Part shown: positions 1 through 64,000 of the stretch, piece after piece
How positions within the stretch are numbered: position 1 is the stretch's first letter
Layout of the letters: each line of letters begins with the position of its first letter
Source of the DNA: Anaeroplasma bactoclasticum
GTDB lineage: Bacteria; Bacillota_I; Bacilli_A; ML615J-28; CAG-313
Length of the DNA stretch: 64,000 nt
Direction of reading: 5' to 3'
NCBI GenBank assembly: GCA_023667245.1
Contig: JAMPAL010000001.1
Span: 1,317-65,316, forward strand
Program-made: the position numbers and the translations under genes
Notes under the pieces: generated by a model
Databases searched by the model: none
Told to the model about the DNA's origin: nothing
Seen by the model: the letters and a program-made list of their open reading frames with translations, nothing else

Positions 1-426
1 ATTGATGAAATTATTCCCATTTTTGATGATATATCTGCCAAGACAGTTGGAGAATATTTTAACCTTTTCTTTGTGCGCTTATCAGAGACATTTGAGAAAA
101 ATGAATCGTATATACAAGCTATTCTTACACAAAATAAGTCTATGGATTATTTAGAAAATATTCGAATTCGTTTAAAAGAAAAAATTATGCAAACACCTTT
201 CTTGTATCAGCCCATATCACATTTACAAAACGCTTCCCTTATCATTGATTACCATGTCAGTGCGATTATTTATACTTATTCCAACTGGTTTAGAAATCTT
301 ATTCCTTGTGACATATACACTTTATCCTATACTTTATCTACCATATTGACACAGCAATTTGAATCTATCGCACTATCTGATTATTCAAAAAAGAGTAATG
401 TTTCGAAAAGAAAGGTACAGAACTAA
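1..426 (+). CDS. hypothetical protein, 3' part of an ORF entering from the left edge (possible TetR-type C-terminal effector domain)
   Basis: Frame 1 is open from base 1 (IDEIIPIFDDISAK...) into tracked ORF 73..426. The helical, aromatic-rich tail loosely resembles TetR C-terminal domains. The N-terminus is off-window. Confidence 0.45.
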   Translation: MDEIIPIFDDISAKTVGEYFNLFFVRLSETFEKNESYIQAILTQNKSMDYLENIRIRLKEKIMQTPFLYQPISHLQNASLIIDYHVSAIIYTYSNWFRNLIPCDIYTLSYTLSTILTQQFESIALSDYSKKSNVSKRKVQN

Positions 427-439
427 TCTGTACCTTTTT

Positions 440-2551
440 CTATTGTTCTTTTACATACAATTTGCCTTTATAATCTACAAGATAGTGATGATGCGGCTCG
501 ATGCTTGATGCTATGACTTGTTTAGCTAGTTCTGTTTCAATATATTTTTGAATAAAACGTTTAATTGGTCTTGCACCAAAAGTAGTATTGTAACTGTGAT
601 CAATAATGAATTTCTGAACTGAATCCGTGAATTCAAGATAAATCGCATTTTTTTGTAGACGCCATTTTAAATCTGCCAGCAATTTATCTACAATTCTAAC
701 TTGCACTTCATAAGATAATGGATTGAACATTACAATTTCATCAATACGATTTAAAAACTCAGGTCTAAAGTGACGATGTACTTCTTCTAGTACTTTTTCA
801 TTCGCATTTTCTTGTTGATTCAATAAATATTCACTACCTAGATTGGAAGTCATAATAATAATGGTATTTTTGAAATCGACTGTTCTTCCTTGTGAGTCTG
901 TCACTCTACCATCATCTAATATTTGTAAAAGGACATTGAAAATATCTCTATGTGCTTTTTCTACTTCATCAAATAAAATAATAGAATAGGGTTTTCTTCT
1001 AACCGCCTCAGTCAATTGACCACCTTCATCATAGCCAACATACCCAGGAGGAGCACCTATTAAACGGGAAACAGAGTGTGGTTCCATATACTCACTCATA
1101 TCAAATCGAACAATGTGTGACTCACTATCAAACAATGCTTCAGCTAAACTTTTGCATACTTCTGTTTTGCCGACACCTGTTGGCCCTAAAAACAAAAACG
1201 ATCCAATCGGTTTATTTTCATCTTTGATACCTGAACGTTGTCGAATAATCGCATCACTCACTAATTCTAGTGCTTGATCTTGACCGATGACCCTTTTTGA
1301 AAGAACATCCTTTAATCCCAATAATTTTTCTTTATCCCCTTGAACTAGTTTAGAAACAGGTATACCTGTTGATTTGGAGATGATATCCGCAATGTCATTT
1401 TCAGTAACAACTTCAGAAATCATTTTATCTGATGTGGTTTTGGCCTCATAAGCCGCAATTTCTTTTTCCAGGTTTGGAATAATTTTATAAATCAATTCGC
1501 CAGCCCGATTATAATCTGCTTTAAGCAGCACATCATCATATTCTTTTCGATATGTTTCTAATTGTTTTTGCTTTTCTTTGATGTCTGCTAATTCTTTCTT
1601 TTCTTGCGCCCATCTTTGTTTCATTTCTTCAGCAAGCTTGCCTTTATCATTTAATTCCATATTGATTTTGGAAAGACGATCTTTAGAAAGTGCATCTTTT
1701 TCTTTTTCTAATGCAGTTTTTTCAATTTCTAGTTGCATGATTTGGCGCTGTAACAAATCCAATTCATTCGGCATTGAGTTCATTTCTGTTCGAATGGATG
1801 CACAGGCTTCATCTATTAAGTCAATGGCTTTATCTGGTAGGAAACGATCTGTAATATACCGGTTTGATAATGTGACTGACGCAATGATAGCAGGATCAGA
1901 TATTCTTACGCCATGGAAAACTTCAAATCGATTTTTGAGCCCTCTTAAAATACTAATAGTATCTTCTACAGTCGGTTCATTGATATAAACCTTTTCAAAA
2001 CGTCTTTCTAGAGCAGAATCTTTTTCAATATAATTTCGATATTCATTGAGTGTTGTTGCACCAATACAGTGTAACTCACCACGTGCAAGCATTGGCTTTA
2101 ACATATTGCTTGCATCTAATGCGCCATCTGCACGACCTGCTCCAACAATTAAATGGATTTCATCGATGAACAAAATGATTTCACCATTTTTTTCTTTAAT
2201 TTTATTTAAAACCGCTTTTAATCTTTCTTCAAATTCACCACGATATTTTGCTCCAGCAACAAGAGCCCCCATATCTAATTCATAAATATGGCAATGTTTC
2301 AAATTTTCTGGTACATCTTCTTTTACAATACGAGAAGCAAGACCTTCAATGATTGCGGTTTTTCCAACACCAGGTTGACCAATTAAAATCGGGTTATTTT
2401 TGGTCTTTCTGGCTAAAATTTTCACAATACGAAGAATTTCTTCTTCTCTACCGATAACAGGATCAATTTTTCCGAGTTTAACTTGTTCTGTTACATCACG
2501 GCCGAATTTTTCTAAGATTTTTTCATCTTTGGAATAATCTTGCATTTCCAT
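440..2551 (-). CDS. clpB: ClpB-type Hsp100 disaggregase with two AAA+ modules and no Clp_N domain
   Basis: 703 aa. D1 has Walker A GQPGVGKT and Walker [10 protein letters not shown] long coiled-coil middle domain follows. D2 has Walker A GPTGVGKT, Walker [11 protein letters not shown] and sensor GARPIKR. An RBS (AGAGGTG) and a CIRCE element lie upstream. Confidence 0.95.
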
Positions 2552-2566
2552 ATGTTTTTCACCTCT

Positions 2567-2593
2567 TTAGCACTCTCTTATCTAGAGTGCTAA
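2567..2593 (-). promoter_or_regulatory. CIRCE operator (HrcA binding site) in the clpB leader
   Basis: Perfect inverted repeat TTAGCACTC-N9-GAGTGCTAA, identical to the CIRCE consensus, located between the -10 box and the clpB RBS. Confidence 0.9.
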
Positions 2594-2597
2594 TATT

Positions 2598-2625
2598 ATT
2601 ATACCCCTTTTTTTCAATTTGTCAA
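2598..2625 (-). promoter_or_regulatory. sigma-A type promoter of clpB
   Basis: On the minus strand: TTGACA (2620..2625), a 16-nt spacer, then TATAAT (2598..2603), immediately upstream of CIRCE. Confidence 0.75.
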
Positions 2626-2640
2626 GAGGTTTTGAAAAAA

Positions 2641-2682
2641 TTTTTAAAAAAATCAGTTCAAGGCAAAATCCTTGAACTGATT
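2641..2682 (-). terminator. intrinsic terminator after the MarR/MacB-like ABC operon
   Basis: 13-bp stem AATCAGTTCAAGG / CCTTGAACTGATT with a 6-nt loop, followed on the minus strand by TTTTT. Confidence 0.75.
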
Positions 2683-2685
2683 CAT

Positions 2686-5358
2686 TTATTCGGAACGAAG
2701 TGCATTCACTGGATCCATCTTAGCTGCAGAGCGAGATGGAACAAGTCCAGAAACGAGTGTCAATAAAATACTAATGGAAACCATAATAATAGCTTGAACT
2801 ATCGTTAAATGAACCAGTGAGTAAAGACCACTCAAGCTACCAATAATCATATTGGCAATAAAAGAAATCAAGTAAGTAATACCTACACCAAATAATCCAG
2901 ATACACCCCCAATAATAAATGTTTCCGCATTAAATAAGTGCGCAACATCCTTCTTTCTACCACCCAGTGAACGAATTACACCAATTTCTTTAACCCGTTC
3001 TACTACAGATACATAAGTAATGATGCCAATCATCACGGTAGATACAATAAGAGAAATCGCGGTAAAAGCAATAAGCGCAGTTGTAATAATATTAATCATC
3101 GTATTGATCATAGAAATGACAATCGATAAAGTATCCGTATACGTCACTTGTGGGCGCTGATCTTTAGTTAATGTTTGATTATTCACAACTAAATCTCCAT
3201 CATTATTCCAGGCATCTAGGTAAGATAGTACCGATTTTTTAATTTCAAAGTTTTTTGGATAAATAGAAATACTATTAGGCAAATCATTTCCTGCAACATT
3301 GCGAAGGGATAATGTATAAAGGGAAATACTAGCCCCACCGCCTAATCCTGGCATCATACTGCTAAGCATTGAATTCATAGACTGACTACCTACAAAACCA
3401 GTTCCTGTTTTACGTGTACCTTCATATAGATATTCAAACTCATACATTACACCAGATGTGATTCCATTCATAGAGCCACTCTTGATTTCTTGTTCTTCTA
3501 GATCTTGCATATAAGTGACAATTTCACTATCTTTGTTCTGTTCTAACATATAGGTAGTTAAAGCTGGTGTATAATAGAAACCACTATACAAAGAGCCATA
3601 ATTTTTGCCTTCTTTGGGACGCAGGATACCCACTACATTTAGTTCAACTCCCTCAGTTGTAAATTCTTCCGCATAGGCTTCATAAGTAAATGGTTTTCTA
3701 AGATCATAGTTTCTTGTATAAATTTGATCATTTGGATAATAGTAAAACTTCTTTCCTAATAGTTCCTCATATGAAAATTCATTTTTATCTAGAGCTTCAT
3801 TGTAAGATGGTGCACCAAATGCTTTGAATGCCATATTTAAAAATTGTTCCTGATTGTAATACCCTAGTTGTGCAAGCACCAAATCCGTCAATAGGGTCTC
3901 ATCATTCACAACAACAAGAATCTCATTTTTCTCTCTTGCCATTTTACCCGTTAATAAATCGTATTGTTCTAAAATATAATCTTCATTGTTTAAAGATTGA
4001 CCGATTGGGTGAGATAATGTAGAAATAAGTGATGCGGCATCTTTATAATCAGTTTCTTGAAGCATCGCTTGATAAATATCTTTGATTGCCGCAAGAGAGG
4101 TTATTCTAGAGTCATTATCCTTATTTTCTGAAAAATCTGTATATATATTATATTCTACATTAATTCCATACCCATAAGACATACATTCAATATATTCTTT
4201 AGGCATTTTTTCTAAATAATCTATATACTCTTTTTCAATTTGATTGGTTACCATAATCGATTGCATCGTCTCAGCTTGTTTTGCAATGGTTTGCAACATG
4301 GAATTCACACCTACAAAACCGTTTTTAACAACAATCTCCATTTTCTCAAAATTACTCATACTATTCATCATTGCATTGATATCATATGCTTGCTCAGAAA
4401 TAGTGATTGGATTGCCTGATAGCATATCGTTTTGTAAATCATCAATATAATTGCTAATACCTGTTGATATCGCTAAAACCAAAGAAACACCAATAATTCC
4501 AATTGAACCTGCTAGTCCTACCATTAATGTTCTTTTGAACTTGCTCAATAAATTACGGAATGACAATTTAAAGGCAGTCCAAAAAGACATTTTCGCTTTT
4601 TCCTGATTTTTATTTTTGGAAGGAATACCTAGCATAGGTGTAGTATGATCATTATCTCTTTCTGATGCTTCTTCTTGTTCACTACAAGGATTAGAATCAT
4701 CTTCTACTTTCCCGTCTAATAATTTTACAATACGAGTAGAATACTTTTGAGCTAACTCTGGATTATGTGTGACCATAATGACCAATTTTTCCTTTGAGAT
4801 TTCTTTGATTAAATCCATAATTTGAACAGATGTTGTGGTATCTAGTGCACCAGTTGGTTCGTCCGCAAGCAAAATCTCTGGTTCATTGACAAGAGCCCTA
4901 GCGATGGCTACCCTTTGACATTGTCCACCAGATAATTGATTGGGTTTTTTATTGTATTGTCCTTTTAAACCTACTTTATCTAGTGCCTTTTTAGCTCTAT
5001 CTACTCTTTCTGCTTTTTCCATTCCCGCAATCGTTAAAGCGAGTTCTACATTTTCTACAATGGTTTGATGGGGAATCAAATTATAACTTTGAAAAATAAA
5101 GCCAATACGATGATTTCGGTAGACATCCCATGCACGATCATTAAACTCCTTAGTTGAAACACCATTAATCACTAAATCACCTGATGTATATTTATCCAAC
5201 CCACCAATAATGTTGAGCAAGGTTGTTTTTCCACAACCAGATGGACCTAAAATAGATACAAACTCATTTTTTCGAAATTGGAGTGTTACACCCTTTAACG
5301 CTTCTACTTTGGTATCTCCCATGACATATGTTTTTTGAATATGACTTAGTTTTAACAT
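2686..5358 (-). CDS. fused ABC transporter ATP-binding/permease protein (MacB/FtsX-type)
   Basis: 890 aa. The N-terminal ATPase has Walker A GPSGCGKT, signature LSGGQCQR and Walker B LLADEPTGALD. It is followed by a TM helix, a large extracytoplasmic domain and a C-terminal FtsX-like 4-TM region. Confidence 0.9.
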   Translation of the reverse strand: MLKLSHIQKTYVMGDTKVEALKGVTLQFRKNEFVSILGPSGCGKTTLLNIIGGLDKYTSGDLVINGVSTKEFNDRAWDVYRNHRIGFIFQSYNLIPHQTIVENVELALTIAGMEKAERVDRAKKALDKVGLKGQYNKKPNQLSGGQCQRVAIARALVNEPEILLADEPTGALDTTTSVQIMDLIKEISKEKLVIMVTHNPELAQKYSTRIVKLLDGKVEDDSNPCSEQEEASERDNDHTTPMLGIPSKNKNQEKAKMSFWTAFKLSFRNLLSKFKRTLMVGLAGSIGIIGVSLVLAISTGISNYIDDLQNDMLSGNPITISEQAYDINAMMNSMSNFEKMEIVVKNGFVGVNSMLQTIAKQAETMQSIMVTNQIEKEYIDYLEKMPKEYIECMSYGYGINVEYNIYTDFSENKDNDSRITSLAAIKDIYQAMLQETDYKDAASLISTLSHPIGQSLNNEDYILEQYDLLTGKMAREKNEILVVVNDETLLTDLVLAQLGYYNQEQFLNMAFKAFGAPSYNEALDKNEFSYEELLGKKFYYYPNDQIYTRNYDLRKPFTYEAYAEEFTTEGVELNVVGILRPKEGKNYGSLYSGFYYTPALTTYMLEQNKDSEIVTYMQDLEEQEIKSGSMNGITSGVMYEFEYLYEGTRKTGTGFVGSQSMNSMLSSMMPGLGGGASISLYTLSLRNVAGNDLPNSISIYPKNFEIKKSVLSYLDAWNNDGDLVVNNQTLTKDQRPQVTYTDTLSIVISMINTMINIITTALIAFTAISLIVSTVMIGIITYVSVVERVKEIGVIRSLGGRKKDVAHLFNAETFIIGGVSGLFGVGITYLISFIANMIIGSLSGLYSLVHLTIVQAIIMVSISILLTLVSGLVPSRSAAKMDPVNALRSE

Positions 5359-5798
5359 GATTCTTTACTACCTCCTTCTATGTTGTTAATGCTTTCATTC
5401 ATCTGTTTGGCTAAATCCAAAAACATTTGATACTTTTCTTCTCCCATTTTACCTTTTACGTTTTCTAAAAAGGGTTGATAAATCAAGCAAAGTTCATCTA
5501 ACACTTTGGTCGCTTTTTTGGTCAAACGGATATAAAAACTTTTTTTATTGTCTGCTGCAGGTTCTTTTATAATCAATCTTTTGATAGATAAACAAACAAT
5601 AGCTTGTGATACAGCTGATCTAGAAATTCCTAGCTCACTAGATAATTTTGATACATTCATATCTTTTTCTTTAGCTAGACCTAACATCATAAATTCTACA
5701 TAATTCAAACGCATTTTTAGACAAGCTTTGGAAATGACATCTTCCATTTTCTTATTGAGTTTATACAAATCGATTAAAATGGTATTTTTATCTTCCAT
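5352..5798 (-). CDS. MarR-family transcriptional regulator
   Basis: Winged-HTH region (VSKLSSELGISRSAVSQAIVCLSIKRLI). I chose the start MEDKNT (ATG at 5798) because it follows the RBS AGAGGGGG. The tracked ORF extends to 5864 without an RBS. The stop overlaps the start of the ABC gene. Confidence 0.85.
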   Translation of the reverse strand: MEDKNTILIDLYKLNKKMEDVISKACLKMRLNYVEFMMLGLAKEKDMNVSKLSSELGISRSAVSQAIVCLSIKRLIIKEPAADNKKSFYIRLTKKATKVLDELCLIYQPFLENVKGKMGEEKYQMFLDLAKQMNESINNIEGGSKESC

Positions 5799-5899
5799 AA
5801 AAGACCCCCTCTTAAAAGTTGTTAAGTTCTTAACAAGTATACAACAGAATAGAAAAAAAGTCAATATCTGATTTGATGAAAATGTTTACAAAAAATAGA

Positions 5900-5939
5900 T
5901 ATCAAAAAGCTTATATCATTGAAAGATATAAGCTTTTTT
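5900..5939 (-). terminator. intrinsic terminator after the TetR/ABC-2 operon
   Basis: 14-bp stem AAAAAGCTTATATC / GATATAAGCTTTTT with a 7-nt loop, abutting the permease stop codon. Confidence 0.7.
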
Positions 5940-5940
5940 C

Positions 5941-6795
5941 TTATTTTCGATGAGACCGAATGCTTTGATAAAGCACCATCCAAGTACATCCTAGGGTAAT
6001 ACCCATATATATCATTACTACACCAATATGTACCCACCATATATCTAGACCATTATACAAAACCGATATACCTAAGGCCTCATATAATTCTATTTCAGAT
6101 TGAAATGACGCCAAAGCGGTTGGATAAAAACCCAGCGCAATATCTTGTGTAAAAGTAACCATATGGTAAAATGGCAAAAACTGAACAACTTTTTTAAGCA
6201 CAGGTATGGTCGCTAAGGGCATAAACATACCTGATCCGATTGCGGTAAGATTAATCCCCAAACTAGCTAAACCTCCTACTGCTTTATCCGATACCAATAA
6301 CCCCATACAAAGACCAAAACTGATGAAAAAGAAAGAAAAAAATAATCCTACGATAAAACTGCCTATCACATCAATGGAAAATAGATGAAATGATACTGGA
6401 GTAAATAAGCTCATCATACTTCCTAAGCCATATACTAAAATAGACTGAAAAAAAGCAATTTCTAATAATGGTAAAAAATAACCTAGAAAAAACTGATAGA
6501 GTTTAAGAGGTGAAATACACAATCTTGAAAAAAAGGCTTCGCTTCTATCTTTGGCTATCATCATTCCCGAAAACAGGCTCAGGAACGAATGTGCAAATAT
6601 AGCCATTGCAGGAATCAACTTATACGGATGAAACATTGAAACTTGTGTCTTTATTTCTATTTCTGTTTTTCCAAACAAAAAACAAAAGAAAAGCATTAAC
6701 ATTAAAATTGGAAATACAAAATTAAACACAAGTGATAAAGGATCTCGCAATATTTCTTTGCTATTTCTTTTTGCTAGTATCCATACTTTTGACAT
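5941..6795 (-). CDS. ABC-2 type transporter permease
   Basis: 284 aa, about 6 TM helices, typical ABC-2 N-terminus (ILAKRNSKEILRDPLSL). It lies directly downstream of its ATPase. Confidence 0.8.
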   Translation of the reverse strand: MSKVWILAKRNSKEILRDPLSLVFNFVFPILMLMLFFCFLFGKTEIEIKTQVSMFHPYKLIPAMAIFAHSFLSLFSGMMIAKDRSEAFFSRLCISPLKLYQFFLGYFLPLLEIAFFQSILVYGLGSMMSLFTPVSFHLFSIDVIGSFIVGLFFSFFFISFGLCMGLLVSDKAVGGLASLGINLTAIGSGMFMPLATIPVLKKVVQFLPFYHMVTFTQDIALGFYPTALASFQSEIELYEALGISVLYNGLDIWWVHIGVVMIYMGITLGCTWMVLYQSIRSHRK

Positions 6796-6799
6796 GTCC

Positions 6800-7513
6800 C
6801 TATTCCTCCTTTGTCGCTAAAGCAATGAAGGCAGCTTCTAACGTTGTCGCTTTTGTCTGCGTTTTGATTTCTTCAATTGTTCCTACTGCTTTGAGTGTTC
6901 CGTGATTGAGTATAGCAACTCGGTCACAAAGCGCTTCTATTTCTTCTAAATAATGCGTTGTCAACAATATAGTCATTTTTCCTTTTAATGAAATTATTAA
7001 ACTCCAAAGTTCATGCCTAGCTAAAACATCTAAACCCAAAGTAGGCTCATCTAAAATCAATATCTGCGGATGAGTTACAATGGCCATTGCAATGGATAAT
7101 CTTCTTTGATAACCACCAGAAAGTGTACTTGCTCTTTGATGCCTCACTGCTTTTAACTGCAATTGTTCAAGCACATCTTCGATGCTTTCTTTATATGACT
7201 GATCACCATATAGCTGAGCCATGAACATCATATTTTCTTCGACTGTCAATTTTTTAGCAATGGCTTGTTCTTGAAAAGCAATATTGATGATACCCTTGTT
7301 TTTCGCTTCTATTACGCTATTTCCAAAAATACAAATACGACCAGAGGTGAGTGGAATTAGTCCTATTAATAAATGAATAAGCGTGCTTTTGCCAGCCCCG
7401 TTTACGCCTAAAAGGCCGAATAGCTCATGCTCATGAATCAAAAAGTTTACTTGATGAAGAGCAAGTTGTTTTTGATAATACTTAGTTACATTTTCAAACT
7501 CAATGATTCTCAT
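6800..7513 (-). CDS. ABC transporter ATP-binding protein
   Basis: Walker A GVNGAGKST, signature LSGGYQRR, Walker B ILILDEPTLGLD. Confidence 0.9.
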   Translation of the reverse strand: MRIIEFENVTKYYQKQLALHQVNFLIHEHELFGLLGVNGAGKSTLIHLLIGLIPLTSGRICIFGNSVIEAKNKGIINIAFQEQAIAKKLTVEENMMFMAQLYGDQSYKESIEDVLEQLQLKAVRHQRASTLSGGYQRRLSIAMAIVTHPQILILDEPTLGLDVLARHELWSLIISLKGKMTILLTTHYLEEIEALCDRVAILNHGTLKAVGTIEEIKTQTKATTLEAAFIALATKEE

Positions 7514-8069
7514 ATCTTACCTCCTTTTTTAATCCATTAAAGACATTGGTTAGCATCTTGGAGATGATTTCATCATCAAATTGAATGGTTTGTGTAACCA
7601 TCATTGTCGCAATACCGTGGACAAAAATCCATGTTTCTAATTGAAATAATCTTGCTTCTTCTTGACTGATGTGCGCAGAGGACGCTATCAATGACACTAA
7701 CATTTCATTTCTTGACTGTTCATCAATTTTCACATGCTGATAATCTTGATGTAGCGTATCCATAAATAAAAAACGAAACAAACGTGGTTCATCTTTAGCA
7801 AACTGAATATACTTCTTTCCGGTTCCTTTAAAGGGAAGTTCTTCTTGTAACCCTTCATCTATATAACTATGATATATTTGTAGTGCTTGCTTACGAATGG
7901 CTTCTTTAAGCGCTTCCATATTGTTAAACAGACGAAAAATGGGTTGAGTAGAGATATTCATTTTTTGAGCAAGTGATCTTGCATGAAGTGCTTCATGCCC
8001 TTCTTCTTTCACAAACTGTAGTCCCGCTTGAATGAGTTGTTCTTTGGTTATTTTAACCTTAGGTGGCAT
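7500..8069 (-). CDS. TetR/AcrR-family transcriptional regulator
   Basis: N-terminal HTH (LHARSLAQKMNISTQPIFRLFNNMEAL). I chose the start MPPKV (ATG at 8069), which lies 7 nt after AAGGAG. The tracked ORF runs to 8099. Confidence 0.85.
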   Translation of the reverse strand: MPPKVKITKEQLIQAGLQFVKEEGHEALHARSLAQKMNISTQPIFRLFNNMEALKEAIRKQALQIYHSYIDEGLQEELPFKGTGKKYIQFAKDEPRLFRFLFMDTLHQDYQHVKIDEQSRNEMLVSLIASSAHISQEEARLFQLETWIFVHGIATMMVTQTIQFDDEIISKMLTNVFNGLKKEVRYENH

Positions 8070-8152
8070 AGTCATACTCCTTTTACAATTAAATAACAAC
8101 TGTTATTTAATGAAATTATACTATAGAATAAAACATTTGTAAAAAGAAATGA

Positions 8153-8183
8153 TAAAAAAGAAACCAAGTTATCCCTTGATTTC
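8153..8183 (-). terminator. intrinsic terminator after the lipoprotein gene
   Basis: On the minus strand: GAAATCAAG-loop-CTTGGTTTC (one mismatch) followed by TTTTTT. Confidence 0.6.
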
Positions 8184-8202
8184 TTTTTTATCTATAGCTC
8201 AC

Positions 8203-9093
8203 CTAACAAATATAAAAAGCATATTCACAAAGACCCTGACTATATTTCACTTGAAGGATATAAATTTGATGCCGTTCTAAAGGAAGTTCTTTTTGCGTAA
8301 ACCACTTGGTTTGGAGCAGTTGTTGTTTGTTTCCACCAGATTCATCATAAGTGTATATTGTTAACTGTTCAAATGAATAGTTTAAATTGGCCGTCCATAG
8401 CACCAATGACCAGTTGTACTGACTATCCAATACAACCGGTTTTGAAAGTGCATAAGCTATATTATCTATACCTTCTTTTTTAGACTGATTCCATATATAG
8501 TTGGTTGGGCTTAGTGCTTCTCCTTGACTATAATTATTGTGATCATCTATATATTCATATGCAATATCAAAGTGGGGAGGATAAAGAATATCATTTGGTA
8601 ATGTACCAAATAAATCATATCCGTAAAGATGATAAAAGGCATAATCAGCCTTTTGAAAAATAGCCTCTGGTATATGGTTTTCTCCACTAGAATACTGAAT
8701 AGTCCCATCCACATAACTAATTTTCAATCTCCAACCTCCGCCATCATCTATCCCACCAGGTGATGGATATTTTTCTTTTAACTGAAGTAATCCAGTTTGA
8801 TGAATTTCATTCATAAATGTAGACACTTTTTCTATTGCAAATGTAAACTCTAATGAAAAAGCTGGCTTTTCTTCTTCTGGCATATATCCCCGGGAACGAA
8901 CCTCTCCTTTTTCCAAATCAACCACCTGTTCTTTGGTATATCCACCACAATAATCTATGGTAACATATTCTATATTAGCAATGGCTTTACCTTGATAATC
9001 AGCAGGAGTACAAGAATATAAAAACCCACATAATATAACTAAAAATAGCATAAGAATATATACGAATTTTGAATAACTCTTCCGTTTTAACAT
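8203..9093 (-). CDS. hypothetical lipoprotein
   Basis: 296 aa with a signal peptide and lipobox (LCGFLYS-C). I recognised no family. Confidence 0.6.
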   Translation of the reverse strand: MLKRKSYSKFVYILMLFLVILCGFLYSCTPADYQGKAIANIEYVTIDYCGGYTKEQVVDLEKGEVRSRGYMPEEEKPAFSLEFTFAIEKVSTFMNEIHQTGLLQLKEKYPSPGGIDDGGGWRLKISYVDGTIQYSSGENHIPEAIFQKADYAFYHLYGYDLFGTLPNDILYPPHFDIAYEYIDDHNNYSQGEALSPTNYIWNQSKKEGIDNIAYALSKPVVLDSQYNWSLVLWTANLNYSFEQLTIYTYDESGGNKQQLLQTKWFTQKELPLERHQIYILQVKYSQGLCEYAFYIC

Positions 9094-9157
9094 TTCTCAT
9101 TCCTCCTCATATATTATATCAAATTAACAAGACAATCATACTTGTACCAAGTATAAT

Positions 9158-10051
9158 TTACACATCTTGTGGTTGGGTAAGAGACTTTACATATGCTTCC
9201 GCATTTAAATTGACAATAGAGGTAGCTACTGTAAATAGACCTATTCCACAAACAAATGCCACTACTCTATTAAATAGGATGCCTAAAATTAAAATCATTG
9301 CTACTGCTATACATGCGATCAAGCTATTACTGATGCATAGTTGAATGATATTCTTCATTGTTACAATGGATTTAAATGATACTTTTTTCCATCCATGCAC
9401 AAGATAGGCTTCAAAAAGAGCAACAGCGCCCGATAATAGTAAACTAAAGAGGGTAAAAAGTAATCCACTTGGTAACCATAATCCGACAAACCACAGGCAA
9501 AGCGCAATTAAAGTTACATTAAGCATTGTATCAATGAAAGTAATGATAAAATATTTCCATAATTTTCTTCTTGCAATTGATCTTCGAATCCACATTTTCG
9601 TGAGTAAAATACCACTAATGAGTCCAACCAAAATAAAGAATAAGCCTACTATCGTAAGTGCAATCAATTGACCAAGCGCTTCTTGAATAAGGACTATAAT
9701 TTGTTCGATATAAACGCTATTTTCACCAATAACTTGAGTGATAGCATCATAGAAACATTGTTCTAACCAGTCAGTCGAAAACATCATTTGAATGGCTTCT
9801 TGATAGTTGCTCCAATCCAAATGAGCAATGGCATCTGTCATAGTTGTGTATAATACGGAAACATCCAATTGCGTATTTTGGCTCACTTGATTGACCCCAT
9901 TCACCAAATGACGAACGACTTCTAATAGACCTGGAATAAACAGTGTAAACGAAAAAACAATACCCAAGAATAACGTACCTAGTGGTGTAAAAACATATTT
10001 CAAGTGGATGAAAAAATGTTTCATGCCTTGACGAATCATTCTAATCCTCAT
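9158..10051 (-). CDS. hypothetical polytopic membrane protein
   Basis: 297 aa with several long hydrophobic helices. The start overlaps the stop of the upstream HAD gene. Confidence 0.6.
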   Translation of the reverse strand: MRIRMIRQGMKHFFIHLKYVFTPLGTLFLGIVFSFTLFIPGLLEVVRHLVNGVNQVSQNTQLDVSVLYTTMTDAIAHLDWSNYQEAIQMMFSTDWLEQCFYDAITQVIGENSVYIEQIIVLIQEALGQLIALTIVGLFFILVGLISGILLTKMWIRRSIARRKLWKYFIITFIDTMLNVTLIALCLWFVGLWLPSGLLFTLFSLLLSGAVALFEAYLVHGWKKVSFKSIVTMKNIIQLCISNSLIACIAVAMILILGILFNRVVAFVCGIGLFTVATSIVNLNAEAYVKSLTQPQDV

Positions 10052-10757
10052 TCAAATGGTTGAGGTATTTCATTAAGGCCTCAAAATCACCATGAGGATA
10101 TATACTGATATCCTTATTTTCAGAATTAATCAAACAATCCGTTAGCAAAAATACATGCATACCTAAGTCTTTTCCCACCATATCTTCTTTGACATCATTA
10201 CCAATCATTAGGCACTCTTCTGGCTTACAGCCAATTTGATGCGCAATATCTAAATAGTACTCTGGATTAGGCTTACAAAATCCAATATTTTCATATGTTG
10301 TGATATATGTAAAAGCACTTTCATCTATTCCTGCCCAACGAATGCGATTGAGAGTGGCTATCTTAGGAAAAATAGGATTGGTTGCAAGAACAAGGAGATA
10401 CCCATTTCGTTTTGCCCAATCTACGACAACTTGAGCTGCTGGTTGAATTCCACAAATGGATTGTAGGCGATTAAATTCATTTTGATAATAGGCTTCAAAA
10501 AGAGGCATATCCGTTGTCACTGTCTTTTTACAATATTGTTCAAAATTTTGCCAAAATACAACTTCATTACTTTGTTTTCCATTGTTTTTGACCATTGCAT
10601 CAACTCCACCCATAATACCTTGAATCAGCATCTTAGGTTCATATCCATGAGGAGCGAGTGTTTCAGATAAAGTTTTGAAATAACCTTTGGTAAACTGCTC
10701 TTGATCCATTGGAAGTAATGTTCCATCTAAATCAAATAAAATAGCTTTAATCATCAT
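10041..10757 (-). CDS. HAD-superfamily hydrolase
   Basis: Motif I is ILFDLDGTLL and motif IV is MIGNDVKEDM. I chose the start MMIKAI (ATG at 10757), 6 nt after AAGGAG. The tracked ORF extension to 10856 covers the promoter and terminator region. Confidence 0.85.
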   Translation of the reverse strand: MMIKAILFDLDGTLLPMDQEQFTKGYFKTLSETLAPHGYEPKMLIQGIMGGVDAMVKNNGKQSNEVVFWQNFEQYCKKTVTTDMPLFEAYYQNEFNRLQSICGIQPAAQVVVDWAKRNGYLLVLATNPIFPKIATLNRIRWAGIDESAFTYITTYENIGFCKPNPEYYLDIAHQIGCKPEECLMIGNDVKEDMVGKDLGMHVFLLTDCLINSENKDISIYPHGDFEALMKYLNHLNED

Positions 10758-10825
10758 CTTATTCTCCTTTTGTTTTTGATTTCTATTTGTTATTATACCC
10801 CAAATTGGTCCATAAAGCAAGAAGA

Positions 10826-10866
10826 ACGAAAAATACTGTTGGCCTAAAAAAGTCAACAGTATTTTT
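10826..10866 (-). terminator. intrinsic terminator after htpG
   Basis: 12-bp stem AAAATACTGTTG / CAACAGTATTTT with a T-run on the minus strand. Confidence 0.65.
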
Positions 10867-10871
10867 GATTT

Positions 10872-12818
10872 TTATTCATTTGTACTCTTAATCATCAATT
10901 TACACATTAAATTCGAGAATTCAACACTATTGGTGAGCTTAAATCCTTCCATCAATAAGGCTTGATTATATAGTAGGTAAGCATAGTCTTTGATTTCTTC
11001 TGGATGAGTCGCATATACTTTTGTAAGTGCCCCAAATAAATCATGATGCGGATTGATTTCTAAAATTCGCTCTGCCTTGATTTTATCTTGGGTTGGCATA
11101 GCATCAATAACTTTTTCCATTTCGAAAGAGATACCATCACCAGAAACTAGACAAACGGGCGAATCAATCAATCGTTTGGATAAACGTACCTCTTTGACTT
11201 CTGTCTTTAGTGCCTCTTGGATGGCCTCTAGTAGATCTTTGCTTTGTGTCTTGACTTCTTCATTTTTTTCCTTTTCTTCTTCTGTTTCTAAGTCATCAAA
11301 AGTAGCTTGATTAATGGATTTGAATTCATGTTCATCGTATTTTCCTAATATCTTAAGCAAGAATTCATCCACATCATCAGTCAAAATGAGCACATCAAAT
11401 CCTCTTTTCTTGATTGCATCCATTTGTGGCATTGCCAGTATTTCTTCTTTTGTTTTACCCGTTGCATAATAAATGTCTTTTTGACCTTCTATCATATGGG
11501 TAATATATGTTTTAAATGTAACCATTTTTTCTTGGTTGATTGTCCGATAAATAAGTAAATCTTGAAGTTGTTCTTTTTTAGCTCCATAATTTTCATAAGC
11601 ACCAAATTTAAGTTGAATGCCATAGTTTTGGAAGAAAGTCACATATTGGTCATAGTCATCTTTTAAAAGAGTGGCGAGACGACTTAAAATTTTCTTTTCA
11701 ATATTTTTTTGCATCAACTGTAGTACTTTATCCTGTTGTAACATCTCTCGGCTAATATTGAGCGATAAATCACTAGAATCTACTACACCTTTTACAAAGC
11801 GTAAATAATCAGGGATTAATTCCTTACATTTATCCATAATGAAGATACCCTTTGAATACAATTGTAGACCTCTTTCATAGTCAATAGAATGTAGATTTCT
11901 AGGTGGCAATTGAGGGATAAATAACAATGTATGATAATTGATATTTCCTTCAACATGGAACATCAAATGTAACATTGGTTTTTCATAGTCATAGAATTTT
12001 TGCATATAAAAGTCATTTAATGCTTCTTCTGTAACTTCATTCTTTGGTTTTTTCCATAAAGGAATCATTGAATTTAGTGTAGTTAGTGTTCTAACTTCTT
12101 CATATTCATCCTCAATCTCTTTTCCATTTTCATCTAATTTCGGTTCTTCTTTTGTCATATATAGCGTAATGGGGTAACGAATGTAATCAGAATACTTTTT
12201 CACTAAGTATTGCAATGCATATTCATCTAGATATTGGCCAAAATCTACTTCTGTTTTTCCATCTTCTGATTGGATATTTTCTTTTAGATATAATGTAATA
12301 CTTGTACCCTCTGTTATTTTATCCGATTCAGCAATTTCATATGTATCCTCGCCTGTTGAAATAAACCGATAACCTTTATCGCTATAAGGCGATTTGGTAT
12401 CTACTACTACTTTTTGCGCAACCATAAAGGCGGAATAAAAACCAACGCCAAATTGACCAATTGTTTCTGGATTTTCTGCTTCTTCTGATTTGCCTTCTTC
12501 TAATTTCTTCATAAAAGCAAGGGTCCCCGATTTTGCAATGGTTCCTAAATTATCATTGACTTCTTCATAAGTCATACCAATCCCGTTATCTGTAATAGTC
12601 AAGGTTCTAGCATCTTTATTGATTTCTAAATGAATTTCGTAGTCATTGCGTTTTGCTAGTTTTTCATCTGATAATGATAGATAATGATATTTATCAATGG
12701 CATCAGATGCATTAGATAACAATTCTCTTAAAAATATTTCTTGATTTGTATAAATGGAATGAATCATCAAGTCTAAAAGTCGCTTGGATTCTGTCTTAAA
12801 TTCTTTAATTTCACTCAT
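10872..12818 (-). CDS. htpG: molecular chaperone HtpG (Hsp90)
   Basis: 648 aa with GHKL ATPase motifs ELLSNASDAIDK and GQFGVGFYS and a full-length Hsp90 architecture. Confidence 0.95.
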   Translation of the reverse strand: MSEIKEFKTESKRLLDLMIHSIYTNQEIFLRELLSNASDAIDKYHYLSLSDEKLAKRNDYEIHLEINKDARTLTITDNGIGMTYEEVNDNLGTIAKSGTLAFMKKLEEGKSEEAENPETIGQFGVGFYSAFMVAQKVVVDTKSPYSDKGYRFISTGEDTYEIAESDKITEGTSITLYLKENIQSEDGKTEVDFGQYLDEYALQYLVKKYSDYIRYPITLYMTKEEPKLDENGKEIEDEYEEVRTLTTLNSMIPLWKKPKNEVTEEALNDFYMQKFYDYEKPMLHLMFHVEGNINYHTLLFIPQLPPRNLHSIDYERGLQLYSKGIFIMDKCKELIPDYLRFVKGVVDSSDLSLNISREMLQQDKVLQLMQKNIEKKILSRLATLLKDDYDQYVTFFQNYGIQLKFGAYENYGAKKEQLQDLLIYRTINQEKMVTFKTYITHMIEGQKDIYYATGKTKEEILAMPQMDAIKKRGFDVLILTDDVDEFLLKILGKYDEHEFKSINQATFDDLETEEEKEKNEEVKTQSKDLLEAIQEALKTEVKEVRLSKRLIDSPVCLVSGDGISFEMEKVIDAMPTQDKIKAERILEINPHHDLFGALTKVYATHPEEIKDYAYLLYNQALLMEGFKLTNSVEFSNLMCKLMIKSTNE

Positions 12819-12831
12819 AGCATTTCTCCTT

Positions 12832-12858
12832 TTAGCACTCTATATATTTGAGTGCTAA
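12832..12858 (-). promoter_or_regulatory. CIRCE operator (HrcA binding site) in the htpG leader
   Basis: Perfect TTAGCACTC-N9-GAGTGCTAA between the -10 box and the htpG RBS. Confidence 0.9.
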
Positions 12859-12862
12859 CATC

Positions 12863-12890
12863 ATTATACCACTTTTTTCCTATTTGTCAA
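12863..12890 (-). promoter_or_regulatory. sigma-A type promoter of htpG
   Basis: On the minus strand: TTGACA (12885..12890), a 16-nt spacer, then TATAAT (12863..12868). The layout is the same as the clpB promoter. Confidence 0.75.
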
Positions 12891-12964
12891 TAGAAAAGAA
12901 GAAAATATTTTAAAATCCATATATACATTCTTTTCGAATGTCAGAATTGATCCCCTCAATGAAA

Positions 12965-12993
12965 AGCATCTAGTAACTACATTACTAGATGCT
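12965..12993 (-). terminator. hairpin after the sigma/anti-sigma operon
   Basis: 12-bp stem AGCATCTAGTAA / TTACTAGATGCT. Only a weak T-run follows. Confidence 0.5.
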
Positions 12994-13006
12994 TGAGGTT
13001 TTATCC

Positions 13007-14383
13007 CTATGACAATGAATTTTCTTGACTATGCAAAGTTTCAATTAAAGCTTGTTTTCGCACTTGTATGGCCTGTTTTGCTTTTTCAATATCTTCTAGG
13101 TGCGTTTTTTCAAATGTTTCAAATACTTGTTTTTTATATGCATTTATCTTTTCCTCTGTATCCATAATCACTTGAAATGTCATTTCTTTGATGCTTGTTG
13201 GAAATTTTGCCTCTAATGCTTCCATTTGTTTTAAAATTTCTTCAAATGTATAACATACAGCCTGATAAGCTTGACTAGCTAGTTGCTCAGCACTCGTAAG
13301 AGTTACTTCTAAAGAGGCATATTCTGCTTCTAAATAAGACAACTGAGCGGTTTCTTTCATTCGTGTTAGTACATCAATATCTTCTGGAAGGTTAGCTACA
13401 TAGGCTCTTTGTTTCAATAGTTCTGCTTTTTTAGTAGCTAAATGGTCAAGCGCATTTTGATAACTCGATGCATCGCTTACAAAATATTCATAATAAACTT
13501 CTTGAAGGCTTTGATAGGTCTCTGTTAATGTTTGATAAATTGTATCATAAGCAGTGATACTTGTTTGATAGATGGCTTCTAACTGATCTACTGCTTGCTT
13601 TGTGGCTTCTTTTTCGGCTAATCTAATTTCTTGTGCCTTTACTTGTTGATACATTTCCTCTAGTTTGATGCTTGCAAGATTGGCCACTTCTAAATGGTAT
13701 AACTCAACAACATGAATCAACTGATCATATGTTAAATTTTGGATTTCTTCTTCAGTTAAAGTTGGATCTAATGTTTTGGCAAGAGTTTGTAATTCTTCTA
13801 TAACATACCCTTTTAGTTCATTGATTTTAGCTTGCACATTGACCTTCTCACAAGCATTTGCTATATATGATTTCGTTTTTTCTTGCATTTGTTGAATCAG
13901 TTGATCATTTTCGGCACTGATGGTGACGGTGATTTCATTATCTGTGACATTGACCAACAAATATCCCATTTGCGTTTCTAGCCGAATAATCGTTTCAACT
14001 GCCTCATCTAAACTTTTCCCCACAATGGCTTCGCCTTCTATAATCATCTTGCCTTCATCATTCAATCCCCTAATGGATACAACTTGATTGTTTTCATCCA
14101 CAACCATTTCAATACTTGGATTAACATCCACTTGAACAATGGCTTGATGGGCTTCCACTGGTTTTTTGCCTACTACAATCGCCATCACAATGGTTACCAT
14201 AATCATTAGACATACACATGGTGCCAATACTTGCAACCACCTTTTATACTTCTTTTGTGTCTTTCTGCTTGGAATAACGCCTACACGTTCTGATACTTGA
14301 TCATATAATTCTTTTCTAGGTTCACTATTTTCTTTCATTTCGTTTTTAAATTTACTCCTGATTTGTTTTTCGAATTGATTCAT
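13007..14383 (-). CDS. putative anti-sigma factor, single-pass membrane protein with a long helical extracytoplasmic domain
   Basis: 458 aa. It has a short cytoplasmic N-terminus, one TM helix (LQVLAPCVCLMIMVTIVMAIVV) and a beta-rich juxtamembrane segment (VQVDVNPSIEMVVDENNQVVSIRGLNDEG), followed by a Q/E/A/L-rich helical region. Its start overlaps the sigma gene stop by 4 nt. Confidence 0.55.
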   Translation of the reverse strand: MNQFEKQIRSKFKNEMKENSEPRKELYDQVSERVGVIPSRKTQKKYKRWLQVLAPCVCLMIMVTIVMAIVVGKKPVEAHQAIVQVDVNPSIEMVVDENNQVVSIRGLNDEGKMIIEGEAIVGKSLDEAVETIIRLETQMGYLLVNVTDNEITVTISAENDQLIQQMQEKTKSYIANACEKVNVQAKINELKGYVIEELQTLAKTLDPTLTEEEIQNLTYDQLIHVVELYHLEVANLASIKLEEMYQQVKAQEIRLAEKEATKQAVDQLEAIYQTSITAYDTIYQTLTETYQSLQEVYYEYFVSDASSYQNALDHLATKKAELLKQRAYVANLPEDIDVLTRMKETAQLSYLEAEYASLEVTLTSAEQLASQAYQAVCYTFEEILKQMEALEAKFPTSIKEMTFQVIMDTEEKINAYKKQVFETFEKTHLEDIEKAKQAIQVRKQALIETLHSQENSLS

Positions 14384-14886
14384 ACTTCATACACTCTCCT
14401 TAAAATTTCTAGTCCATCATAATAAAGCCCCTGTACTTTCCCAATAGTCATCCCCAAACAACAAGCTATATCTTTGAATTTATAATCATAGATAAAACGA
14501 AGAACCATAATTCTAATGGTATCCTCTTCTAAATACGCACAAAATAAGTCCATCATTTCTCGGTGATGATGCGTAGCATCGGCCGTTATGCTTACAATTT
14601 CATCACTTAAAATCGTATCTTTTTCCTTATTTCGAGTCACATAATTAGATGCAATGTGTCTTGTGATTTGACATATCCATTCCTTGAATTTACCTTTTTC
14701 TTGATATTGATCAATAGAATGCAAAATACGTACAAATACATCACTTACAATGTCTTCAGCATCTTCTATATTTCTAGTGTACGAATACGCAATATGATAA
14801 ATCAAATGTACATATTGGTCATACAATTTATGAAATGCCTCTTCATCCTTTTGTTTTAATTGGCTAATGAAATCAGTTTGGCTCAT
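14380..14886 (-). CDS. ECF-type sigma-70 family RNA polymerase sigma factor
   Basis: Region 2 (FHKLYDQYVHLIYHIAYSY...DAEDIVSDVF) and region 4 HTH (FKDIACCLGMTIGKVQGLYYDGL). I chose the ATG at 14886. The tracked ORF starts at a TTG at 14922 with no RBS. Confidence 0.8.
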   Translation of the reverse strand: MSQTDFISQLKQKDEEAFHKLYDQYVHLIYHIAYSYTRNIEDAEDIVSDVFVRILHSIDQYQEKGKFKEWICQITRHIASNYVTRNKEKDTILSDEIVSITADATHHHREMMDLFCAYLEEDTIRIMVLRFIYDYKFKDIACCLGMTIGKVQGLYYDGLEILRRVYEV

Positions 14887-14970
14887 GATTTGAATGTATT
14901 CCTTTCTCTCTTCACTAAACAAAACCCAAAAAATTCATTTTTTATTCTATATTTTTCTTTATTTAAAAAA

Positions 14971-15009
14971 AGTGTACATTTACACCTCAATCATTTGTAA
15001 ATATACACT
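14971..15009. terminator. long bidirectional terminator-like hairpin
   Basis: 14-bp stem AGTGTACATTTACA / TGTAAATATACACT (one mismatch) with an 11-nt loop, flanked by an A-run upstream and a T-run downstream. Confidence 0.55.
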
Positions 15010-15033
15010 TTTTTGGTTTTATCACTAAATTGT

Positions 15034-15110
15034 ATAAAAAAAGAAGACTGTAATTTGGGGGGATCAGTCTTCTTATACCCAGTCTGTAATTTGGGGGGAC
15101 CAAACTAGGC
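15034..15110 (-). ncRNA. candidate small RNA (about 77 nt) with a duplicated C-rich motif
   Basis: A near-consensus promoter lies directly upstream on the minus strand. The predicted transcript is GCCUAGUUUGGUCCCCCCAAAUUACAGACUGGGUAUAAGAAGACUGAUCCCCCCAAAUUACAGUCUUCUUUUUUU. It folds into a 5' hairpin (CCUAGU/ACUGGG) and a 10-bp terminator hairpin plus U-run. Each hairpin presents UCCCCCCAAAUUA in its loop. No ORF is present. Confidence 0.45.
15045..15099. repeat. direct repeat AG(A/T)CTGTAATTTGGGGGGA, two copies 36 nt apart
   Basis: Copies at 15045..15063 and 15081..15099 are identical at 18 of 19 positions. Confidence 0.9.
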
Positions 15111-15116
15111 ATTAAT

Positions 15117-15145
15117 ATTATAACATAATTTTTTTTAAAAAGCAA
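15117..15145 (-). promoter_or_regulatory. near-consensus sigma-A promoter with an extended -10
   Basis: On the minus strand: TTGCTT (15140..15145), a 17-nt spacer ending in TGT, then TATAAT (15117..15122). Confidence 0.65.
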
Positions 15146-15195
15146 GCATTTTTCGCTATTTTTTGAAAAATTTTGTTGAAATATTGTGTTTTTCT

Positions 15196-15885
15196 CTATT
15201 TTTTGGCAACTTTTGACAAAGCATCTTTGGCTGCAGCTTGATCAGCTTCCTTTTTTGAACGGCCTTGTCCTACCCCTAAAACAATGCCCTCTAGCAAAAC
15301 CGCTCTAGTAAATGTCGGCTCATTGGATGTTCCTTCCTTTTTAATCAATTCATAAACCAAGTTAGATCTGGTTTCAGACTGCACATATTCTTGTAATCTA
15401 CTTTTATAATCCACAAACTCAATCTGGTCATTGGCTTTAATATGTGGAAAGACAATCTTTTCTAATATCTTTTTTACATCACCAATACCATTGGTAAGAT
15501 ACACTGCTCCTAAAAAAGATTCAAATGCATCATTAATTACTGCATCTTTCTTTCTACCACCAGACTGTTCTTCCCCACGCCCCAACAAAAGCAATTGATC
15601 AATGCCTAAGACTTGAGCGTATTTTGCATTGGCATTTTCGCATACATAAGTTGCTCGTAGTTTACTCATTTTGCCCTCTGGCAAATCTGGAAAGTTTTCA
15701 TATATATAATGAGCAACGAGCAATCCCAATACGGCGTCCCCTAAAAATTCAATGCGTTCATTGCTTTTTAAATGATGTTCATTGGCATAAGACGAATGCG
15801 TCATCGCAAGCAAAAAATGGGTAGTATCATGCACACGGATATCAAATTGTCCTAAAATTTCATTTAATTTTTTCTTATTCAACAT
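15196..15885 (-). CDS. rnc: ribonuclease III
   Basis: RNase III signature ERIEFLGDAVL plus a C-terminal dsRBD (KSRLQEYVQ...AAKDAL). Confidence 0.95.
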   Translation of the reverse strand: MLNKKKLNEILGQFDIRVHDTTHFLLAMTHSSYANEHHLKSNERIEFLGDAVLGLLVAHYIYENFPDLPEGKMSKLRATYVCENANAKYAQVLGIDQLLLLGRGEEQSGGRKKDAVINDAFESFLGAVYLTNGIGDVKKILEKIVFPHIKANDQIEFVDYKSRLQEYVQSETRSNLVYELIKKEGTSNEPTFTRAVLLEGIVLGVGQGRSKKEADQAAAKDALSKVAKK

Positions 15886-16894
15886 CCGTTTTTTCCTCTA
15901 ATGGGTGAGTTTCTAAATATGTTTTCATTTTACAAACAATATCTTTTTGAACAGCCTTATAGGCAAGTCGTATCGCATTTTGATAGGCTTCTGGTGAACT
16001 TGCACCATGAGCTTTGATCACAATACCATCTACACCAAATAATGTGGCTCCACCAATTTTATCTGCACTGAACCGCTCCTGGAATCGTTTTAAATTTTTA
16101 CGCATAAATAAATAACCGATTTTCCCACCTAATGAAGATTTAATTTCTTCTTTCAATGCCCTACCAAATGCTTTGGCTGTTCCCTCAAAGGATTTCATCG
16201 CAACATTACCTGTAAATCCATCAGTGATGATAATATCAGCATCACTCGTAAGCAATTCTTTTGGCTCCAAATTTCCTAAGAAATTGAGTTCTGATGCCGC
16301 CAATAACTGATACACTTCTTTTTCTAATTCTCTTCCTTTTCCAGGCTCTGTTCCAATATTTAGTAAATAACATTTGGGGTGAACAATGCCTTTGACCTCT
16401 TTGGCATAAATGTTGGCAAATTGCGCATATTGTAAGATATACTCCGGTTTAATATCTGTATTCGCACCTACATCTAGCATAATTGCACCTGTTTCTTGGA
16501 ATGATGGTACATTGGGGCAAAGCGCTACTCGTTTCATTCCTTTGATTCTGCGAATAATCAAGTGGGCAGCAACAATTACGCCTTGTGTTGGACCACATGT
16601 CACTACACCATCTACAGTCTTATCCTTTACCGCTTGAAATGCCATCACCATTGATGTATCTTTATTTTTTCTAATTTCATGAATAGGATCCTTTTCTCCC
16701 ATATCTATTAACCTGGGTGCATGAACAATTTCAATACGATCAATTGGACCACCCAATTCTTTTTGAATGATTTCTTCATCACCAAATAATACCAAAGTCA
16801 CATCTGGATTTTCTTTAATAATAGCCTGACAAGCTGGAATGGTTGTTTGATAACCATAGTCTCCTCCTGCCGCATCAATTGCAAGTCTAATCAT
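15875..16894 (-). CDS. plsX: phosphate acyltransferase PlsX
   Basis: MIRLAIDAAGGDYG N-terminus and GFTGNVAMK motif, 339 aa. Confidence 0.95.
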   Translation of the reverse strand: MIRLAIDAAGGDYGYQTTIPACQAIIKENPDVTLVLFGDEEIIQKELGGPIDRIEIVHAPRLIDMGEKDPIHEIRKNKDTSMVMAFQAVKDKTVDGVVTCGPTQGVIVAAHLIIRRIKGMKRVALCPNVPSFQETGAIMLDVGANTDIKPEYILQYAQFANIYAKEVKGIVHPKCYLLNIGTEPGKGRELEKEVYQLLAASELNFLGNLEPKELLTSDADIIITDGFTGNVAMKSFEGTAKAFGRALKEEIKSSLGGKIGYLFMRKNLKRFQERFSADKIGGATLFGVDGIVIKAHGASSPEAYQNAIRLAYKAVQKDIVCKMKTYLETHPLEEKTDVE

Positions 16895-16923
16895 ATCTTC
16901 TACCTCCGTTGTTTTTATTCTAT

Positions 16924-18966
16924 TTAATCTAACTGAGTTTGTTTTCTTTGATAATTATTTGATGCCACTTCATATAATTTTTGATAATCCGCTTCAACAA
17001 ATAAACTACCATTTTGAATCATTTCTTCAGAATCTATATTCGCAAGTTCTAATAAATCGCTATTTTCTCGTAAAGATGCATATTTAAAATGCATAGAGCC
17101 TGATTGTTTTTCACCAAAGAATTCCCCAGGACCACGATGCTTTAAATCATATTCCGCTAGTGCAAATCCATCGGTTGTTTGTTCAACCATTTTCAAACGT
17201 TCTATACTAGAGTCTGTAGGGTGATCAGTTGTAACAAAGAAACAATACGGAATGCTATCACTTCTCATCACTCTACCTCTTAATTGATGAAGAGCTGCTA
17301 CACCAAATCGCTCTGCTCCTAAAATGAGGATAGTCGTTGCATTGGGTACATTTACCCCAACCTCAATAACACTTGTAGCAACCAAAATTTGAATTTCTTT
17401 GTCTAAAAATTGTTGCATAATATCTTCTTTTTCAGTGGGTTTTAATTTTCCATGAATAAGTCCTACTGTAGCAATGCCTTCAAAGTAGCGTTTCATATTT
17501 TCATAAATTTCAGTAGCGTTGGCAGTATCAATTACCTCTGATTCTTCGATTAAAGGTGTAACCACATAAATTTGATGTCCCGTAGCAAGTTCTTGTTTCA
17601 TATGAACCATCACATCTTTTTTATGTGCTTTATCCACATATTTTGTCACTACAGCCTTTCTATTTTTTGGCATTGTTTTAATGATTGATATATCAGTATC
17701 TCCGTATGCTGATATGGCTAGAGTTCTAGGAATAGGCGTTGCACTCATCTTCAGGTAATTGACATCTAACCCTTTGTTTTTAATCAATACTCTCTGGCGT
17801 ACCCCAAACCGGTGTTCTTCATCCGCAATAACTGTTCCTAAATTATAATACTCTACATCCGTTTGAAAAAGAGCATGTGTTCCTACAATGATTTGAATTT
17901 CATTAGTTGCTAGTTTTTGTAGAATTTCTTTTCGCTCTTTTTGGCTAGTACTTCCTGTTAAAAGACCAATTTGAATTTGTGAAAAATCACGAAGCAAGTC
18001 TTGAAGTGTCACAAAATGTTGCTTTGATAATATTTCAGTTGGACACATCAACGCCGCTTGAAATCCACCAGAAACAGTGGCCAAAAGGGCCATTACAGCA
18101 ACAATTGTTTTTCCACTTCCTACTTCTCCTTGCAATAAACGATTCATGGCATAGGGAGCAGACAAATCTTTTAAAATGTCTCCAATCGCTTTATCTTGAT
18201 CTGGTGTAAGGTCATAGGACAATTTTTTCCTCAACTGAGTAAGTACTTCTTCTTGATAACAAATAGCAGGGCAACCAGTTTCTTTTTGTCTCATATGATG
18301 TAAGTATTTCATTGATACTTGATATTGTAACAACTCTTCATATTGCATTCTCTTTTTGGCTTGAGCTATTTCATCTAGTTGATCAGAAAAATGCAAAATC
18401 CGAACAGTTTCTGGTAAGGATAGCAATTGGTATTTTTCTAAATAGGTTCTAGGCAAAGTTTCTCCAATTTGATGTTTATATTTGCGAAAAGCTGTCAGCA
18501 AAATTTCAAAATATTTTTCGTCTGCTATTTCTTTGATTCTATAGGTAGGTATCACATCACGACTCAGTTCATCCACCAAAACCAAATTACTCACAGTAAA
18601 TTGATTCATTGATTGATAAAATTTCCCTTGCACACGAATGACACTGCCGTAATTCAATTTCCCTTTCAAATAGATGCGATTAAAAATAGTACAGCGAATT
18701 TTGGTTCCTTCTACTTCTAATTGAAAGACAACTGTCGACAATTTGGATTTTAAATAATTAATAGCAATTTTAGAAACAATCGTTCCTTCTAAAATAATCG
18801 TTTCATCTAATTTAGCGTCCCTTAAAGATTGGACTTTGAAATCATCATACTTAATCGGAAAATCAAATAATAAATCTTCCATTGTGTGAATTCCTTTTTT
18901 CTTAAAAATAGTTTTATAACGCGCTAATATATATTCTTCTTCACTTACTTGATAATCTTTTAGCAT
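16924..18966 (-). CDS. recG: ATP-dependent DNA helicase RecG
   Basis: N-terminal OB wedge, Walker A GEVGSGKT, motif II ADEEHRFG, motif VI QLRGRVMR. Confidence 0.95.
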   Translation of the reverse strand: MLKDYQVSEEEYILARYKTIFKKKGIHTMEDLLFDFPIKYDDFKVQSLRDAKLDETIILEGTIVSKIAINYLKSKLSTVVFQLEVEGTKIRCTIFNRIYLKGKLNYGSVIRVQGKFYQSMNQFTVSNLVLVDELSRDVIPTYRIKEIADEKYFEILLTAFRKYKHQIGETLPRTYLEKYQLLSLPETVRILHFSDQLDEIAQAKKRMQYEELLQYQVSMKYLHHMRQKETGCPAICYQEEVLTQLRKKLSYDLTPDQDKAIGDILKDLSAPYAMNRLLQGEVGSGKTIVAVMALLATVSGGFQAALMCPTEILSKQHFVTLQDLLRDFSQIQIGLLTGSTSQKERKEILQKLATNEIQIIVGTHALFQTDVEYYNLGTVIADEEHRFGVRQRVLIKNKGLDVNYLKMSATPIPRTLAISAYGDTDISIIKTMPKNRKAVVTKYVDKAHKKDVMVHMKQELATGHQIYVVTPLIEESEVIDTANATEIYENMKRYFEGIATVGLIHGKLKPTEKEDIMQQFLDKEIQILVATSVIEVGVNVPNATTILILGAERFGVAALHQLRGRVMRSDSIPYCFFVTTDHPTDSSIERLKMVEQTTDGFALAEYDLKHRGPGEFFGEKQSGSMHFKYASLRENSDLLELANIDSEEMIQNGSLFVEADYQKLYEVASNNYQRKQTQLD

Positions 18967-18987
18967 AATGCCCTCCTATTTTTAAGA

Positions 18988-19010
18988 AAAAGTGGAGTTA
19001 GCTCCACTTT
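18988..19010 (-). terminator. hairpin between yloV/fakA and recG (possibly a partial terminator)
   Basis: 9-bp stem AAAGTGGAG / CTCCACTTT with a 4-nt loop, followed on the minus strand by a T-rich tract. Confidence 0.5.
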
Positions 19011-19020
19011 CATTTTTTCA

Positions 19021-20721
19021 TTACTCAATCGATAAGATGTAGCTATAAACATCTTGCTTTCCAGAAATTGATTCTACTTCCACTTTTGGATATGTTTCAC
19101 TAATGTATGCTTGTAGCATTTCAAGTTGTGCTTCATCCACATCTTTACCATAGATAATGGTAATAATTTCCTTTTCATCCATATCTACATTTGCTAAAAG
19201 GCCCTTAAATGCATCTTCTTTTTCTTTTTCAGATACAACAATTTTGCCATTACAAATGCCAATGTAGTCTCCTTCATTGATATGCACACCTTCAATTTCA
19301 GCATTTCGAATGGAATAGGTAACAAGACCAGTAGTTACATTCGCCATAACACTTTTGATTTCTTCTAAAATGGTATCGATGTCACCACTACTTAAATCTA
19401 ACATAGTCAGTGCAGAATATCCTTGTGCAAGAGTTTTACTAGGCACTACATATACTTTGGCTTTTTCGTAATACTTAGCGGCTTGTTCAGCAGTCAATAC
19501 AATATTTGAATTATTTGGAAAAACAATAATATTGTCTGCGTTCAAACTATCAAACCCTTTGACAAAGTCCTCTGCGGCAGGATTCATACTTTGACCGCCC
19601 TCAACCACATAATCTACGCCCATTTCTTTGAATACTTCAATCAATCCTTCACCAGAAGCAACCGACACAATAGCAAATTTTTTATGCACATCTTTTTTTC
19701 TTGCCTCTACACATTCAGGACAATTGCATTGTTCTTGATTGGCTTGTTCACCAACAGTCGTTTCGGTATGTTGAACAGACATATTCTCAATTTTTAAGGT
19801 GATATATTCACCATATTGTTGACAATGGCTCAATACTACACCTGGTGTTTTTGTATGTACATGTACTTTTACAATATCTTCATCTTTTAAAGCAACAATA
19901 CTATCTCCAAGCGTTTCTAAGAATTCAACAATTGTTTTTACTTCAAAGTGAGCAACGTCTACTTTCTTATGTTGTAACTGAAGAATAAATTCTGTACAAT
20001 AACCATATTCTAATTCACTATGTGCATTAAATGAACCACGACTCACTACGGATTGATGAGTGGCTACTTGATCGCTTACCTCTATCATTTCTCCTAAAAG
20101 AGCTTTTTGCATACCTTCTAAAATGTAGATTAAACCAGCACCACCAGAATCTACTACACCTGCTTCTTGTAAAACTGGAAGTAAACTTGGCGTACGGCCT
20201 AATGAAGCATGAGCCTCATCAATGAGAATTCGGAAAAATTCTTCAATTGTAGTTGTTTTCTTGGTCAATTTGTATGCCTTTTTTGATGACTCTCTTGCAA
20301 CGGTTAAAATTGTTCCTTCTACTGGTTTCATAACCGCATGATACGCTTGATCCACACCGGATAAAAAAGCTTTCCCCAATTCTTTGGTGGTTACTTCTAC
20401 TAGACCTTTCTCAGTTGTTCCTTTAAATCCTTTGTAAATACCTCTAAAGAATTGTGATAAGATAACCCCGGAGTTACCGCGAGCTCCCATCAACATCCCC
20501 CTAGATAGAACTTTAGATATTTCATATATTGATTTGGTTTCTAAATTTCTAATCTCATTTGCGCCCGCTTCAATTGTCATACGCATATTCGTCCCTGTAT
20601 CACCATCTGGGACAGGGAATACGTTTAATGCATCTACTGCTTTATAATTCACAGAAAGATTAGCGGCACCATTGATGACAAGTTGCTTAAATAACTCGCC
20701 ATCTATTTTTAAATGTTGCAT
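19021..20721 (-). CDS. fakA: DAK2-domain fusion protein YloV, a homologue of fatty acid kinase subunit FakA
   Basis: 566 aa. The N-terminal Dak2 domain carries DGDTGTNM. The middle region has a Cys cluster (CNCPECVE). The C-terminal domain is DegV-like. The position between rpmB and recG is the conserved one. Confidence 0.85.
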   Translation of the reverse strand: MQHLKIDGELFKQLVINGAANLSVNYKAVDALNVFPVPDGDTGTNMRMTIEAGANEIRNLETKSIYEISKVLSRGMLMGARGNSGVILSQFFRGIYKGFKGTTEKGLVEVTTKELGKAFLSGVDQAYHAVMKPVEGTILTVARESSKKAYKLTKKTTTIEEFFRILIDEAHASLGRTPSLLPVLQEAGVVDSGGAGLIYILEGMQKALLGEMIEVSDQVATHQSVVSRGSFNAHSELEYGYCTEFILQLQHKKVDVAHFEVKTIVEFLETLGDSIVALKDEDIVKVHVHTKTPGVVLSHCQQYGEYITLKIENMSVQHTETTVGEQANQEQCNCPECVEARKKDVHKKFAIVSVASGEGLIEVFKEMGVDYVVEGGQSMNPAAEDFVKGFDSLNADNIIVFPNNSNIVLTAEQAAKYYEKAKVYVVPSKTLAQGYSALTMLDLSSGDIDTILEEIKSVMANVTTGLVTYSIRNAEIEGVHINEGDYIGICNGKIVVSEKEKEDAFKGLLANVDMDEKEIITIIYGKDVDEAQLEMLQAYISETYPKVEVESISGKQDVYSYILSIE

Positions 20722-21007
20722 AATACTCCTCCTCTATAAATGGGTATATTTTAAAATGCGTAATTATTTTACCATATTTTTCGTCTTTTGGCAAGCGATA
20801 TAAGAACGACCGCTTAAAAAGAAAACACATTTTTGAATTATGTTGTAGTTTTTTGTCCAAAAATTGTCGTTTTCTACTTCATTTTATGATAGAAAAAGAA
20901 ATTTTATGCTTAACAAAATATATTTTTCATAGTAATTCATTTGCAAAAAGAATGATTTTTTGATATAATAACAAAGAACTAAGTATCAATTTAAGGAGGA
21001 ACCCGTT

Positions 21008-21208
21008 ATGGCAAAATGTTATGTTACAGGTTTAGGACCTAAAGCTGGAAATAATCGTTCTCACTCATTACAATCAACTCGTCGTACTTGGAAGCCCAAT
21101 CTTCAAAAAGTACGCATTAAAGATGAAAAAGGTCATGTAGTTAGAGTGTACGTTTCTACACGTGCTTTACGTACTGGTCTTAAGAATGGTTCAATTGAAC
21201 GCGCATAA
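21008..21208 (+). CDS. rpmB: 50S ribosomal protein L28
   Basis: MAKCYVTG...[22 protein letters not shown], with RBS AAGGAGG upstream. Confidence 0.95.
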
Positions 21209-21210
21209 TA

Positions 21211-21240
21211 AAAAGGCACTCTATAGTGCCTTTTATTTTG
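21211..21240. terminator. bidirectional intrinsic terminator shared by rpmB (+) and spoVM (-)
   Basis: AAAAGGCACT-CTAT-AGTGCCTTTT hairpin with T-runs on both strands. Confidence 0.85.
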
Positions 21241-21337
21241 CTTTTTTATCCTCTTTTTCTTTTTTTGAAAATAGGCTTACCAAAAAAGCGACTATTTTAG
21301 AAATAAACTTTGGTAACTTAATTACATAAAATCGCAT
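21233..21337 (-). CDS. spoVM: stage V sporulation protein M (34-aa amphipathic peptide)
   Basis: The ORF is below the ORF-track size cutoff. The ATG at 21337 lies 6 nt after GGAGGG. The peptide is MRFYVIKLPKFISKIVAFLVSLFSKKEKEDKKAK, whose N-terminus matches B. subtilis SpoVM as I recall it (MKFYTIKLPKF...). It sits between thiN and rpmB exactly as in Bacillus. Confidence 0.85.
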   Translation of the reverse strand: MRFYVIKLPKFISKIVAFLVSLFSKKEKEDKKAK

Positions 21338-21356
21338 AGCATCCCTCCTATTTGAT

Positions 21357-22028
21357 TCATTGTATGCAAGCACCCATAGATTTATACATAAAAATAAATA
21401 TTCCACCTGATTGAATGATTACCCTGGCTTGTGATGCATTGGATAGTGACTCATTGCTTACCGCATATGTATCTTGTTTATTCAAAGTAACCTCTTCTAA
21501 AGGATATGCGGCATGCTCTATCGTAACTACAGAAGCTTCATCAGCAAAAATTGAAAAATACTGATACGCTTTAGGTATGGTATAACACATTCCTTTTTGA
21601 AGATATTGAATATGATTGTGTTCATTTAACAAATGAATTCGGTAATCTTTATATTTAGCTAATAAGCGATAAGCGACATATTCATGATCTAATCTTCCCC
21701 CTAAGGCATCATACACCTCTATATCTAAATAGCGTGCACCTTGTAATGAGGCCATATGCATCAAAGCAAGTTCCAAATCGGTCTCATTTTTTTGTTTTGG
21801 ATAGATTTGTGTTTGATAAGCTAAAGACTGGATTTCTTTGTATCTATCGGTGCTATCAAAATCACCAAGTGCCATATCAGGACGAATTTGACGTTGGTAT
21901 AAGGTCATATTCCCTCCATCTAGACCAATAAAATAATCAGATGGATTAAAATGATACTGATTTGTAAAACTTTTGTCAGGGCTATTGGCTACAATAATGA
22001 TTTTCACAATTGCTTTAGTTCCTTCCAT
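21357..22028 (-). CDS. thiN: thiamine diphosphokinase
   Basis: TPK catalytic motif (GLDGG...ALGDFDS...KNETD) and conserved position after rpe. Confidence 0.85.
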   Translation of the reverse strand: MEGTKAIVKIIIVANSPDKSFTNQYHFNPSDYFIGLDGGNMTLYQRQIRPDMALGDFDSTDRYKEIQSLAYQTQIYPKQKNETDLELALMHMASLQGARYLDIEVYDALGGRLDHEYVAYRLLAKYKDYRIHLLNEHNHIQYLQKGMCYTIPKAYQYFSIFADEASVVTIEHAAYPLEEVTLNKQDTYAVSNESLSNASQARVIIQSGGIFIFMYKSMGACIQ

Positions 22029-22648
22029 TTTTGTTCTATATTTCCATCTTTGAAAAAATAGGTTCCTACAACCGCGATTTCTACTCCTGCATTTTTTGCC
22101 AGAGAAAGTGTTTTTTGATTTATGCCACCATCTATTTCAATCCAATAGGAATAGTGGTGGTTTTCTTTTTGTTGTTTTAACCAACTCACCTTATCTAGCA
22201 TTTCTGCTTGAAAAGATTGCCCACCAAACCCTGGTTCAACACTCATCACTAGCACCAAATCCAATTGATGCAAATAGGGTTGTAATCGTTCTACAGGTGT
22301 TTGAGGTTTAATCGCCATACCCACTTTTTTCCCCTTTTGATGAATGATATCAATCAATGATTGGGCTTCATGTGTTGCTTCAAGATGAAATGTAATGATA
22401 TCCGCACCTGCTTCTATATATTTTGTGATATTTATTTCCGGTTGTTGGATCATCAAATGGGTATCAAATACCAAATGGGAATCCTTTCTAAGCCTTTGAA
22501 TGAACGTTTCATCAAAGGTAAGGTTGGGTACAAATACATTATCCATTACATCTAGATGCAAAAAGCGAATACCGATGCGCTCTAGTTCTTGGATGACTTT
22601 ACATATATCTTGTTGATAAACGGATAATATTGACGGAGCGATTTCCAT
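22004..22648 (-). CDS. rpe: ribulose-phosphate 3-epimerase
   Basis: IAPSILS, HLDVMDNVFVPN and MSVEPGFGGQ motifs. I chose the ATG at 22648. The tracked GTG is at 22660. Confidence 0.95.
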   Translation of the reverse strand: MEIAPSILSVYQQDICKVIQELERIGIRFLHLDVMDNVFVPNLTFDETFIQRLRKDSHLVFDTHLMIQQPEINITKYIEAGADIITFHLEATHEAQSLIDIIHQKGKKVGMAIKPQTPVERLQPYLHQLDLVLVMSVEPGFGGQSFQAEMLDKVSWLKQQKENHHYSYWIEIDGGINQKTLSLAKNAGVEIAVVGTYFFKDGNIEQKWKELKQL

Positions 22649-22653
22649 ATTGA

Positions 22654-23535
22654 TCACCACTTTCTTTTTTGTTTGATTTCATTCGAAATCTGAAGATAAT
22701 TCTCATAACGAGAAAGAAGGATTTCTTTCTTCTCTACTGCAGATTTAATAGCACAATGAGGTTCATTGAGGTGTAGACATCCATTATATTTACAAAATGA
22801 CGATTTTTGAAAAAACTCAATAAAACTATGTGATAAATCAACTTGGTCCATATCCATTAAATCGACAATACCAAAACCTGGACTATCTGCTACCCAACCC
22901 TCACCAAAAGAAAGTAAAGTAGTTGATCTAGTCGTATGTTTTCCTCTATTTAGCGCTTTCGATATGGCATTGGTTTGAAGTGCATAATTGGCATCTACAA
23001 CATTTAAAATGCTACTTTTTCCAACTCCACTTTGTCCAGTAAATACACTCACTTTATCTTTTAAATAGCCTTTAATAATGTCGAATGTAGTCGGTTCTAA
23101 CGTAGATGTAATCAAAGTATGATAGCCTATGTCTTGATAATAATTAATGATTTTTTCCGCATCTTTTTTTTCTATTTCATTGAGTAAATCAACTTTATGA
23201 AAAATCAAAATAGGTAAAATCGAGTTGTATTCTAAAATAGCAATAAAACGATCTAATAAATTTAAATTTAAATTGGGTTCTTTTAAAGAAGTGACTACAA
23301 ATGCTTGGTCAATATTACATATAGCAGGCCGAACCAAATCATTCTTTCTTGCCTCTACATCCGTAATAATCGAAAAAGGGATTTCTTTTTCATACCAGAC
23401 CATATCTCCTACTTTAATGGTTATGTTATTGTTCCTAAAAATACCTCTTGGTTTAGCGAGTAAGGTATGACCCATTTCTTTGTCATATAATGTATATTCA
23501 CCAGAAATAATCCGAATAACTCTTGCTTTATTCAT
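22654..23535 (-). CDS. rsgA: ribosome small-subunit-dependent GTPase A
   Basis: Circularly permuted GTPase with GQSGVGKSSILN and a C-terminal zinc cluster (CKYNGCLHLNEPHC). I chose the ATG at 23535. The tracked TTG is at 23547. Confidence 0.9.
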   Translation of the reverse strand: MNKARVIRIISGEYTLYDKEMGHTLLAKPRGIFRNNNITIKVGDMVWYEKEIPFSIITDVEARKNDLVRPAICNIDQAFVVTSLKEPNLNLNLLDRFIAILEYNSILPILIFHKVDLLNEIEKKDAEKIINYYQDIGYHTLITSTLEPTTFDIIKGYLKDKVSVFTGQSGVGKSSILNVVDANYALQTNAISKALNRGKHTTRSTTLLSFGEGWVADSPGFGIVDLMDMDQVDLSHSFIEFFQKSSFCKYNGCLHLNEPHCAIKSAVEKKEILLSRYENYLQISNEIKQKRKW

Positions 23536-24586
23536 GTAAATCCCCAAGTTTTTCTTTCATTTTTTGCGCACGGAGTTGTCCACAAGCCGCGGCAATATCA
23601 CCACCATGTTCCATTCTAAGTGTTGCTTGAATACCCGACTGTTTTAATACCTCAAAAAAGGCCTCTGCATCTACTTTAGATGTTCTTTGATAAGGCTTGG
23701 TTGAAACTTCGTTGTAAGGAATTAAATTGACATAACAATTGATTCCTTGAACAAGCGTTGCTAGTTCTTTTGCGCAAGATAGTGAATCATTCACACCTTT
23801 TAATAAGATATACTCAAAAGTCACTCTTCGGTTGGTTTTCGCAATATATCCCTTTACTGCTTCTATGATTTCTGCAATCCCATATCGTTTGTTGATTTTC
23901 ATCATTTGACTACGAATTTCATCATTTGGTGCATGGAGGCTAATGGCTAAATTGACTTGCAAATCAAATGTTGCAAATTCCTCAATTTTTGGAACAATAC
24001 CACAAGTAGAAACGGTAATATGTCTTGCTCCTATCTCTAATCCTTTAGCATAATTGACCACTTGTAAAAAGCGAAGTACGGTATCATAATTATCAAAAGG
24101 TTCACCAATCCCCATCACCACAATATTCGATACACGCTGATATTTTTCATCTAAATCCTTTTGAACCATCCATACTTGTTGTACCATTTCCCCTAAAGAT
24201 AGATTTCTCACTTTTCCAAGTTCACCACTAGCACAAAATGCACACCCCATATTGCATCCTACTTGACTAGTTACACAAACACTGTTTCCATAGTTGTGTT
24301 TCATCAATACGGTTTCAATGTACTTTTCATCATCTAATTCAAATAGATACTTGATTGTACCATCTTTAGAGATTTGTTTGGTCACTATTTTTAAAGGCGT
24401 AGTGATAAACTCTGCCTCTAACATTTCTATTGTTTTTTGCGAAAGATTGGTCATATCTGAAAACTGATCGACCCTTTTTCGATATAACCATTCAAATATC
24501 TGCGTTGCCCGAAAGGGCTTTTCACCCTTTTCTACCAAAACGCTTTGTAATTCTTCTAATGTATAATCATAGATATTGTGTTTCAT
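23528..24586 (-). CDS. rlmN: 23S rRNA/tRNA adenine-C2 methyltransferase RlmN (radical SAM)
   Basis: Radical-SAM cluster CNMGCAFCASG and a C-terminal catalytic Cys region (AACGQL). Confidence 0.95.
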   Translation of the reverse strand: MKHNIYDYTLEELQSVLVEKGEKPFRATQIFEWLYRKRVDQFSDMTNLSQKTIEMLEAEFITTPLKIVTKQISKDGTIKYLFELDDEKYIETVLMKHNYGNSVCVTSQVGCNMGCAFCASGELGKVRNLSLGEMVQQVWMVQKDLDEKYQRVSNIVVMGIGEPFDNYDTVLRFLQVVNYAKGLEIGARHITVSTCGIVPKIEEFATFDLQVNLAISLHAPNDEIRSQMMKINKRYGIAEIIEAVKGYIAKTNRRVTFEYILLKGVNDSLSCAKELATLVQGINCYVNLIPYNEVSTKPYQRTSKVDAEAFFEVLKQSGIQATLRMEHGGDIAAACGQLRAQKMKEKLGDLHE

Positions 24587-25820
24587 CCATGCGCTCCTTT
24601 AATTTACAAATATAGAATCCATCCTGATCTATCGTAGGTAAAAAGTTGTGTTCTTCCACAATCTGAAATTCTTTGTGATGGGCTATAAATGTACGAATCA
24701 TTTTTTCATTTTCATCTTGATTAATGGTACAAGTGCTATATACCAAGATTCCCCCTTTTTTCAAGTTGGCACAACTATTTTCTAGTATGGCCGCTTGTTC
24801 CTTTTTTATCGCATCGATTTTAGCAAGACTCATATGGTATTTCAAGTCTGGCTTATGATGCATTACACCTAGTCCAGAACAAGGTGCATCTATCAGTATA
24901 TAATCAAAAGGTTCAGCAAATTGAGCCGTTTTTCCATCTTTCAAACAAGTTGTCACACAAGTTACACCTAGACGGCTAGCAGCTTCTTCTATCAATTTCA
25001 ATTTATGTTCATAAATATCACAAGCTACAATCGTACCTTGATTGCCTATCATGGCCGCAAGATGCATTGCTTTTGATCCTGGTGCACTACATACATCTAA
25101 AATGCGTGCCCCAAAATTCGGCTGTACTACAAATCCTACTTGAATACTTGAAGCATCTTGAGGGGTAATTTTACCTTGTTGAAATAATGGATGATGCAAT
25201 AAACTACTTTCTGTTTTCAATATTACACTTTTTTCTATTTGGTAAGATATGTTTTCTTGTTGTAATATTTGTTCCACTTCTACACAAGATGTCAAGAGGG
25301 TATTGATACGATACATATTCAAATGGTGACTTCGACAAGATAAAATCGATTCTATCTCTTTTGGATATTGATGTTTGAGTAAAGCAAGTAGTTCTACTGG
25401 TATACTGTAGCGTATAGCCAATGCTTCCATATTTTGACCTTCTATCTTTCTTCTTGGCGTAGCCTGATATTTTCGAAGAATGGCATTCACAAATAAAGAA
25501 CCTTTGTAATCTTTTTTCTTCACTGTATCGACTAAGGCATTGACCAAAAAATAATCCTTTACTTCTAAATAATCGAGTCCATAAGCGCCCACACGTAAAG
25601 CATTTTTCAAATAAGGCTTCACTCTTTTTCCTTGAATAAATGGCTGTAATTGGTAATCTATTTTCATTTTATGCTCAACTACACCATAAACAAGTTTGGT
25701 ATATAATTTTTTTTCATGTTCTGTAAAGGTTGTAGAAGCTAAGGTATGAGAAACCACCAAATTGGTGAACCCGTCTTGATGTAAAATTTGAATTAAACTT
25801 TCAATTATCGCTTGAAACAT
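24567..25820 (-). CDS. rsmB: 16S rRNA m5C methyltransferase RsmB
   Basis: NusB-like N-terminal domain, SAM motif DVCSAPGSK, and catalytic DAPCSGLG and STCT motifs. I chose the ATG at 25820 (GGAG 7 nt upstream). The tracked start at 25853 lacks an RBS. Confidence 0.9.
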   Translation of the reverse strand: MFQAIIESLIQILHQDGFTNLVVSHTLASTTFTEHEKKLYTKLVYGVVEHKMKIDYQLQPFIQGKRVKPYLKNALRVGAYGLDYLEVKDYFLVNALVDTVKKKDYKGSLFVNAILRKYQATPRRKIEGQNMEALAIRYSIPVELLALLKHQYPKEIESILSCRSHHLNMYRINTLLTSCVEVEQILQQENISYQIEKSVILKTESSLLHHPLFQQGKITPQDASSIQVGFVVQPNFGARILDVCSAPGSKAMHLAAMIGNQGTIVACDIYEHKLKLIEEAASRLGVTCVTTCLKDGKTAQFAEPFDYILIDAPCSGLGVMHHKPDLKYHMSLAKIDAIKKEQAAILENSCANLKKGGILVYSTCTINQDENEKMIRTFIAHHKEFQIVEEHNFLPTIDQDGFYICKLKERMDETQYL

Positions 25821-26467
25821 GGTGATGCTCCAATCAATACAAGTAGATACCATTGTTTTAATGTATTAAAGTAATCGATGAATTCTGACTTATCTGGCAA
25901 ATATTTCATTCCTTTTTGTATGCCTTGAAAAAAGATTGTATATGTTGATAAATCCCAATGGGTTATTTCCTTATCTTGTTTAAAAAAAGTAGGAATAAAT
26001 TTTTGTTCATTAGGCTGAAGTTGGGTCAAAAGCGCTTCTTTTAAACGATAATAATACACTTTACATGGATAATAGGCTGCTTCTATTTGTTGAGCCACTT
26101 CCACTTGAAGGGAAGGATTAAATGAATAATTCTGCCATATTTCACCATATGCAACAATTTCTTCATATTTTAGCGTATCTAAACATAAAAAAACAGATGG
26201 TTGAAACATCGTATAAAAATCTTCCATCATCTCCATTTGCATTTCTAATAAAGTGGTGGTATCATTTTCAATATAATGGCAAAGGATACTATCGTTATCA
26301 CCTGCTTCAAAGCGCTTGATGTTGTTTTGGAGAGTTTCATATGTTTTACTGGTAAACTGCCATTTTTGTATCCACTCTTCATCTTGGATAAAATCCATTA
26401 ACAAACGAATCGTGAAAAAAGTACGATTGATTTTTCCTATTTGAGCAATCACTTCAACTGGTTTCAT
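25805..26467 (-). CDS. hypothetical protein
   Basis: 220 aa, soluble and W/Y/F-rich, with no recognisable motif. It begins the rsmB operon and has RBS GGAGGAAAAT upstream. Confidence 0.6.
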   Translation of the reverse strand: MKPVEVIAQIGKINRTFFTIRLLMDFIQDEEWIQKWQFTSKTYETLQNNIKRFEAGDNDSILCHYIENDTTTLLEMQMEMMEDFYTMFQPSVFLCLDTLKYEEIVAYGEIWQNYSFNPSLQVEVAQQIEAAYYPCKVYYYRLKEALLTQLQPNEQKFIPTFFKQDKEITHWDLSTYTIFFQGIQKGMKYLPDKSEFIDYFNTLKQWYLLVLIGASPCFKR

Positions 26468-26662
26468 ATGAATATTTTCCTCCTACTTCTATAGGTTATT
26501 TTTGTATTTTAATTTATTATATACTATTTTTATTTTTTTTTCAAATAACTCATACATATTTATTAGCCTCATGCTATTTTTGCATTTTCTATATACTTTT
26601 AGAAAAAAATGTGGTATAATACATTCATATTTAGATAAATTTTACAATGAGGAGGTAAATAT

Positions 26663-27520
26663 ATGAAACCTGAGTTACATATATTTGGTTTAGAAATTCC
26701 CACTTTTGGACTGATGGTTGCACTTGGTGTATTGTGCTGTGTATTGATTTTAATTCATCTATTCCGAAAAGTAGGTGCATCAGAAGAGACTATTGATAAG
26801 TTGATTATTGTTTGTGCCTTATCAGGCTTAATGCTTGCATTAGGTGCTATGTTCTTTGATGCTTTATGGCACAATATTGACGAGGCTAGAATCACTGGAA
26901 AATTTGAATGGCAGTGGTGGGGCATTACTTTTTCTGGCGGTATATTCACAGCTATTATCGCTTATTTCATTATTTACTATTTTATTATGAAATACGAACG
27001 TCATCATATGTTCTTCTACTTTGACTGTATTGTAATTGGAATTTGTATTGCTCATGCCTTTGGAAGAATCGGTTGTTTCTTTGGAGGATGTTGCTATGGA
27101 AAGGTTGTTCCAGAAGGTACTTTCTTTTCATTGATGTATCCAACGGATAATGGAACAGAAAATATTTTACCCACACAACTATATGAAGCTATCTTCTTAT
27201 TTGGATTATTCTTTATACTCTTATTCTTGGTCAAGAAAAATCGTTCTGCTTGGTATTTGATTGGTTATAATGTATTCCGTTTCTTCTTAGAATACTTAAG
27301 GGGGGATAGTCGTGGTGCTAGTCCTTTTGGATTCTTGAGTCCTTCTCAATTTATGAGTATCATTTTACTCTTATTTGGACTAGTTCTATTGTTCTTTAGA
27401 AAACAAATTGAAAATTTCTTGATGAAAAGAAATGTTCCTTTACCTGAAGTTTCACAAGAAAATGAACCTACTGAAGTCATAGAAACAATAGCTGTAGATA
27501 CTGAGGAACATGATGCATAA
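26663..27520 (+). CDS. lgt: prolipoprotein diacylglyceryl transferase
   Basis: Lgt signature HAFGRIGCFFGGCCYG, polytopic, with RBS GAGGAGG upstream. Confidence 0.95.
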   Translation: MKPELHIFGLEIPTFGLMVALGVLCCVLILIHLFRKVGASEETIDKLIIVCALSGLMLALGAMFFDALWHNIDEARITGKFEWQWWGITFSGGIFTAIIAYFIIYYFIMKYERHHMFFYFDCIVIGICIAHAFGRIGCFFGGCCYGKVVPEGTFFSLMYPTDNGTENILPTQLYEAIFLFGLFFILLFLVKKNRSAWYLIGYNVFRFFLEYLRGDSRGASPFGFLSPSQFMSIILLLFGLVLLFFRKQIENFLMKRNVPLPEVSQENEPTEVIETIAVDTEEHDA

Positions 27521-28328
27521 ACTATTGTCTTGTATCGATAGAATGATTTGTATACTAGCAAGTTTACTTCTCATAACTTTAATGGGTTGTTTAGCTGTAC
27601 TGCCTATTGCCAAATCAAAATCCTATTATATGAAAGAGCACGAGAAAAACCACGTTGAAACCATTTTAGAAACTGAATCATTTAATGGAAAAGCACATAT
27701 CCACTATGATGAAAATCATGAATCATATTTGCATTATTTACCCGTTTACGATATTACCAAACAAGATATAGAAACGGCTACCTCTCATATTATTGATTAT
27801 TTGTATCATCAAGATGTGACAAGTATGCAATTTCAATTGGATACTTCAGAAGGTAAAATTGATTTCTTTTCCAAGCAAGCCATTGATCATATGGCCGATG
27901 TAAAAGTCTTATTTATAGGCGGGATTCGGCTTTGCTATATATCTATCTTATTATTCGTTTTATGTATTGTATATATTGGATTTTTCTATCACCGGATTCA
28001 ACCTATCTTGGCCAAAACCTATTTGATCACAGTGGCTAGTTTTGTTGTTTTCACTTTCATTGTTGCAACATATGCTATTTTAGACTTCGATAGTGCTTTT
28101 GTATTTTTCCATCAAATTATCTTCCCTGATAGTGAAAAAGTAAATCTTGCGCTTTCGTTTAGTTATTGTGATACCCTAACTAATTTACTTACTGGAGAGT
28201 TTTTTATGCACATCGGTCTTTTGATAGGTATTATTTTTCTTGCATTACTTTTGATTAGCCTTGCTATTACTCTAGTAATTCAAAAATATGGTCATCTTTG
28301 GTTTAAAAAAATTGCTAACAAAAGTTAG
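27510..28328 (+). CDS. TIGR01906/DUF1461-like integral membrane protein (the family that includes lipoprotein intramolecular transacylase Lit)
   Basis: 272 aa: N-terminal TM helix, extracytoplasmic loop, then 3 TM helices. Family-typical strings as I recall them are HMADVKVLF, DFDSAFVFFHQIIFP and LLTGEFFMHIG. It overlaps the lgt stop by 11 nt. Confidence 0.65.
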   Translation: MMHKLLSCIDRMICILASLLLITLMGCLAVLPIAKSKSYYMKEHEKNHVETILETESFNGKAHIHYDENHESYLHYLPVYDITKQDIETATSHIIDYLYHQDVTSMQFQLDTSEGKIDFFSKQAIDHMADVKVLFIGGIRLCYISILLFVLCIVYIGFFYHRIQPILAKTYLITVASFVVFTFIVATYAILDFDSAFVFFHQIIFPDSEKVNLALSFSYCDTLTNLLTGEFFMHIGLLIGIIFLALLLISLAITLVIQKYGHLWFKKIANKS

Positions 28329-28345
28329 CAATTTTTATTTTTTAT

Positions 28346-29677
<1,332 letters not shown>

Positions 29678-29733
29678 CTATATTCCCTATAGATTATACT
29701 TTATTTTTCCTCATTTTGAAAAAAATATATGCT

Positions 29734-30693
29734 TTATTTCTTTTCCTCTACTTGGTCTTGAAAGTAACCTGCTACACCAATCATAGCTGCATTATCGGTA
29801 CAGTTTTTAAAAGAAGGAACAGTAAATAGAATCCCCAATGCATCCATCTCCTCTTTCATCTTGACACGTAATCCTTGATTTGCTGCTACACCACCAGCAA
29901 GCAATACTTGTTTGGCTTGATACGCTTTTGCTGCCTTTACTGTTTTAGATACCAATACATCGATTACTGCATCTTGAAAACTTGCTGCAAGGTCATTGTA
30001 ATCTAAGATTTCCCCTCTTGATTGATATTTATGATGCAGATTAATAACAGCCGATTTCAAACCTGAAAAACTAAAATCGTAACTATCTTTTGATAATTTA
30101 ACATGCGGAAGAGGATAAGATGGTTTTCCTAAATGGGCCATTTTATCTAAAATAGGACCACCAGGATACCCCACTTCAACTACTCTAGCGACTTTATCAT
30201 ATGCTTCCCCTACCGCGTCATCTAGTGTCTCTCCTAAGATTTCAAAAGAAAAATGTTCTTTCATCAAAACAAGTTCTGTGTGTCCACCAGAAACAACTAA
30301 TGCAATCAGTGGAAAAGTAAAATCATGTTCTAAATAATTGGCATAAATATGACCATGAATGTGATTGACCATAATGACTGGTAAATCATATGCAAGACCA
30401 ATGGTTTTGGCCGCATTCACCCCTACCATCAAAGATCCAATTAAACCAGGCTCAGCGGTAACTGCAATCTTATCGATATCAGTATAGTCTAATCCAGCTT
30501 CTTTCATCGCCGCATCTATCACATAAGTAATCTTTTCAATATGTCTACGACTAGCCACTTCTGGCACAACACCACCATACAATTTGTGTATCTCAATTTG
30601 CGTATATACAACGTTGCACCATACTTTTTGACCATCTTCTACAATGGCCACACTAGTTTCATCGCAACTAGATTCAATTGCTAATATTTTCAT
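29734..30693 (-). CDS. tsaD: tRNA N6-adenosine threonylcarbamoyltransferase TsaD
   Basis: ILAIESSCDETS, metal-binding HIHGH, VSGGHT. Confidence 0.95.
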   Translation of the reverse strand: MKILAIESSCDETSVAIVEDGQKVWCNVVYTQIEIHKLYGGVVPEVASRRHIEKITYVIDAAMKEAGLDYTDIDKIAVTAEPGLIGSLMVGVNAAKTIGLAYDLPVIMVNHIHGHIYANYLEHDFTFPLIALVVSGGHTELVLMKEHFSFEILGETLDDAVGEAYDKVARVVEVGYPGGPILDKMAHLGKPSYPLPHVKLSKDSYDFSFSGLKSAVINLHHKYQSRGEILDYNDLAASFQDAVIDVLVSKTVKAAKAYQAKQVLLAGGVAANQGLRVKMKEEMDALGILFTVPSFKNCTDNAAMIGVAGYFQDQVEEKK

Positions 30694-31145
30694 ATATACT
30701 CCTTCAATAAAAGTAACGCATCTTCCTGATTTTGATAATAAGCGAGTCGTTTACCCACACAAACAAATCCATTTTTTTGATAAAAACGAATCGCCTTTTC
30801 ATTTGAAGAACGGACTTCTAGCGTAATTTTTTTCACATCTTTTAAATCTGTTACAACACAATCCCATAACAACTGGCCAAAACCTTGTCTTTGATAAGCT
30901 TCGTCAATCACAAAATTTAAGATTTCTGCTTCATGTAAAAAATAATATCTACCCATATAACCTATAACAATATGGTTGTATTCTATAACATAAAAGCACA
31001 CTCCATCCCCTTCACGATTCATTCTTTTTTGCTCTTCTTTTAAAAGGTCTTCCCCAAGGGTTTCTTTGAGATATGCCTTTTCAAGTTCTACAATGCGCTG
31101 AATATCTCTTGGTTCTAATAAACGAACATTAACCATTGATTTCAT
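30690..31145 (-). CDS. rimI: ribosomal-protein-alanine N-acetyltransferase (GNAT)
   Basis: GNAT motif A (QRQGFGQLL) and position between tsaB and tsaD. Confidence 0.85.
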   Translation of the reverse strand: MKSMVNVRLLEPRDIQRIVELEKAYLKETLGEDLLKEEQKRMNREGDGVCFYVIEYNHIVIGYMGRYYFLHEAEILNFVIDEAYQRQGFGQLLWDCVVTDLKDVKKITLEVRSSNEKAIRFYQKNGFVCVGKRLAYYQNQEDALLLLKEYI

Positions 31146-31719
31146 TTCTCAAGTAATTTGGCACATACGTAAAAACATCTTCTACTTGATAGAGCTTTTT
31201 TTCAACGATTGCCTTTACCATTTCTTTTCTATGTTCAAACGCATCTGCACTACCATCAATCATCGTATAGTCACTAAATGATTGCAATTGCTCATCAGGG
31301 CCAAATGTATCAGGTGTAGTAAAGGTGATTTCACCTTGTTGAATGCTAGCACCTTTATAATAACTATGATTTTTTTTCGCTACTATTCTCGCTAAAAAAA
31401 AGCCAGTTTCCTCAATTTTTGAAGCAAGCAATAAATCTAACGTAGAAAAACTATATAAAGGCTTATGCTTCACTAAAGCAAGGACTTTAGCCACTGTTCC
31501 AGATATCCTTACTCCTGTATAAGACCCCGGTCCTCTGCCTACTAAAATTTCATCTATGGCCTCGACTGTGATATTATTCTTTTCTAAAAATAAATGAAGG
31601 GCATCCACCAATGTCTCAGAATGGTTATTTTTCGCATTCTTCACCATCGTATCCACTACACCATCTTCATATAGACCTAAAAATAAGTCATAAGTTGAAC
31701 TATCTATTAATAATTTCAT
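31129..31719 (-). CDS. tsaB: tRNA threonylcarbamoyladenosine biosynthesis protein TsaB
   Basis: GPGSYTGVRI motif and operon context. Confidence 0.9.
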   Translation of the reverse strand: MKLLIDSSTYDLFLGLYEDGVVDTMVKNAKNNHSETLVDALHLFLEKNNITVEAIDEILVGRGPGSYTGVRISGTVAKVLALVKHKPLYSFSTLDLLLASKIEETGFFLARIVAKKNHSYYKGASIQQGEITFTTPDTFGPDEQLQSFSDYTMIDGSADAFEHRKEMVKAIVEKKLYQVEDVFTYVPNYLRNEING

Positions 31720-32185
31720 AATGTGCTCCTAAATATTTCATCAGTGATTCGTCCATATTTTTGCATTCTACCATTCTTTCACAATCAGATAATCGGTATA
31801 TATTGATATACCAGGTTTCTTCTGGTAATAAATCTTCAATAATATTGGCCCATTCAATCACGGTTAGACCTTGTTGATAAAAATACTCTTCTAATTCAAA
31901 GTCAGTAGTACTATCACTTAAACGATATACATCTAGATGATATAATTGGTGAATACCATGAATAGGTTGATGAGCCTCATACGCTTTCATGATGGTAAAA
32001 GTTGGACTATTGATGATTCGACCCACTTGAAGGGCTTGTCCAATGCCTTTGGTAAAGGTTGTTTTCCCCGCACCCAAATCACCATTTAAAGCAATGACTT
32101 GAGTAGGAAAAGCAAACTGAGTAATATCAAAAGCAAATTGTTGCATTTCTTCGATATGATGAATTTTAAATTGAATTGTTGTCAT
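31700..32185 (-). CDS. tsaE: tRNA threonylcarbamoyladenosine biosynthesis ATPase TsaE
   Basis: P-loop GDLGAGKTTFTKG and operon context. Confidence 0.9.
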   Translation of the reverse strand: MTTIQFKIHHIEEMQQFAFDITQFAFPTQVIALNGDLGAGKTTFTKGIGQALQVGRIINSPTFTIMKAYEAHQPIHGIHQLYHLDVYRLSDSTTDFELEEYFYQQGLTVIEWANIIEDLLPEETWYINIYRLSDCERMVECKNMDESLMKYLGAHYEIINR

Positions 32186-32859
32186 ATGTTTCTACTTTCT
32201 TCTATATAACAAAGGATACCTGTATAGATTGAAAAAGCAATCTGTTGTAAGTAAGTATCACTCGTTAAATGTGCTAAATCATTTGTGTTGGTTAGAAAAC
32301 CAAGTTCTACTAAACATCCTGTTTTATGGGTATGTTCTAATAGATATTTACCTGAAATTGCTTTGGCTTGTCTAGGATTACTCGGATGTAATATCCGAAG
32401 TTGTTCCATCATAATGGTTGCAAATTGTTTATTTTCATTTACTGTTGTACTATAAAATGTCTGTGCTCCTTCAACACTGCTAGCTGGATATGCATTGGCA
32501 TGAACACTGACATATAATATACAATTCGATTCATTGATCCATTTGACTCTTTTATGAATATCTTCTTTCTTAGAAGTTGAAAGTGCTTCATCTTTCGTTC
32601 TGGTCATTTTGACTTGAATACCTGTTTTTTCTAAATAGGATTGAATATAAAGACAAGTTGTCAGTGTAATATCTTTTTCTAATATGGTTTTATCCAAAGA
32701 GGTTGCTCCCCCATCAAAGCCACCATGGCCAGGGTCAAGATAAACAAGCCAAGTATTGTTTGTTATCGCATATACTTTTTGAACAACAAAACAAGCCATT
32801 ACGATCAATAAAATTGTTAAACTGATTTGTATGATTTTTCTTTTTTTCACAATAGTCAC
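32182..32859 (-). CDS. cwlD: N-acetylmuramoyl-L-alanine amidase, CwlD-like (membrane-anchored Amidase_3)
   Basis: N-terminal TM helix plus DPGHGGFDGGA, SVHANA and ELGFLTN motifs. Its 225-aa size is typical of the germination amidase CwlD. Confidence 0.75.
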   Translation of the reverse strand: MTIVKKRKIIQISLTILLIVMACFVVQKVYAITNNTWLVYLDPGHGGFDGGATSLDKTILEKDITLTTCLYIQSYLEKTGIQVKMTRTKDEALSTSKKEDIHKRVKWINESNCILYVSVHANAYPASSVEGAQTFYSTTVNENKQFATIMMEQLRILHPSNPRQAKAISGKYLLEHTHKTGCLVELGFLTNTNDLAHLTSDTYLQQIAFSIYTGILCYIEESRNI

Positions 32860-32903
32860 CAGTACTATTGTATTTATAATATGGATGGATTATGCAATTT
32901 TAT

Positions 32904-33464
32904 CTAACTTAAAAAAAGTTGATTGAGTTTCTCGTTTAATTCTTCTTGTTGTGCTTTTGTCATTTCTGGTAATACACCATTTTCATTTTTAATATGACTA
33001 TCCACAGTATTGAGATGAAATGCTACTACACGTCCTTGAATAACCTTAATCAGTGTAGGTGCATTCACCCGATTTTTTTCAGAATCCAAAATCGTTTGAA
33101 GATGACTTGCTACCAATTTAGAAAAATGGGCATAATCTTTGTCATTTTCATCATCCCTCATCTGTTTGATATCCATATAATAAATGGTTTGAATATGGTG
33201 ATTTTTTGCTTCTGTATTGAGAACACCCATTAGGGCTTGACACCAAGGACAAGCAGGGAATCCCATAATCAGATAGAAATCTTCTTCTTGCTCAAAACGC
33301 TCTATGACTTCTTCTACTTGTATGGTTTCAAAAACATGATGTTTATCCGTAAGTCCCGGGTATTCTTCTTGCATATGGCGCTTGGACGGATTGCAACTCC
33401 CTAATACAAATAGTAAAGTTCCTATTAAGGCCAAGAATACAATTGTTTCAAATCCCTTATTCAT
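32904..33464 (-). CDS. thioredoxin-fold lipoprotein
   Basis: Lipobox LGS-C and the redox motif CPWC inside a thioredoxin-like context (IMGFPACPWCQAL). Confidence 0.7.
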   Translation of the reverse strand: MNKGFETIVFLALIGTLLFVLGSCNPSKRHMQEEYPGLTDKHHVFETIQVEEVIERFEQEEDFYLIMGFPACPWCQALMGVLNTEAKNHHIQTIYYMDIKQMRDDENDKDYAHFSKLVASHLQTILDSEKNRVNAPTLIKVIQGRVVAFHLNTVDSHIKNENGVLPEMTKAQQEELNEKLNQLFLS

Positions 33465-33792
33465 CCTTCAACTCCTTGTAATTGCCAATCCATTTAGGTA
33501 GCATCTCACCAAGCGGTTGAAATCCCACCTCATACTCTGGAACACGACATCTGACTCCTCTAGTTTTATGAATTTGTTTATAACTTAATTTCACACGGTG
33601 GCTCTCTTCATCCACTTCAATCACCTTTAAACGAAGCTCCTGACCAATTTTCACAAAATCATTGATATTTTTGACATAATTATCCGAAAACTCTGAAATG
33701 TGCACAAGTCCATCATAGTCTCCGATGACTACAAAGGCTCCATAGCCTAAAATGTTGGTGATTTTACCATTCACAATATCGCCTGGTTTCAT
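33457..33792 (-). CDS. S1 RNA-binding domain protein (YabR/GSP13-like)
   Basis: Canonical S1 fold sequence GDIVNGKITNILGYGAFVVIGDYDGLVHISE. Confidence 0.85.
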   Translation of the reverse strand: MKPGDIVNGKITNILGYGAFVVIGDYDGLVHISEFSDNYVKNINDFVKIGQELRLKVIEVDEESHRVKLSYKQIHKTRGVRCRVPEYEVGFQPLGEMLPKWIGNYKELKDE

Positions 33793-33802
33793 CTTCCACC
33801 TC

Positions 33803-34042
33803 TTAGTCTTCTACAACTTCTACACCAATGACACCTGGTACTTCTTCTAATAGAAGCGCTTCTACACCATTCGTAATGGTATCATCACTAGAGGAACACC
33901 CAATACATGCCCCTAATAAACGAACATAAACAATGCCGTTTTCAAATTTCACATAATCTAAATCTCCACCATCAGCATTGAGATATGGTCTTAATTTTTT
34001 AATTGTTTGTTTGATTAATTTTTCTGTTTGTTCTTGATTCAT
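33803..34042 (-). CDS. NifU-like Fe-S cluster scaffold domain protein
   Basis: 79 aa with Nfu/NifU C-terminal domain motif GACIGCSSS. Confidence 0.85.
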   Translation of the reverse strand: MNQEQTEKLIKQTIKKLRPYLNADGGDLDYVKFENGIVYVRLLGACIGCSSSDDTITNGVEALLLEEVPGVIGVEVVED

Positions 34043-34120
34043 AATACTTCACCTATTTTCTATCTTATTATACACCATTTTGTTTATTTTAGGTTAAAAT
34101 TTGTTACATATTTTCATTTT

Positions 34121-34759
34121 TTATTGTGGTAGAGCTTCGATGGTACCATTCCCACTATAATAGTAGTAAGGAATTTCACCTTGAACCACTTGTGAAACAA
34201 GAAGAATGTGTGTAACATAATCGACTTTTTCTTTTTTTAGGGGAATCATAGTATCTACAAAAATTTCAATTTTTAAGTAAATTTCTAATAACATATTGTT
34301 GATGCCTAGTGATTTACTCTTGGTACAAATATCACTTTTATAAGCGCTAATAGGTAGTACCCGAATGGGTATACTAGGTCCAATAGTGGTGAATAACGAT
34401 TTAGATAATAACAATCCTAGTGGCAACTCAATGTGTGTAATGGATTCCTCCACCACACCTTGGTCTAGCAATTTGCCAATAGTTTGGTTGGTTTCAATTA
34501 AGATTTGATTGGTAATGTCACTATTAATATAAATGCTTTTAATGGTGTTACTTTCATCTTTGATATAGGTAACCAATTGTTGATTATTCATATACTTTTG
34601 CGTAGGTTCTAATATGGCATTTGTCACTACATCTGTTAATTTCTTTTGAATGGCTTGTTCTAAATAAGCTGAAGAACGTACACTAAAATAATTATCCGCC
34701 ATAGCAAGTAGTGCTATGGGCAAAACGACAAGAAGAATCAATAGAACTAGTTTTTTCAT
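34121..34759 (-). CDS. yunB: sporulation protein YunB
   Basis: N-terminal TM helix. The C-terminal half aligns by eye to B. subtilis YunB (GPSIPIRV...LGINNMLLEIYLKIEI...VVQGEIPYYYYSGNG). I chose the ATG at 34759, 6 nt after GAGGTG. Confidence 0.75.
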   Translation of the reverse strand: MKKLVLLILLVVLPIALLAMADNYFSVRSSAYLEQAIQKKLTDVVTNAILEPTQKYMNNQQLVTYIKDESNTIKSIYINSDITNQILIETNQTIGKLLDQGVVEESITHIELPLGLLLSKSLFTTIGPSIPIRVLPISAYKSDICTKSKSLGINNMLLEIYLKIEIFVDTMIPLKKEKVDYVTHILLVSQVVQGEIPYYYYSGNGTIEALPQ

Positions 34760-34863
34760 CACAAACACCTCTTCTATTATATATATGTAATAGATGTATT
34801 CATCATGAAAAAAAGTCTGTTCATTTTTCTTTTTGTTACATATATCATTAAAGTATACTCAAA

Positions 34864-34891
34864 CAAAAAAGAATGTAGATAGCTACATTCT
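34864..34891 (-). terminator. intrinsic terminator after ispDF
   Basis: On the minus strand: GAATGTAG-CTAT-CTACATTC followed by TTTTTT. Confidence 0.75.
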
Positions 34892-34909
34892 CTTTTACAC
34901 AAAATAGAT

Positions 34910-36052
34910 TTAATTGCTTTTTCGAATCAAGACTACTGCCTCACTAGCGACACCTAATCCACTGCCAATTAACCCTTGTTTTTCCAAAGTAGTTGCCTTC
35001 ACATTTACATAAGCGGCATGCGTGAGCGCTTTGATATGATTGGCCATTAAAATTTTATGTTCTTTTAAATTGGGTTTTTCTAAATAAACGATAACATCTA
35101 AGTTTTCTACAACATAGCCTTCCATACGCACTTCTTTCATTACTTCTTCAATAAAATAACTAGAATCCATATTTAAAAAAGTATCATCTGTATCTGGAAA
35201 TAAAGTGCCTAAATCACCAAGTCCTAGAGCCCCCATAATGGACTCAGCTACAACGTGGTAGACAACATCCGCATCACTATGTCCTTTTAGTCCCCAAGGC
35301 GTGTCAAATTGTACACCACCTAGTATCAGTTTTCTTGTTTTATCAATCGGATGAAAATCAAAAGAATGCCCCACTTTATACTGATTGCGATGTGTCAAAT
35401 AATAAGTCACTAAATCCATATCTTCTATTGTGGTCACTTTTAGATTAGGTCTTGATTCTTCTACAAAAGCAACAGGTAGTTGTTGTTCAAATAGACGAAT
35501 TTCATCTGTAATTTCTACGGGTGAAATATCCGCATAAATGATATCAGAAAATAAATCACTTCGAAAAAATTGTGGTGTTGAAACTGCCTTTAGCGCTTCT
35601 CTTGCAATTGTTTTTACACCAATTGTGGTATCTTTTACTGTATCATATACTTTATGATATAACGTACCACATGCATATCGTTCCATTTGTTCCATCAAGT
35701 GATTGATATCTTCAACTTGAATCATCGGTCTTGCGGCATCATGAATCAAAACAAAATCAGCATCGACTTCTTGTAATGCCTTTTGTACACTTTCAAAACG
35801 AGTAGCCCCACCTTCTACAAATGTAACTTGCTCATCGTCATAGTTTTGATATACAATTGACTCAATTTCTTCTCTTATATCAGATGAAACGGGTATATAT
35901 ATATGTTGAATAGCAGGATGATTTATCAATACATCTAGACTATACATAAAAAGAGGTTTTTGATGTACTTGATACAGTAATTTATTTTCGCTATGGCAAA
36001 AACGTTCACTTTTTCCTGCCATCAACAAAATGGCACTAATGGTTGGATTCAT
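34910..36052 (-). CDS. ispDF: bifunctional MEP cytidylyltransferase / MEcPP synthase IspDF
   Basis: The N-terminal IspD part carries LLMAGKSERF. The C-terminal IspF part carries GHSFDFH and GHSDADVVYH. Confidence 0.95.
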   Translation of the reverse strand: MNPTISAILLMAGKSERFCHSENKLLYQVHQKPLFMYSLDVLINHPAIQHIYIPVSSDIREEIESIVYQNYDDEQVTFVEGGATRFESVQKALQEVDADFVLIHDAARPMIQVEDINHLMEQMERYACGTLYHKVYDTVKDTTIGVKTIAREALKAVSTPQFFRSDLFSDIIYADISPVEITDEIRLFEQQLPVAFVEESRPNLKVTTIEDMDLVTYYLTHRNQYKVGHSFDFHPIDKTRKLILGGVQFDTPWGLKGHSDADVVYHVVAESIMGALGLGDLGTLFPDTDDTFLNMDSSYFIEEVMKEVRMEGYVVENLDVIVYLEKPNLKEHKILMANHIKALTHAAYVNVKATTLEKQGLIGSGLGVASEAVVLIRKSN

Positions 36053-37256
36053 GTTGTTCTCCTAACACGACATTCAAAATAGACATCGTTTTTTCTAACT
36101 TTGATTGAATATTTCTAGAAGCAAGGGCTTGAATCTGATCTATGTTTTCTTCTTTATGAAGCGTCATTTTTCGTTTTTCTTGTGTATTTACTCCACCAAT
36201 ACGAATAATAGACAGTAAACCATAATCTTTTCGCATATAGATGGAATCTTCTTCTACTGTATAATACGTATCCGCAATCAATAAGCGGTATTTTAATTTC
36301 GTAATAGAAAGGCTATTGACTGTTTCAGCTTGTTCTAAATAAGCATTTACATCTTCTGGATGGATATGTGAAAAAATTTCTTCAAACACATATTCCTTTT
36401 TGTCCGTTTTGGTGTAAGTACGCATACAATCTGTTGCAACATATACTGCATTTTGATAATCATAATACAAGACAACTCCCTCAGACATACTCATCAACAT
36501 ATCCAATTGCAAATATGCATCTTCCAAATTGGTACATGCTGATTTAACTAGTCCTTTTAGTTTTTCTACTACATTCATATTATCACGATAAAAATAAACA
36601 TTTCTTGCGACAAGTGTATTTTTTCGATAAACTGGTTGAATGATGCCTTCATATCGAATACATTCTGTTTCTAACTGTTTATCTTGGACCATATTTTCTA
36701 CTTCCATACTGAAACGATACACATTGTGTTTACTATTGCACTCTTTGAATTCGGATAAGAATCCCGCAACATTATTGAGACTAAATTCTTGTTTATTGAG
36801 GGTTCGGATATTCAAATTATCAAAAATAAACTTCCAACCTCGATGATGTAGGATCTCTTTTTTGGATAATTTTGTCAGTTTTAAAATAGAACCACTGCAA
36901 TCAATGACACGATCTTTTGCATTCATCTGCACATAAAAATCATATTCGTTATTTTTAATATATTCTGTTGTTTTTTCATAAATGACCTTGTGGGTATATA
37001 ATAAAAGCGAAAAATCAAACAAACTATATAACAATACCAAACTATCTAACACCAAAACTAAGATAATCCAAACTCGAGTAAATGTAGGAATGAACATTCC
37101 CCCTAGTAATAGAAAAAAAGAAAGTACACCATCTATTACTTGCTTATTTTCTAACAAACAGACTTTCATGGTATCCAACACCAAAACAAATACCAAGATA
37201 ATGACCAAAAATAAAATTTGCGTTGGCTCAAAATGAGCAAATATAGCTAAGCTCAT
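36036..37256 (-). CDS. hypothetical membrane protein with two PAS-like cytoplasmic modules and no output domain
   Basis: 406 aa. There are 3 N-terminal TM helices and then two segments with PAS-like patterns (VIDCSGSILKLTKLSKKEILHHRGW...; VVLYYDYQNAVYVATDCMRTY...HIHPEDVNAYL...KYRLL). The gene is translationally coupled between cdaA and ispDF. Confidence 0.6.
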   Translation of the reverse strand: MSLAIFAHFEPTQILFLVIILVFVLVLDTMKVCLLENKQVIDGVLSFFLLLGGMFIPTFTRVWIILVLVLDSLVLLYSLFDFSLLLYTHKVIYEKTTEYIKNNEYDFYVQMNAKDRVIDCSGSILKLTKLSKKEILHHRGWKFIFDNLNIRTLNKQEFSLNNVAGFLSEFKECNSKHNVYRFSMEVENMVQDKQLETECIRYEGIIQPVYRKNTLVARNVYFYRDNMNVVEKLKGLVKSACTNLEDAYLQLDMLMSMSEGVVLYYDYQNAVYVATDCMRTYTKTDKKEYVFEEIFSHIHPEDVNAYLEQAETVNSLSITKLKYRLLIADTYYTVEEDSIYMRKDYGLLSIIRIGGVNTQEKRKMTLHKEENIDQIQALASRNIQSKLEKTMSILNVVLGEQHESNH

Positions 37257-37261
37257 ATCTG

Positions 37262-38050
37262 TTACTCCTTTACAATTAAGTGTTGTTCTAATAGTGTTCT
37301 TAATCCTTCTAATGATAATTTGCCTGTGATAGTACCACCGATTGTATTGGCTACTTGCCCAGTTTCTTCTGAAACAACAATAGTAAATGCATCACTTTGT
37401 TCACTAATACCTATTGCGGCACGATGCCTTGAACCATAATGCTGAGGTATATCTTTCTTTTGACTTGGTTGGAAAAATGCACTTGCACATTTAATTCTGT
37501 CTCCTCTAATGATTACAGCACCATCATGTAATGCGGTATTGGGGTGAAAAATGGACTCTAATAATTCAAATGTGATTTCCGCATCTAATTCGACTGCACC
37601 TTCAATCAAATTATTCAATGTATGCTCTTTTTCAATTGTAATAATGGCACCAATTCTTCTACTACTCAAATAATCCACTGACTTAATCAGCGTATCAATA
37701 ATCAGCGTCTTTGTATCTTCATTGGTTAAAAACTGCTTGGTTTCTTTTTTTTCTGTCTTTAAAGTCGCATGGGTTTTATACTCAGGTATGTAAAATACGA
37801 ACGTATAAATGGTAGTTAAAATAAACATTGCTGCACTAATATAATATCCTAGTTTCAATCCCATTACTAAACAAATGACAAATAAAACTAAAATTGCTAA
37901 ATAGATGACAATCATCGCTTTTGATTGAACATGTCGGCATAAAAAGTGAATCAATAATGCCAATCCAAAAACAAGTATGACCATTTCAATGGCGAAACTA
38001 ATATAGCCATAACCAAGCGATTCTATATATTTTTGTATAGTTTCAATCAT
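37262..38050 (-). CDS. cdaA: diadenylate cyclase CdaA (membrane-bound c-di-AMP synthase)
   Basis: 3 TM helices plus a DAC domain (DGAVIIRGDRI, GSRHRAAIGISEQSDAFTIVVSEETG). I chose the ATG at 38050, 1 nt after the ankyrin gene stop. The tracked ORF runs to 38131. Confidence 0.9.
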   Translation of the reverse strand: MIETIQKYIESLGYGYISFAIEMVILVFGLALLIHFLCRHVQSKAMIVIYLAILVLFVICLVMGLKLGYYISAAMFILTTIYTFVFYIPEYKTHATLKTEKKETKQFLTNEDTKTLIIDTLIKSVDYLSSRRIGAIITIEKEHTLNNLIEGAVELDAEITFELLESIFHPNTALHDGAVIIRGDRIKCASAFFQPSQKKDIPQHYGSRHRAAIGISEQSDAFTIVVSEETGQVANTIGGTITGKLSLEGLRTLLEQHLIVKE

Positions 38051-38051
38051 G

Positions 38052-38582
38052 TTATCGTTCTTCTCCTTTTTTCTTATAAATTGCTTTTTCCAAAAATGAA
38101 ACAATATTTTGATTTTTTTCATCTTTGGCATAATCCATTACGGATAAATTTTTTTCATCTACTAAAAGCACATCGGCTCCTAGTGCTATCAATGTTTTAA
38201 TCATTTTCTCATCCCCCAAAATAACGGCTCTGTGTAGCGGTGTTTGTTCAAACTCTCCAGGTATATCAATGTCTGCGCCAGAGTAAACCAAATATTTAAC
38301 TGCTTTTCGGTTATTTTTTTCCACAGCTAAATGCATAGGACTCACAAAATGGTCATCACACAAATTGGGATTGCTTCCCCTTTCTATTAAAAAGGGAAGC
38401 AATTTGGAATGGTTTTTTTCAATGATATAGTGAAGCAATGTTTTGCCTTGATCATACTTCATATTTAAATCTAGTTCTTTTTGTAGCATTTTTTTGACTT
38501 GCTTTTTATAATATCGCGTTGTTTTTTGTGTGTTTTTGATTTCCTGAATAAAAACAATCGCTTCCGTTTTACTTATGCTCAT
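38052..38582 (-). CDS. ankyrin-repeat protein
   Basis: 176 aa with at least 3 ANK repeats (GKTLLHYIIEKNHSKLLPFLIERGSNPN; VSPMHLAVEKNNRKAVKYLVYSGADID; QTPLHRAVILGDEKMIKTLIALGADV). Its ATG overlaps the giant gene's TGA (ATGA). Confidence 0.85.
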   Translation of the reverse strand: MSISKTEAIVFIQEIKNTQKTTRYYKKQVKKMLQKELDLNMKYDQGKTLLHYIIEKNHSKLLPFLIERGSNPNLCDDHFVSPMHLAVEKNNRKAVKYLVYSGADIDIPGEFEQTPLHRAVILGDEKMIKTLIALGADVLLVDEKNLSVMDYAKDEKNQNIVSFLEKAIYKKKGEER

Positions 38583-41500
38583 CCTTTTTTCTCCAATGCC
38601 AATTGTTGAATAATGTGGTTAACAACCTCATCATACTGTGTATATAAATCATGAATATACACGACTTCCACCTGCCAACCTCTTTTTTTATACTCTTGAT
38701 GATAATAAATATAATCATCTACAAATGTTGTAGTATAATCTTCGCTTTTACCCATAATCATAATTGCAAAAGGTTTCTTTCTTTTGATAATAATATCAAA
38801 TGAACCAAACCCACTCTCTGCCTTTACTTTTTTATCTCTTAAACTTTGAATCAATAATTGAGTAATTCCTTCTGGCTTTTTTTCTTGCATAACATTTTTT
38901 CCAATGGTCTGTTGAATTGACTTTAGAATCATCTCATTTTCACTTTCTAACCGATGTTTCAAATAAAATACTTGTACACTGTTGTATACCGCAATAAAAT
39001 TTTTAAACACCAACTCTTTTTCGGAAGCTTCTAAATCTCTAAAATCATCATAATAGATATATACATCATTGACATAGCGATTACCTTCAGTTAAAGCATT
39101 CAAAATACGAATGTGATAACATAAAATGTTACCTATTTCTTCTGGAGAATAGGCATTGACCAATCCTTTTACAATGCTCGTATACGCTTTTCTTCTAGTG
39201 GATTCATTGGCAACCAATACATTGATAATGTGAGATGGATTCATATAAAACCGATTTAAAATATGCTCAATAAATGCTTCAAAATGATCGACTTGAATAA
39301 TATCGCATTGATTATCATAGGCATAAATATATTGATTATTATAACTCCAAATATTGTTGAATTTGGAATTCATTTGGATATAACGCCTTTTATAATCTAC
39401 AGTACAAGCTTTTCCTAATCGTTGCATCAAAGCATTTGAAACAGAAGTTTGGAATAATTTATCACCAAAAATAATGACTTGCTTACACTCTTGAATCCGG
39501 TAATATTTATTGGAAGTAGATAAATGAGCATCATCTACAATGACCAAATCAAATACTGATATATCCAAATGACTATTGAGAATATCTAAATCAGATAAAA
39601 AGACAGGTACATTTTTGGATAAAGCATTTACAATATGGTTATAGTCATTAAAGGCATACCCATGATTCAAGTTTACTTTTTTCCGAATATCTTCTACTTT
39701 TTTCTTTAATTCAAACCCATTTTTTTGACAATACGCATATTCAAAATCTTGATAATCATTTAAATATTGCAATAAAGATTGGGATGACAAAAGTTCTGGA
39801 TATTGAGATTCAATAGTACGATAATAGTCAAGAAATACACTATACATAAAGCGTTTAGATATGCCTAGTCCATATTTACAACTTCGAATACCTTCATATA
39901 AATCATTTAAGTGATAATTCAAAAATCGTTCTGTTAATACATTAATAGTCAAGATTGCATCAATTTGATCTACCTTATTGAGATATGTCTTAAATATTTT
40001 GATATTGGCATCAAAACTATTGGATTGAAAATCATTTTGACTACCTTTAAAGCAAACAGAAAAGGCCCTAAAAGCACTAACCCACTGAGCGTACATCACA
40101 TCAATTGCTTTGATATCTTCTAAAAGATGATTGAAATGTTGATCTTCAAAAAGTGCATTAATATCACAATTAGGAGATATTTTTTTCAAAAAATCATCAT
40201 AATGTTCAATAGTTTGACCAATATCACTGATAATGGTATCTAAACCCCGATAATATTTGCCTAAATTTTGCTTATATCTTGGTGCATTGGTTTCTAAATC
40301 TTTTTGTAATTGTTGTTGCATTCTATCATTTTCAATTAGAGTAACAATATCATCATACGTTACTGTATCTTTTTGAACAAAAATGCCTTTGATTTCTTGC
40401 TTCAATTCAATTACTTCTTTTAAATACAATTGCCACAATTTAATTTTTTCAACTTTATCTAATATGCTTCCATCTACAATGTGTATATTGTAATTGCGAA
40501 GGCTCGTACAAATACTAGAAGTTTGATAGCCTTCTGATTTGATTTGTGTCAATAATTGATGAATCACTTGAATATAGTGGTCTTGATATCTACCTTTTTT
40601 ATATTCATGCAATAATTTTTTCCAAGCAGAAATAAATTGATGATCCAAAGTAGTTACAAACTGATTGAATTTCACAAACTGCTCTACTAGTTCAATATCT
40701 AGTTCTTTTTTACCAAATACCTCTTGAATTGCATCTTGTAAAATTTCCATAGTGTGATAATATTTTTTTACATGTTCGACAATGAATTTTACATCTTGCT
40801 TTTCTTTTTTCGCAATTTTACGATTGATGTAATGCATAACAAAGCGATCTTGATTTTTTTTGTGCAATTCAACATCTAAAAAGCCCTTCGTTAATTGTTC
40901 AAAATGTGTAATAAAGCGAGGAAGGAAAATCACTTCTTCTAAATACAATAAATACGCATCCGTAATCGTCTTTTCATATTTACTAAAAATCATAGGTTGT
41001 TCTAAATAACAATCGATTACAAGTGGATTCAATAGATGTTGATTTAAAAATTGATCCAATTGTGTAAAAAAGCTATAACATGTATCTGTGATTTCTTTTA
41101 GACCAAATATGTTTTTCAATTTACTTACTAGTTCAGTTGTTTGATTGACGTTTTGTTCCATATCTTTGGTTAACAACACCAATTTTTCATCAAACTGAAT
41201 CAATCGATTAATAAAAATTGCATCTGTTGTTTCCCAGTTTTCTTCTACATTTAAATGGTCAGCAAGAATCACCTTTAAAATTTTTTCCATTCGTCCAGGA
41301 ATATAATTGTCAATAGTAGTCGCCTCATAATATTTAGATAAATTATATTTGATATCTACTAAGCCCTGAATTTCACGAAGGGATTTAAGTGTTTCCCGTC
41401 TAGTTTTTTCATCTATCCATTCCGGAAGTGGTCGAACAGAGGCAAAGTGATACACATGAGAAATGGTTTTATATAACTCATGAATGGTACTAGCAGGTTT

Positions 41501-42940
41501 GATTCCATATTTAGCCATCGTTTTCTTTTCTTTTTGATATAATTCAATATTGATTTCTTGTAATTCCTCTAAGCGCTGAATAATGCTTTCTTTAGTAATA
41601 TTATTTCGATAAATTTGTAGACGATGCCATACATTTGTTGCGTAAGTATCTATCATCTTTAAAGCATCTTCTATTTCAAGTAAATCATGATAAATCCGTT
41701 GCACTTCATGTTTTTCTAGTGTGATTTCTAATTGAATCGGTTCTATAGAAGGGTTTTCTTTTTTCAAGATAGCCAATTCTTCAAAAATATGGTGAATGGT
41801 ATAGCCATGTATTTTGGTCTGAAAATGATTGAGATGGTTGAACAATTGCGCAAGAATATCCAAAGAAAGATCTGACTTTCCTTTGTTTTCAATATCCACC
41901 TCTGGTCTTTCAATTCTTCGCAAGTTTCTGGTTAAGTTATAGGATAATCCGTCAAATCCCAAATAAGAAATACTTTTTTCTAAGTCGAATAAATTATCTA
42001 AATCCTGATTGATATATAAAACTTTTTTCCCTTTGAGCACTTGGTCAGAAAGAATATTTAAAATGGTATGTGTTTTCCCACTACCAATTCTACCATCAAT
42101 GGCAAATTTTTCTCCCTTATCCACCTTCAATAAAACGTATTTTTGATCTAAGTTGGTAGGTAGTATGCCTTTAATGTTTGTAAAATAGTGATTGACAATC
42201 TTTTCTTCAGTTGTCTCAAAGATAGACCGCTCAGTTGTCATAAAATCCTGACCAATTAAAATATCGCCATATTCTACGTTTCCAATTGTCAAATAGTTAG
42301 TAGGATTGACTGTTGTATGCAGTACTTCTCCCAAATCCAAACAAAGTTTGTCAATATCTTGTACAGAATAAATCTTCCGTGATACATATTCATCGTAGAA
42401 TCGTTTTTGATAATCGGTTTCGTTACCACCAATAATTTTATATTTTGATTTTCGTAAATAATCAATTGGATTGGTCTTGTCTTTTTCTATATCTCGAAAA
42501 TACAATACAGCCAATTCTTTTATAATTTTCGTATTAATCATCGGCGTACTACTGGCCACGATCTCAAAGCTTTGATAATCAAAGTCAAAAGGGATGAGAA
42601 CAAGAGGAGCATATTTTTCACAAGATGATTGATCATAATATTTGATTACACCAGCAGTTAACAAAAATTTATAAGACGAATTTTTCAGCCGCAAATTAAT
42701 CAAATAGTTCAGTTGGTAATAGTAATCAAACAAAATATCTCCCGTAATCATACCGCTACCCTCACTAAGGATTTCAAAGTTCATCAACTCTTGTAGATTT
42801 ACTTTCTCCCCCTTGATGATTTTATTCATCATCTTCATATCTATGGCACCTAGTTCGATATAATAATCATCTTCTAAAATATTAATCAAATGCATATTAC
42901 TTGAACGAATATAGTATGTATTGTCATTTTTGATTTTCAT
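38579..42940 (-). CDS. 1453-aa P-loop protein, a divergent or degenerate DUF4011/Upf1-like SF1 helicase relative with a C-terminal restriction-endonuclease-like module
   Basis: Uninterrupted ORF with its own extended -10 promoter and RBS GAGGTAG. The single Walker A GRIGSGKT is encoded at 42071..42094. DLVIVDDAH (39524..39550) and VIIFGDKLFQ sit where motif II and motif III would be. The C-terminal string is FDIIIKRKKPFAIMIMGKSEDY...RGWQVEVVYIHDLY. Confidence 0.8.
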   Translation of the reverse strand: MKIKNDNTYYIRSSNMHLINILEDDYYIELGAIDMKMMNKIIKGEKVNLQELMNFEILSEGSGMITGDILFDYYYQLNYLINLRLKNSSYKFLLTAGVIKYYDQSSCEKYAPLVLIPFDFDYQSFEIVASSTPMINTKIIKELAVLYFRDIEKDKTNPIDYLRKSKYKIIGGNETDYQKRFYDEYVSRKIYSVQDIDKLCLDLGEVLHTTVNPTNYLTIGNVEYGDILIGQDFMTTERSIFETTEEKIVNHYFTNIKGILPTNLDQKYVLLKVDKGEKFAIDGRIGSGKTHTILNILSDQVLKGKKVLYINQDLDNLFDLEKSISYLGFDGLSYNLTRNLRRIERPEVDIENKGKSDLSLDILAQLFNHLNHFQTKIHGYTIHHIFEELAILKKENPSIEPIQLEITLEKHEVQRIYHDLLEIEDALKMIDTYATNVWHRLQIYRNNITKESIIQRLEELQEINIELYQKEKKTMAKYGIKPASTIHELYKTISHVYHFASVRPLPEWIDEKTRRETLKSLREIQGLVDIKYNLSKYYEATTIDNYIPGRMEKILKVILADHLNVEENWETTDAIFINRLIQFDEKLVLLTKDMEQNVNQTTELVSKLKNIFGLKEITDTCYSFFTQLDQFLNQHLLNPLVIDCYLEQPMIFSKYEKTITDAYLLYLEEVIFLPRFITHFEQLTKGFLDVELHKKNQDRFVMHYINRKIAKKEKQDVKFIVEHVKKYYHTMEILQDAIQEVFGKKELDIELVEQFVKFNQFVTTLDHQFISAWKKLLHEYKKGRYQDHYIQVIHQLLTQIKSEGYQTSSICTSLRNYNIHIVDGSILDKVEKIKLWQLYLKEVIELKQEIKGIFVQKDTVTYDDIVTLIENDRMQQQLQKDLETNAPRYKQNLGKYYRGLDTIISDIGQTIEHYDDFLKKISPNCDINALFEDQHFNHLLEDIKAIDVMYAQWVSAFRAFSVCFKGSQNDFQSNSFDANIKIFKTYLNKVDQIDAILTINVLTERFLNYHLNDLYEGIRSCKYGLGISKRFMYSVFLDYYRTIESQYPELLSSQSLLQYLNDYQDFEYAYCQKNGFELKKKVEDIRKKVNLNHGYAFNDYNHIVNALSKNVPVFLSDLDILNSHLDISVFDLVIVDDAHLSTSNKYYRIQECKQVIIFGDKLFQTSVSNALMQRLGKACTVDYKRRYIQMNSKFNNIWSYNNQYIYAYDNQCDIIQVDHFEAFIEHILNRFYMNPSHIINVLVANESTRRKAYTSIVKGLVNAYSPEEIGNILCYHIRILNALTEGNRYVNDVYIYYDDFRDLEASEKELVFKNFIAVYNSVQVFYLKHRLESENEMILKSIQQTIGKNVMQEKKPEGITQLLIQSLRDKKVKAESGFGSFDIIIKRKKPFAIMIMGKSEDYTTTFVDDYIYYHQEYKKRGWQVEVVYIHDLYTQYDEVVNHIIQQLALEKKG

Positions 42941-43025
42941 ATTTTCTACCTCACTGGCAATTGTGTATAATCTGCCACTTTATTATCTATTATATCACTT
43001 TTATTTATTTTATCAAAGGAAAATG

Positions 43026-43055
43026 GAAAAAAAGTAACTATTCGTCTAGTTACTT
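43026..43055 (-). terminator. intrinsic terminator after the ClpC-like gene
   Basis: On the minus strand: AAGTAACT-loop-AGTTACTT followed by TTTTTT. It overlaps the stop codon. Confidence 0.7.
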
Positions 43056-44997
43056 ATCTTGTTTTATTTGTTGTTTCTAATTGGTTAGTTTGTGGATTAT
43101 AATAATACTTCCCTTTTTCTAGCAATAAACTCTCGCAAAAGACCTCTTCTTTTTTACGTTCTGGAATATCTTGTAGGTTTACAATTTGAATAGATTGTTT
43201 TTGAAACAATTGATCATATTGATTTTGATGATATCTAGTGGGTAAAGTTTTTAGACAGGGAAAGCGTAATTGGGGTTGATTTTGGACTGAATGAATAAAT
43301 CCTGTTTGATGATGATGATTTTGTTTTCCACCAATAGCAAAAATAGCATTGGTTAAATAAATTGTTCTTCCTTTATTATCCAAGAATGTTTCTTTTTGAA
43401 ACAATTGATATAAAAATTGTTGAATAGAAATATGGGCTTGCTCAAAATGCCTAAAATAAACAAATGCCATAGGATACCGAATCAAATGTTCTGATAACAG
43501 CCCACCTTGTTCATATCCCACATACCCCTTTACTGAACCAATTAAGTTATTGATCATAATGGGATCTTGATATGTTTCTAAGTCTACTTCTAGATACATT
43601 TCTTTTTTAAAATGAAATAATTTCATTAAATCTACCATTAAATCTTGGGATACGAAATCATGTTCTACTTCTACTACCGCAATATTGTTTTGTTTTAATT
43701 TCCATTTTCCTTTTTCAATAAACCCCACATAATTTTTTTTCAATTCTGGATAATTTAACTTTGCTTTTTTTAATTCGGTTAATGTCAAATGATGAATAGA
43801 AGTCATATCTTCAATGGTATCATCAATTAAAGATTGGATACTTTTATCACTTGATTTTTTCCTAGCTCCAACCTCATCCATCACATCAATTGCTTTATCT
43901 GGAAAATTGCGATTAACCAAATAACTTTTACTTTTTTGAATGATGGTTTGAATATCTTTATTTGTATATTTTACATGATGATAATTTTCATAACTTATCT
44001 TAATTTCTTTTAAAATATGATACGTTTCTTCTTCTGTAGGTTCATCAATAAACACATTTTGAAATCGTCTAGAAAGGGCTTTGTCTTTATCAATATAATG
44101 ATAATACTCATCTAATGTTGTAGCTCCTATCAATTTCATATCTGAACGCGACAAATAGGGTTTTAAAATGTTGGCTATATCAAGCGATCCATCATTAGAA
44201 CCCGCTCCTACAATATTGTGAATTTCATCAATAAATAAAATTGCCTTTTTCTTTTTGATATACTCCATTGCTTTGGTTAATTTTTCTTCCAATTCACCAC
44301 GATATTTGGTTCCAGAAACAATGCCACCTAAATCCAATTGATAAATATCCGTTTGTAAAATTTCTGATAAGCCTTCTACAATAGCTGTTTTTCCTACACC
44401 TGCATTTCCTATCAGTAACGGATTATTTTTTTGTTTTTTGGATAAAATAAATTGTATCTTTTCTACATAATTGCTTCTTGACACAAAGGGATGAATTTTG
44501 GTAGTGGAAGAAAGATGAATCAAAAATGGATAAGGTGTAGCCTCTTTTGTGAATCCTTTTTGTTCAAAAAATCCAAAAATCTCCTCTATGCTTTCTGCCA
44601 GTTCATCTAAAACTAAGCCTAGCTTTTCTAACACGATACAGGCAACTGAATCATACTCTTTGAGCATCACATAGAAAATATGTTCATCATATACATAATC
44701 ACTATTTAAATCCGTTGCCAAATTTTCTGAAAACAAAATGATTTCTTGAAATTTTTTTGTATATGTTATATCTTGATGGTCCGTTTTTCTCAAAATGACT
44801 AATTTCTCAACTGCATGTAATAAATCCTCATATTGAATATTTTTTTCCTCTAATAAAAAGTGACAAATGCTGTCTTTTGTTTGATACATGGCGAGTAGAA
44901 GGTGTTCACTGCCAACCCATTTTTTGCCTAAAAGTTTCGCTATCTTTAATGCCTCATCAATCATTTGAATTGCATTTGTACTAAAAGCCTCAAACAT
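43054..44997 (-). CDS. ClpC-derived AAA+ protein with an intact D1 module and a degenerate D2 module
   Basis: It has two Clp_N repeats. D1 has Walker A GNAGVGKT (44386..44409), Walker B ILFIDEIH and SRRFQ. The D2-homologous region (LIGSVKGYVGYEQGGLLSE...FRHFEQAH...NKGRTIYLTNAIFAIGG) lacks both Walker A and the Walker B acidic pair. I chose the ATG at 44997, 5 nt after AAGGAGG. Confidence 0.85.
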   Translation of the reverse strand: MFEAFSTNAIQMIDEALKIAKLLGKKWVGSEHLLLAMYQTKDSICHFLLEEKNIQYEDLLHAVEKLVILRKTDHQDITYTKKFQEIILFSENLATDLNSDYVYDEHIFYVMLKEYDSVACIVLEKLGLVLDELAESIEEIFGFFEQKGFTKEATPYPFLIHLSSTTKIHPFVSRSNYVEKIQFILSKKQKNNPLLIGNAGVGKTAIVEGLSEILQTDIYQLDLGGIVSGTKYRGELEEKLTKAMEYIKKKKAILFIDEIHNIVGAGSNDGSLDIANILKPYLSRSDMKLIGATTLDEYYHYIDKDKALSRRFQNVFIDEPTEEETYHILKEIKISYENYHHVKYTNKDIQTIIQKSKSYLVNRNFPDKAIDVMDEVGARKKSSDKSIQSLIDDTIEDMTSIHHLTLTELKKAKLNYPELKKNYVGFIEKGKWKLKQNNIAVVEVEHDFVSQDLMVDLMKLFHFKKEMYLEVDLETYQDPIMINNLIGSVKGYVGYEQGGLLSEHLIRYPMAFVYFRHFEQAHISIQQFLYQLFQKETFLDNKGRTIYLTNAIFAIGGKQNHHHQTGFIHSVQNQPQLRFPCLKTLPTRYHQNQYDQLFQKQSIQIVNLQDIPERKKEEVFCESLLLEKGKYYYNPQTNQLETTNKTR

Positions 44998-45131
44998 GAA
45001 TTCCTCCTTAACTTTTGCTTGCATTTTATTATATGCAAGGCAACATCAAGATAGACTTTTTTTAGTTTTGCTACCTAATTTACTTTTAAACAAGATTATG
45101 GTACAATGATAATTAGAAAAGAGGTGATGAT

Positions 45132-46418
45132 ATGAATGAACCCATTGAAACAACAAAAGCCATATTGGTCGGTATTCCACTTGGAACTGATGAAGACTTT
45201 GACTATCAAATGCATGAACTTGCGGGATTATGCGAGGCAAGAAATATTGAAATAGTCGATACGATTACTCAAAATTTAGATCATCCTATCAGTAAAACCT
45301 ATGTAGGTAGTGGTAAATTATTAGAAATTAAACAACAAATTGATATATTACATGCAAATTTAGTTGTCTTTCTAGATGAGTTATCTCCAATTCAACTCAA
45401 AAACATTGAGTCTATTCTAGATTGTGAAGTAATTGACCGTACAATGCTTATTTTAGAGATTTTTGAATTGCGTGCAAGAACAAAAGAAGCTATATTACAA
45501 GTAGAAATCGCCAATTTAAAATATATGCTTCCTAGACTAATTGGTTCCTATACTCACTTATCTAGAACTGGTGGTGGTGGCACAGGGGGTTCTGGAGCAA
45601 GGCGAGGTAGTGGAGAAACCAAACTAGAAGAAGACAAAAGGCACATTGAAAGAAGGATTCAAAAAGCGACTGAGGAATTAAAAAGTATTGTCCAAAGTAG
45701 ACAAACAGCAAGAAAATTGAGAAAATCAAGTGATACCAAAACAGTTGCTTTTGTCGGCTATACGAACGCAGGAAAATCAACTACGATTAATAGCTTATTA
45801 GAATTGTTTCACCGTGATGATGAAAAAAAAGTTTTTGCCAAAAATATGTTGTTTGCTACCCTTGAAACCGCAACAAGACTCATCAAACTCCCTACCAATC
45901 AAGAGTTTCTAATTACCGATACGGTTGGTTTTGTCAGTCACCTTCCTCATCATTTGATTGAATCGTTTAAATCCACTTTAGAAGAAATTAAAGAAGCCCA
46001 TTTGATTGTCCATGTAGTAGATGCCGCAAGTCCTTATGCTTCTATGCAAATCGAAACAACCAACCAGGTGTTAACGGAGATCGGAGTAAAAGATATTCCT
46101 ATTGTATACGCCTTTTGTAAAGCTGACCTTGTTAAAAACACCCTCTTTTTACCTCAAGTGGATACAGATTTTATTTTAATTTCCAACACAAAGCATACTG
46201 GTTTTGATCAACTGATTTGCTATATTCAAAATACTTTATTTTCAGATCAAGTTACTTGCAAACTACTGATTCCCTATGCAAATGGAGAAATCTTTTCTAT
46301 TCTAAAAGAAAAGGCCCATGTACATGATTCTTCTTATGAAAATGAAGGTATTCTTTTAACTTGCACGATGAGTAAACACTTATATCAACTTTATATGCAA
46401 TATGAATTATCTCAATAA
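45132..46418 (+). CDS. hflX: GTPase HflX
   Basis: HflX N-domain, glycine-rich linker, G1 GYTNAGKST and G3 DTVGF. Confidence 0.95.
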   Translation: MNEPIETTKAILVGIPLGTDEDFDYQMHELAGLCEARNIEIVDTITQNLDHPISKTYVGSGKLLEIKQQIDILHANLVVFLDELSPIQLKNIESILDCEVIDRTMLILEIFELRARTKEAILQVEIANLKYMLPRLIGSYTHLSRTGGGGTGGSGARRGSGETKLEEDKRHIERRIQKATEELKSIVQSRQTARKLRKSSDTKTVAFVGYTNAGKSTTINSLLELFHRDDEKKVFAKNMLFATLETATRLIKLPTNQEFLITDTVGFVSHLPHHLIESFKSTLEEIKEAHLIVHVVDAASPYASMQIETTNQVLTEIGVKDIPIVYAFCKADLVKNTLFLPQVDTDFILISNTKHTGFDQLICYIQNTLFSDQVTCKLLIPYANGEIFSILKEKAHVHDSSYENEGILLTCTMSKHLYQLYMQYELSQ

Positions 46419-46451
46419 AAAACAAGGAAAGCATACGCTTTCCTTGTTTTT
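46417..46451. terminator. bidirectional terminator between hflX and the MBL gene
   Basis: AAAAAACAAGGAAAGC-ATAC-GCTTTCCTTGTTTTTT. Confidence 0.85.
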
Positions 46452-47551
46452 TATTCCCACTTTCGATATTGTTCAAACCACTCCGTATCCTTGAAAATCA
46501 CATTGTGGTGAGAGCAGTTTACTTTTGTTCCTTCTTCATTGGATGTAATCACAATATTACCATTATAGGAGGTATATCCATTTTCAGTCGCAAGTGTCGT
46601 GACATAAATTTGATCCGTATAGTGACAAATCCGTGAAGTAAATGCTTGTGATGGAAATTGATTCAAGTTATTTTTGGTATATTCATCAGAACCAGCACAA
46701 CAACATACACAAACGATTTTAGGCTTAATTACTGCTAGTAACGCATCTGTTGTAGAAGTCGGAGAACCATGATGTCCTGCCTTAAACACTTCTACTTCTG
46801 GTAAATCATTATACTCAATCAAATATTTTTCTCCTTCTTTTTCTAAATCACCAGTAAACAAAAAATGTTTGCTTCCTTGATGAATCATGACGCATACTGA
46901 ATAGTTATTTTCATCGCTAGATTCATTTTCATAATAATAGTTATACAAAATTTCTAGTTCAATACCCTCACTGAGTGTATAAGATCGTTTCGCACCATTT
47001 TCATTTCGATAACACTCTAATGCGGTATAGTGATTCGCTCCTTCTGCAATTTCTATCTCACGTTTTTCATAATACTCAGAAATAAGCGCCGTTTTTGCAT
47101 TGGTTTTTGGAAAATCAATAATGGTTTCACATTCAAATGCTTCAAAGATACCTTTTACTTTTGTTGTCCCTACAAATCCTGCAATATGGTCTTGATGAGC
47201 ATGTGTAGCAATGACGTATTCTAATTTATTGTCCACAACATAATTTTCCAAATAAGTTGTAATCGTTTCTGCGCTAGATTTACGAGATCCAGCATCAATT
47301 AAAACATCTGTTTCTCCTGCCTTGATATAAACAGCATCACCCGTATACTGATTACCAACTTCCAAGAAATGAATAGATAAATCACCACTGACAATCTCTT
47401 CTACTGGCTTTTGATGACTACATTGATCGATATAAGGTTTATAATACGGATAACCAAAATAAAGGGCTGCTCCTATTAAAAGCAATAATAAAATTCCAAT
47501 AGGTAATTGAATAATTTTACGAATGGTATTATGTTTTTTTCTTCTTGCCAT
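46451..47551 (-). CDS. membrane-anchored MBL-fold metallo-hydrolase (similar to the ComEC C-terminal domain)
   Basis: N-terminal TM helix, metallo-beta-lactamase motif HAHQDH and a later GHHGS. Confidence 0.8.
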   Translation of the reverse strand: MARRKKHNTIRKIIQLPIGILLLLLIGAALYFGYPYYKPYIDQCSHQKPVEEIVSGDLSIHFLEVGNQYTGDAVYIKAGETDVLIDAGSRKSSAETITTYLENYVVDNKLEYVIATHAHQDHIAGFVGTTKVKGIFEAFECETIIDFPKTNAKTALISEYYEKREIEIAEGANHYTALECYRNENGAKRSYTLSEGIELEILYNYYYENESSDENNYSVCVMIHQGSKHFLFTGDLEKEGEKYLIEYNDLPEVEVFKAGHHGSPTSTTDALLAVIKPKIVCVCCCAGSDEYTKNNLNQFPSQAFTSRICHYTDQIYVTTLATENGYTSYNGNIVITSNEEGTKVNCSHHNVIFKDTEWFEQYRKWE

Positions 47552-47584
47552 CTTATCTTCTCCTTTTATTTATTTTATTGTATA

Positions 47585-48553
47585 TTATGCTTCGTGCAAT
47601 ATTACTTGACATATTTTTTCTAATTCTTGATAAGATTTGACACTGACAATACTACTTTTATATGCCTTTGTGCCTGGAATTAATTTTAAGTACCACCCCG
47701 CATGACTACGCATCTCAATCATTGCAATATGCTCCCCCTTTTCAAGAATGAGTCTTCTAGCGTGGTCTAATAGTGTGGCAATGACAACTTGCCGAGTGGG
47801 TTTTTCAACAATGACTTGATGTTCCATATAGGAAGCCATTTGGTCAAAGATAAATGGATTCCCAAGGGCAGCACGGCCAATCATCACCCCATCTACACCC
47901 GTTTCTAACATGCTCTGAAGTGTGGAAATATCCTTTACATCACCATTTCCAATGACAGGAATGGATGTTGCTTCCCTGACTTGCCGAATATAATCTAAAT
48001 TGACTTCTCCTGTATACAAACTAGATCTTGTTCTACCATGAATGGCAATGGCATCTACTCCAGCTTTTGTTGCAAGTTTTGCCACTTCCCCACAACAAAT
48101 GGAATGCGCATCCCAACCTGCTCTGATTTTAATTGTTACTGGAATATCCATATTTTCCTTTAGACTTTTAATGATGTCGTATATTTTTTGAGGCGTTTTC
48201 AGTAATGCACTACCTGCTCCACTTTTCACAACTTTATTGACTGGACACCCCATATTGACATCCAATATATCAATGGGTGAGCGAGTAATCATTTGTTTTG
48301 CGGAATCAGTAATCGACTGATAGTCGGAACCAAAAATTTGCATAGAAACAGGATGTTCACAAGGTGCTATTTGAATCATTTGCAAGGTTTTTGTATTTTC
48401 ATAAGCTAACCCTTTGTCGCTAATCATTTCCGTACAGACCAATCCCGCTTGATGCTCTAAACAAATTTGTCTATATGTAGAATTGGTAACACCTGCCATA
48501 GGTGCCAAAATGATGTTATTCTTTAGTTTGACATTGCCAATTTGTAGACTCAT
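47585..48553 (-). CDS. dusB: tRNA-dihydrouridine synthase
   Basis: LAPMAGVTN and DVNMGCP motifs. I chose the ATG at 48553 (GAGGT 9 nt upstream). The tracked GTG is at 48577. Confidence 0.9.
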   Translation of the reverse strand: MSLQIGNVKLKNNIILAPMAGVTNSTYRQICLEHQAGLVCTEMISDKGLAYENTKTLQMIQIAPCEHPVSMQIFGSDYQSITDSAKQMITRSPIDILDVNMGCPVNKVVKSGAGSALLKTPQKIYDIIKSLKENMDIPVTIKIRAGWDAHSICCGEVAKLATKAGVDAIAIHGRTRSSLYTGEVNLDYIRQVREATSIPVIGNGDVKDISTLQSMLETGVDGVMIGRAALGNPFIFDQMASYMEHQVIVEKPTRQVVIATLLDHARRLILEKGEHIAMIEMRSHAGWYLKLIPGTKAYKSSIVSVKSYQELEKICQVILHEA

Positions 48554-48725
48554 GATTGTATTACCTCGTATTGCCACTATTTATCTATCATTTTCATATA
48601 AAATACTCTTTCATTATAACACAAATCAAGAAAATTGCAAATCTTGAAGCATTCAAAATGGTGATGATTGCTAATGGTTTGCATTTTTTTCATTTTATGA
48701 TATAATACATTCAAGAGGTGGCGTT

Positions 48726-48989
48726 ATGAAAGAAAAAAAGATGCAAAAAGACACTAAACAACAAGAAAATCAAGTTCAAGTAAAACCAACTGAATCTACT
48801 GATAAAATTGATGGTTTAAGATGGTTATTTGCTGTGGTAGGTTTTCTTTGCCCTGTAATCGGTTATGTATTGTACTTGGTTTGGAAACAAAAACATGCTA
48901 GAACTTCTGATATGAGTGGTTGGGCAGCTCTTTTGGGTGTATTCGCTTATATTATTTTCTTCTTTGTTTGGGTATTTTTTATTAAATAA
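48726..48989 (+). CDS. small two-TM membrane protein
   Basis: 87 aa with RBS AGAGGTGG. Its TM hairpin is paralogous to the C-terminus of the next gene. Confidence 0.6.
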   Translation: MKEKKMQKDTKQQENQVQVKPTESTDKIDGLRWLFAVVGFLCPVIGYVLYLVWKQKHARTSDMSGWAALLGVFAYIIFFFVWVFFIK

Positions 48990-48996
48990 ATAAAAT

Positions 48997-49030
48997 AAGA
49001 CACAATTTTGCTTGTGTCTTTTTCTTTTTT
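48997..49030 (+). terminator. intrinsic terminator
   Basis: AAGACACAA-TTTTGC-TTGTGTCTT followed by a T-run. Confidence 0.75.
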
Positions 49031-49070
49031 ATGGTATAATGCTGATATATATTTGTTTCGAGGTGATAAA

Positions 49071-49457
49071 ATGAAAAAATGTAAACATTGTAATGCCCAA
49101 GTTGATGATGAAACCAAGTTTTGTCCTTACTGTGGAGAAAAATTAGAAGAAATTGTAGTAGAAAATAATCCCTATGCTCAATACAATTATCAAGAAAACT
49201 CATCTTCATCGGATTATAGTCAAAATTATAATTCCAATCAAATGCAATCTGACGATGCATTTAGTTTTGGATTTGCAGTTCTTTCTTTTTTCTTTCCCAT
49301 TGTAGGTTTGGTTTTATTCTGTGTTTGGAACAAAGAATCACCCAAAAAAGCAAAGGGTTGTGGAATAGCTGCTTTGATTAGTGTTATTTTTAATATCCTA
49401 TTTGGCATTTGTTGTGCAGTCATTGTTGCGGCAATGGGTGTTAACGGCCCATATTAA
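49071..49457 (+). CDS. zinc-ribbon domain membrane protein
   Basis: N-terminal CxxC...CxxC (KCKHCNAQVDDETKFCPYCG), a low-complexity linker and two TM helices. The ATG at 49071 follows AGGTGA and a TGGTATAAT -10 box. The tracked ORF start at 49008 is upstream of that promoter. Confidence 0.7.
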   Translation: MKKCKHCNAQVDDETKFCPYCGEKLEEIVVENNPYAQYNYQENSSSSDYSQNYNSNQMQSDDAFSFGFAVLSFFFPIVGLVLFCVWNKESPKKAKGCGIAALISVIFNILFGICCAVIVAAMGVNGPY

Positions 49458-49463
49458 TTTACA

Positions 49464-49943
49464 ATGAAAAAGAATACTTTTCAATGGAAAATACCAGTTA
49501 TTATTATATCTGGTATTTTATTCTCTTGTTTGACTATAGTCTTATTCTTTTTCATCTGGAATCATACGTTTCCAAACTTAGCATTTACAACAGATTTGTG
49601 GGGTAAGGTTCCCTTATGCAATAGAAATGTCAATCGCGCTATTCAAATTGGAGATTTTGTCTTCCCTCTTTGCATTCGTTGTACTAGTATGGGATGCTCC
49701 TTTTTGATCGGAATGTTGTTATTATTTATTCCAAAAATAGCTAACAAGCTGAAAAAACGCCCTTTCTATATATGGATGATACTGAGTATCATTCTAATGA
49801 TTCCGCTAGTAATAGATGGAATAAAAGTATACTTTTTTCAAATCGATAGTCCTAATACAATGCGATATATTACAGGAATCTTATTTGGATGTGGAACTAG
49901 TCTACTCACTAGAACTTTTCTTATACAAATAGAAAAACACTAA
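49464..49943 (+). CDS. DUF2085-like membrane protein
   Basis: 159 aa, 4 TM helices, with a C..C motif (FPLCIRCTSMGCSF) typical of DUF2085 as I recall it. Confidence 0.6.
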   Translation: MKKNTFQWKIPVIIISGILFSCLTIVLFFFIWNHTFPNLAFTTDLWGKVPLCNRNVNRAIQIGDFVFPLCIRCTSMGCSFLIGMLLLFIPKIANKLKKRPFYIWMILSIILMIPLVIDGIKVYFFQIDSPNTMRYITGILFGCGTSLLTRTFLIQIEKH

Positions 49944-49971
49944 ATGTGTATGCACATCTAGTGTTTTTTTT
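49938..49971. terminator. bidirectional terminator
   Basis: Nested hairpin CACTA-A-ATGTG-TATG-CACAT-C-TAGTG followed by T8. Confidence 0.7.
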
Positions 49972-49973
49972 CA

Positions 49974-52900
49974 TTATGAAAATAAAATATAAAATGAATA
50001 ATCAGAATTCATAAAGGCAGGAACAAACACACTGTCATCATAAGAAGCATTCGATAAGAAATACTCTTCTCCATTATACGTTCCCGTAAAGCCTTCATAT
50101 GCATCATACGCGGTAATTACATATTCTATTCCATTTAATGTAATTTGATTTTCTGTGATTACGAGTACATAAGTTTGACCATTAGATTCTTTTTGATATG
50201 TACCTACCCATGCCGCAGGAATTTGAATTTCTGTTGGTGTTTCTTCTTTAACTACATCACAAGTCACATTTAGCGTAAAATCACTATTCATCACCATCAC
50301 TTGGGCAGGTAAATCTCCCCATGGTGCCATATATGTAACATAATATGTTTCACCATTATATGTACCAGTCCATCCTTCATATTCATCATATTCACTTGGA
50401 ACAAAAGCTGTACCATTGATAGTAATTGCATCTTTTGTAATTACTACAATATATTCTACATCATTCTTTGTTCCTTTATACGTACCTATACTTTCTTCTG
50501 GTATAGTTACTGTTGGAGTAGGTTCTTCAACTACATCACAAGTTATTACTAAACTATAGTCACTATTCATCACCATTACTTGCGCAGGTGAATCTCCCCA
50601 TGGTGCCATATATGTAACATAATATGTTTCACCATTATATGTACCAGTCCATCCTTCATATTCATCATATTCACTTGGAACAAAAGCTGTACCATTGATA
50701 GTAATTGCATCTTTTGTAATTATTACAATATATTCTACATCATTCTTTGTTCCTTTATATGTACCTATACTTTCTTCTGGTATAACTATCTCTGAAGGAT
50801 TCGGATTTGGGTTATCAGCCTTTTTGGTAACAATATAATTTTCACGCATTGTACCGATTTGAAGTTTATCATCAGAATAGTAGAAAGAAACATAATATTC
50901 ACTTACTTCTCCAAGTTTTCCTTCATAACCAGTTGCATCTTTATTTGTAATGACATAACGAACATCATTGATGACAATACCTGCATATGTAATGACAACA
51001 GTTATATTATTGGCCTCATTTACCCAAGTTCCTACATAGCCATCTTCTATTTCAAAGTAAGCTTCTGGTGTCAATGTAGTTGCAAAAGAAGTGGAAAAAT
51101 CATTTCTTGCAAAATATAATTCCGTACTAATTTCATCATCTACTAAAACCAAATAATATGTTTCACCATTATATTTACCTACTAATCCTGTTTGTTCTGT
51201 ATATCCTGTAATAGTAAATTCAATATCATCTACAAAAACAACTTTAGAATGAACTTCTATCTTATGCCCTTCACCCTTCCAAATTCCTTTATATGCATCT
51301 GGAATCACTACATCTTTTGTTTCTTCATCTAATGTATAAATCCGTACGACATAACCTTCTGCGTTAAATTGTGCTAATTCATTGGCATTTGACCACATCA
51401 TCAAACTATATGTCACACCATCTAATGTACCTACAAAACCTTCTTGGCTAGAATAACTTGTTACAACAAACTCTACACCATCTACAAAAATGCCTTCTTT
51501 TGTAACTACAATTTGATGTTGATCATCACTATTCCATGTCCCCATATATGGATCTAGTACACTGGTTTGAACCATATTTTCAAAGTTTACTGGAACAATA
51601 GTTGAATTGATATTGCTGTAAGTAAGGGTAACTGTGCCTTTATAACCATATACTACATATTCATATACAATTTGATACAATTCACCATCTTTTATAGTCA
51701 TTTGTAAATAAGTCACATATGCGCCTAATCGTTGGGCATCATAATCTTCACCAATCCATGATGCAATTTCGGATGCAATTTCTGGGGTGCGTGCTACAAA
51801 AGTACCATCTCCTACATATTCCATTACTGCAGGGTCGAATGTATTGAATTTGGCTTGAACATCACCAATTGTTTTGAAATTAGAAAGTGCATCACCCACA
51901 GTAACGACTTTACCATCATATGCAAAACGATATACAAAACCGTTTAATTCTAAGTATCCATATGTGATACCATCAGTTGCATAATCAGAATAAATCGATT
52001 TGTCATCTACATATACATTATAAACAACATCTTCTTCACCAGCCCATTCATCCAAATGAACAAGCGTATAGTTATTGGTAATTTTAGATAATGCTTCTTC
52101 TAATTGACTGTGTTCAGGTGATTTTTCAAAAGGTTTTACCTCTACTCCACTCTTAGCTGTACCATGTTCAGTAATATCAAATGTATATGTAGATACATAT
52201 GTATCTATAATATTACCTTCGCTATCCTCCACTTCAATAGGTTCAGTCACAAATTCTAGTTTTACAATCTTATCATCACTGACATATACATAGAACTTTT
52301 CAATAGACTCTTCCCATCCTGTGATACAAGATGCAACTGGTTTTCTAAGATATTTAAGTTCATATTTACCAGGTTCAATCATTTCAAAATCACTTACAGT
52401 TAAATCTTTAAATGGATTGTCATATTCATCAAATGGTTCACCAAGATCAACTATATATACTTTATTTGTCATGCTAATATATGGTTGTCCACAATTTCCT
52501 TCATAATTGATAAAACCAAGATTATACAATACCTCACCCGTTGCAAGATCTCTCTCAACTTGAGAAACAGATTCTGAATCAAAAATAGTCACTAATGTAT
52601 GTTGAACAAGTGTCTCATCTTTTTCATATACAAGTGTATATTGACCTGTACATTTTAAAGCAGTTTGAACCGATTGCAATGCAGCAAGCGGAATAGTTTT
52701 ATCCACTTCTTTAGTGATGACTTCAATTTGTGTATATTTGGTCAAAACAAATTGACATGTTCCATTCGTAAAGTCTTGAACTTCATTGTTGATGCTTACA
52801 CTTACAATTTCAAAATTATCTTTGGCTGATGCAATAAATGTAACTTGTGTGCCTTCAAGATATTTTCCGTCTTCTTGCTTTGCATCTTCTGGATAACTCA

Positions 52901-53267
52901 ATTCATATGTAACTTGGGCATCATTTGCCTTTACTGATATAGCATAAAAATGAGTAGATTCACCTTGTTTTTCAAATTGAACATTTACTTTTGTATCTTG
53001 GTAAATCGCAAATACATATTTACCATTTTCTAGTTCAACTCCTTTTCCATTGACGTCTACATTGGCGATAACATAGCCTTCATTGGGTTGAACATTCAAT
53101 GTAATGCTTGTCCCTTCTTTATATCCTTTTTCATTCGTTTCTTTTGTGTAAGTAACTGACCCTTGCTCAGAATCAAATACTATATCTAAGCTATAGTATG
53201 TAACAACACATGATGTTGCAAAGGTTAAACCCAACAAAAGAGTTATCATACATAAAAACTTTTTCAT
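49974..53267 (-). CDS. large surface lipoprotein with InlB-B-repeat-like N-terminal domains and six about-90-aa C-terminal modules
   Basis: 1097 aa with lipobox FATS-C. Two N-terminal segments show the Y..GT.VT..A.P..GY pattern. The C-terminal half contains six copies of a (Y/W)xGTW/Y...I..VDG/NG..Y/F..T.Y....G.xGxxxG..Y module. Confidence 0.8.
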   Translation of the reverse strand: MKKFLCMITLLLGLTFATSCVVTYYSLDIVFDSEQGSVTYTKETNEKGYKEGTSITLNVQPNEGYVIANVDVNGKGVELENGKYVFAIYQDTKVNVQFEKQGESTHFYAISVKANDAQVTYELSYPEDAKQEDGKYLEGTQVTFIASAKDNFEIVSVSINNEVQDFTNGTCQFVLTKYTQIEVITKEVDKTIPLAALQSVQTALKCTGQYTLVYEKDETLVQHTLVTIFDSESVSQVERDLATGEVLYNLGFINYEGNCGQPYISMTNKVYIVDLGEPFDEYDNPFKDLTVSDFEMIEPGKYELKYLRKPVASCITGWEESIEKFYVYVSDDKIVKLEFVTEPIEVEDSEGNIIDTYVSTYTFDITEHGTAKSGVEVKPFEKSPEHSQLEEALSKITNNYTLVHLDEWAGEEDVVYNVYVDDKSIYSDYATDGITYGYLELNGFVYRFAYDGKVVTVGDALSNFKTIGDVQAKFNTFDPAVMEYVGDGTFVARTPEIASEIASWIGEDYDAQRLGAYVTYLQMTIKDGELYQIVYEYVVYGYKGTVTLTYSNINSTIVPVNFENMVQTSVLDPYMGTWNSDDQHQIVVTKEGIFVDGVEFVVTSYSSQEGFVGTLDGVTYSLMMWSNANELAQFNAEGYVVRIYTLDEETKDVVIPDAYKGIWKGEGHKIEVHSKVVFVDDIEFTITGYTEQTGLVGKYNGETYYLVLVDDEISTELYFARNDFSTSFATTLTPEAYFEIEDGYVGTWVNEANNITVVITYAGIVINDVRYVITNKDATGYEGKLGEVSEYYVSFYYSDDKLQIGTMRENYIVTKKADNPNPNPSEIVIPEESIGTYKGTKNDVEYIVIITKDAITINGTAFVPSEYDEYEGWTGTYNGETYYVTYMAPWGDSPAQVMVMNSDYSLVITCDVVEEPTPTVTIPEESIGTYKGTKNDVEYIVVITKDAITINGTAFVPSEYDEYEGWTGTYNGETYYVTYMAPWGDLPAQVMVMNSDFTLNVTCDVVKEETPTEIQIPAAWVGTYQKESNGQTYVLVITENQITLNGIEYVITAYDAYEGFTGTYNGEEYFLSNASYDDSVFVPAFMNSDYSFYILFS
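50250..50807 (-). repeat. tandem 279-bp duplication inside the lipoprotein gene
   Basis: The copy starting at 50281 (TCACTATTCATCACCAT...) recurs at 50560. The encoded 75-aa cores (IPEESIGTYKGTK...VMVMNSD) differ at 2 residues. Confidence 0.9.
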
Positions 53268-53346
53268 ATGTTTCCTCCTATTTTTTTATATTATATCATA
53301 TATTATTTGAAATAGCAATCCATATCAGTTGAAATCGTTTACAATT

Positions 53347-53388
53347 ATAAAAAAGAAAAAAGTTGAAAGCTTCTATCTTTCAACTTTT
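53347..53388 (-). terminator. intrinsic terminator after the alanine symporter gene
   Basis: 12-bp stem AAAAGTTGAAAG / CTTTCAACTTTT overlapping the stop codon, with a T-rich tract on the minus strand. Confidence 0.75.
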
Positions 53389-54776
53389 TCTTGTTTTAAA
53401 CCCTCTTTTGTTTCTTTGGCGATTACACCACTTAGAGCAAGTAAAGCAATTAAATTAGGTAATGCCATTAAAGCATTGCAAATCTCAGCTATATTCCATA
53501 TAGTATTGACTTCTAAAAAAGCACCCATAAATAACACGACTATATATAGCCATTGATATCCTTTTTCAATCCATTTATTTCCATTAGTCAAATAATCCAA
53601 ACAACGCACTCCATATAAATTCCATCCGACAATGGTTGTAAAAGCAAAACAAGCAATACATAAAAGCAATAAAATAGATCCAACTAAACTAGGGAAAGGA
53701 AGACCTGTAGTAAAAGCATAGTTGGTAATAGAAATTCCTTGATGACCGCTAGACCATGCCCCCGTAACTACAATACAAAGCCCCGTTAATGTACAAATAA
53801 TAACTGTACCTAAAAATGTAGATGTCATGGCTATTAATCCTTGATGAACAGGATTATTCGACCTACCAGTTGCTAAGGCAATAGGGGCACTACCAAGACC
53901 AGCCTCATTACTAAATATTCCTTTAGCCACTCCTTCTTGAATGGCATTTCGTACTGTAATAGCTACTACCCCGCCTGCTGCGGCGCGCCCTGTAAAAGCC
54001 ATTTTAACAATGGTAAGTAGACTTTCTGGTATAGCCGTGATATGTGTACAAAGGATAACCAAACAAATCACAATATAAGTTATCGCCATCATAGGTACAA
54101 TCTTTTCACAAGCACTACCGATTCGTTTTACTCCACCAATCAGTATCAACGCAGCACTGAAGGTTACAATAATGCCTGTAATCAAGATGACAATCGATAC
54201 TGGTTTTCCAAATAAAGTAAACATATATATTCCATCTTTATCAAATACATTCTTAGCAGCATCGACTATACCATTCATTTGTGTCATTGTGCCAATACCC
54301 AAGATAGCCGCAAAGGTGCCAAATATAGCAAATGCTTTTGCAAGCCATTTGAATTTTTGTCCCATTCCATATTCAATATAAGCATATGGACCGCCAATTA
54401 ATCGATTATTTTCAATATGTCTATATCTAGTTGCTAAAAAACCTTCCGCATACTTTGTAGCCATACCTAAAAAAGCCGTAATAACCATCCAAAACAATGC
54501 ACCTGGACCACCGATGACAATAGCGGTAGCTACACCAGTAATATTTCCTGTACCTAGTGTTGCGGAAATAGAAATACATAGGGCTTGAAATGTAGATACT
54601 TCGCCACTTCCTTCTTCTTTTTGAAATAAGCAACGAAATGCCCTAGCTAGTTTCGTGATTTGAATGCCCTTTAATCTAATGGTAAGCCAAAGACCAACTA
54701 CCATAATCAAAACAATTAAGGGAATTCCCCAAACCAAATCATGTATACGTTGTATAAATGTGATAGACATTACCAT
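53373..54776 (-). CDS. sodium:alanine symporter family (AGCS) transporter
   Basis: 467 aa, polytopic, with AGCS-typical GGPGALFWMxxxAFLGMATKYAE. Confidence 0.9.
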   Translation of the reverse strand: MVMSITFIQRIHDLVWGIPLIVLIMVVGLWLTIRLKGIQITKLARAFRCLFQKEEGSGEVSTFQALCISISATLGTGNITGVATAIVIGGPGALFWMVITAFLGMATKYAEGFLATRYRHIENNRLIGGPYAYIEYGMGQKFKWLAKAFAIFGTFAAILGIGTMTQMNGIVDAAKNVFDKDGIYMFTLFGKPVSIVILITGIIVTFSAALILIGGVKRIGSACEKIVPMMAITYIVICLVILCTHITAIPESLLTIVKMAFTGRAAAGGVVAITVRNAIQEGVAKGIFSNEAGLGSAPIALATGRSNNPVHQGLIAMTSTFLGTVIICTLTGLCIVVTGAWSSGHQGISITNYAFTTGLPFPSLVGSILLLLCIACFAFTTIVGWNLYGVRCLDYLTNGNKWIEKGYQWLYIVVLFMGAFLEVNTIWNIAEICNALMALPNLIALLALSGVIAKETKEGLKQEKVER

Positions 54777-54781
54777 TTCCT

Positions 54782-55537
54782 CTAACTTTCTCTATATGTT
54801 TCGATAAAACAAGATGGACCCATAATATAGTTTTTACCCACTATTATGATGCCTCCATCGGATTGAATTTGGATTTCTTTTGGTTGAATTAAACCAAGAC
54901 GAAGTAAAACTGCATATGTAGCCATCATCCCCGTACCACAACTAGCCGTAAAACCAACACCTCTTTCATAGGTTTTGATATATATCTTTTCCGTATCTTC
55001 TTCTTGTTTTACTATATCTATATTGACATTATTTTCAAAAGGAGGATATTGATATAAATCAGGAGCATCACGAACTGCACTATCCCAATCCGAAACCATC
55101 ACTACACCATGCCAAACACCTGTATGAACCAAATAAACAGGATAGGCATGCTGATTGATTTTAATCCATTTGGGAAAATCAACTGGTTGATTGAAATCCA
55201 TTGAATAATGAATTTGCATATCAACACGAACTAAAAAGGGATCTATTGAAATAATCTGAGTATGAATCAAGCCACTTCTCGTGATAACATCATTTTTTAA
55301 TTCTGTAATCAACTGATGCATATAACAATAATGAATAAAACAACGAATGCCGTTTCCACACATTGTTGCTATGCTACCATCTTGGTTATAAATAATCATT
55401 TCTAGTGGATCTGTTTTTACAAGGATGAAACCATCATATTGATCCTCGCAATATTGCTTTGCGATGTGACTATTATCCCATCTATTTTGATAAGGGGCAA
55501 TAATAAAGGTGTTATTACTTCCATGATATATTTCCAT
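54782..55537 (-). CDS. dapF: diaminopimelate epimerase
   Basis: Two catalytic Cys motifs, MCGNGIRCF and SCGTG. Confidence 0.9.
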   Translation of the reverse strand: MEIYHGSNNTFIIAPYQNRWDNSHIAKQYCEDQYDGFILVKTDPLEMIIYNQDGSIATMCGNGIRCFIHYCYMHQLITELKNDVITRSGLIHTQIISIDPFLVRVDMQIHYSMDFNQPVDFPKWIKINQHAYPVYLVHTGVWHGVVMVSDWDSAVRDAPDLYQYPPFENNVNIDIVKQEEDTEKIYIKTYERGVGFTASCGTGMMATYAVLLRLGLIQPKEIQIQSDGGIIIVGKNYIMGPSCFIETYRES

Positions 55538-55578
55538 TTGATTCCCCCTCTCATGTACATTTTATGCGAAAATTTACA

Positions 55579-56748
55579 TTAAAGAACACGAAGAACAATG
55601 CATTTCAAATATAGCGATTCATCACTGCCTAGTCGTGTAGGATGATCTGGAGACTGAATTTTGAAATCTACCATTTGTACCATTTTCTTAGCATCAATAG
55701 CTGCTTCTTTTAGCATTTGTAAAAATAATGCTGGAGACATATGTTGCGAACAAGAAAATGTCATTAAAATACCATTTTTCTCGAGTAGTTTTAATGCGCT
55801 CATATTGATTTCTTTATATCCTCGGTATGCTCTTTCAACTGTATCTTTTGATTTGGTAAAAGCAGGTGGATCAAGAACAATCACATCAAATTTACCTTTG
55901 TGTTCTTCTTGTCTTAGATAATCAAACACATCTGTACAAATGACATTTAATTCTACCTGATTGAGCTTTGCATTTTCTACAATATCTTGACATGCCTTCT
56001 GGCTAATATCAAGTGCAGTTACACTGGATGCACCATAATGAGCCGCATGTAATGCAAAACCTCCTGTGTGAGAAAAACAATCCAATACTCGTTTTCCATT
56101 CACATATTGTCTTAATGCTTTTCGGTTGGTTTTTTGGTCTAGAAAGTATCCTGTTTTTTGTCCATTTTCCAAATCTACATGTAAAAGTACACCATTTTCT
56201 TCTATAATAACATGGGGATTAAAATCGATAGGATATAGTTTTTGCTTTACGGGTTCTAGCCCTTCTTTTAAACGAATGGGTATATCACTTCGTTCCATAA
56301 TTCCTTTAGGATGAAATATGGTAATTAATGCCTGTACAATCATATCTTTTCGCTTTTCCATACCTAGTGATAATACTTGAATCGATAAATAATCCCCATA
56401 TTTGTCTACAATCAGCCCAGGTAATAAATCTGCCTCACCAAATACCACACGACAATTATTTAAAAAACCTAAATTTTGACGATATGCATAAGCATTAGAT
56501 ATGCGCTCAACAAAAAATGTTTCATCTATTATAATAGGTTCAAACGAAACCATTCTCACCATAATCTTACTTGCGGTATTTAAAAAACCTCTCCCTATAT
56601 ATTTTCTATCATAGCTATACACATCACATAGTTCACCTGATGCAATTGTACCTTCAAATTTGTGAATTTCATTTGAAAAAATCCATGGATGTCCTTCTAA
56701 AATGCGTTGTTCTTCTGCTTTTTTTAAAATTACACTTTGTATTTCCAT
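55579..56748 (-). CDS. class I SAM-dependent rRNA methyltransferase (RlmI/RlmK-like, PUA domain)
   Basis: N-terminal PUA-like region (EGHPWIFSNEI), SAM motif VLDCFSHTGGF and motif IV VLDPPAF. Confidence 0.85.
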   Translation of the reverse strand: MEIQSVILKKAEEQRILEGHPWIFSNEIHKFEGTIASGELCDVYSYDRKYIGRGFLNTASKIMVRMVSFEPIIIDETFFVERISNAYAYRQNLGFLNNCRVVFGEADLLPGLIVDKYGDYLSIQVLSLGMEKRKDMIVQALITIFHPKGIMERSDIPIRLKEGLEPVKQKLYPIDFNPHVIIEENGVLLHVDLENGQKTGYFLDQKTNRKALRQYVNGKRVLDCFSHTGGFALHAAHYGASSVTALDISQKACQDIVENAKLNQVELNVICTDVFDYLRQEEHKGKFDVIVLDPPAFTKSKDTVERAYRGYKEINMSALKLLEKNGILMTFSCSQHMSPALFLQMLKEAAIDAKKMVQMVDFKIQSPDHPTRLGSDESLYLKCIVLRVL

Positions 56749-56836
56749 ATCTTCACCTTCATTATATTTTTTTTCATTATAGTATAATGATGTTTTTTTT
56801 TCAAATAAATAACAAATTTATTGTTTCTTGAAGAAT

Positions 56837-56858
56837 TATGTCTTTTTGTTTAGACATA
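56837..56858. promoter_or_regulatory. inverted repeat TATGTCT-N8-AGACATA, a candidate operator
   Basis: 7-bp perfect arms in the divergent rlmI-like/XRE intergenic region. Half-site-like GTCT/AGAC elements recur just downstream. Confidence 0.4.
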
Positions 56859-56952
56859 TTTGTCTTCATAGTATAGACTATTTTGACCATTTTTAAAAAT
56901 ACAATGACATTTTAGGTTATAATGAGTAAAAAAGGGTCAAAGGTGGCAGGTT

Positions 56953-57234
56953 ATGCATTGGTGTAAAAGAATAAAAGACTTGCGTATAGATCACGATTTA
57001 ACATTAAAACAACTTGCGCAAAAATTAGAAATTAGTGAAAGAACACTAGCTCGGTATGAAAATGGGGTATCTAAACCGACAGTGGATGTATTAATCCAAC
57101 TTGCCCTATATTTTAATGTCAGTGTAGATTATATATGTGGAATGACAGAAGAGCGATATGAAGAGCAACTTCATACCAAAGAAGATATTGCTTCTATTAT
57201 TGAAAAGTTATATCAATTAAGTAAAAAATTATAA
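56953..57234 (+). CDS. XRE-family HTH transcriptional regulator
   Basis: HTH_3 pattern (IKDLRIDHDLTLKQLAQKLEISERTLARYENG). Confidence 0.85.
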   Translation: MHWCKRIKDLRIDHDLTLKQLAQKLEISERTLARYENGVSKPTVDVLIQLALYFNVSVDYICGMTEERYEEQLHTKEDIASIIEKLYQLSKKL

Positions 57235-57276
57235 AAGATTACAAGGAAGGGATTTTTTTCCTTGTAATCTTTTTTT
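57235..57276. terminator. bidirectional terminator between the XRE and GNAT genes
   Basis: 13-bp stem AAGATTACAAGGA / TCCTTGTAATCTT followed by a T-run. Confidence 0.8.
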
Positions 57277-58258
57277 ATTTTAATGTTTTACTCATGGATG
57301 CAAAAGATTGAATGATTTTGAAACCTGCTCCCATATAAATATAGCGAGCATGATTAGTTAGACCCGTATAAAAAGTCATAAATTTTGCCCCATTCATCTT
57401 ATTGTAATATGCCAAAGAACTGAACAATGCTTTTCCTAGTCCTTTTCCTCTTACTTCTTCTAAAATCGCAATGCCATCAAAATGTCCTCTTCCACTTTCT
57501 TCATTCCACATTGCACCAGTCCAGCCAACAATGCGATTGTTTTTTGTAACAACTAAGAAAGGATAAGGTTTTTCTAATTCAAGATTTGCGCGAATCACTT
57601 TTTCAAAATCATAAATATTTAAGTCACGATAAAATTCATTTATACCATAGTGCTTTGAAGGATCATATAATGTAATTTCAATGCCCTCTTTTTGGTTTTC
57701 TTCTAAAATGCGTTTGATATCTGTACTCAATTCGTAATTTTCTAAATCCAAATGAAAGGCATCTTGAAAACCATATGCCTCATAACCTCTATGTAAGTAA
57801 AAGAAATACTCTTTTGAGTTTAGTCTGATACCTGGAGCACATGGGTGATCATGTTGATTCGTTTCTGGTATATACCAACTATAACAAGAAGGAAGAAAAT
57901 ATGCTGCAGCCACTTTATTACGACCATGTTCTTTAAAGTATGTTTCTAATTGCTTTAAAAGGGTTGAACCAATTCCTTGTCGCCGGTACTCCTTTTTCAC
58001 AATAATTGCATTGATAATTCCTGCTACATCTGGATTATGGATATAAGCTTTTCGTAAATACCCAATCGAAAAAGCAATGAGTGTTCCCGCATCATAGACA
58101 ACTGTAACTGTCTCATAATCAAAATCAGGGTTTGCTAACAATTTTTCTTCAAATGTTTCATAACTCATTGGTTTTAAAAAATATTCTTCAGTGACTACTT
58201 CATTCCATAACTGATTCATAGCTACTAAATCTGCTTTTGTTGCTTGTTGATATTTCAT
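57275..58258 (-). CDS. GNAT-family N-acetyltransferase with two GNAT domains
   Basis: Two motif-A copies, RRQGIGSTLL and RGKGLGKALF. 327 aa. Confidence 0.85.
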   Translation of the reverse strand: MKYQQATKADLVAMNQLWNEVVTEEYFLKPMSYETFEEKLLANPDFDYETVTVVYDAGTLIAFSIGYLRKAYIHNPDVAGIINAIIVKKEYRRQGIGSTLLKQLETYFKEHGRNKVAAAYFLPSCYSWYIPETNQHDHPCAPGIRLNSKEYFFYLHRGYEAYGFQDAFHLDLENYELSTDIKRILEENQKEGIEITLYDPSKHYGINEFYRDLNIYDFEKVIRANLELEKPYPFLVVTKNNRIVGWTGAMWNEESGRGHFDGIAILEEVRGKGLGKALFSSLAYYNKMNGAKFMTFYTGLTNHARYIYMGAGFKIIQSFASMSKTLK

Positions 58259-58259
58259 T

Positions 58260-59300
58260 TTATTTTCCTCGACTTTCTTTTAAAAATTCTTCTATTTCTG
58301 CTAACTTTGCAAAAAAGCGTTGTTCATCCTTAATTTCTGGCAACATAAAAATATGCATTTCCGATACGCTAGACATCTCATTTGATACGATTAAAATGGA
58401 TTTTGCTTCTTCTGGTGTGACAAACATTTGTATAGGAAGTGTGATTAAAGCCAAAATCTTGCCATGCTGTTTTACATATTGATGAAATACATCACTTTTT
58501 TCTTGTGAAAAAAATGAATTATTGATAAGATAAAAACCAATTCGTGAAGAAGTGGTGAGAAAAAAGTGCTCAATTAACAAATATGGAAAATACCGAATAC
58601 CTTGATTATATAGCTCAGAATGATAATTTTGATTCTCATAGGTATAATTGGCAATATCTGATACGATAGCATCTACCCCATCAACAGGAAACTCAAGTGC
58701 ATCTTGATAATACATATCCAGTTCTTCCATCATCATATTTGCTTTATGCGCTGCCACTTGTGCCAGTAAAGAATGATTATCCATCCCAATCATTTGAATA
58801 TCCACTTGTGTATGATTTTGAATAGAAAACATCAAATTTCCTGTACCAAAATTATTGTCTAATACAACAATATGCTTTTGTTCTCTAAAATAAGCATCGA
58901 TACACTTTGCAAAAATTATACCAATAGCATCTGGTGTAATCAAATCAAGGGGAAAATTAATATTTTTAAATGCCTTGATATCTAATAAAAGTAGCGCTCT
59001 ACGCATTTCTTCACTATTGACAGAATGCACTTCTATCATTTGTTGGAATATATTGAGCTTTTCATCAATTTGCTTTTTGACCTCTTCTGATACATATAAT
59101 GCTTTATTTTCTAAAAAATAATCAATTATCGCAAATAGACTTTCATAAAAATGAGTGGTTGGACGTTCTTTGTTATAATTGGTTACATCGGTATTTTCGG
59201 TTTCTTCATCTATGCTACCATAATAATGAAGCATAGTAGCCTCATCTAAGATATCTACAATTTGATTGATGATATGTTCATTTTCTCTTTTATTTTCCAC
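58260..59300 (-). CDS. class I SAM-dependent methyltransferase (YtxK-like, N6-adenine MTase fold)
   Basis: Motif I-like VVLDNNFGTGNL. I chose the GTG at 59300, 9 nt after GAGGAGG. The tracked TTG start at 59318 contains that RBS. Confidence 0.65.
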   Translation of the reverse strand: MENKRENEHIINQIVDILDEATMLHYYGSIDEETENTDVTNYNKERPTTHFYESLFAIIDYFLENKALYVSEEVKKQIDEKLNIFQQMIEVHSVNSEEMRRALLLLDIKAFKNINFPLDLITPDAIGIIFAKCIDAYFREQKHIVVLDNNFGTGNLMFSIQNHTQVDIQMIGMDNHSLLAQVAAHKANMMMEELDMYYQDALEFPVDGVDAIVSDIANYTYENQNYHSELYNQGIRYFPYLLIEHFFLTTSSRIGFYLINNSFFSQEKSDVFHQYVKQHGKILALITLPIQMFVTPEEAKSILIVSNEMSSVSEMHIFMLPEIKDEQRFFAKLAEIEEFLKESRGK

Positions 59301-60870
59301 TATGTTTTTCCTCCTCAATCATTTTGAGTGCGCATTTGATACCATCAATAGCGCTTGTCATAATTCCACCTGCGTAACCTGCCCCCTCACCAATAGGATA
59401 TACGCCTTCCATACTAGATACAAAACATTCATTTCTCGTCACTTGAATGGGACTAGAAGAGCGTGTTTCAACACCAGTCAATATCGCATCATGATCATCA
59501 AATCCTACAATCTTTTTGCCAAAATCTTCCATAGCCTCTATCAACGCATCGTTTAACCACTTGGGAAAAATCGTTCGCAAATTGGCAAAATAATATCCTG
59601 GTAAAATAGAAGGTGAGACTAATCCTAGTGCTTTGGTTTGTCGGTTCAATTTAAAATCTTCCCACCTCTGAACTGGAGCCAAATATCCTTTTTGATATGC
59701 CAATTGCTCAAAATGACGTTGATAATTTAGTCCATCTAAAGCAGAGGAGCAGTAATAGTCTTCTGGTTTTACTTCCACCAAGATAGCTGCGTTTGCATTG
59801 GTTGCATCTCGTAAACGGTTGCTCATACCATTAACAACCAAATGCCCTTCTTCACTACTAGCATTGACCACATGACCGCCTGGACACATACAAAAGCTAT
59901 AAACTGCTCTTTGACAAGAAGGATGCGCAACGAGTTTATATGTCGCTGGGGGAAGATATCTTTTGGCTTGATGATACAAAGCATCATTGATATTTTCTTG
60001 TAAATGTTCTATCCGTACTCCTATTGCAAATGATTTAGGTTTTAAAGTAATCCCTATTGTTTCTAACATTTGATAAGTATCCTGTGCACTATGACCAATA
60101 GCTAAAATGACACCATCATATATGCCTGATTCTATTTTTCCCTCAAAGGTTGCTTTTACACCTTGTGAGTGGGTTTGAAGCATTGTTAATTTTGTTTCAA
60201 AATAAATGTTTACACCTAACTCTATCAAATAGTACCTGATATTGATCAATACTTTTCTCAAAATATCTGTTCCAATATGGGGTTTGGCTTCATATAAAAT
60301 ATCTTTTGGAGCGCCAAACCGAACAAAGGTCTCTAATACATATCTAGAAAGAGGTACAGTATTTCCTGTATTGAGTTTTCCATCAGAAAAAGTGCCTGCT
60401 CCACCTTCTCCAAACTGAATATTAGAAGTAGGATTCAATTTTCCTGTGTGAAAAAAAGTGTTAACATCGTTCACTCTTTCTTCTACCGTTTTTCCTCTTT
60501 CAATCAGCGTTACTTTCGCACCAGCCTGCGCCAAAATCAGTGTATGAAATAAACCAGCTGGCCCCATTCCGACGACTAGATAGTGTTTGTCAGAATTAAA
60601 TTGAGGTATTTCTAATTGAAAAGGTTGATACAATTCCACTTTTGAGTATCGTTTAATTAATAATTGTTCATACCTAGATTGTTTTAGAGTAAAGGCAACT
60701 TGTAAAACATATTGGGGAATATCTCTTGCGTCTATGCTTTTTTTAAGTAATATACAAGACTGAATAGGCATTTTAAACTTCTTCTCTAATGAGTGCCAAC
60801 AAAATTGAATCAACTCATCATCGGTAACATTTGAAGTAATGGGGTAATATAAAGGATTATATTTTAGCAT
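59290..60870 (-). CDS. FAD-dependent oxidoreductase (COG2509-like)
   Basis: Dinucleotide-binding VVGMGPAGLF...LIERG. I chose the ATG at 60870, 6 nt after AGAGGA. The tracked TTG is at 60894. Confidence 0.8.
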   Translation of the reverse strand: MLKYNPLYYPITSNVTDDELIQFCWHSLEKKFKMPIQSCILLKKSIDARDIPQYVLQVAFTLKQSRYEQLLIKRYSKVELYQPFQLEIPQFNSDKHYLVVGMGPAGLFHTLILAQAGAKVTLIERGKTVEERVNDVNTFFHTGKLNPTSNIQFGEGGAGTFSDGKLNTGNTVPLSRYVLETFVRFGAPKDILYEAKPHIGTDILRKVLINIRYYLIELGVNIYFETKLTMLQTHSQGVKATFEGKIESGIYDGVILAIGHSAQDTYQMLETIGITLKPKSFAIGVRIEHLQENINDALYHQAKRYLPPATYKLVAHPSCQRAVYSFCMCPGGHVVNASSEEGHLVVNGMSNRLRDATNANAAILVEVKPEDYYCSSALDGLNYQRHFEQLAYQKGYLAPVQRWEDFKLNRQTKALGLVSPSILPGYYFANLRTIFPKWLNDALIEAMEDFGKKIVGFDDHDAILTGVETRSSSPIQVTRNECFVSSMEGVYPIGEGAGYAGGIMTSAIDGIKCALKMIEEEKHSGK

Positions 60871-62054
60871 CTTTTTTCCTCTTTCTGTTGCCAAACGATA
60901 TGTCTTGCCACTAGTTTGGCACTTGCAAATGCAAAATGAAGATTATATCCCCCACATATGCCATCAATATCTAATAATTCACCTATGACATAAGCATGAG
61001 GGTATTTGATTAATTCTAGATTCGTGTTTACTTCTCGAAGGTCTACTCCCCCTAGTGTAATCTGTGACCTTTCAAATCCATAGTCTCCAACGATATGAAG
61101 GGGATAATGCATGATACAATTTATTATCGTATCTATATCTTGTGTCATAGATATAATTTTTTGTGCTAACATTTTAGGTAAAATCCCCATTATAATTTCT
61201 AATAATGTTTTTTGTTGTTGCAATCCATTTTGAATAAATGTTTGAAGATCCATTTGACTCAAATGAGGTAAGAAACGAATATATATATCAAAAGGAGATG
61301 TCAATCTTTGAATAATGCGTGAAGCATTCATGATGACAATACCACTAACACCATCTTCTTTGAACTGAATTTCTCCTCTTTCCTGAAATATACACTGACC
61401 ATTTTTTTGGTAAATTTCTACTTCTGCTTTTTGACGAAGCCCATTTAAGCCCTTTACATCTGCATTCACTGTCTTAAGTCCTACAAGTCCAGGATATAAA
61501 GTAGTCACCTGTACGCCTAATTTTTGCATCAACGAATAACCTTCTCCCCTGGATCCAAGATATGCGGCAGATTTTCCACCTGTTGCAAAAATGACAAAAT
61601 CTACATCTATATCTTGGTTACTCGTCTTGATTTTATATCCATTTTGACTTGGCACGACTAATTGCACAAGTGTATTGGTTTGAATAACAATTTGAAGTTT
61701 TTTAAGATTTATCATCAATATATCTAACACAGTATTTGCACTCTCTGTGACTGGATATATTCGACCTGCTTGATCAGTATAGGTCAATAGTCCTAATCTC
61801 GACATGTCTTCTTGAATGTCTTCTTCTTGATAGACTGAAAGAATGGACTGAACAAAAGGGCTATTATAATACTTTACATTGATATCTCGATTCGATAAAT
61901 TACATTTTCCATTTCCGGTTGCCAGTATTTTCTTTCCTACTCGGTCCATTTTTTCAATAATGATGACTTCTATTTGATTAGAAAGCATTTGTTTAAGATA
62001 AATCGCACACATCAGTCCTGATGCACCGCCACCTATAATACCCATTTTTTTCAT
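60864..62054 (-). CDS. HI0933/YhiN-like flavoprotein (aminoacetone-oxidase family)
   Basis: IIGGGASGLM N-terminus, GGKS, and a C-terminal GGYNL motif typical of the family. Confidence 0.85.
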   Translation of the reverse strand: MKKMGIIGGGASGLMCAIYLKQMLSNQIEVIIIEKMDRVGKKILATGNGKCNLSNRDINVKYYNSPFVQSILSVYQEEDIQEDMSRLGLLTYTDQAGRIYPVTESANTVLDILMINLKKLQIVIQTNTLVQLVVPSQNGYKIKTSNQDIDVDFVIFATGGKSAAYLGSRGEGYSLMQKLGVQVTTLYPGLVGLKTVNADVKGLNGLRQKAEVEIYQKNGQCIFQERGEIQFKEDGVSGIVIMNASRIIQRLTSPFDIYIRFLPHLSQMDLQTFIQNGLQQQKTLLEIIMGILPKMLAQKIISMTQDIDTIINCIMHYPLHIVGDYGFERSQITLGGVDLREVNTNLELIKYPHAYVIGELLDIDGICGGYNLHFAFASAKLVARHIVWQQKEEKRC

Positions 62055-62119
62055 AATTTCACATATCCTTTATTAGTATTATATCAAAAAACAAAAAGAA
62101 TTGCCATATCAATAACTCT

Positions 62120-62173
62120 AAAAATGAAAAATGCTTGTCTATCCCTTTGATTTTCTCAAAGATAAACAAGCAT
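62120..62173 (-). terminator. long hairpin terminator after the ABC-2 operon
   Basis: ATGCTTGTCTATCCCTTTGA / TCAAAGATAAACAAGCAT, an imperfect stem of about 18 bp, with a T-rich tract on the minus strand. Confidence 0.65.
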
Positions 62174-62183
62174 AAATGGCAAA

Positions 62184-63389
62184 TTATTTAGAAAACATTA
62201 CTTTTTCACTATTGAACATCTTGGTTAAGAAGAAGACAAAAGCGCTTGCATACACAACATTGGATATAATAGTTATTAAAACAGGAATAACAGCCATTTG
62301 GAAACTAAATATATTGCCCATCACTTTGATACTATTATAAATTGGAATCAAATAAATCAAATAATTACTACTTACCTCTGTAGATTTAGATAACATAGCA
62401 AAAAGGCCAATAACCATCACTACAATCATCAGTGGAGTAACTAACGTAGTTGCTTCTTTTACACTCTTTGCATAGGCAGATATCACACTAATTAAACCAA
62501 TTAAAATGAGAACAGTTGAAATAATAATGAGAAGAAGCCATATATAATCTGTAAATTGATAACTTGCTGTAATCTCCAGTTCTCCCATTCCTTTCATCAT
62601 ATTTGGTAAAGATAAAATGGTTCCAATGAAACTACTGATAGCACAAAGCACCGCAATGACACTCAAACTCATCAGTTTACCCATAGCTAGTTCACTACGC
62701 TTCATTGGGGTAACCAATAGGGTTGCAATCGTTCCCCTTTCTTTTTCACCAGCAATAGATTCAGGTGCTACTGCCATACATCCACTGAATAAAAACATCA
62801 AAATCAAAAATGGCAATAACATTCCTAAAATGGTTGCAGTCAAATCTTCATTGGTTGCTAAATCAAACTGAATATCTGGTTGTATGTTAATATCAAATTT
62901 ATTGGTTAAAGTTCCTTCATAGTTGGTAAATATCGTATTCAGCAAACTATATGCTGCAAAAGATTCACTTTTTACAGAGTTATAATACATTCTAATATAA
63001 GGAGCGGGTATCCCTAAACCCACATCATATTCAGCTACCTTATCGTCAAAATCTAAACTAAATTCTATGCACAAATCAATATTTTGGTTTTGAATTTCCT
63101 TTTTTATTCCCTCTAAATCAGAAACACTTATCGCTTTGTATTCAGCTTGAAACTTACTTGCTGTAAGCAAGGGCTGAATCTTTTCTTCAAAAGAAGCTGG
63201 TGCATTGATGGTATAAATAGTAGCAACATAATCCTCATCTACTTGTGTTTCAATAAAAACAGCACTTCCCATAAAAGTATATATTGTAAATATCAATAAA
63301 CCTGGCAAAATCAAGGTTGTTAGGACAAGCCGTTTATCCCCAAAAAAACGTGCGAATTCTTTTTTAATGATGGTTAAAATATTCTTCAT
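62184..63389 (-). CDS. ABC-2 family transporter permease (NatB-like)
   Basis: 401 aa: N-terminal TM helix, a large extracytoplasmic loop, then 5 TM helices. The start overlaps the ATPase stop. Confidence 0.8.
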   Translation of the reverse strand: MKNILTIIKKEFARFFGDKRLVLTTLILPGLLIFTIYTFMGSAVFIETQVDEDYVATIYTINAPASFEEKIQPLLTASKFQAEYKAISVSDLEGIKKEIQNQNIDLCIEFSLDFDDKVAEYDVGLGIPAPYIRMYYNSVKSESFAAYSLLNTIFTNYEGTLTNKFDINIQPDIQFDLATNEDLTATILGMLLPFLILMFLFSGCMAVAPESIAGEKERGTIATLLVTPMKRSELAMGKLMSLSVIAVLCAISSFIGTILSLPNMMKGMGELEITASYQFTDYIWLLLIIISTVLILIGLISVISAYAKSVKEATTLVTPLMIVVMVIGLFAMLSKSTEVSSNYLIYLIPIYNSIKVMGNIFSFQMAVIPVLITIISNVVYASAFVFFLTKMFNSEKVMFSK

Positions 63390-64000
63390 TCTGCATCACC
63401 TACTTCATTTTGATAAATGTCAAAGAAAACATCTTCTAATGACCTTCCCTTAGTTACGTTTACAAGTTCATCACAAACAATCATTTTTCCGTTAATAATA
63501 ATTCCTACACGGTCACATATTTTTTCGACCAAACTAAAAATATGAGTAGATACCAAAATGGTTTTTCCCGCTTGTTTTAATTCTTGTAAAAAATCGGTCA
63601 CTACCTTAGCTGTTAAAACATCTAATCCATTGGTTGGTTCATCAAATACAATGATACTCGGATCATGTACAATCGAAATTACTAAAGATACTTTTTGTTT
63701 CATCCCTGTTGATAAATTAGCTACTTTGACTTCTGCAAATTGATCAATTCCGAATTTTTTAAATAAGGATTTTTTCCGACTATTTGCTGTTTCTTCATCT
63801 ACACCATGTAAACGACTAAAGAAATCAAATAGATAATTAGGCGTAAAAAAATCCTCTAATTTTAACTCGCTCGTTAAAAAGCCAATCCGATTTCTCACTT
63901 CTTCTGGATGCGCTTTGGCACTATACCCTTCTACTAACACATCTCCACTATCACTTTTAATGAGGGTTGAAATCATTCTCAAAGTTGTGGTTTTTCCTGC
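63386..64000 (-). CDS. ABC transporter ATP-binding protein (NatA-like), 5' end off-window
   Basis: The frame stays open to base 64000, where it encodes ...AGKTTTLRMISTL (the end of Walker A). Signature LSTGMKQK, Walker B IIVFDEPTNGLD. Confidence 0.9.
   Translation of the reverse strand, partial: AGKTTTLRMISTLIKSDSGDVLVEGYSAKAHPEEVRNRIGFLTSELKLEDFFTPNYLFDFFSRLHGVDEETANSRKKSLFKKFGIDQFAEVKVANLSTGMKQKVSLVISIVHDPSIIVFDEPTNGLDVLTAKVVTDFLQELKQAGKTILVSTHIFSLVEKICDRVGIIINGKMIVCDELVNVTKGRSLEDVFFDIYQNEVGDAE

Follow-up and report, generated by a model that had tools for sequence, protein, structure and literature searches.

What does the short segment between the RNase III gene rnc and the downstream sigma factor gene encode? 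We examined this locus within a window of 64,000 nucleotides, that is, the whole stretch of DNA that was analysed. The DNA comes from a host lineage of gut Bacilli and has a GC content of 33%. Conservation among relatives indicates that the locus is a real, strongly constrained small RNA (sRNA) gene of this lineage. We consider it probable, with room for other readings, that the gene specifies a trans-acting anti-Shine-Dalgarno (anti-SD) sRNA of about 75–80 nt, which belongs to the C-rich-loop class.

Promoter, hairpins and terminator

All elements of the unit locate on the minus strand. The rnc stop codon is followed by an A/T-rich spacer of 50 nt, which ends at the −35 box TTGCTT (15145–15140). 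Just 5' of this box, an A-rich block (AAAAAAUAGCGAAAAA, 15149..15164) resembles an UP element and may act as such or as an operator. The −35 box, read directly from the sequence, is separated by 17 nt from an extended −10 element, TGtTATAAT (15125–15117), in which TG occupies 15125–15124 and TATAAT 15122–15117. From the geometry of this promoter, transcription is predicted to start at the G at 15110, which lies 7 nt past the −10 element and forms the first base of hairpin 1.

Hairpin 1 (15110–15077) consists of a 10-bp stem and the 14-nt loop GUCCCCCCAAAUUA (15100–15087). Hairpin 2 (15074–15041) also has a 10-bp stem and a 14-nt loop, AUCCCCCCAAAUUA (15064–15051), and its arms form a 100% complementary inverted repeat. 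A U-tract with seven consecutive U (15042–15036) and a following AU occupies 15034..15042, where the 3' end is expected. Read from 15110, the RNA is arranged as GCCUAGUUUG-GUCCCCCCAAAUUA-CAGACUGGGU-AU-AAGAAGACUG-AUCCCCCCAAAUUA-CAGUCUUCUU-UUUUUAU. In the minus-strand RNA, both loops carry UCCCCCCAAAUUA, with a run of six C in each. The duplicated segment forms a direct repeat of 22 nt with 20/22 identical positions and a spacing of 36 nt. Elsewhere in the 64-kb window, no run of at least five C lies within a loop whose closing stem measures at least 8 bp, and no paralog of the sRNA was found there.

In its minimum free energy structure, the 77-nt RNA forms these two hairpins and nothing else (RNAfold, −24.4 kcal/mol, z = −4.9), and none of 200 shuffled 77-nt RNAs folded as well as the native one. 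Hairpin 1 contains several G-U pairs, at which the opposite strand would have A-C mismatches, so the fold is specific to the minus-strand transcript. Neither AUG nor GUG is present within the RNA, and a listed 52-aa ORF starting with TTG (15145–14987) begins inside the −35 box and crosses the terminator. Hairpin 2, with a GC-containing 10-bp stem and U7 directly after it, has the form of an intrinsic terminator. At the level of sequence and conservation, the unit thus appears to have what this class of genes requires, namely its own promoter, a Rho-independent terminator and no ORF. These results agree in every element with the preliminary description of the locus, which had reported TTGCTT, 17 nt and TATAAT with a TG extension on the minus strand, an RNA without ORF, two hairpins displaying a duplicated sequence in each loop, and a 10-bp hairpin plus U7 at the RNA end.

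Generic scans missed both ends of the unit, the promoter because TTGCTT matches TTGACA at only 3/6 positions and hairpin 2 because its loop exceeds 8 nt. In the AT-rich window, seven promoter-like hexamer pairs were found and 7.7 are expected by chance. The hexamers alone are not significant, and the significance of the promoter therefore comes from its conservation.

Conservation in close and distant relatives

We scanned contigs representing one genome per species with the loose pattern CCCCCAAATT-N15–40-CCCCCAAATT. At least two of the matches listed were true relatives (L017 and L070), and the noise comprised cyanobacterial, Bacteroidales and Lachnospiraceae repeats. A stricter two-loop pattern applied to metagenome contigs gave one true match, L130 from human gut, the rest being tandem repeats. 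The element was also present in the Logan contigs X2, X4, X5 and X27, which cover rat-gut metagenomes and three coded organisms. A phage element was considered and rejected, as the scan of viral contigs gave one unrelated tandem repeat.

Identity of the RNA body (15110–15041) is 100% across the window, L017, L070, L130, X2, X4, X5 and X27. In these close relatives, the flanking genes rnc, plsX and recG are 87–93% identical, the 85 nt upstream of the RNA 87–92% and the 85 nt downstream 44–73%. Substitutions among them reach position 15112 and none falls within 15111–15036, so that the sole variation of the RNA is the length of the U-tract, from U6 to U9. Zero changes in 75 nt at approximately 10% divergence has a chance of about 4e-4 per lineage. 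Judged from these comparisons, the sRNA body is under purifying selection. The A-rich block at 15149..15164 is conserved in the window, L017 and L070.

The contigs of X5 (organism C), which cover window positions 15029–15181 and 15088–15134, include one copy with a window-identical RNA body and different sequence on both flanks. A second X5 contig holds an L159-like copy, with the same 5' arm and loop as L159 and the 3' arm UCAAAUUAGGC. The sRNA family is therefore probably present in two copies in this organism.

Two further observations concern the scanned records themselves. The L017 record is labelled 'MAG: Prevotella sp. NALB_7821b_9', yet its recG-plsX-rnc-sRNA-sigma region shares approximately 90% nucleotide identity with the window. 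It clearly belongs to the same Bacilli lineage, and the label probably arose from wrong binning or naming. Meanwhile, the loose pattern scan brought up two conserved non-coding elements in mouse-gut Lachnospiraceae, each with a GGGGG/CCCCC hairpin. Element one reads AAAUUUGGGGGAAGAACCUUACCCCCAAAUUCCCCCAAAUGG..UAUCCCCCAAAUU and element two UUUUUGGGGGAUAACGCUAUCCCCCAAAUUUGAAC..UUCCCCCAAAUUAUC; their loci are L002, L035, L039, L045, L090, L097, L098, L108, L114 and L115, and L003, L008, L016, L026 and L030. Four of these loci, scanned at the Rfam gathering score, matched no family.

Distant orthologs were sought via RNase III homologs and their contigs. The unit stands directly after rnc in seven lineages, whose RNase III proteins share 82% (L159), 81% (L161), 80% (L137), 79% (L140), 76% (L163), 74% (L143) and 67% (L146) identity with that of the window; the overall range for ortholog rnc is 67–83%. 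Their common layout comprises an A-rich block, TTGCA, about 17 nt, TGnTATAAT and, 6–8 nt past the −10 element in all orthologs, the G that opens hairpin 1. The exceptions belong to L163, which has TTTAGA at the −35 position and TGATATACT at the −10. In the alignment, TTG is invariant in the −35 columns, with TTGCA or TTGCT in 7/8 lineages, and TGnTATA-T is invariant in 8/8; the spacer and the flanks vary. The upstream block is recognisable as A-rich sequence plus (U)AGC(G/A)AAAA in L137, L159, L140 and L143. Where rnc is only 61–66% identical (L147, L165, L153, L156 and L150), a plain terminator or nothing follows the gene.

Folded singly, the orthologs adopt the predicted structure, with z-scores from −5.9 to −9.8 (n = 7). 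The stem sequences are unrelated between distant lineages and the pairing is kept. Since MAFFT cannot align unrelated stems, a structural alignment was assembled manually on the basis of each sequence's own fold, and covariation was counted in Python. In this hand-anchored alignment of the six two-hairpin members, canonical pairs fill 105 of 105 cells in the 20 pair columns, and double-sided changes occur in 18 of these 20 columns. When the partner is slid by 1–3 columns, pairing drops to 36–46%, with 5–8 such columns. As the alignment was built from the folds, this covariation count is descriptive and the z-scores of the single sequences carry the statistical weight. RNAalifold returned the same two-hairpin structure. 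In the 3' arm of hairpin 1, the window and L159 differ at four positions, and pairing is kept at each.

In every hairpin-1 loop, C5–7 is followed by A/U-rich sequence, and the same holds for the terminator loop in 6/8 lineages. Runs of at least five C are otherwise almost absent from the ortholog loci. Both the loops that expose the C-rich motif and the structure around them are thus conserved, as is characteristic of the class. Loop length ranges from 6 to 14 nt across the family, and the spacing between the loops varies. The preliminary description had named a lack of conservation in relatives as an argument against an sRNA; we find the promoter, the two-hairpin fold and the loop C-runs kept, with covarying stems.

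A few lineages depart from this scheme at the 3' side. The L140 copy faces a convergent gene and is devoid of a U-tract. L137 and L161 keep hairpin 1, other hairpins replace their second C-loop, and an integrase gene adjoins. We observed this tyrosine-integrase gene between the sRNA and a gene for an ODP/flavodoxin-like protein, at 3994–4947 in L137 and 3960–4886 in L161; in L159, the ODP/flavodoxin-like protein gene (3691–3900) directly follows the sRNA, with no integrase between. The integrase lies beside the sRNA in exactly the lineages that lack the second C-loop, which suggests that a mobile element integrated at the 3' end of the sRNA gene in L137 and L161, as happens at tRNA and tmRNA genes. 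We rejected the idea that the insertion had split the sRNA in these two lineages, because no displaced second C-loop was found beyond the integrase.

Neighbouring genes, transcripts and alternative readings

Upstream of the unit, rnc (15196..15885, minus strand, stop codon 15198–15196) encodes RNase III of 229 aa with the Pfam domains Ribonucleas_3_3, Ribonuclease_3 and dsrm. Between 15196 and 15146, from the end of rnc to the −35 box, we found no hairpin. Hairpin 2 is the intrinsic terminator of the sRNA and also that of rnc, as the preliminary description had held; metatranscriptome contigs running from rnc to 15034 point the same way. Its term 'orphan' is slightly inaccurate, given the tight synteny of the unit with rnc.

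Downstream, a symmetric second hairpin (14966..15014, minus strand) begins 20 nt past the sRNA. In this inverted repeat, an A-run and a U-run flank arms of 19 nt; it folds at −20.2 kcal/mol (z = −4.7) and is also present in L017, with several changes in both arms. It lies outside the sRNA and is predicted to insulate the sigma operon, as a back-up or bidirectional terminator. The gene for a sigma-70-family (ECF/SigI-like) factor (14380..14922, minus strand) is a neighbour only and not part of the sRNA unit, and an RsgI-like anti-sigma gene (13007–14383) comes next after it.

The sigma gene follows the sRNA only in the window, in L017 and in the X2 contig. In L070, L130, X4 and X27, the DNA past the terminator is unrelated to that of the window and has no sigma gene. 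Depending on the lineage, the gene downstream of the sRNA is the sigma factor gene, an unknown ORF, an integrase gene, the ODP/flavodoxin-like protein gene, a convergent M20 peptidase gene, a T-box-metNIQ operon or an EamA transporter gene. The T-box leaders precede ABC transporter operons of the metNIQ type and come shortly after the sRNA, at 5122–5355 in L140, 3904–4138 in L143 and 4076–4307 in L146 (121–128 bits). Elsewhere in the window, we notice a 1453-aa ORF without Pfam match (38579–42940, minus strand), which is followed by a 176-aa ankyrin-repeat protein (38052–38582, minus strand) and then by a protein with a DisA-type diadenylate cyclase (DAC) domain; these three together are unusual in a Firmicute. 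A 1097-aa ORF (49974–53267, minus strand) contains an InlB B-repeat-like domain and near-identical internal DNA repeats 279 nt apart (around 50320 and 50599).

The sRNA sequence is contained in four RNA-labelled mouse-gut metatranscriptome runs, as assembled contigs of low depth. These contigs span 15034–15240, 15034–15176, 15034–15185 and 15034–15204. Two of them end no more than a few bases from the U-tract, and another runs 389 nt past it. All four extend 5' of the predicted start into rnc, at a depth that is low and similar to that of the neighbours. The contigs show at most read-through from rnc that ends at hairpin 2, and they are compatible with the presence or the absence of a primary 77-nt RNA. 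An RNA of about 77 nt is largely lost from standard libraries, and the sRNA sequence had no match in miRNA libraries. We argue for a promoter of its own, as predicted, because the promoter is conserved and the X5 copy stands outside the rnc context.

Four other readings of the locus have to be weighed against the anti-SD sRNA. That a chance hexamer pair lies beside an ordinary rnc terminator, with hairpin 1 and the C-runs functionless, has a practically negligible probability: promoter-like sites do occur in the window at chance frequency, but an RNA body without substitutions at about 10% divergence, and a promoter, fold and C-loops kept in distant orthologs, do not fit this account. It is very improbable that the segment serves as a leader or attenuator of the sigma/anti-sigma operon, or that the motifs are sigma-I promoter boxes (ACCCCC..AA, 15 nt, CGAA), even though the next gene in the window specifies a sigma-70-family factor with an RsgI-like anti-sigma and the Bacillales sigma-I −35 consensus, ACCCCC--AA, resembles TCCCCCCAAA (PMC4711584). 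Neither CGAA nor CGWA was found at the required spacing after either C-run, and we rejected the promoter boxes on this ground and because conservation of the motif extends to loci with no sigma-I gene behind it. The C-runs lie in loops of covarying RNA stems, a full terminator and a second terminator hairpin stand between the sRNA and the sigma gene, and the element is conserved before six or more unrelated genes, one of them convergent. Since the downstream gene differs in nearly every lineage, the segment is not a leader of the sigma operon, the outcome that the preliminary description had set against its sRNA. Distinctly unlikely, too, is a structured 3' UTR and terminator that stabilises the rnc mRNA or acts as an autoregulatory element of RNase III, with a small RNA arising only by processing. 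The element always stands immediately after rnc in eight lineages, hairpin 2 is the only terminator available to rnc, and metatranscriptome contigs join the 3' end of rnc to 15034. Yet TGnTATAAT and TTG, at a fixed distance from hairpin 1, are conserved where the intergenic DNA is not, the X5 copy sits in a different context on both sides, a terminator needs no C-runs in its loop, and stems of 10 bp are too short as substrates of RNase III. The two readings are compatible, and both promoters may feed the same 3' end.

The main rival to anti-SD pairing, which we regard as unlikely, is a protein-binding or decoy RNA. Its twin C-loops would bind a dimeric or poly(C)-preferring protein, such as the KH-domain proteins KhpA/KhpB or Rho, and would titrate or recruit it. 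Sponges of the CsrB/RsmZ type present identical loop motifs on separate hairpins, a design to which the two identical motifs of our RNA, 36 nt apart on separate hairpins, correspond. The large loops (12–14 nt), whose full sequence is invariant among close relatives, also speak for such a role, and the strong, constitutive-looking promoter would suit an abundant titrator. The C-run itself is ambiguous: C6–7 pairs best with GGGGGG and is an odd match for the canonical GGAGG of SD sequences, so the loops could instead be sites of protein binding. On the other hand, only the C-run and A/U richness are kept family-wide, with loop length varying from 6 to 14 nt and the spacing varying too, which fits a pairing seed better. 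L137 and L161 have lost the second C-loop, and the locus has no linked gene for a candidate partner.

Proposed mode of action and comparison with known sRNAs

On the anti-SD reading that we prefer, the mechanism would proceed as follows. A strong promoter of the housekeeping type (A-rich block, TTGCTT, 17 nt, TGnTATAAT) is predicted to start transcription at about 15110. The RNA would fold into its two hairpins, of which hairpin 2 with the U-tract would terminate both the sRNA and the rnc mRNA. Each apical loop would then display the same 13-nt seed UCCCCCCAAAUUA, and the loops would most probably pair with G-rich ribosome-binding sites and thereby silence genes. Such pairing would block binding of the 30S subunit, and the mRNA would probably become accessible to RNase III, RNase Y or RNase J. 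The two redundant seeds could make two contacts or serve two targets, as in LhrC. The promoter, the existence of the stems rather than their sequence, and the C-run plus A/U of the loops are what stays invariant, which identifies the loops as the presumable working parts.

For 52 start regions in the 64-kb window, we calculated the energies of duplexes with the loops, a check that is partly circular because a C-run always favours G-runs. The best three duplexes fell on three genes with G-run SDs, at energies well beyond the median of −5.35. These candidate targets are a dapF-like gene (54782–55537, GAGAGGGGGAA, −15.8 kcal/mol), a MarR-like gene (5352–5798, −13.5 kcal/mol) and rsgA (−11.4 kcal/mol). 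Autoregulation of rnc through a G-run SD was also considered and rejected, as the ribosome-binding site of rnc lacks a G-run in the window and in most sRNA-carrying lineages, and there is thus no consistent sign of rnc as a target. A G-run SD of rnc (GGGGGG or GGGGG) was observed in some relatives, at 2989–2994 in L153/L155 and at 2989–2993 in L163.

We speculate further that the sRNA could found a lineage-specific, sometimes multicopy family in gut Bacilli, with a functional coupling to RNase III. It would be co-transcribed with rnc in addition to using its own promoter, its C6–7 loops would control a small regulon with GGGGG(G) SDs, and RNase III would cleave the duplexes; alternatively, the poly-C loops would be sites for a poly(C)-binding regulator of Firmicutes. 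This broader proposal is rather doubtful.

Almost nothing is known about the RNA regulators of low-GC gut Bacilli from rodents and humans, which are uncultured or barely cultured. The locus is a very well supported sRNA candidate, with clear boundaries, two obvious seeds and eight natural variants. It would extend the C-rich-loop, anti-SD design of Firmicute sRNAs to another lineage in a minimal two-hairpin form. It also illustrates that a terminator loop can be selected as strongly as coding sequence. The concepts remain unchanged, since only the family would be new, and this kind of regulator is already familiar.

In order to place the RNA among known families, we scanned the whole window and 13 loci at the Rfam gathering score. 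No sRNA family, RsaE included, matched the window or nine ortholog loci, and the only matches were the metNIQ T-box leaders of three relatives. At E ≤ 10, the elements of the window, L143 and L146 gave only noise, with RsaE absent, apart from a weak match of LhrC to L146. LhrC (RF00616) aligned with L146 over its full length at 25.9 bits (E = 0.029), where the gathering cut-off is 110 bits. It is the only Rfam model with even a weak full-length alignment to an ortholog, and the window copy had no match to it. The preliminary description had expected an undescribed sRNA analogous to RsaE/RoxS and distinct from RsaE itself, and this expectation holds in view of the Rfam result and the conserved promoter, fold and C-loops. 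The RNA is best read as a new family of the known C-rich-loop class and not as a member of RsaE/RoxS, LhrC or FsrA.

By analogy, the sRNA appears as a minimal version of the C-rich-loop design of RsaE/RoxS and LhrC. In LhrC of Listeria monocytogenes, a UCCC motif is present redundantly, with loop A and the terminator loop both carrying it, and either copy can bind the G-rich SD/RBS region of the target lapB (PMC4132741). LhrC (clan CL00114) and our sRNA are both small (about 100 nt), are built from a 5' hairpin and a terminator hairpin, and show the same C-rich motif in the apical loop and the terminator loop. LhrC is multicopy, and at least one genome probably contains two copies of the sRNA family. 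They differ in the linker, which in LhrC is single-stranded with a third motif and in the sRNA measures 2 nt without a motif, and in the seed, which is CUCCC..UUUU in LhrC and C6–7 plus A/U in the sRNA. LhrC also comes from a different lineage, and control of the LisRK type is a property of LhrC.

The C-rich regions of RsaE/RoxS pair with the SD and block 30S binding, and RNase III cuts the duplex; in RoxS, two of these regions lie within the 10-nt duplication CCCCUUUGUU (PMC4409812). RsaE/RoxS (RF01820; Staphylococcus and Bacillus) and the sRNA share several unpaired C-rich regions within duplicated sequence, with CCCCUUUGUU occurring twice in RoxS and a 22-nt repeat, 20/22 identical, holding the two C6 loops in the sRNA. 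The architecture differs, since RoxS has three to four C-rich regions, some of them in a single-stranded stretch; the genomic context differs as well, and the RsaE/RoxS covariance model did not match the sRNA even at E ≤ 10. Pairing with the SD region of TCA-cycle or redox mRNAs and control by ResDE, Rex or SrrAB are properties of RsaE/RoxS. FsrA and CsfG of B. subtilis, and RNAIII, SprD and the Rsa RNAs of S. aureus, likewise use a UCCC or C-rich loop motif that targets the SD (PMC4409812, PMC4132741). This class feature is common to them and the sRNA, with no similarity detected in sequence or model. The sRNA stands apart from this group in its reduction to two hairpins and in its uninterrupted run of C6–7, a homopolymer that exceeds in length the seeds (UCCC or C4) known from proven anti-SD sRNAs.

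What the first reader, a model, noticed from the sequence alone, without database searches (positions are those of the whole stretch)
34910..44997. Conserved clpC-radA-disA-yacL-ispDF neighbourhood rewired into a new operon
In B. subtilis and many Firmicutes the order is clpC-radA-disA-yacL-ispD-ispF. The same frame is recognisable here, with a ClpC-like gene at one end and ispDF at the other, but every internal slot is replaced:
- radA is replaced by the 1453-aa P-loop giant.
- An ankyrin-repeat protein has been added.
- The cyclase DisA is replaced by the membrane cyclase CdaA.
- YacL is replaced by a tandem-PAS-like membrane protein.

The five downstream genes are translationally coupled. 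The junctions are an ATGA overlap at 38579-38582, a 1-nt gap at 38051, a 5-nt gap at 37257-37261 and a 17-nt overlap at 36036-36052. The unit is bounded by a terminator at 43026-43055 and another at 34864-34891. That points to a functional unit linking c-di-AMP synthesis to uncharacterised partners.
Basis: partly seen in the sequence, partly recalled or inferred. Interest (0 to 1): 0.7.

Follow-up and report, generated by a model that had tools for sequence, protein, structure and literature searches.

The report
Conserved helicase-ankyrin-CdaA-PAS-IspDF operon
In a whole group of uncultured gut and digester Bacilli, the enzyme that makes the signal molecule c-di-AMP sits in a tightly packed, conserved operon with a giant helicase-like ATPase, an ankyrin protein and a membrane PAS sensor; these are probably new regulators of c-di-AMP, but none has been tested.

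Summary
All ORFs, the four tight junctions and the two hairpin+T-run terminators lie at the stated coordinates.

The unit is not peculiar to this genome. Giant–Ank–CdaA–PAS protein–IspDF has the same order and strand in about 100 related loci, including 36 GTDB species. Giant identity falls to 22% across them.

Across the clade, an extended −10 promoter precedes the giant in 31 of 34 loci and is essentially absent inside the unit. Terminator-like hairpins follow only the ClpC-like gene and IspDF.

- **The giant** is a Upf1-like SF1 helicase-fold ATPase. It has a weak DUF4011 N-terminus, a ~750-aa helical insert and a C-terminal domain read from sequence motifs as a decayed Vsr/DUF559-like nuclease domain.
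- **The 406-aa protein** is 3TM–PAS–PAS. It is a shortened relative of TM–PAS–PAS–degenerate-GGDEF proteins.
- **The ClpC-like gene** has a dead second ATPase ring and is a separately transcribed neighbour.
- **Ank** is absent in two species.

The "slot-by-slot replacement of radA/disA/yacL" remains an inference. Dus, ClpC-like and IspDF anchor the frame, but whether radA, disA or cdaR exist elsewhere could not be tested.

Best reading: a vertically inherited housekeeping operon whose lineage-specific proteins regulate CdaA. It is a new variant of a known kind, of moderate to high interest.

The parts
42989..43016 (-). Promoter-like site of the operon: TTGATA-16 nt (with TG)-TATAAT
   Evidence: It scores 11/12 with an extended −10 and is the best site in the region. 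TGnTATAAT lies within 100 nt upstream of the giant in 31/34 distinct related loci. It occurs in 1.2% of random windows and in 0-1/38 loci upstream of the four internal genes.
38579..42940 (-). Giant, 1453 aa: Upf1-like SF1 helicase-fold ATPase, first gene of the operon
   Evidence: The family has 72 clusters of about 1415-1494 aa. A profile matches IGHMBP2 motifs I and II. The AF2 model has pLDDT 86. Foldseek top hits are Sen1, HelD, SETX, Aquarius and IGHMBP2, with UPF1 lower in the list. PADLOC PDC-S37 hits at E 1.4e-19.
42182..42940 (-). Giant residues 1-253: N-terminal region with weak DUF4011 similarity
   Evidence: PF13195 matches 19/34 family members, best E 2.6e-6. The window protein itself scores only E 0.18.
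42071..42094 (-). Giant Walker A (GRIGSGKT, residues 283-290)
   Evidence: G288 and K289 are invariant, T290 is kept in 32/34, and the upstream Q266 is invariant.
39647..41884 (-). Giant: roughly 750-aa all-helical insertion inside RecA-like domain 1 (about residues 353-1098)
   Evidence: DSSP of the model is all-helical here. Part of the insert (703-1081) aligns with PDC-S37.
39524..39547 (-). Giant Walker B / motif II (LVIVDDAH, residues 1132-1139)
   Evidence: D1136 and D1137 are invariant and H1139 is kept in 31/34. The stretch aligns to IGHMBP2 motif II.
38582..38866 (-). Giant C-terminal α/β domain, read from sequence motifs as Vsr/DUF559/MTES_1575-like; catalytic site not conserved
   Evidence: The motif is FD…(I)xEG…DDY…EYxKRGW. 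The acidic residue of 'xEG' is E in only 11/34 members and is M1396 here. PF18741 matches weakly in 3/34. The domain's fold was not compared on its own.
38052..38582 (-). Ankyrin-repeat protein, 176 aa; its start overlaps the giant's stop (ATGA)
   Evidence: Ank_2/Ank_4/Ank hits have E about 1e-20. It is present in nearly all loci but absent in L027 and L033.
37262..38050 (-). CdaA-type membrane diadenylate cyclase, 262 aa from M28 (DAC domain about 37334-37684)
   Evidence: PF02457 hits at E 9e-39. TIGR00159 CdaA scores 172.8 bits (cutoff 188.8), while DisA scores 33 bits. DGA and RHR motifs are present. AAAGGAG lies upstream of the ATG at 38050. Homologues are 258-276 aa.
36036..37256 (-). 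406-aa membrane sensor: 3 TM helices (about 36993-37226), PAS1 (36585-36938), PAS2 (36195-36470), C-terminal helices
   Evidence: The AF2 model has pLDDT 67. Foldseek finds tandem-PAS proteins: LOV-PAS-HK at E 9e-12, then DosP, FixL and HIF-ARNT. hhalign gives 99.5% probability to TM-PAS-PAS-degenerate-GGDEF relatives.
34910..36052 (-). Fused IspD-IspF (MEP pathway), last gene; its start overlaps the PAS gene by 17 nt
   Evidence: IspD hits at 6.6e-41 and YgbB at 1e-46. The estimated 17-nt overlap recurs in 27/43 loci.
34864..34891 (-). Intrinsic-terminator-like hairpin plus T-run that closes the operon
   Evidence: Sequence read. A similar element lies downstream of IspDF in 11/37 loci, against 1.2% of random windows.
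43026..43055 (-). Terminator-like hairpin plus T-run after the ClpC-like gene (upstream boundary)
   Evidence: Sequence read. A similar element follows the ClpC-like gene in 11/31 loci.
43054..45024 (-). ClpC-like AAA+ protein (656 aa) with degenerate D2: a conserved neighbour, not part of the operon
   Evidence: The N-domain and D1 align to B. subtilis ClpC (E 1.8e-86). D2 has only a partial match. In the family, the region aligned to D2 shows no conserved Walker A, and the Walker B acidic pair is replaced (window FVYFRHFEQAH, consensus LIYFKNFDKAH).
45132..46418 (+). hflX, divergent from the ClpC-like gene; the two form a conserved pair that moves or inverts together
   Evidence: TIGR03156 scores 399.6 bits.
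47585..48577 (-). Dus (tRNA dihydrouridine synthase): upstream anchor of the B. subtilis-like frame
   Evidence: PF01207 hits at 1.5e-83. It is syntenic in most loci.

Best explanation
This is an old, vertically inherited housekeeping operon of an uncultured Bacilli clade. Its members are MAGs labelled Bacilli, Mollicutes, Acholeplasmatales or 'Staphylococcus sp. CAG:324', plus environmental relatives.

**Shown**
- One promoter in front of the giant drives five translationally coupled genes: giant SF1-fold ATPase, ankyrin protein, CdaA, 3TM-PAS-PAS protein and IspDF.

**Inferred**
- CdaA makes c-di-AMP at the membrane.
- The 3TM-PAS-PAS protein takes the place that CdaR has in other Firmicutes. 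It would be a membrane partner that binds a cytoplasmic ligand in PAS2 and modulates CdaA.
- The giant, tethered through the ankyrin adaptor, feeds an ATP-dependent signal into the cyclase, possibly one linked to nucleic acids. This is functionally analogous to RadA acting on DisA.
- The giant's nuclease-like domain and helicase motif VI are decayed, so it is more likely a switch or scanner than a processive helicase-nuclease.
- IspDF is a passenger kept from the ancestral neighbourhood. If the MEP pathway is required here, which was not tested, its coupling would imply that the operon is expressed constitutively.
For: **Conservation**
- Giant-Ank-CdaA-PAS protein-IspDF is contiguous and co-oriented in every sufficiently long locus. 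That covers 36 GTDB species and 61 metagenome loci.
- Distant relatives (giant 22-28% identical) keep giant-Ank-CdaA even where other genes are inserted after CdaA.

**Coupling and boundaries**
- Estimated median junctions are −1, 7, 12 and −17 nt inside the unit. The ClpC-like→giant spacer is 128 nt at the median and up to 8.7 kb.
- The extended −10 element lies upstream of the giant only: 31/34 loci, against 0-1/38 for the internal genes.
- Terminator-like hairpins lie only at the two ends.

**Vertical inheritance**
- Giant identity tracks that of Dus, ClpC-like, IspDF and TsaE (rho 0.81-0.88).
- No relatives were found in viral contigs or plasmids.

**Parts**
- The ATP-binding residues of the giant are invariant.
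- The DAC catalytic motifs DGA and RHR are present.
- The PAS protein's residues conserved across the family cluster in PAS2.
- Both partner families appear confined to this clade. The exhaustive search found only 71 representatives of the PAS protein among 1.84 billion, and the word-based search found 72 giant clusters.

**Precedents**
- RadA and DisA share a conserved operon, and CdaR is encoded with CdaA (PMC5575661).
Against: - No direct evidence shows that any partner touches CdaA. Co-transcription alone does not prove interaction.
- Ank is absent in two species, and IspDF in the same operon has no obvious link to signalling. Operon membership here is therefore not a reliable guide to function.
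- The giant lacks the motif VI arginine, so even its ATPase activity is uncertain.
- It is unknown whether cdaR, glmM, disA or radA exist elsewhere in these genomes.
- The model of the PAS protein has only moderate confidence (pLDDT 67).
Confidence: 0.45

Rival explanations
1. This is co-transcription without functional coupling. The five genes would be a compact housekeeping operon kept together by genome streamlining and inherited as a block. The giant, Ank and the PAS protein would act in unrelated processes.
For: - IspDF, an isoprenoid enzyme, is translationally coupled to the PAS gene although no functional link is apparent.
- Unrelated genes (an MGS-like protein and 5-FTHF cyclo-ligase) sit inside the operon in distant relatives.
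- The whole region (Dus … tsaE) is syntenic across the clade, so linkage alone is weak evidence.
Against: - Giant-Ank-CdaA stays contiguous down to 22% identity, while genes on either side come and go.
- The giant and PAS families were found only at this locus. Every locus examined has them next to CdaA.
Confidence: 0.3
2. This is strict non-orthologous displacement of the RadA-DisA-YacL module. The giant would have taken over RadA's DNA-repair or branch-migration role, and CdaA would have taken over DisA's role. The unit would then be a DNA-integrity checkpoint in the ancestral position.
For: - The position lies between a ClpC-derived gene and IspD/F, with Dus upstream, as in B. subtilis (PMC6755099 for radA-disA-yacL).
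- The giant has a helicase fold.
- No radA and no second DAC lie in the window or in 1.75 Mb of related flanks.
Against: - CdaA here is a membrane cyclase with no DNA-binding domain.
- The giant shares nothing detectable with RadA.
- Its nuclease site and motif VI are decayed.
- Absence of radA and disA from the genomes was not shown.
Confidence: 0.13
3. The giant, with or without Ank, is a domesticated anti-phage-type DUF4011 helicase-nuclease (Hhe / PDC-S37-like). It merely sits upstream of cdaA.
For: - PADLOC PDC-S37 hits at E 1.4e-19.
- There are weak NCBIfam hits to ProA (3e-15) and Hhe (1.7e-5).
- Ank hits PDC-M72A through its repeats.
Against: - All scores are far below family cut-offs (54.7 vs 1500 bits; 22 vs 2000 bits).
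- The gene is core, single-copy at a fixed locus, vertically inherited and flanked by housekeeping genes.
- No relatives were found on phages or plasmids.
- The nuclease site is not conserved.
- The essential-type genes cdaA and ispDF depend on its promoter.
Confidence: 0.07

Closest known systems
cdaA-cdaR-glmM operon of Firmicutes (membrane diadenylate cyclase with its regulators)
   Same: The cyclase is CdaA-type, with an N-terminal TM region and a DAC domain carrying DGA and RHR motifs. It is immediately followed by, and translationally coupled to, a membrane protein that could regulate it.
   Different: - The downstream protein has cytoplasmic tandem PAS domains, not extracytoplasmic YbbR domains.
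- There is no glmM.
- The upstream partners (giant ATPase, ankyrin) have no counterpart.
- IspDF closes the operon.
clpC-radA-disA-yacL-ispD-ispF neighbourhood of B. subtilis (RadA-DisA checkpoint module)
   Same: - The flanking anchors match: Dus upstream, a ClpC-derived gene, and IspD/F at the distal end.
- An NTPase gene is followed by a DAC-domain gene and then a membrane protein.
   Different: - None of the three internal proteins is homologous to RadA, DisA or YacL.
- The ClpC-like gene has a dead D2 ring and is separately transcribed.
- The cyclase is membrane-bound and lacks DisA's DNA-binding domain.
DUF4011 / Upf1-like SF1 helicase-nuclease giants (Hhe, PADLOC candidate PDC-S37)
   Same: - A weak DUF4011 N-terminus.
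- A Upf1-like RecA1/RecA2 core with a long insertion.
- A C-terminal domain whose sequence motifs resemble the Vsr/DUF559/MTES_1575 type.
- A similar overall size (about 1450 aa).
   Different: - Scores lie far below family cut-offs.
- The motif VI arginine and the nuclease acidic residue are not conserved.
- It is a core chromosomal gene in a fixed housekeeping operon rather than in a defence island.
GdpP (c-di-AMP phosphodiesterase) N-terminal sensor module: TM-PAS-degenerate GGDEF
   Same: The longer relatives of the 406-aa protein are TM-PAS-PAS-degenerate-GGDEF. This is the same kind of sensor architecture, attached to c-di-AMP metabolism. The comparison with GdpP rests on my knowledge of its architecture.
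   Different: - There is no DHH/DHHA1 catalytic part.
- There are two PAS domains.
- The window protein has lost the GGDEF domain altogether.
- Homology to GdpP was not demonstrated: the PDB sequence search found nothing.

Membership tests
CdaA (TIGR00159) diadenylate cyclase | DAC domain with catalytic DGA and RHR motifs | tested here: met
   PF02457 hits at E 8.9e-39. 'HDGAVII' and 'GSRHRAAIG' are read in the translation.
CdaA (TIGR00159) diadenylate cyclase | Whole-protein score above the NCBIfam equivalog cut-off | tested here: not met
   The score is 172.8 bits against a cut-off of 188.8. It is still the best model, ahead of CdaS (130), CdaM (123) and DisA (33). The protein is a divergent CdaA-type.
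CdaA (TIGR00159) diadenylate cyclase | N-terminal transmembrane helices before the DAC domain | tested here: inconclusive
   Hydrophobic stretches (ISFAIEMVILVFGLALLIHFL, MIVIYLAILVLFVICLVMGL, YYISAAMFILTTIYTFVF) are visible. No topology predictor was run.
cdaA-cdaR-glmM operon | YbbR-domain CdaR encoded directly downstream of cdaA | tested here: not met
   The downstream protein has no Pfam or NCBIfam hit. It folds as 3TM + PAS + PAS.
cdaA-cdaR-glmM operon | glmM in the operon | tested here: not met
   The next gene is IspDF, followed by a terminator.
clpC-radA-disA-yacL-ispDF neighbourhood | ClpC with two functional AAA+ rings | tested here: not met
   The D1 motifs are intact. The region aligned to D2 shows no conserved Walker A, and the Walker B acidic pair is replaced, across the 30 family members aligned.
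clpC-radA-disA-yacL-ispDF neighbourhood | radA and disA between clpC and ispD | tested here: not met
   There is no RadA hit at E ≤ 1e-3 in the window or in 111 related loci. The only DAC is the CdaA-type.
clpC-radA-disA-yacL-ispDF neighbourhood | ispD and ispF at the distal end, Dus upstream of clpC | tested here: met
   IspDF lies at 34910-36052 and Dus at 47585-48577. ispD and ispF are separate genes in the distant loci L084 and L103.
clpC-radA-disA-yacL-ispDF neighbourhood | radA, disA and canonical clpC absent from the rest of the genome (true displacement) | not testable with these tools
   Only the 64-kb window and ±10 kb flanks of related loci can be read.
Upf1-like SF1B helicases | Two RecA-like domains with motifs I and II | tested here: met
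   A profile matches IGHMBP2 motifs I and II. Foldseek finds Sen1, SETX, Aquarius and IGHMBP2 at the top and UPF1 lower down. Q266, G288, K289, D1136 and D1137 are invariant.
Upf1-like SF1B helicases | Motif VI arginine needed for coupled ATP hydrolysis | tested here: not met
   The region 'ELIFKNFxxVxNxV' keeps N1314 but has no conserved Arg at the TRA(R) position. The motif alignment was made by eye.
Hhe / DUF4011 helicase-nuclease anti-phage proteins | Family HMM above cut-off | tested here: not met
   Hhe scores 22.4 bits against 2000, and ProA 54.7 against 1500. PDC-S37 hits at E 1.4e-19 but only partially.
Hhe / DUF4011 helicase-nuclease anti-phage proteins | Conserved nuclease catalytic residues | tested here: not met
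   The acidic residue of the xEG motif is E in 11/34 members and is M in the window protein.
Hhe / DUF4011 helicase-nuclease anti-phage proteins | Variable, mobile or defence-island context | tested here: not met
   The locus is a fixed housekeeping one. Divergence is congruent with the neighbours. No viral or plasmid relatives were found.
PAS domain proteins | PAS fold (five-stranded sheet with flanking helices), here in tandem | tested here: met
   Foldseek finds tandem-PAS structures at E 9e-12 to 1e-6. Pfam PAS_9, PAS_3 and PAS hit the distant homologues. The window protein itself has no Pfam PAS hit.

The most novel reading that the evidence does not exclude
The clade has rebuilt a RadA-DisA-like checkpoint from non-homologous parts at the same chromosomal position. 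A giant SF1-fold ATPase would survey nucleic acids, or another ATP-dependent state. Through an ankyrin adaptor and a membrane PAS sensor it would gate c-di-AMP synthesis by CdaA. This would be a previously unknown class of CdaA regulators in very prevalent gut bacteria.
Probability: 0.15. Interest if true: 0.8.

Novelty: new variant of a known kind. Interest (0 to 1): 0.6.

Why it matters
c-di-AMP is an essential, tightly controlled messenger in Firmicutes. CdaR and GlmM are, to my knowledge, the established protein regulators of its main synthase CdaA.

Here a whole clade has CdaA locked into an operon with three uncharacterised proteins. One species of the clade has its CdaA indexed in over 5000 blocks of the assembly collection. 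The giant and the PAS protein were found only next to CdaA.

If these proteins regulate CdaA, they define new inputs into c-di-AMP signalling: a helicase-fold ATPase and a cytoplasmic PAS ligand sensor. They would also be a natural example of a signalling module rebuilt from non-homologous parts.

The work also assigns a fold and an ancestry to two 'hypothetical protein' families.

Tried and rejected
- **Redox or metal sensing by four cysteines in the PAS protein.** These are conserved only among close homologues. Across 38 orthologues each is Cys in only 10-11. Rejected.
- **Riboswitch or other RNA element in the leader.** There are no Rfam hits anywhere in the window, and the inferred leader is only about 45 nt.
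- **Mobile or viral origin of the giant.** Nothing was found in IMG/VR or in plasmids by tblastn.
- **Outgroup CdaA contexts.** The best 120 CdaA homologues listed had 42% identity or more to the query. The three whose context I looked up all carried the same operon. No outgroup was reached.
- **Sequence-level link of the PAS protein to any solved structure, including GdpP.** None was found at E ≤ 10 apart from noise.
- **radA or disA nearby.** None. No radA, disA, cdaR or glmM appeared among 46 of the 56 window ORFs scanned.
- **Canonical ClpC elsewhere in the window.** The 703-aa Clp ATPase at 440-2551 is an N-domain-less ClpB, not ClpC.
- **Literature.** No paper in the library combines CdaA and ankyrin. 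None mentions PDC-S37.
- **Exact GTDB placement of the clade.** Not resolved.

Full report
**1.

- IspDF, 34910-36052
- a 406-aa protein, 36036-37256
- a DAC protein, 37262-38131
- an ankyrin protein, 38052-38582
- a 1453-aa protein ("the giant"), 38579-42940
- a ClpC-like protein, 43054-45024

Pfam and NCBIfam confirm IspD+IspF, a CdaA-type DAC, ankyrin repeats and a Clp/Hsp100 protein. For the DAC, TIGR00159 scores 172.8 bits and the DisA model 33 bits. Neither library recognises the giant or the 406-aa protein.

The junctions were read directly from the sequence:
- ATGA overlap between the giant and Ank
- TAAcATG between Ank and CdaA
- a 5-nt gap between CdaA and the 406-aa gene
- a 17-nt overlap between the 406-aa gene and IspDF

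Each junction has a GGAG-type ribosome-binding site. CdaA most likely starts at M28 of the long ORF (coordinate 38050). That start has the RBS, and it gives 262 aa, in line with homologues of 258-276 aa.

Both proposed terminators are genuine hairpin+T-run elements. The generic scanner did not list either one.

Between the ClpC-like terminator and the giant lies the best promoter-like site of the region, TTGATA-16(TG)-TATAAT, at 43016-42989.

**2. The arrangement is conserved across a clade**

The giant has 72 full-length homologue clusters, from 98% down to 23% identity. Loci came from three sources:
- context look-ups
- a scan of GTDB species genomes, which gave 36 species
- a metagenome scan, which gave 61 loci

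A tblastn table over these loci shows giant-Ank-CdaA-PAS protein-IspDF contiguous and co-oriented in every locus long enough to tell. The record titles are MAGs named Bacilli, Mollicutes, Acholeplasmatales, Staphylococcaceae or "Staphylococcus sp. CAG:324". This is an uncultured gut Bacilli group near the RFN20, RF39 and ML615J-28 orders discussed in PMC10868615. I could not fix the exact order.

There are two exceptions and some variation:
- L027 and L033 lack Ank.
- Distant environmental relatives (giant 22-28% identical) still have giant-Ank-CdaA. They carry an MGS-like gene after CdaA and a longer PAS protein. A 5-formyl-THF cyclo-ligase is identified in L097, and an ORF of similar size holds the same slot in L103. 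IspDF follows in L097; separate IspD and IspF follow in L084 and L103.

Giant identity correlates with that of flanking housekeeping genes (rho 0.81-0.88 for Dus, ClpC-like, IspDF and TsaE). No relatives exist in viral contigs or plasmids. The unit is therefore vertically inherited, not mobile.

**3. Operon boundaries across the clade**

Estimated median intergenic distances:

| Junction | Median distance |
|---|---|
| giant→Ank | −1 nt |
| Ank→CdaA | 7 nt |
| CdaA→PAS protein | 12 nt |
| PAS protein→IspDF | −17 nt (exactly −17 in 27/43 loci) |
| ClpC-like→giant | 128 nt (range 54 nt to 8.7 kb) |

An extended −10 element (TGnTATAAT) lies within 100 nt upstream of the giant in 31/34 distinct loci. 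It occurs in 1.2% of random windows and in 0-1/38 loci upstream of each internal gene.

Hairpin+T-run elements occur downstream of the ClpC-like gene (11/31) and IspDF (11/37). They occur in 0-1 loci downstream of the four internal genes.

The five genes are therefore one transcription unit by sequence criteria. The ClpC-like gene, with its divergent hflX partner, is a separate neighbour. That pair is inverted in some loci and was not detected within 10 kb in two.

**4. The giant**

- A family profile matches motifs I and II of IGHMBP2, a Upf1-like SF1B helicase.
- Individual members hit DEAD (34/34), ResIII (27), AAA_11 (24), DUF4011 (19) and, weakly, MTES_1575 (3).
- An AlphaFold model of residues 254-1453 is confident (pLDDT 86). 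Foldseek returns Sen1, HelD, SETX, Aquarius and IGHMBP2 at the top and UPF1 lower down.
- The RecA-like domain 1 is split by a roughly 750-aa all-helical insertion. Part of that insertion aligns with the PADLOC defence candidate PDC-S37 (E 1.4e-19).
- Q266, Walker A and the Walker B acidic pair are invariant. The motif VI arginine is missing family-wide.
- The C-terminal domain, read from its sequence motifs as Vsr/DUF559-like, has lost its acidic residue in most members, including this one.

It is thus a divergent, probably nuclease-dead relative of the DUF4011 helicase-nuclease giants. It is not a member of Hhe or ProA, because its scores lie far below their cut-offs.

**5. The 406-aa protein**

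- The model shows three N-terminal TM helices, two PAS-like domains and C-terminal helices. Foldseek finds tandem-PAS sensors (E 9e-12).
- An exhaustive HMMER search of 1.84 billion representatives finds only 71 relatives. These are the ~400-aa orthologues plus a ~520-aa subgroup.
- All ten members of that subgroup that I scanned carry a C-terminal GGDEF domain above Pfam's threshold, but with a degenerate signature motif.
- hhalign links the two groups over TM+PAS+PAS (probability 99.5%, E 2e-22).
- The window protein is therefore a shortened TM-PAS-PAS remnant of a TM-PAS-PAS-degenerate-GGDEF sensor. This architecture recalls the sensor half of the c-di-AMP phosphodiesterase GdpP, but homology to GdpP was not shown.
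- Residues conserved across 38 orthologues cluster in PAS2, which suggests a ligand pocket.

**6. The ClpC-like protein**

Its N-domain and D1 ring align with B. subtilis ClpC. In the region aligned to D2, no Walker A is conserved and the Walker B acidic pair is replaced across the 30 family members aligned. The GYVGYEQGG motif and a conserved x-G-F/L tripeptide remain.

**7. The 'rewired frame' idea**

Dus … ClpC-like … IspD/F match the relative order of B. subtilis dusB … clpC-radA-disA-yacL-ispD-ispF. That order is from my knowledge; radA-disA-yacL is also stated in PMC6755099, and the conserved radA-disA operon in PMC5575661. The locus is plausibly orthologous.

None of the internal proteins is homologous to RadA, DisA or YacL. 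The events that produced the present order cannot be reconstructed from these data.

No radA and no second DAC occur in the window or in 1.75 Mb of related flanks. The rest of the genomes could not be searched.

**8. Mechanism**

*Shown:*
- a conserved, compact unit with a single promoter-like site, tight junctions and terminator-like elements only at its ends
- a DAC domain with its catalytic motifs
- an SF1-fold protein with invariant ATP-binding residues
- a membrane tandem-PAS protein

*Inferred:*
- The PAS protein plays a CdaR-like role as a membrane partner of CdaA, but senses a cytoplasmic ligand.
- The giant, through the ankyrin adaptor, supplies an ATP-dependent and possibly nucleic-acid-linked input, analogous to RadA on DisA.
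- IspDF is an ancestral passenger. If the MEP pathway is required here, its coupling implies constitutive expression.

I give this reading 0.45. The main rival, co-transcription without functional coupling, gets 0.3. Strict RadA/DisA displacement gets 0.13, and a domesticated defence gene 0.07.

**9. Novelty**

No paper in the library links CdaA with ankyrin proteins, and the sources annotate the giants as hypothetical proteins. The parts belong to known folds, and c-di-AMP cyclase operons with regulators are known. This is therefore a new variant of a known kind: a clade-wide alternative CdaA operon with unrecognised partner families, in bacteria that are very prevalent in gut metagenomes.

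Noticed in passing
window 440-2551 (−): A 703-aa Clp/Hsp100 ATPase with both AAA+ rings intact but no N-domain. It matches ClpB residues 151-848 (TIGR03346, 1105 bits, just below the 1232 cut-off).
   Followed up: partly
window 43054-45024 (−) and orthologues in about 30 loci: The ClpC-like family keeps an intact D1 ring. In the region aligned to D2, no Walker A is conserved and the Walker B acidic pair is replaced in the aligned members. It retains GYVGYEQGG and a conserved x-G-F/L tripeptide, which by eye sits where the ClpP-docking loop would be. It forms a divergent pair with hflX that moves or inverts as a unit.
   Followed up: partly
L027 about 14302-14311; L033 about 14488-14491: In two GTDB species the ankyrin gene is missing and CdaA directly follows the giant. 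Ank is therefore not obligatory for the unit.
   Followed up: partly
L084 13892-16740; L097 13633-17177; L103 13643-17214: Distant environmental relatives insert an MGS-like domain protein (117-121 aa) after CdaA. L097 has a 5-formyltetrahydrofolate cyclo-ligase before IspDF, and L103 has an unscanned ORF of similar size in the same slot. In L084 and L103, IspD and IspF are separate genes, whereas the gut clade has the fusion.
   Followed up: partly
P0162-P0183; L007 13845-15440: The ~520-aa relatives of the 406-aa protein carry a GGDEF domain whose GG[DE]EF signature is degenerate in all ten examined (for example SGSEF, DGLIF, KGASF). The architecture is reminiscent of the sensor half of GdpP.
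   Followed up: yes
L009 (JAMPDF010000003.1): The closest GTDB genome (giant 94% identical, identical gene order) is titled 'MAG: Prevotella sp.'. Its gene content here is that of the Bacilli clade, so the record is probably mislabelled or a mis-binned contig.
   Followed up: no
L048-L050 (CdaA P0185): The CdaA of one related species (62% identical) is indexed in 5061 blocks of the assembly collection, with contigs over 1 Mb. It is a very prevalent gut organism that carries the same operon.
   Followed up: partly
window 38001-44000: G+C dips to 29.6-29.8% over the giant gene, against 32-35% in most of the window. The giant and the PAS protein are also the fastest-evolving genes of the region (median 31% and 34% identity, against 50-69% for the ClpC-like protein, TsaE, HflX, Dus and S1).
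   Followed up: partly
window 49974-53267 (−): A 1097-aa protein has only a weak Flg_new_2 (InlB B-repeat) match. Large Flg_new / glycosyl-hydrolase-18 proteins also recur near the locus in relatives (L002, L006, L048).
   Followed up: no
window 8203-9093, 9158-10051, 58260-59318, 32904-33464 (all −): Four ORFs of 186-352 aa have no Pfam match. The 186-aa one (between S1 and the amidase) is syntenic across the clade and shows a weak PedC-like hit in relatives.
   Followed up: no
window 13007-14383 (−) with 14380-14922 (−): An RsgI-like anti-sigma factor central domain protein overlaps the end of an upstream 180-aa ORF that was not scanned. This may be a sigma/anti-sigma pair.
   Followed up: no

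Follow-up and report, generated by a model that had tools for sequence, protein, structure and literature searches.

The longest open reading frame in the window (the whole 64,000-nucleotide stretch of Anaeroplasma bactoclasticum DNA that was analysed) encodes a giant protein that is, with high probability, functional and exapted: a deeply diverged DUF4011/Upf1-like SF1B/MTES_1575 protein that has kept its nucleotide-binding pocket, has lost recognisable motifs V and VI, the central nuclease Asp and DUF3320, and heads the operon of a CdaA-type diadenylate cyclase. Its family has no name and comprises at least 140 sequence clusters, almost all of 1373–1511 aa, whose MAGs of origin are labelled 'Bacilli bacterium' or 'Acholeplasmataceae bacterium'. 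Public records label its members 'hypothetical protein' or, wrongly, 'DEAD/DEAH box helicase', and literature searches on ProA/Hhe, on CdaA with ankyrin and on helicases with diadenylate cyclases returned nothing bearing on the family. The features are collected in Table 1.

Table 1. Coordinates of the giant gene, its protein domains, its expression signals and the neighbouring genes in the window.
Feature	Position	Strand	Remarks
Hairpin GTAACTA..TAGTTAC + T7	43027..43053	-	Directly after the stop codon of a clpC-like gene; read from sequence
Sigma-70-like promoter TTGATA-16 nt-(TG)TATAAT	42989..43016	-	Upstream of the giant ORF; consensus match only
GAGG ribosome-binding site	42949..42952	-	8 nt 5' of the giant ATG; consensus-level match only
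Giant ORF	38579..42940	-	1453 aa + stop codon; ATG start; homologues, dN/dS ~0.05
N-terminal DUF4011-like domain, aa 1-253	42182..42940	-	Includes YAPLVLIP, aa 110-117; Pfam, hhalign, AF2
RecA1, first part, aa 254-340	41921..42181	-	Q motif N263, Q266; Walker A GRIGSGKT; aligns to IGHMBP2 P-loop
All-helical domain inside RecA1, aa 341-1100	39641..41920	-	AF2; approximate boundaries
Helicase core, second part, aa 1101-1215	39296..39640	-	Walker B, motif III, motif IV RRY; approximate boundaries
RecA2-shaped alpha/beta domain, aa 1216-1330	38951..39295	-	AF2 strand/helix pattern; motifs V, VI unrecognisable
MTES_1575 (Vsr/DUF559-like) nuclease-fold domain, aa 1371-1453	38582..38830	-	Lacks the central catalytic Asp
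Ankyrin-repeat protein, 176 aa	38052..38582	-	Start codon overlaps the giant stop (ATGA)
CdaA-type diadenylate cyclase	37262..38050	-	ATG at 38050, 262 aa likely; listed ORF reaches 38131
Membrane protein of unknown family, 406 aa	36036..37256	-	Conserved after cdaA
Bifunctional IspDF	34910..36052	-	Last conserved operon gene

A sequence-only reading of this DNA had described the frame as the largest of the window, with its own promoter and ribosome-binding site, and the ORF list and a promoter scan agreed. The promoter has 11 of 12 matches and an extended -10 element and is near-consensus; like the GAGG site, it is a consensus-level match only. The hairpin and T-run further upstream are likely the clpC terminator, which the terminator scan missed because of the AT-rich stem. 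Scanning the window against Rfam and for tRNAs gave zero matches, and therefore no riboswitch or RNA element was linked to the operon.

Strong purifying selection acts on the frame, which is real: dN/dS was 0.045–0.053 against two orthologues of 92–94% identity and uniform over all domains. The gene might otherwise have been taken for a decaying or untranscribed helicase-nuclease remnant, a pseudogene in the making, given that several catalytic motifs are altered and that the protein diverges faster than its neighbours (23–35% identity compared to 40–61% for hflX, clpC and cdaA). The selection analysis effectively refutes this, every domain being constrained; the 1453-codon frame is intact here, more than 140 clusters have near-constant length, the family-specific motifs are invariant, the AF2 model is confident and a near-consensus promoter and a ribosome-binding site are present, so that decay has a negligible probability. 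The earlier description of the protein as degenerate holds for its altered motifs but does not imply decay, the nucleotide-binding site being its most conserved part. Two profile searches recovered 71 and 76 full-length homologue clusters. A single-protein scan of GTDB genomes matched only two near-identical species, and the phyletic breadth of the family was taken from metagenome and protein collections. One of the GTDB matches is titled 'Prevotella sp.' and is probably a mislabelled bin.

The assignment to a Upf1/DUF4011-type SF1 protein was upheld by several comparisons. Against canonical DUF4011 relatives the family aligned over 1083 columns (hhalign 99.8%, E 1.2e-27), and the N-terminal domain alone also aligned (95.6%, E 1.1e-8). 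YAPLVLIPFDFDY, one of the motifs named beforehand, lies at aa 110–122, and the others were likewise found where they had been placed: Walker A GRIGSGKT (aa 283–290, nt 42071–42094), DDAH (aa 1136–1139, nt 39524–39535, within the Walker B FDLVIVDDAH) and motif III GDKLFQ (aa 1159–1164). Pfam DUF4011 (PF13195) matched 9 of 29 family members at E ≤ 0.01 (best 2.6e-6), the window's own protein being sub-threshold, and AAA_11 reached 16 bits in the giant protein against a cut-off of 27. The structure was predicted with AF2 in two pieces (aa 1–340 and aa 254–1453). The N-terminal domain (pLDDT 82.7) had no fold match in the PDB at E ≤ 0.001, and its best BFVD match, a phage 'AAA domain protein' (E 1.7e-3), was uninformative. 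A Foldseek search of the PDB with the AF2 model (pLDDT 86.4) placed SETX, Sen1, Aquarius, IGHMBP2, Upf1 and HelD on top, with nsp13 also matched, and the SF1B helicases were hit with a probability of 1.0 and E 3e-5 to 4e-3 over 350–410 columns. Two RecA-like domains with an SF1B fold are therefore present in the predicted structure, a fold common to the Upf1-like helicases. IGHMBP2 was the best match in a profile search of PDB sequences, aligning over the Q motif and Walker A and over Walker B and motif III; a single-sequence search of PDB sequences gave P-loop noise only. Upf1-like helicases carry the DEAxQ Glu, a motif V TVDxFQG and a motif VI Arg pair, all three absent from the giant protein, which replaces their small 1B/1C inserts with an 850-aa helical domain and adds the DUF4011 and nuclease-fold domains. 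Judged from these alignments, the giant protein is a deep offshoot of the architecture DUF4011 - Upf1-like SF1B helicase - MTES_1575 nuclease - DUF3320 (NCBIfam ProA/Hhe type).

The stretch between the Walker motifs had been described as about 800 aa of inserted helical sequence. The helical character stood, the AF2 model being nearly all helix (pLDDT ~80–90) over the 846 aa from the Walker A Lys to the Walker B Asp. A new insertion was rejected: canonical relatives have ~610 aa at the same place, ~240 aa fewer than the giant protein, and the region is partly alignable to this equivalent region of theirs (hhalign 89.1%, E 2.2e-6); the ~850-aa helical region is largely ancestral. Towards the C-terminus, Pfam AAA_12 matched none of 29 family members and this domain aligned to its canonical counterpart at only 13% in hhalign, a low-confidence part of the alignment in which the positions of motifs V and VI read xEGxRYVND and FKNFIxV. 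The last ~85 aa are homologous to the canonical MTES_1575 nuclease domain (hhalign 95.6%, E 1.3e-8), with sub-threshold Pfam matches in 3 of 6 orthologues. DUF3320 (PF11784), found in many but not all canonical members, gave no Pfam match in the giant protein or in the 29 members tested, and the protein ends ~30 aa past the nuclease-fold domain with this tail gone.

Motif columns were counted across 73 sequences of the window's clade. Q266, G288, K289, D1136, D1137, G1159 and Y1187 were present in 73/73, H1139 in 70/73, the motif IV residue R1186 in 71/73, and R1249 and R1250 in 64–71 of 73. Conservation was highest at the P-loop and at Walker B/motif III, and the nucleotide-binding pocket is complete-looking from its residues, with a Q motif, a Walker A GxGSGKT, a Walker B Asp-Asp-x-His, a motif III Gly-Asp and a motif IV Arg. 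The family signature reads LPTNxxQK, GxxGSGKT and FDLVIIDDxH. Compared to canonical relatives, Walker A is intact in a different form (GRIGSGKT for GPPGTGKS), Walker B reads DDxH in place of DEAxQ, motif III has GDxxFQ where they have GDxKQLPP, and the canonical motifs V (VQGDERD) and VI (GGWRRLNVAxTRAR) have no recognisable equivalents. The altered helicase motifs noticed earlier were thus confirmed, the second Walker B residue being Asp and never Glu in 73/73, and DDAH is still present in members of just 19–23% identity. The nuclease-like tail was also correctly described as lacking a full catalytic set. Where the canonical nuclease has an invariant D...DG...DR, the column of the central (DG) Asp holds I, M, V or T, and no acidic residue, in 73/73, and an Asp or Glu takes the place of the DR Arg. 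D1382 and D1408 are kept.

These residues bear on whether the giant protein is instead a helicase or translocase whose motifs vary but which is still active in housekeeping, acting on DNA or RNA (e.g., in repair, in RNA turnover or where replication and transcription conflict), with only a historical adjacency to cdaA. Real motor activity is possible because DDxH resembles DExH and because R1186, R1249 and R1250, all conserved, could supply arginine fingers in place of motif VI. The best-conserved nucleotide-binding site, the intact predicted SF1B fold with both RecA-like domains and the DEAH of a distant member (P0219) also favour activity, and DUF4011 proteins elsewhere can be core genes, one being present in every P. 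aeruginosa isolate (PMC10250203). The Walker B catalytic Glu is, however, missing throughout the clade, the AAA_12 signal is erased with no TRAR-type motif VI, and the nuclease Asp is lost. An active helicase is accordingly a possible but minority reading.

The closest named relatives are anti-phage proteins. ProA (NF058533, 'anti-phage protein ProA'; the origin of the name was not found in a literature search) has the same domain order as the giant protein, from a DUF4011 N-domain through a Upf1-like SF1B core, in which a long helical domain separates the two Walker motifs, to a tail of the MTES_1575 fold; identity is only 14%. The giant protein scores 54.7 bits with the NF058533 model against a cut-off of 1500, which two outgroup proteins (P0075 and P0076) exceed, P0075 with 1950 bits; the scores of the giant family and of the canonical ProA-like family are separated by a gap of more than 700 bits. 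Hhe (NF042953, a DUF4011 domain-containing anti-phage protein) has the same general plan of DUF4011, SF1 helicase and Vsr-like nuclease. Its model matched aa 266–611 weakly, at 22.4 bits against a cut-off of 2000, and relative to Hhe the giant protein shows the same motif losses as relative to ProA, in a core-genome rather than a defence context.

A role in defence against phages or plasmids, as for proteins of the ProA/Hhe/Nhi kind, with the ankyrin protein and CdaA as an abortive-infection or signalling output, would be consistent with relatives that match the ProA model, some above its cut-off, and with the weak matches of the giant protein itself to ProA, Hhe and PADLOC PDC-S37. The Nhi-like effectors first named as examples of this general type are not its closest named kin, which are ProA and Hhe (both NCBIfam), and PADLOC returned no Nhi match, its output being limited to the candidate model PDC-S37 (a partial match, aa 703–1081, 1.4e-19) and a weak P-loop match to mad8. 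The wider anti-phage framing does not fit the vertical inheritance of the gene and its synteny among housekeeping genes. The neighbourhoods examined showed neither mobile elements nor defence genes, and IMG/VR viral contigs held no relatives. A location in a defence island was rejected on the fixed synteny. Together with the distance to both models, the uniformly low dN/dS and the missing nuclease Asp, this makes a defence role improbable.

Gene neighbourhoods, read within flanks of up to 10 kb, place the giant gene at the head of an operon (giant - ankyrin - cdaA - membrane protein - ispDF) that uncultured low-GC Bacilli and Acholeplasmataceae inherit vertically. The operon with an ankyrin protein and a c-di-AMP synthase that had been proposed was therefore real. 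The ankyrin start codon overlaps the giant stop codon and the likely cdaA ATG at 38050 is 1 nt past the ankyrin stop codon; in other lineages, too, successive frames overlap or directly adjoin at their stop and start codons, which demonstrates conserved adjacency and, as predicted from these junctions, translational coupling of the three genes. The cyclase matched Pfam DAC (8.9e-39) and scored 172.8 bits with the TIGR00159 CdaA model (cut-off 188.8) and 33 bits with the DisA model. In a distant clade, the orthologues of the downstream membrane protein include a GGDEF domain that is degenerate. The order giant, ankyrin, DAC was found in 33/36 metagenome loci, the 3 exceptions being broken contigs, and an ankyrin gene lies between giant and cdaA in 9/10 further loci. 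In all examined lineages with downstream sequence, cdaA comes after the giant gene, and only one of them (L014) lacks the ankyrin gene in between; ankyrin is therefore not obligatory. Canonical ProA-like relatives examined stand alone, with no ankyrin or DAC neighbours. The chromosomal position among hflX, clpC, dus, ispDF, tsaBDE and enolase is fixed in all lineages, down to ~20% identity. The giant-cdaA pairing was kept at loci whose link to clpC has been inverted or has disappeared, and this persistence through rearrangements that broke other linkages speaks against a purely historical adjacency. The functionally unrelated ispDF lies in the same operon, so co-transcription of unrelated housekeeping genes does occur here, as the active-helicase reading would have it, and gene adjacency alone does not prove a functional link between the giant protein and CdaA.

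In many Firmicutes the second messenger c-di-AMP is essential, and the known CdaA regulators are CdaR and GlmM. The genes for RadA/Sms and DisA in B. subtilis offer a parallel, in that a gene for a P-loop helicase-related ATPase is followed by a diadenylate cyclase gene downstream of clpC and upstream of ispD/ispF, as with giant and cdaA. According to published reports, DisA pauses where DNA is damaged and interacts with RadA. The likeness is positional and conceptual only: RadA is RecA/DnaB-like and not homologous to the SF1B giant protein, the cyclase near RadA is DisA whereas the partner here is the membrane CdaA type (TIGR00159 173 bits, DisA 33 bits), and the giant operon has an ankyrin gene between ATPase and cyclase. 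The disA-radA operon carries quality-control genes (PMC10804225). CdaR and GlmM are encoded beside cdaA in a cdaA-cdaR-glmM operon and control CdaA activity by direct interaction (PMC6368335). The giant and ankyrin proteins are also encoded next to cdaA and have no sequence relationship to CdaR or GlmM. The cdaA flanks here are giant and ankyrin upstream and the uncharacterised membrane protein downstream, not cdaR/glmM, and a domain search found no YbbR or GlmM domains in this operon.

The strict conservation of the giant gene directly upstream of ankyrin and cdaA suggests, without proving, a new input into c-di-AMP signalling. Returning to the exapted, pocket-retaining protein, it would no longer act as a processive helicase or nuclease and may serve as a switch or scaffold that binds ATP and nucleic acid and perhaps hydrolyses the ATP slowly. 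The giant and the small ankyrin protein together could be coupled in function to CdaA, the membrane diadenylate cyclase, so that a signal from nucleic acids or from the state of the cell reaches c-di-AMP synthesis, a coupling that would be analogous to the RadA-DisA pair placed after clpC in B. subtilis. This mechanistic part is tentative; description and mechanism taken as a whole fall, as a compromise, somewhat short of an even chance. For these uncultured organisms, whatever goes beyond architecture, conservation and synteny is what we infer.

The family itself, its signature and its invariant gene partners are newly defined here. It is conceivable, if rather doubtful, that an order-level lineage of low-GC Bacilli/Acholeplasmataceae domesticated a defence-type helicase-nuclease as a crippled ATP-gated nucleic-acid sensor that controls the essential CdaA via a dedicated ankyrin adaptor; if true, this would be a previously unknown DisA/RadA-like input from genome or RNA state to c-di-AMP, built from unrelated parts. 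Should the link be functional, the giant and ankyrin genes upstream of cdaA across a deep lineage would represent a new regulatory input into c-di-AMP. The giant protein would also be a clear case of a defence-type helicase-nuclease exapted to a core cellular role after loss of its catalytic residues.

The giant is the longest ORF in the window, and the motifs named in the sequence-only reading were recovered at their positions. The promoter and ribosome-binding site ascribed to the gene are likewise present as putative consensus matches. The TGA of the giant overlaps the ATG of the downstream ankyrin-repeat gene (ATGA), and 1 nt downstream of the ankyrin TAA is an internal cdaA ATG (38050), in agreement with the operon proposed for these three genes. 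Since this ATG adjoins the ankyrin stop codon, has an AAGGAG upstream and gives a 262-aa product matching the orthologues in length (265-276 aa), it is likelier to be the cdaA start than the mechanically listed ORF start. The window CdaA, a diadenylate cyclase (DAC), scored 172.8, just under the CdaA equivalog cut-off of 188.8.

Coordinates of features of the giant (aa), its locus and the orthologous loci of a distant clade
Feature	Position	Strand	Remark
Giant ORF	38579..42940	-	1453 codons
YAPLVLIPFDFDY	aa 110-122		giant
Walker A GRIGSGKT (single)	aa 283-290		giant
DDAH	aa 1136-1139		giant
GDKLFQ	aa 1159-1164		giant
Near-consensus promoter TTGATA-16-TGnTATAAT	43016..42989	-	11/12 matches; consensus match, function putative
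GAGG	8 nt upstream of giant ATG		consensus match, function putative
AT-rich hairpin then T7	directly 3' of clpC-like stop codon		consensus match, function putative
clpC-like gene	43054..45024	-	656 aa; orthologues 555-658 aa, short
cdaA, listed ORF	37262..38131	-	overlaps ankyrin gene by 80 nt
Membrane protein gene	36036..37256	-	406 aa; after cdaA
Membrane-protein orthologues	L007:13845-15440, L012:12132-13700, L013:11743-12945, L014:11125-12690		400-531 aa in distant clade
1097-aa ORF	49974..53267	-	

A first search returned 72 full-length homologues (21-98% identity; 1415-1494 aa), all unnamed or titled 'hypothetical protein [Bacilli bacterium]'. With phmmer, 1.84 billion cluster representatives were searched exhaustively, yielding 111 matches, about 70 of them full-length (1373-1509 aa) in a continuum down to 19-23% identity, and a profile of distant members retrieved 76 clusters, 73 full-length (1400-1511 aa), some named 'Acholeplasmataceae bacterium' hypothetical protein or 'DEAD/DEAH box helicase'. 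Two profile searches displayed a score cliff at the family edge: members scored at least 1379 bits in one and at least 820 bits in the other, against maxima of 82 and 108 bits, respectively, for what came next. These next matches were in both cases canonical DUF4011/AAA_11/AAA_12/MTES_1575/DUF3320 proteins of 1350-2013 aa. The dN/dS of the giant, calculated with the orthologues L001 and L002 (92-94% identity), was 0.045-0.053 and equally low in each domain, helical region and 'dead' tail included. By these sequence measures the giant is a real, constrained gene; the low dN/dS in all domains and the full-length homologues throughout refute a pseudogene, including the decaying DNA lacking homologues that had been entertained. 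The L001 contig (JAMPDF010000003.1), a GTDB representative whose version of the operon includes a 94% identical giant, bears the title 'MAG: Prevotella sp.', in conflict with its 33% GC, its Bacilli-type genes and another record ('uncultured Bacilli bacterium'); mislabelling or contamination of the bin is the probable cause.

Matches of the giant to family models were sub-threshold for Pfam AAA_11 (16 bits; cut-off 27), NCBIfam ProA (55 bits; cut-off 1500) and NCBIfam Hhe (22 bits; cut-off 2000), and PADLOC PDC-S37 matched aa 703-1081 only (E 1.4e-19). With these scores and its altered motifs, the protein is not confidently placed in a characterised family with intact catalytic motifs. The ProA cut-off was passed by two of the five canonical relatives tested, and 9/29 family members matched Pfam DUF4011 and 5/29 AAA_11. 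Profile-profile alignment (hhalign) of the family with 15 canonical relatives gave 99.8% probability (E 1.2e-27) over 1083 columns (giant aa 71-1427), with domain values of 95.6% for DUF4011 (E 1.1e-8), 89.1% for the helical region (E 2.2e-6), 95.6% for the MTES_1575 tail (E 1.3e-8) and 13% for RecA2/AAA_12 (E 0.0021). AlphaFold2, run on a 73-sequence alignment, gave confident models of two segments, aa 1-340 (pLDDT 82.7) and aa 254-1453 (pLDDT 86.4; pTM 0.57). Foldseek matched the latter to the Upf1-like SF1B helicases SETX, Sen1, Aquarius, IGHMBP2, Upf1 and nsp13, plus HelD, in the PDB (E 3e-5 to 4e-3; probability 1.0), and a PDB fold match to the DUF4011-domain model was not found. The family profile also reached IGHMBP2 among PDB sequences, aligned at the Q motif and Walker A and at Walker B and motif III. 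The Upf1/DUF4011-like assignment made from the sequence is upheld by the hhalign, Pfam DUF4011 and Foldseek matches, and sequence comparison places the origin of the family in the DUF4011 SF1B helicase-nuclease architecture. The giant is not a new kind of protein but represents an unnamed and strongly derived branch of an architecture already known.

The distance from the Walker A Lys to the Walker B Asp is 846 aa, predicted by AlphaFold2 to be helical throughout. The sequence-only reading was therefore right about a long helical stretch (about 800 aa); however, its view of this stretch as a new insertion was rejected, because canonical relatives have ~610 aa at the equivalent place and 225 columns align. 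The alignment thus indicates a helical domain ancestral to the architecture and only somewhat enlarged in the giant.

Motifs of canonical relatives and of the giant family, with conservation among 73 sequences
Motif	Canonical	Giant family	Remark
Q motif	SSQ	TNxxQK	Gln 73/73
Walker A	GPPGTGKS	GRLGSGKT	Gly and Lys 73/73
Ia	AEKxAAL	NQDLDNI	
Walker B	FDEASQ	IDDxHL	second Asp 73/73, His 70/73
III	GDPKQLPPT	GDKxFQxS	Gly 73/73
IV	HYRS	RRY	R1186 71/73, Tyr 73/73
V	VQGDERD	xEGxRYVND	low-confidence alignment, 13%
VI	GGWRRLNVAxTRAR	FKNFIxV	without Arg pair; low-confidence alignment, 13%
Nuclease	KID...CDG...RDR...GW	GxFD...IIxG...DDY...RGW	

The census confirmed the altered helicase motifs noticed earlier, DDAH in place of DExx and GDKLFQ at motif III. 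The catalytic Walker B Glu is absent throughout the window's clade (73 sequences), and DDAH is retained in family members at ~20% identity, with DEAH in one distant member. Least certain in the assignment are motifs V and VI, because their mapping is based on the 13% alignment; the conserved R1249, R1250 and R1288 could in principle substitute. The description of the tail as nuclease-like, with the usual acidic catalytic residues not identifiable, held in part: the MTES_1575 homology stands and all 73 sequences have I, M, V or T in place of the central Asp, whereas the first Asp is kept in 68/73 and the third in 69/73. The DUF3320 tail is absent from the giant family. Conservation peaks at aa 281-320 (the P-loop) and at aa 1121-1160 (Walker B and motif III). 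At the sequence level the family combines a conserved ATP site with a degenerate RecA2 domain and a nuclease site that is incomplete, and from this motif state and the conservation peaks the giant appears to be a nucleotide-binding protein in which the latter half of the helicase machinery and the catalytic chemistry of the nuclease have been lost.

The window gene order (dus, hflX, clpC-like, giant, ankyrin, cdaA, 406-aa membrane protein, ispDF, then yunB, nifU, an S1-domain gene, tsaEBD and enolase) is a housekeeping neighbourhood. The same order also occurs at loci with giants 21-35% identical to the window's, where neighbour proteins are 40-61% identical, and the giant therefore evolves faster than its neighbours. 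In the distant clade, L012 has lost the clpC linkage, L013 has it interrupted, and additional genes come after DAC; giant, ankyrin and DAC nevertheless succeed each other, except at L014 (6001-11109, GCA_965354375.1), which lacks an ankyrin gene and where the giant stop codon abuts the DAC start codon. At L014 ispD and ispF are separate genes. We scored 58 metagenome loci with HMMs built from curated loci. Of those with at least 1.5 kb downstream, 33/36 carried giant, ankyrin and DAC in that order, usually with the membrane protein and ispDF next, and the three exceptions had frameshifted or fragmentary giants. At 70% identity these loci group into 16 clusters, and their sources are samples from human gut, giraffe, sludge and digesters. 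In a human gut clade ~50% identical to the window's (L015-L017, L025, L026, L031, L033, L036, L037), clpC and hflX lie inverted with respect to the giant, so that its operon must be served by a separate promoter in that clade. The canonical ProA-like relatives stand alone, with no ankyrin or DAC neighbours. Neighbourhood conservation, suggested earlier as a check, thus holds in both the metagenome loci and the lineages at 21-35% identity: the giant is always encoded immediately upstream of cdaA, almost always with the ankyrin gene between, and forms an unannotated, vertically inherited core-gene family. Given this housekeeping neighbourhood and no giant relatives found in IMG/VR, the anti-phage role first suggested by its helicase-nuclease likeness is poorly supported.

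The clpC-like protein has an intact first AAA module (GNAGVGKT) and a second module with only a partial Pfam AAA_2 match (aa 466-570), in which no GxxGxGKT Walker A is visible and FVYFRHFEQA stands at the Walker B place; by sequence it appears to be a second protein with a degenerate ATPase module at the locus. The 406-aa membrane protein, encoded at the usual place of cdaR, matched no Pfam family beyond a weak PAS_9 match. Its L007, L012, L013 and L014 orthologues align through a C-terminal domain missing from the window's clade. Pfam recognises this domain as GGDEF in L014 alone (E 4.8e-8), with a weak match in L007 (E 4.7e-4); the GGDEF signature motif was not found in the L014 protein. The 1097-aa ORF, with a divergent InlB B-repeat (Flg_new_2) as its sole Pfam match, probably encodes a surface protein, and L014 carries a similar gene, also of 1097 aa, with DnaJ and Flg_new matches nearby.

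We propose that the role of the giant may be one of ATP-gated binding or scaffolding instead of motor or nuclease action, and that the giant would be functionally coupled to c-di-AMP synthesis via the ankyrin protein. The main rival explanation is a helicase still active in housekeeping and linked to cdaA for historical reasons, consistent with the presence of the unrelated ispDF in the same operon; what is new for the subfamily is its very consistent set of partners (ankyrin, CdaA). The proposed scaffold module resembles, by analogy, RadA-DisA of B. subtilis, which lies between clpC and ispD/ispF; giant-ankyrin-cdaA takes that same place. RadA-DisA shares an operon with quality-control genes (PMC10804225). 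No report of the conserved giant-ankyrin-CdaA module was found in the literature searched, and the hosts of the family are uncultured. From its gene order, the module hints at a new input, open to testing, into a second-messenger pathway that is essential.
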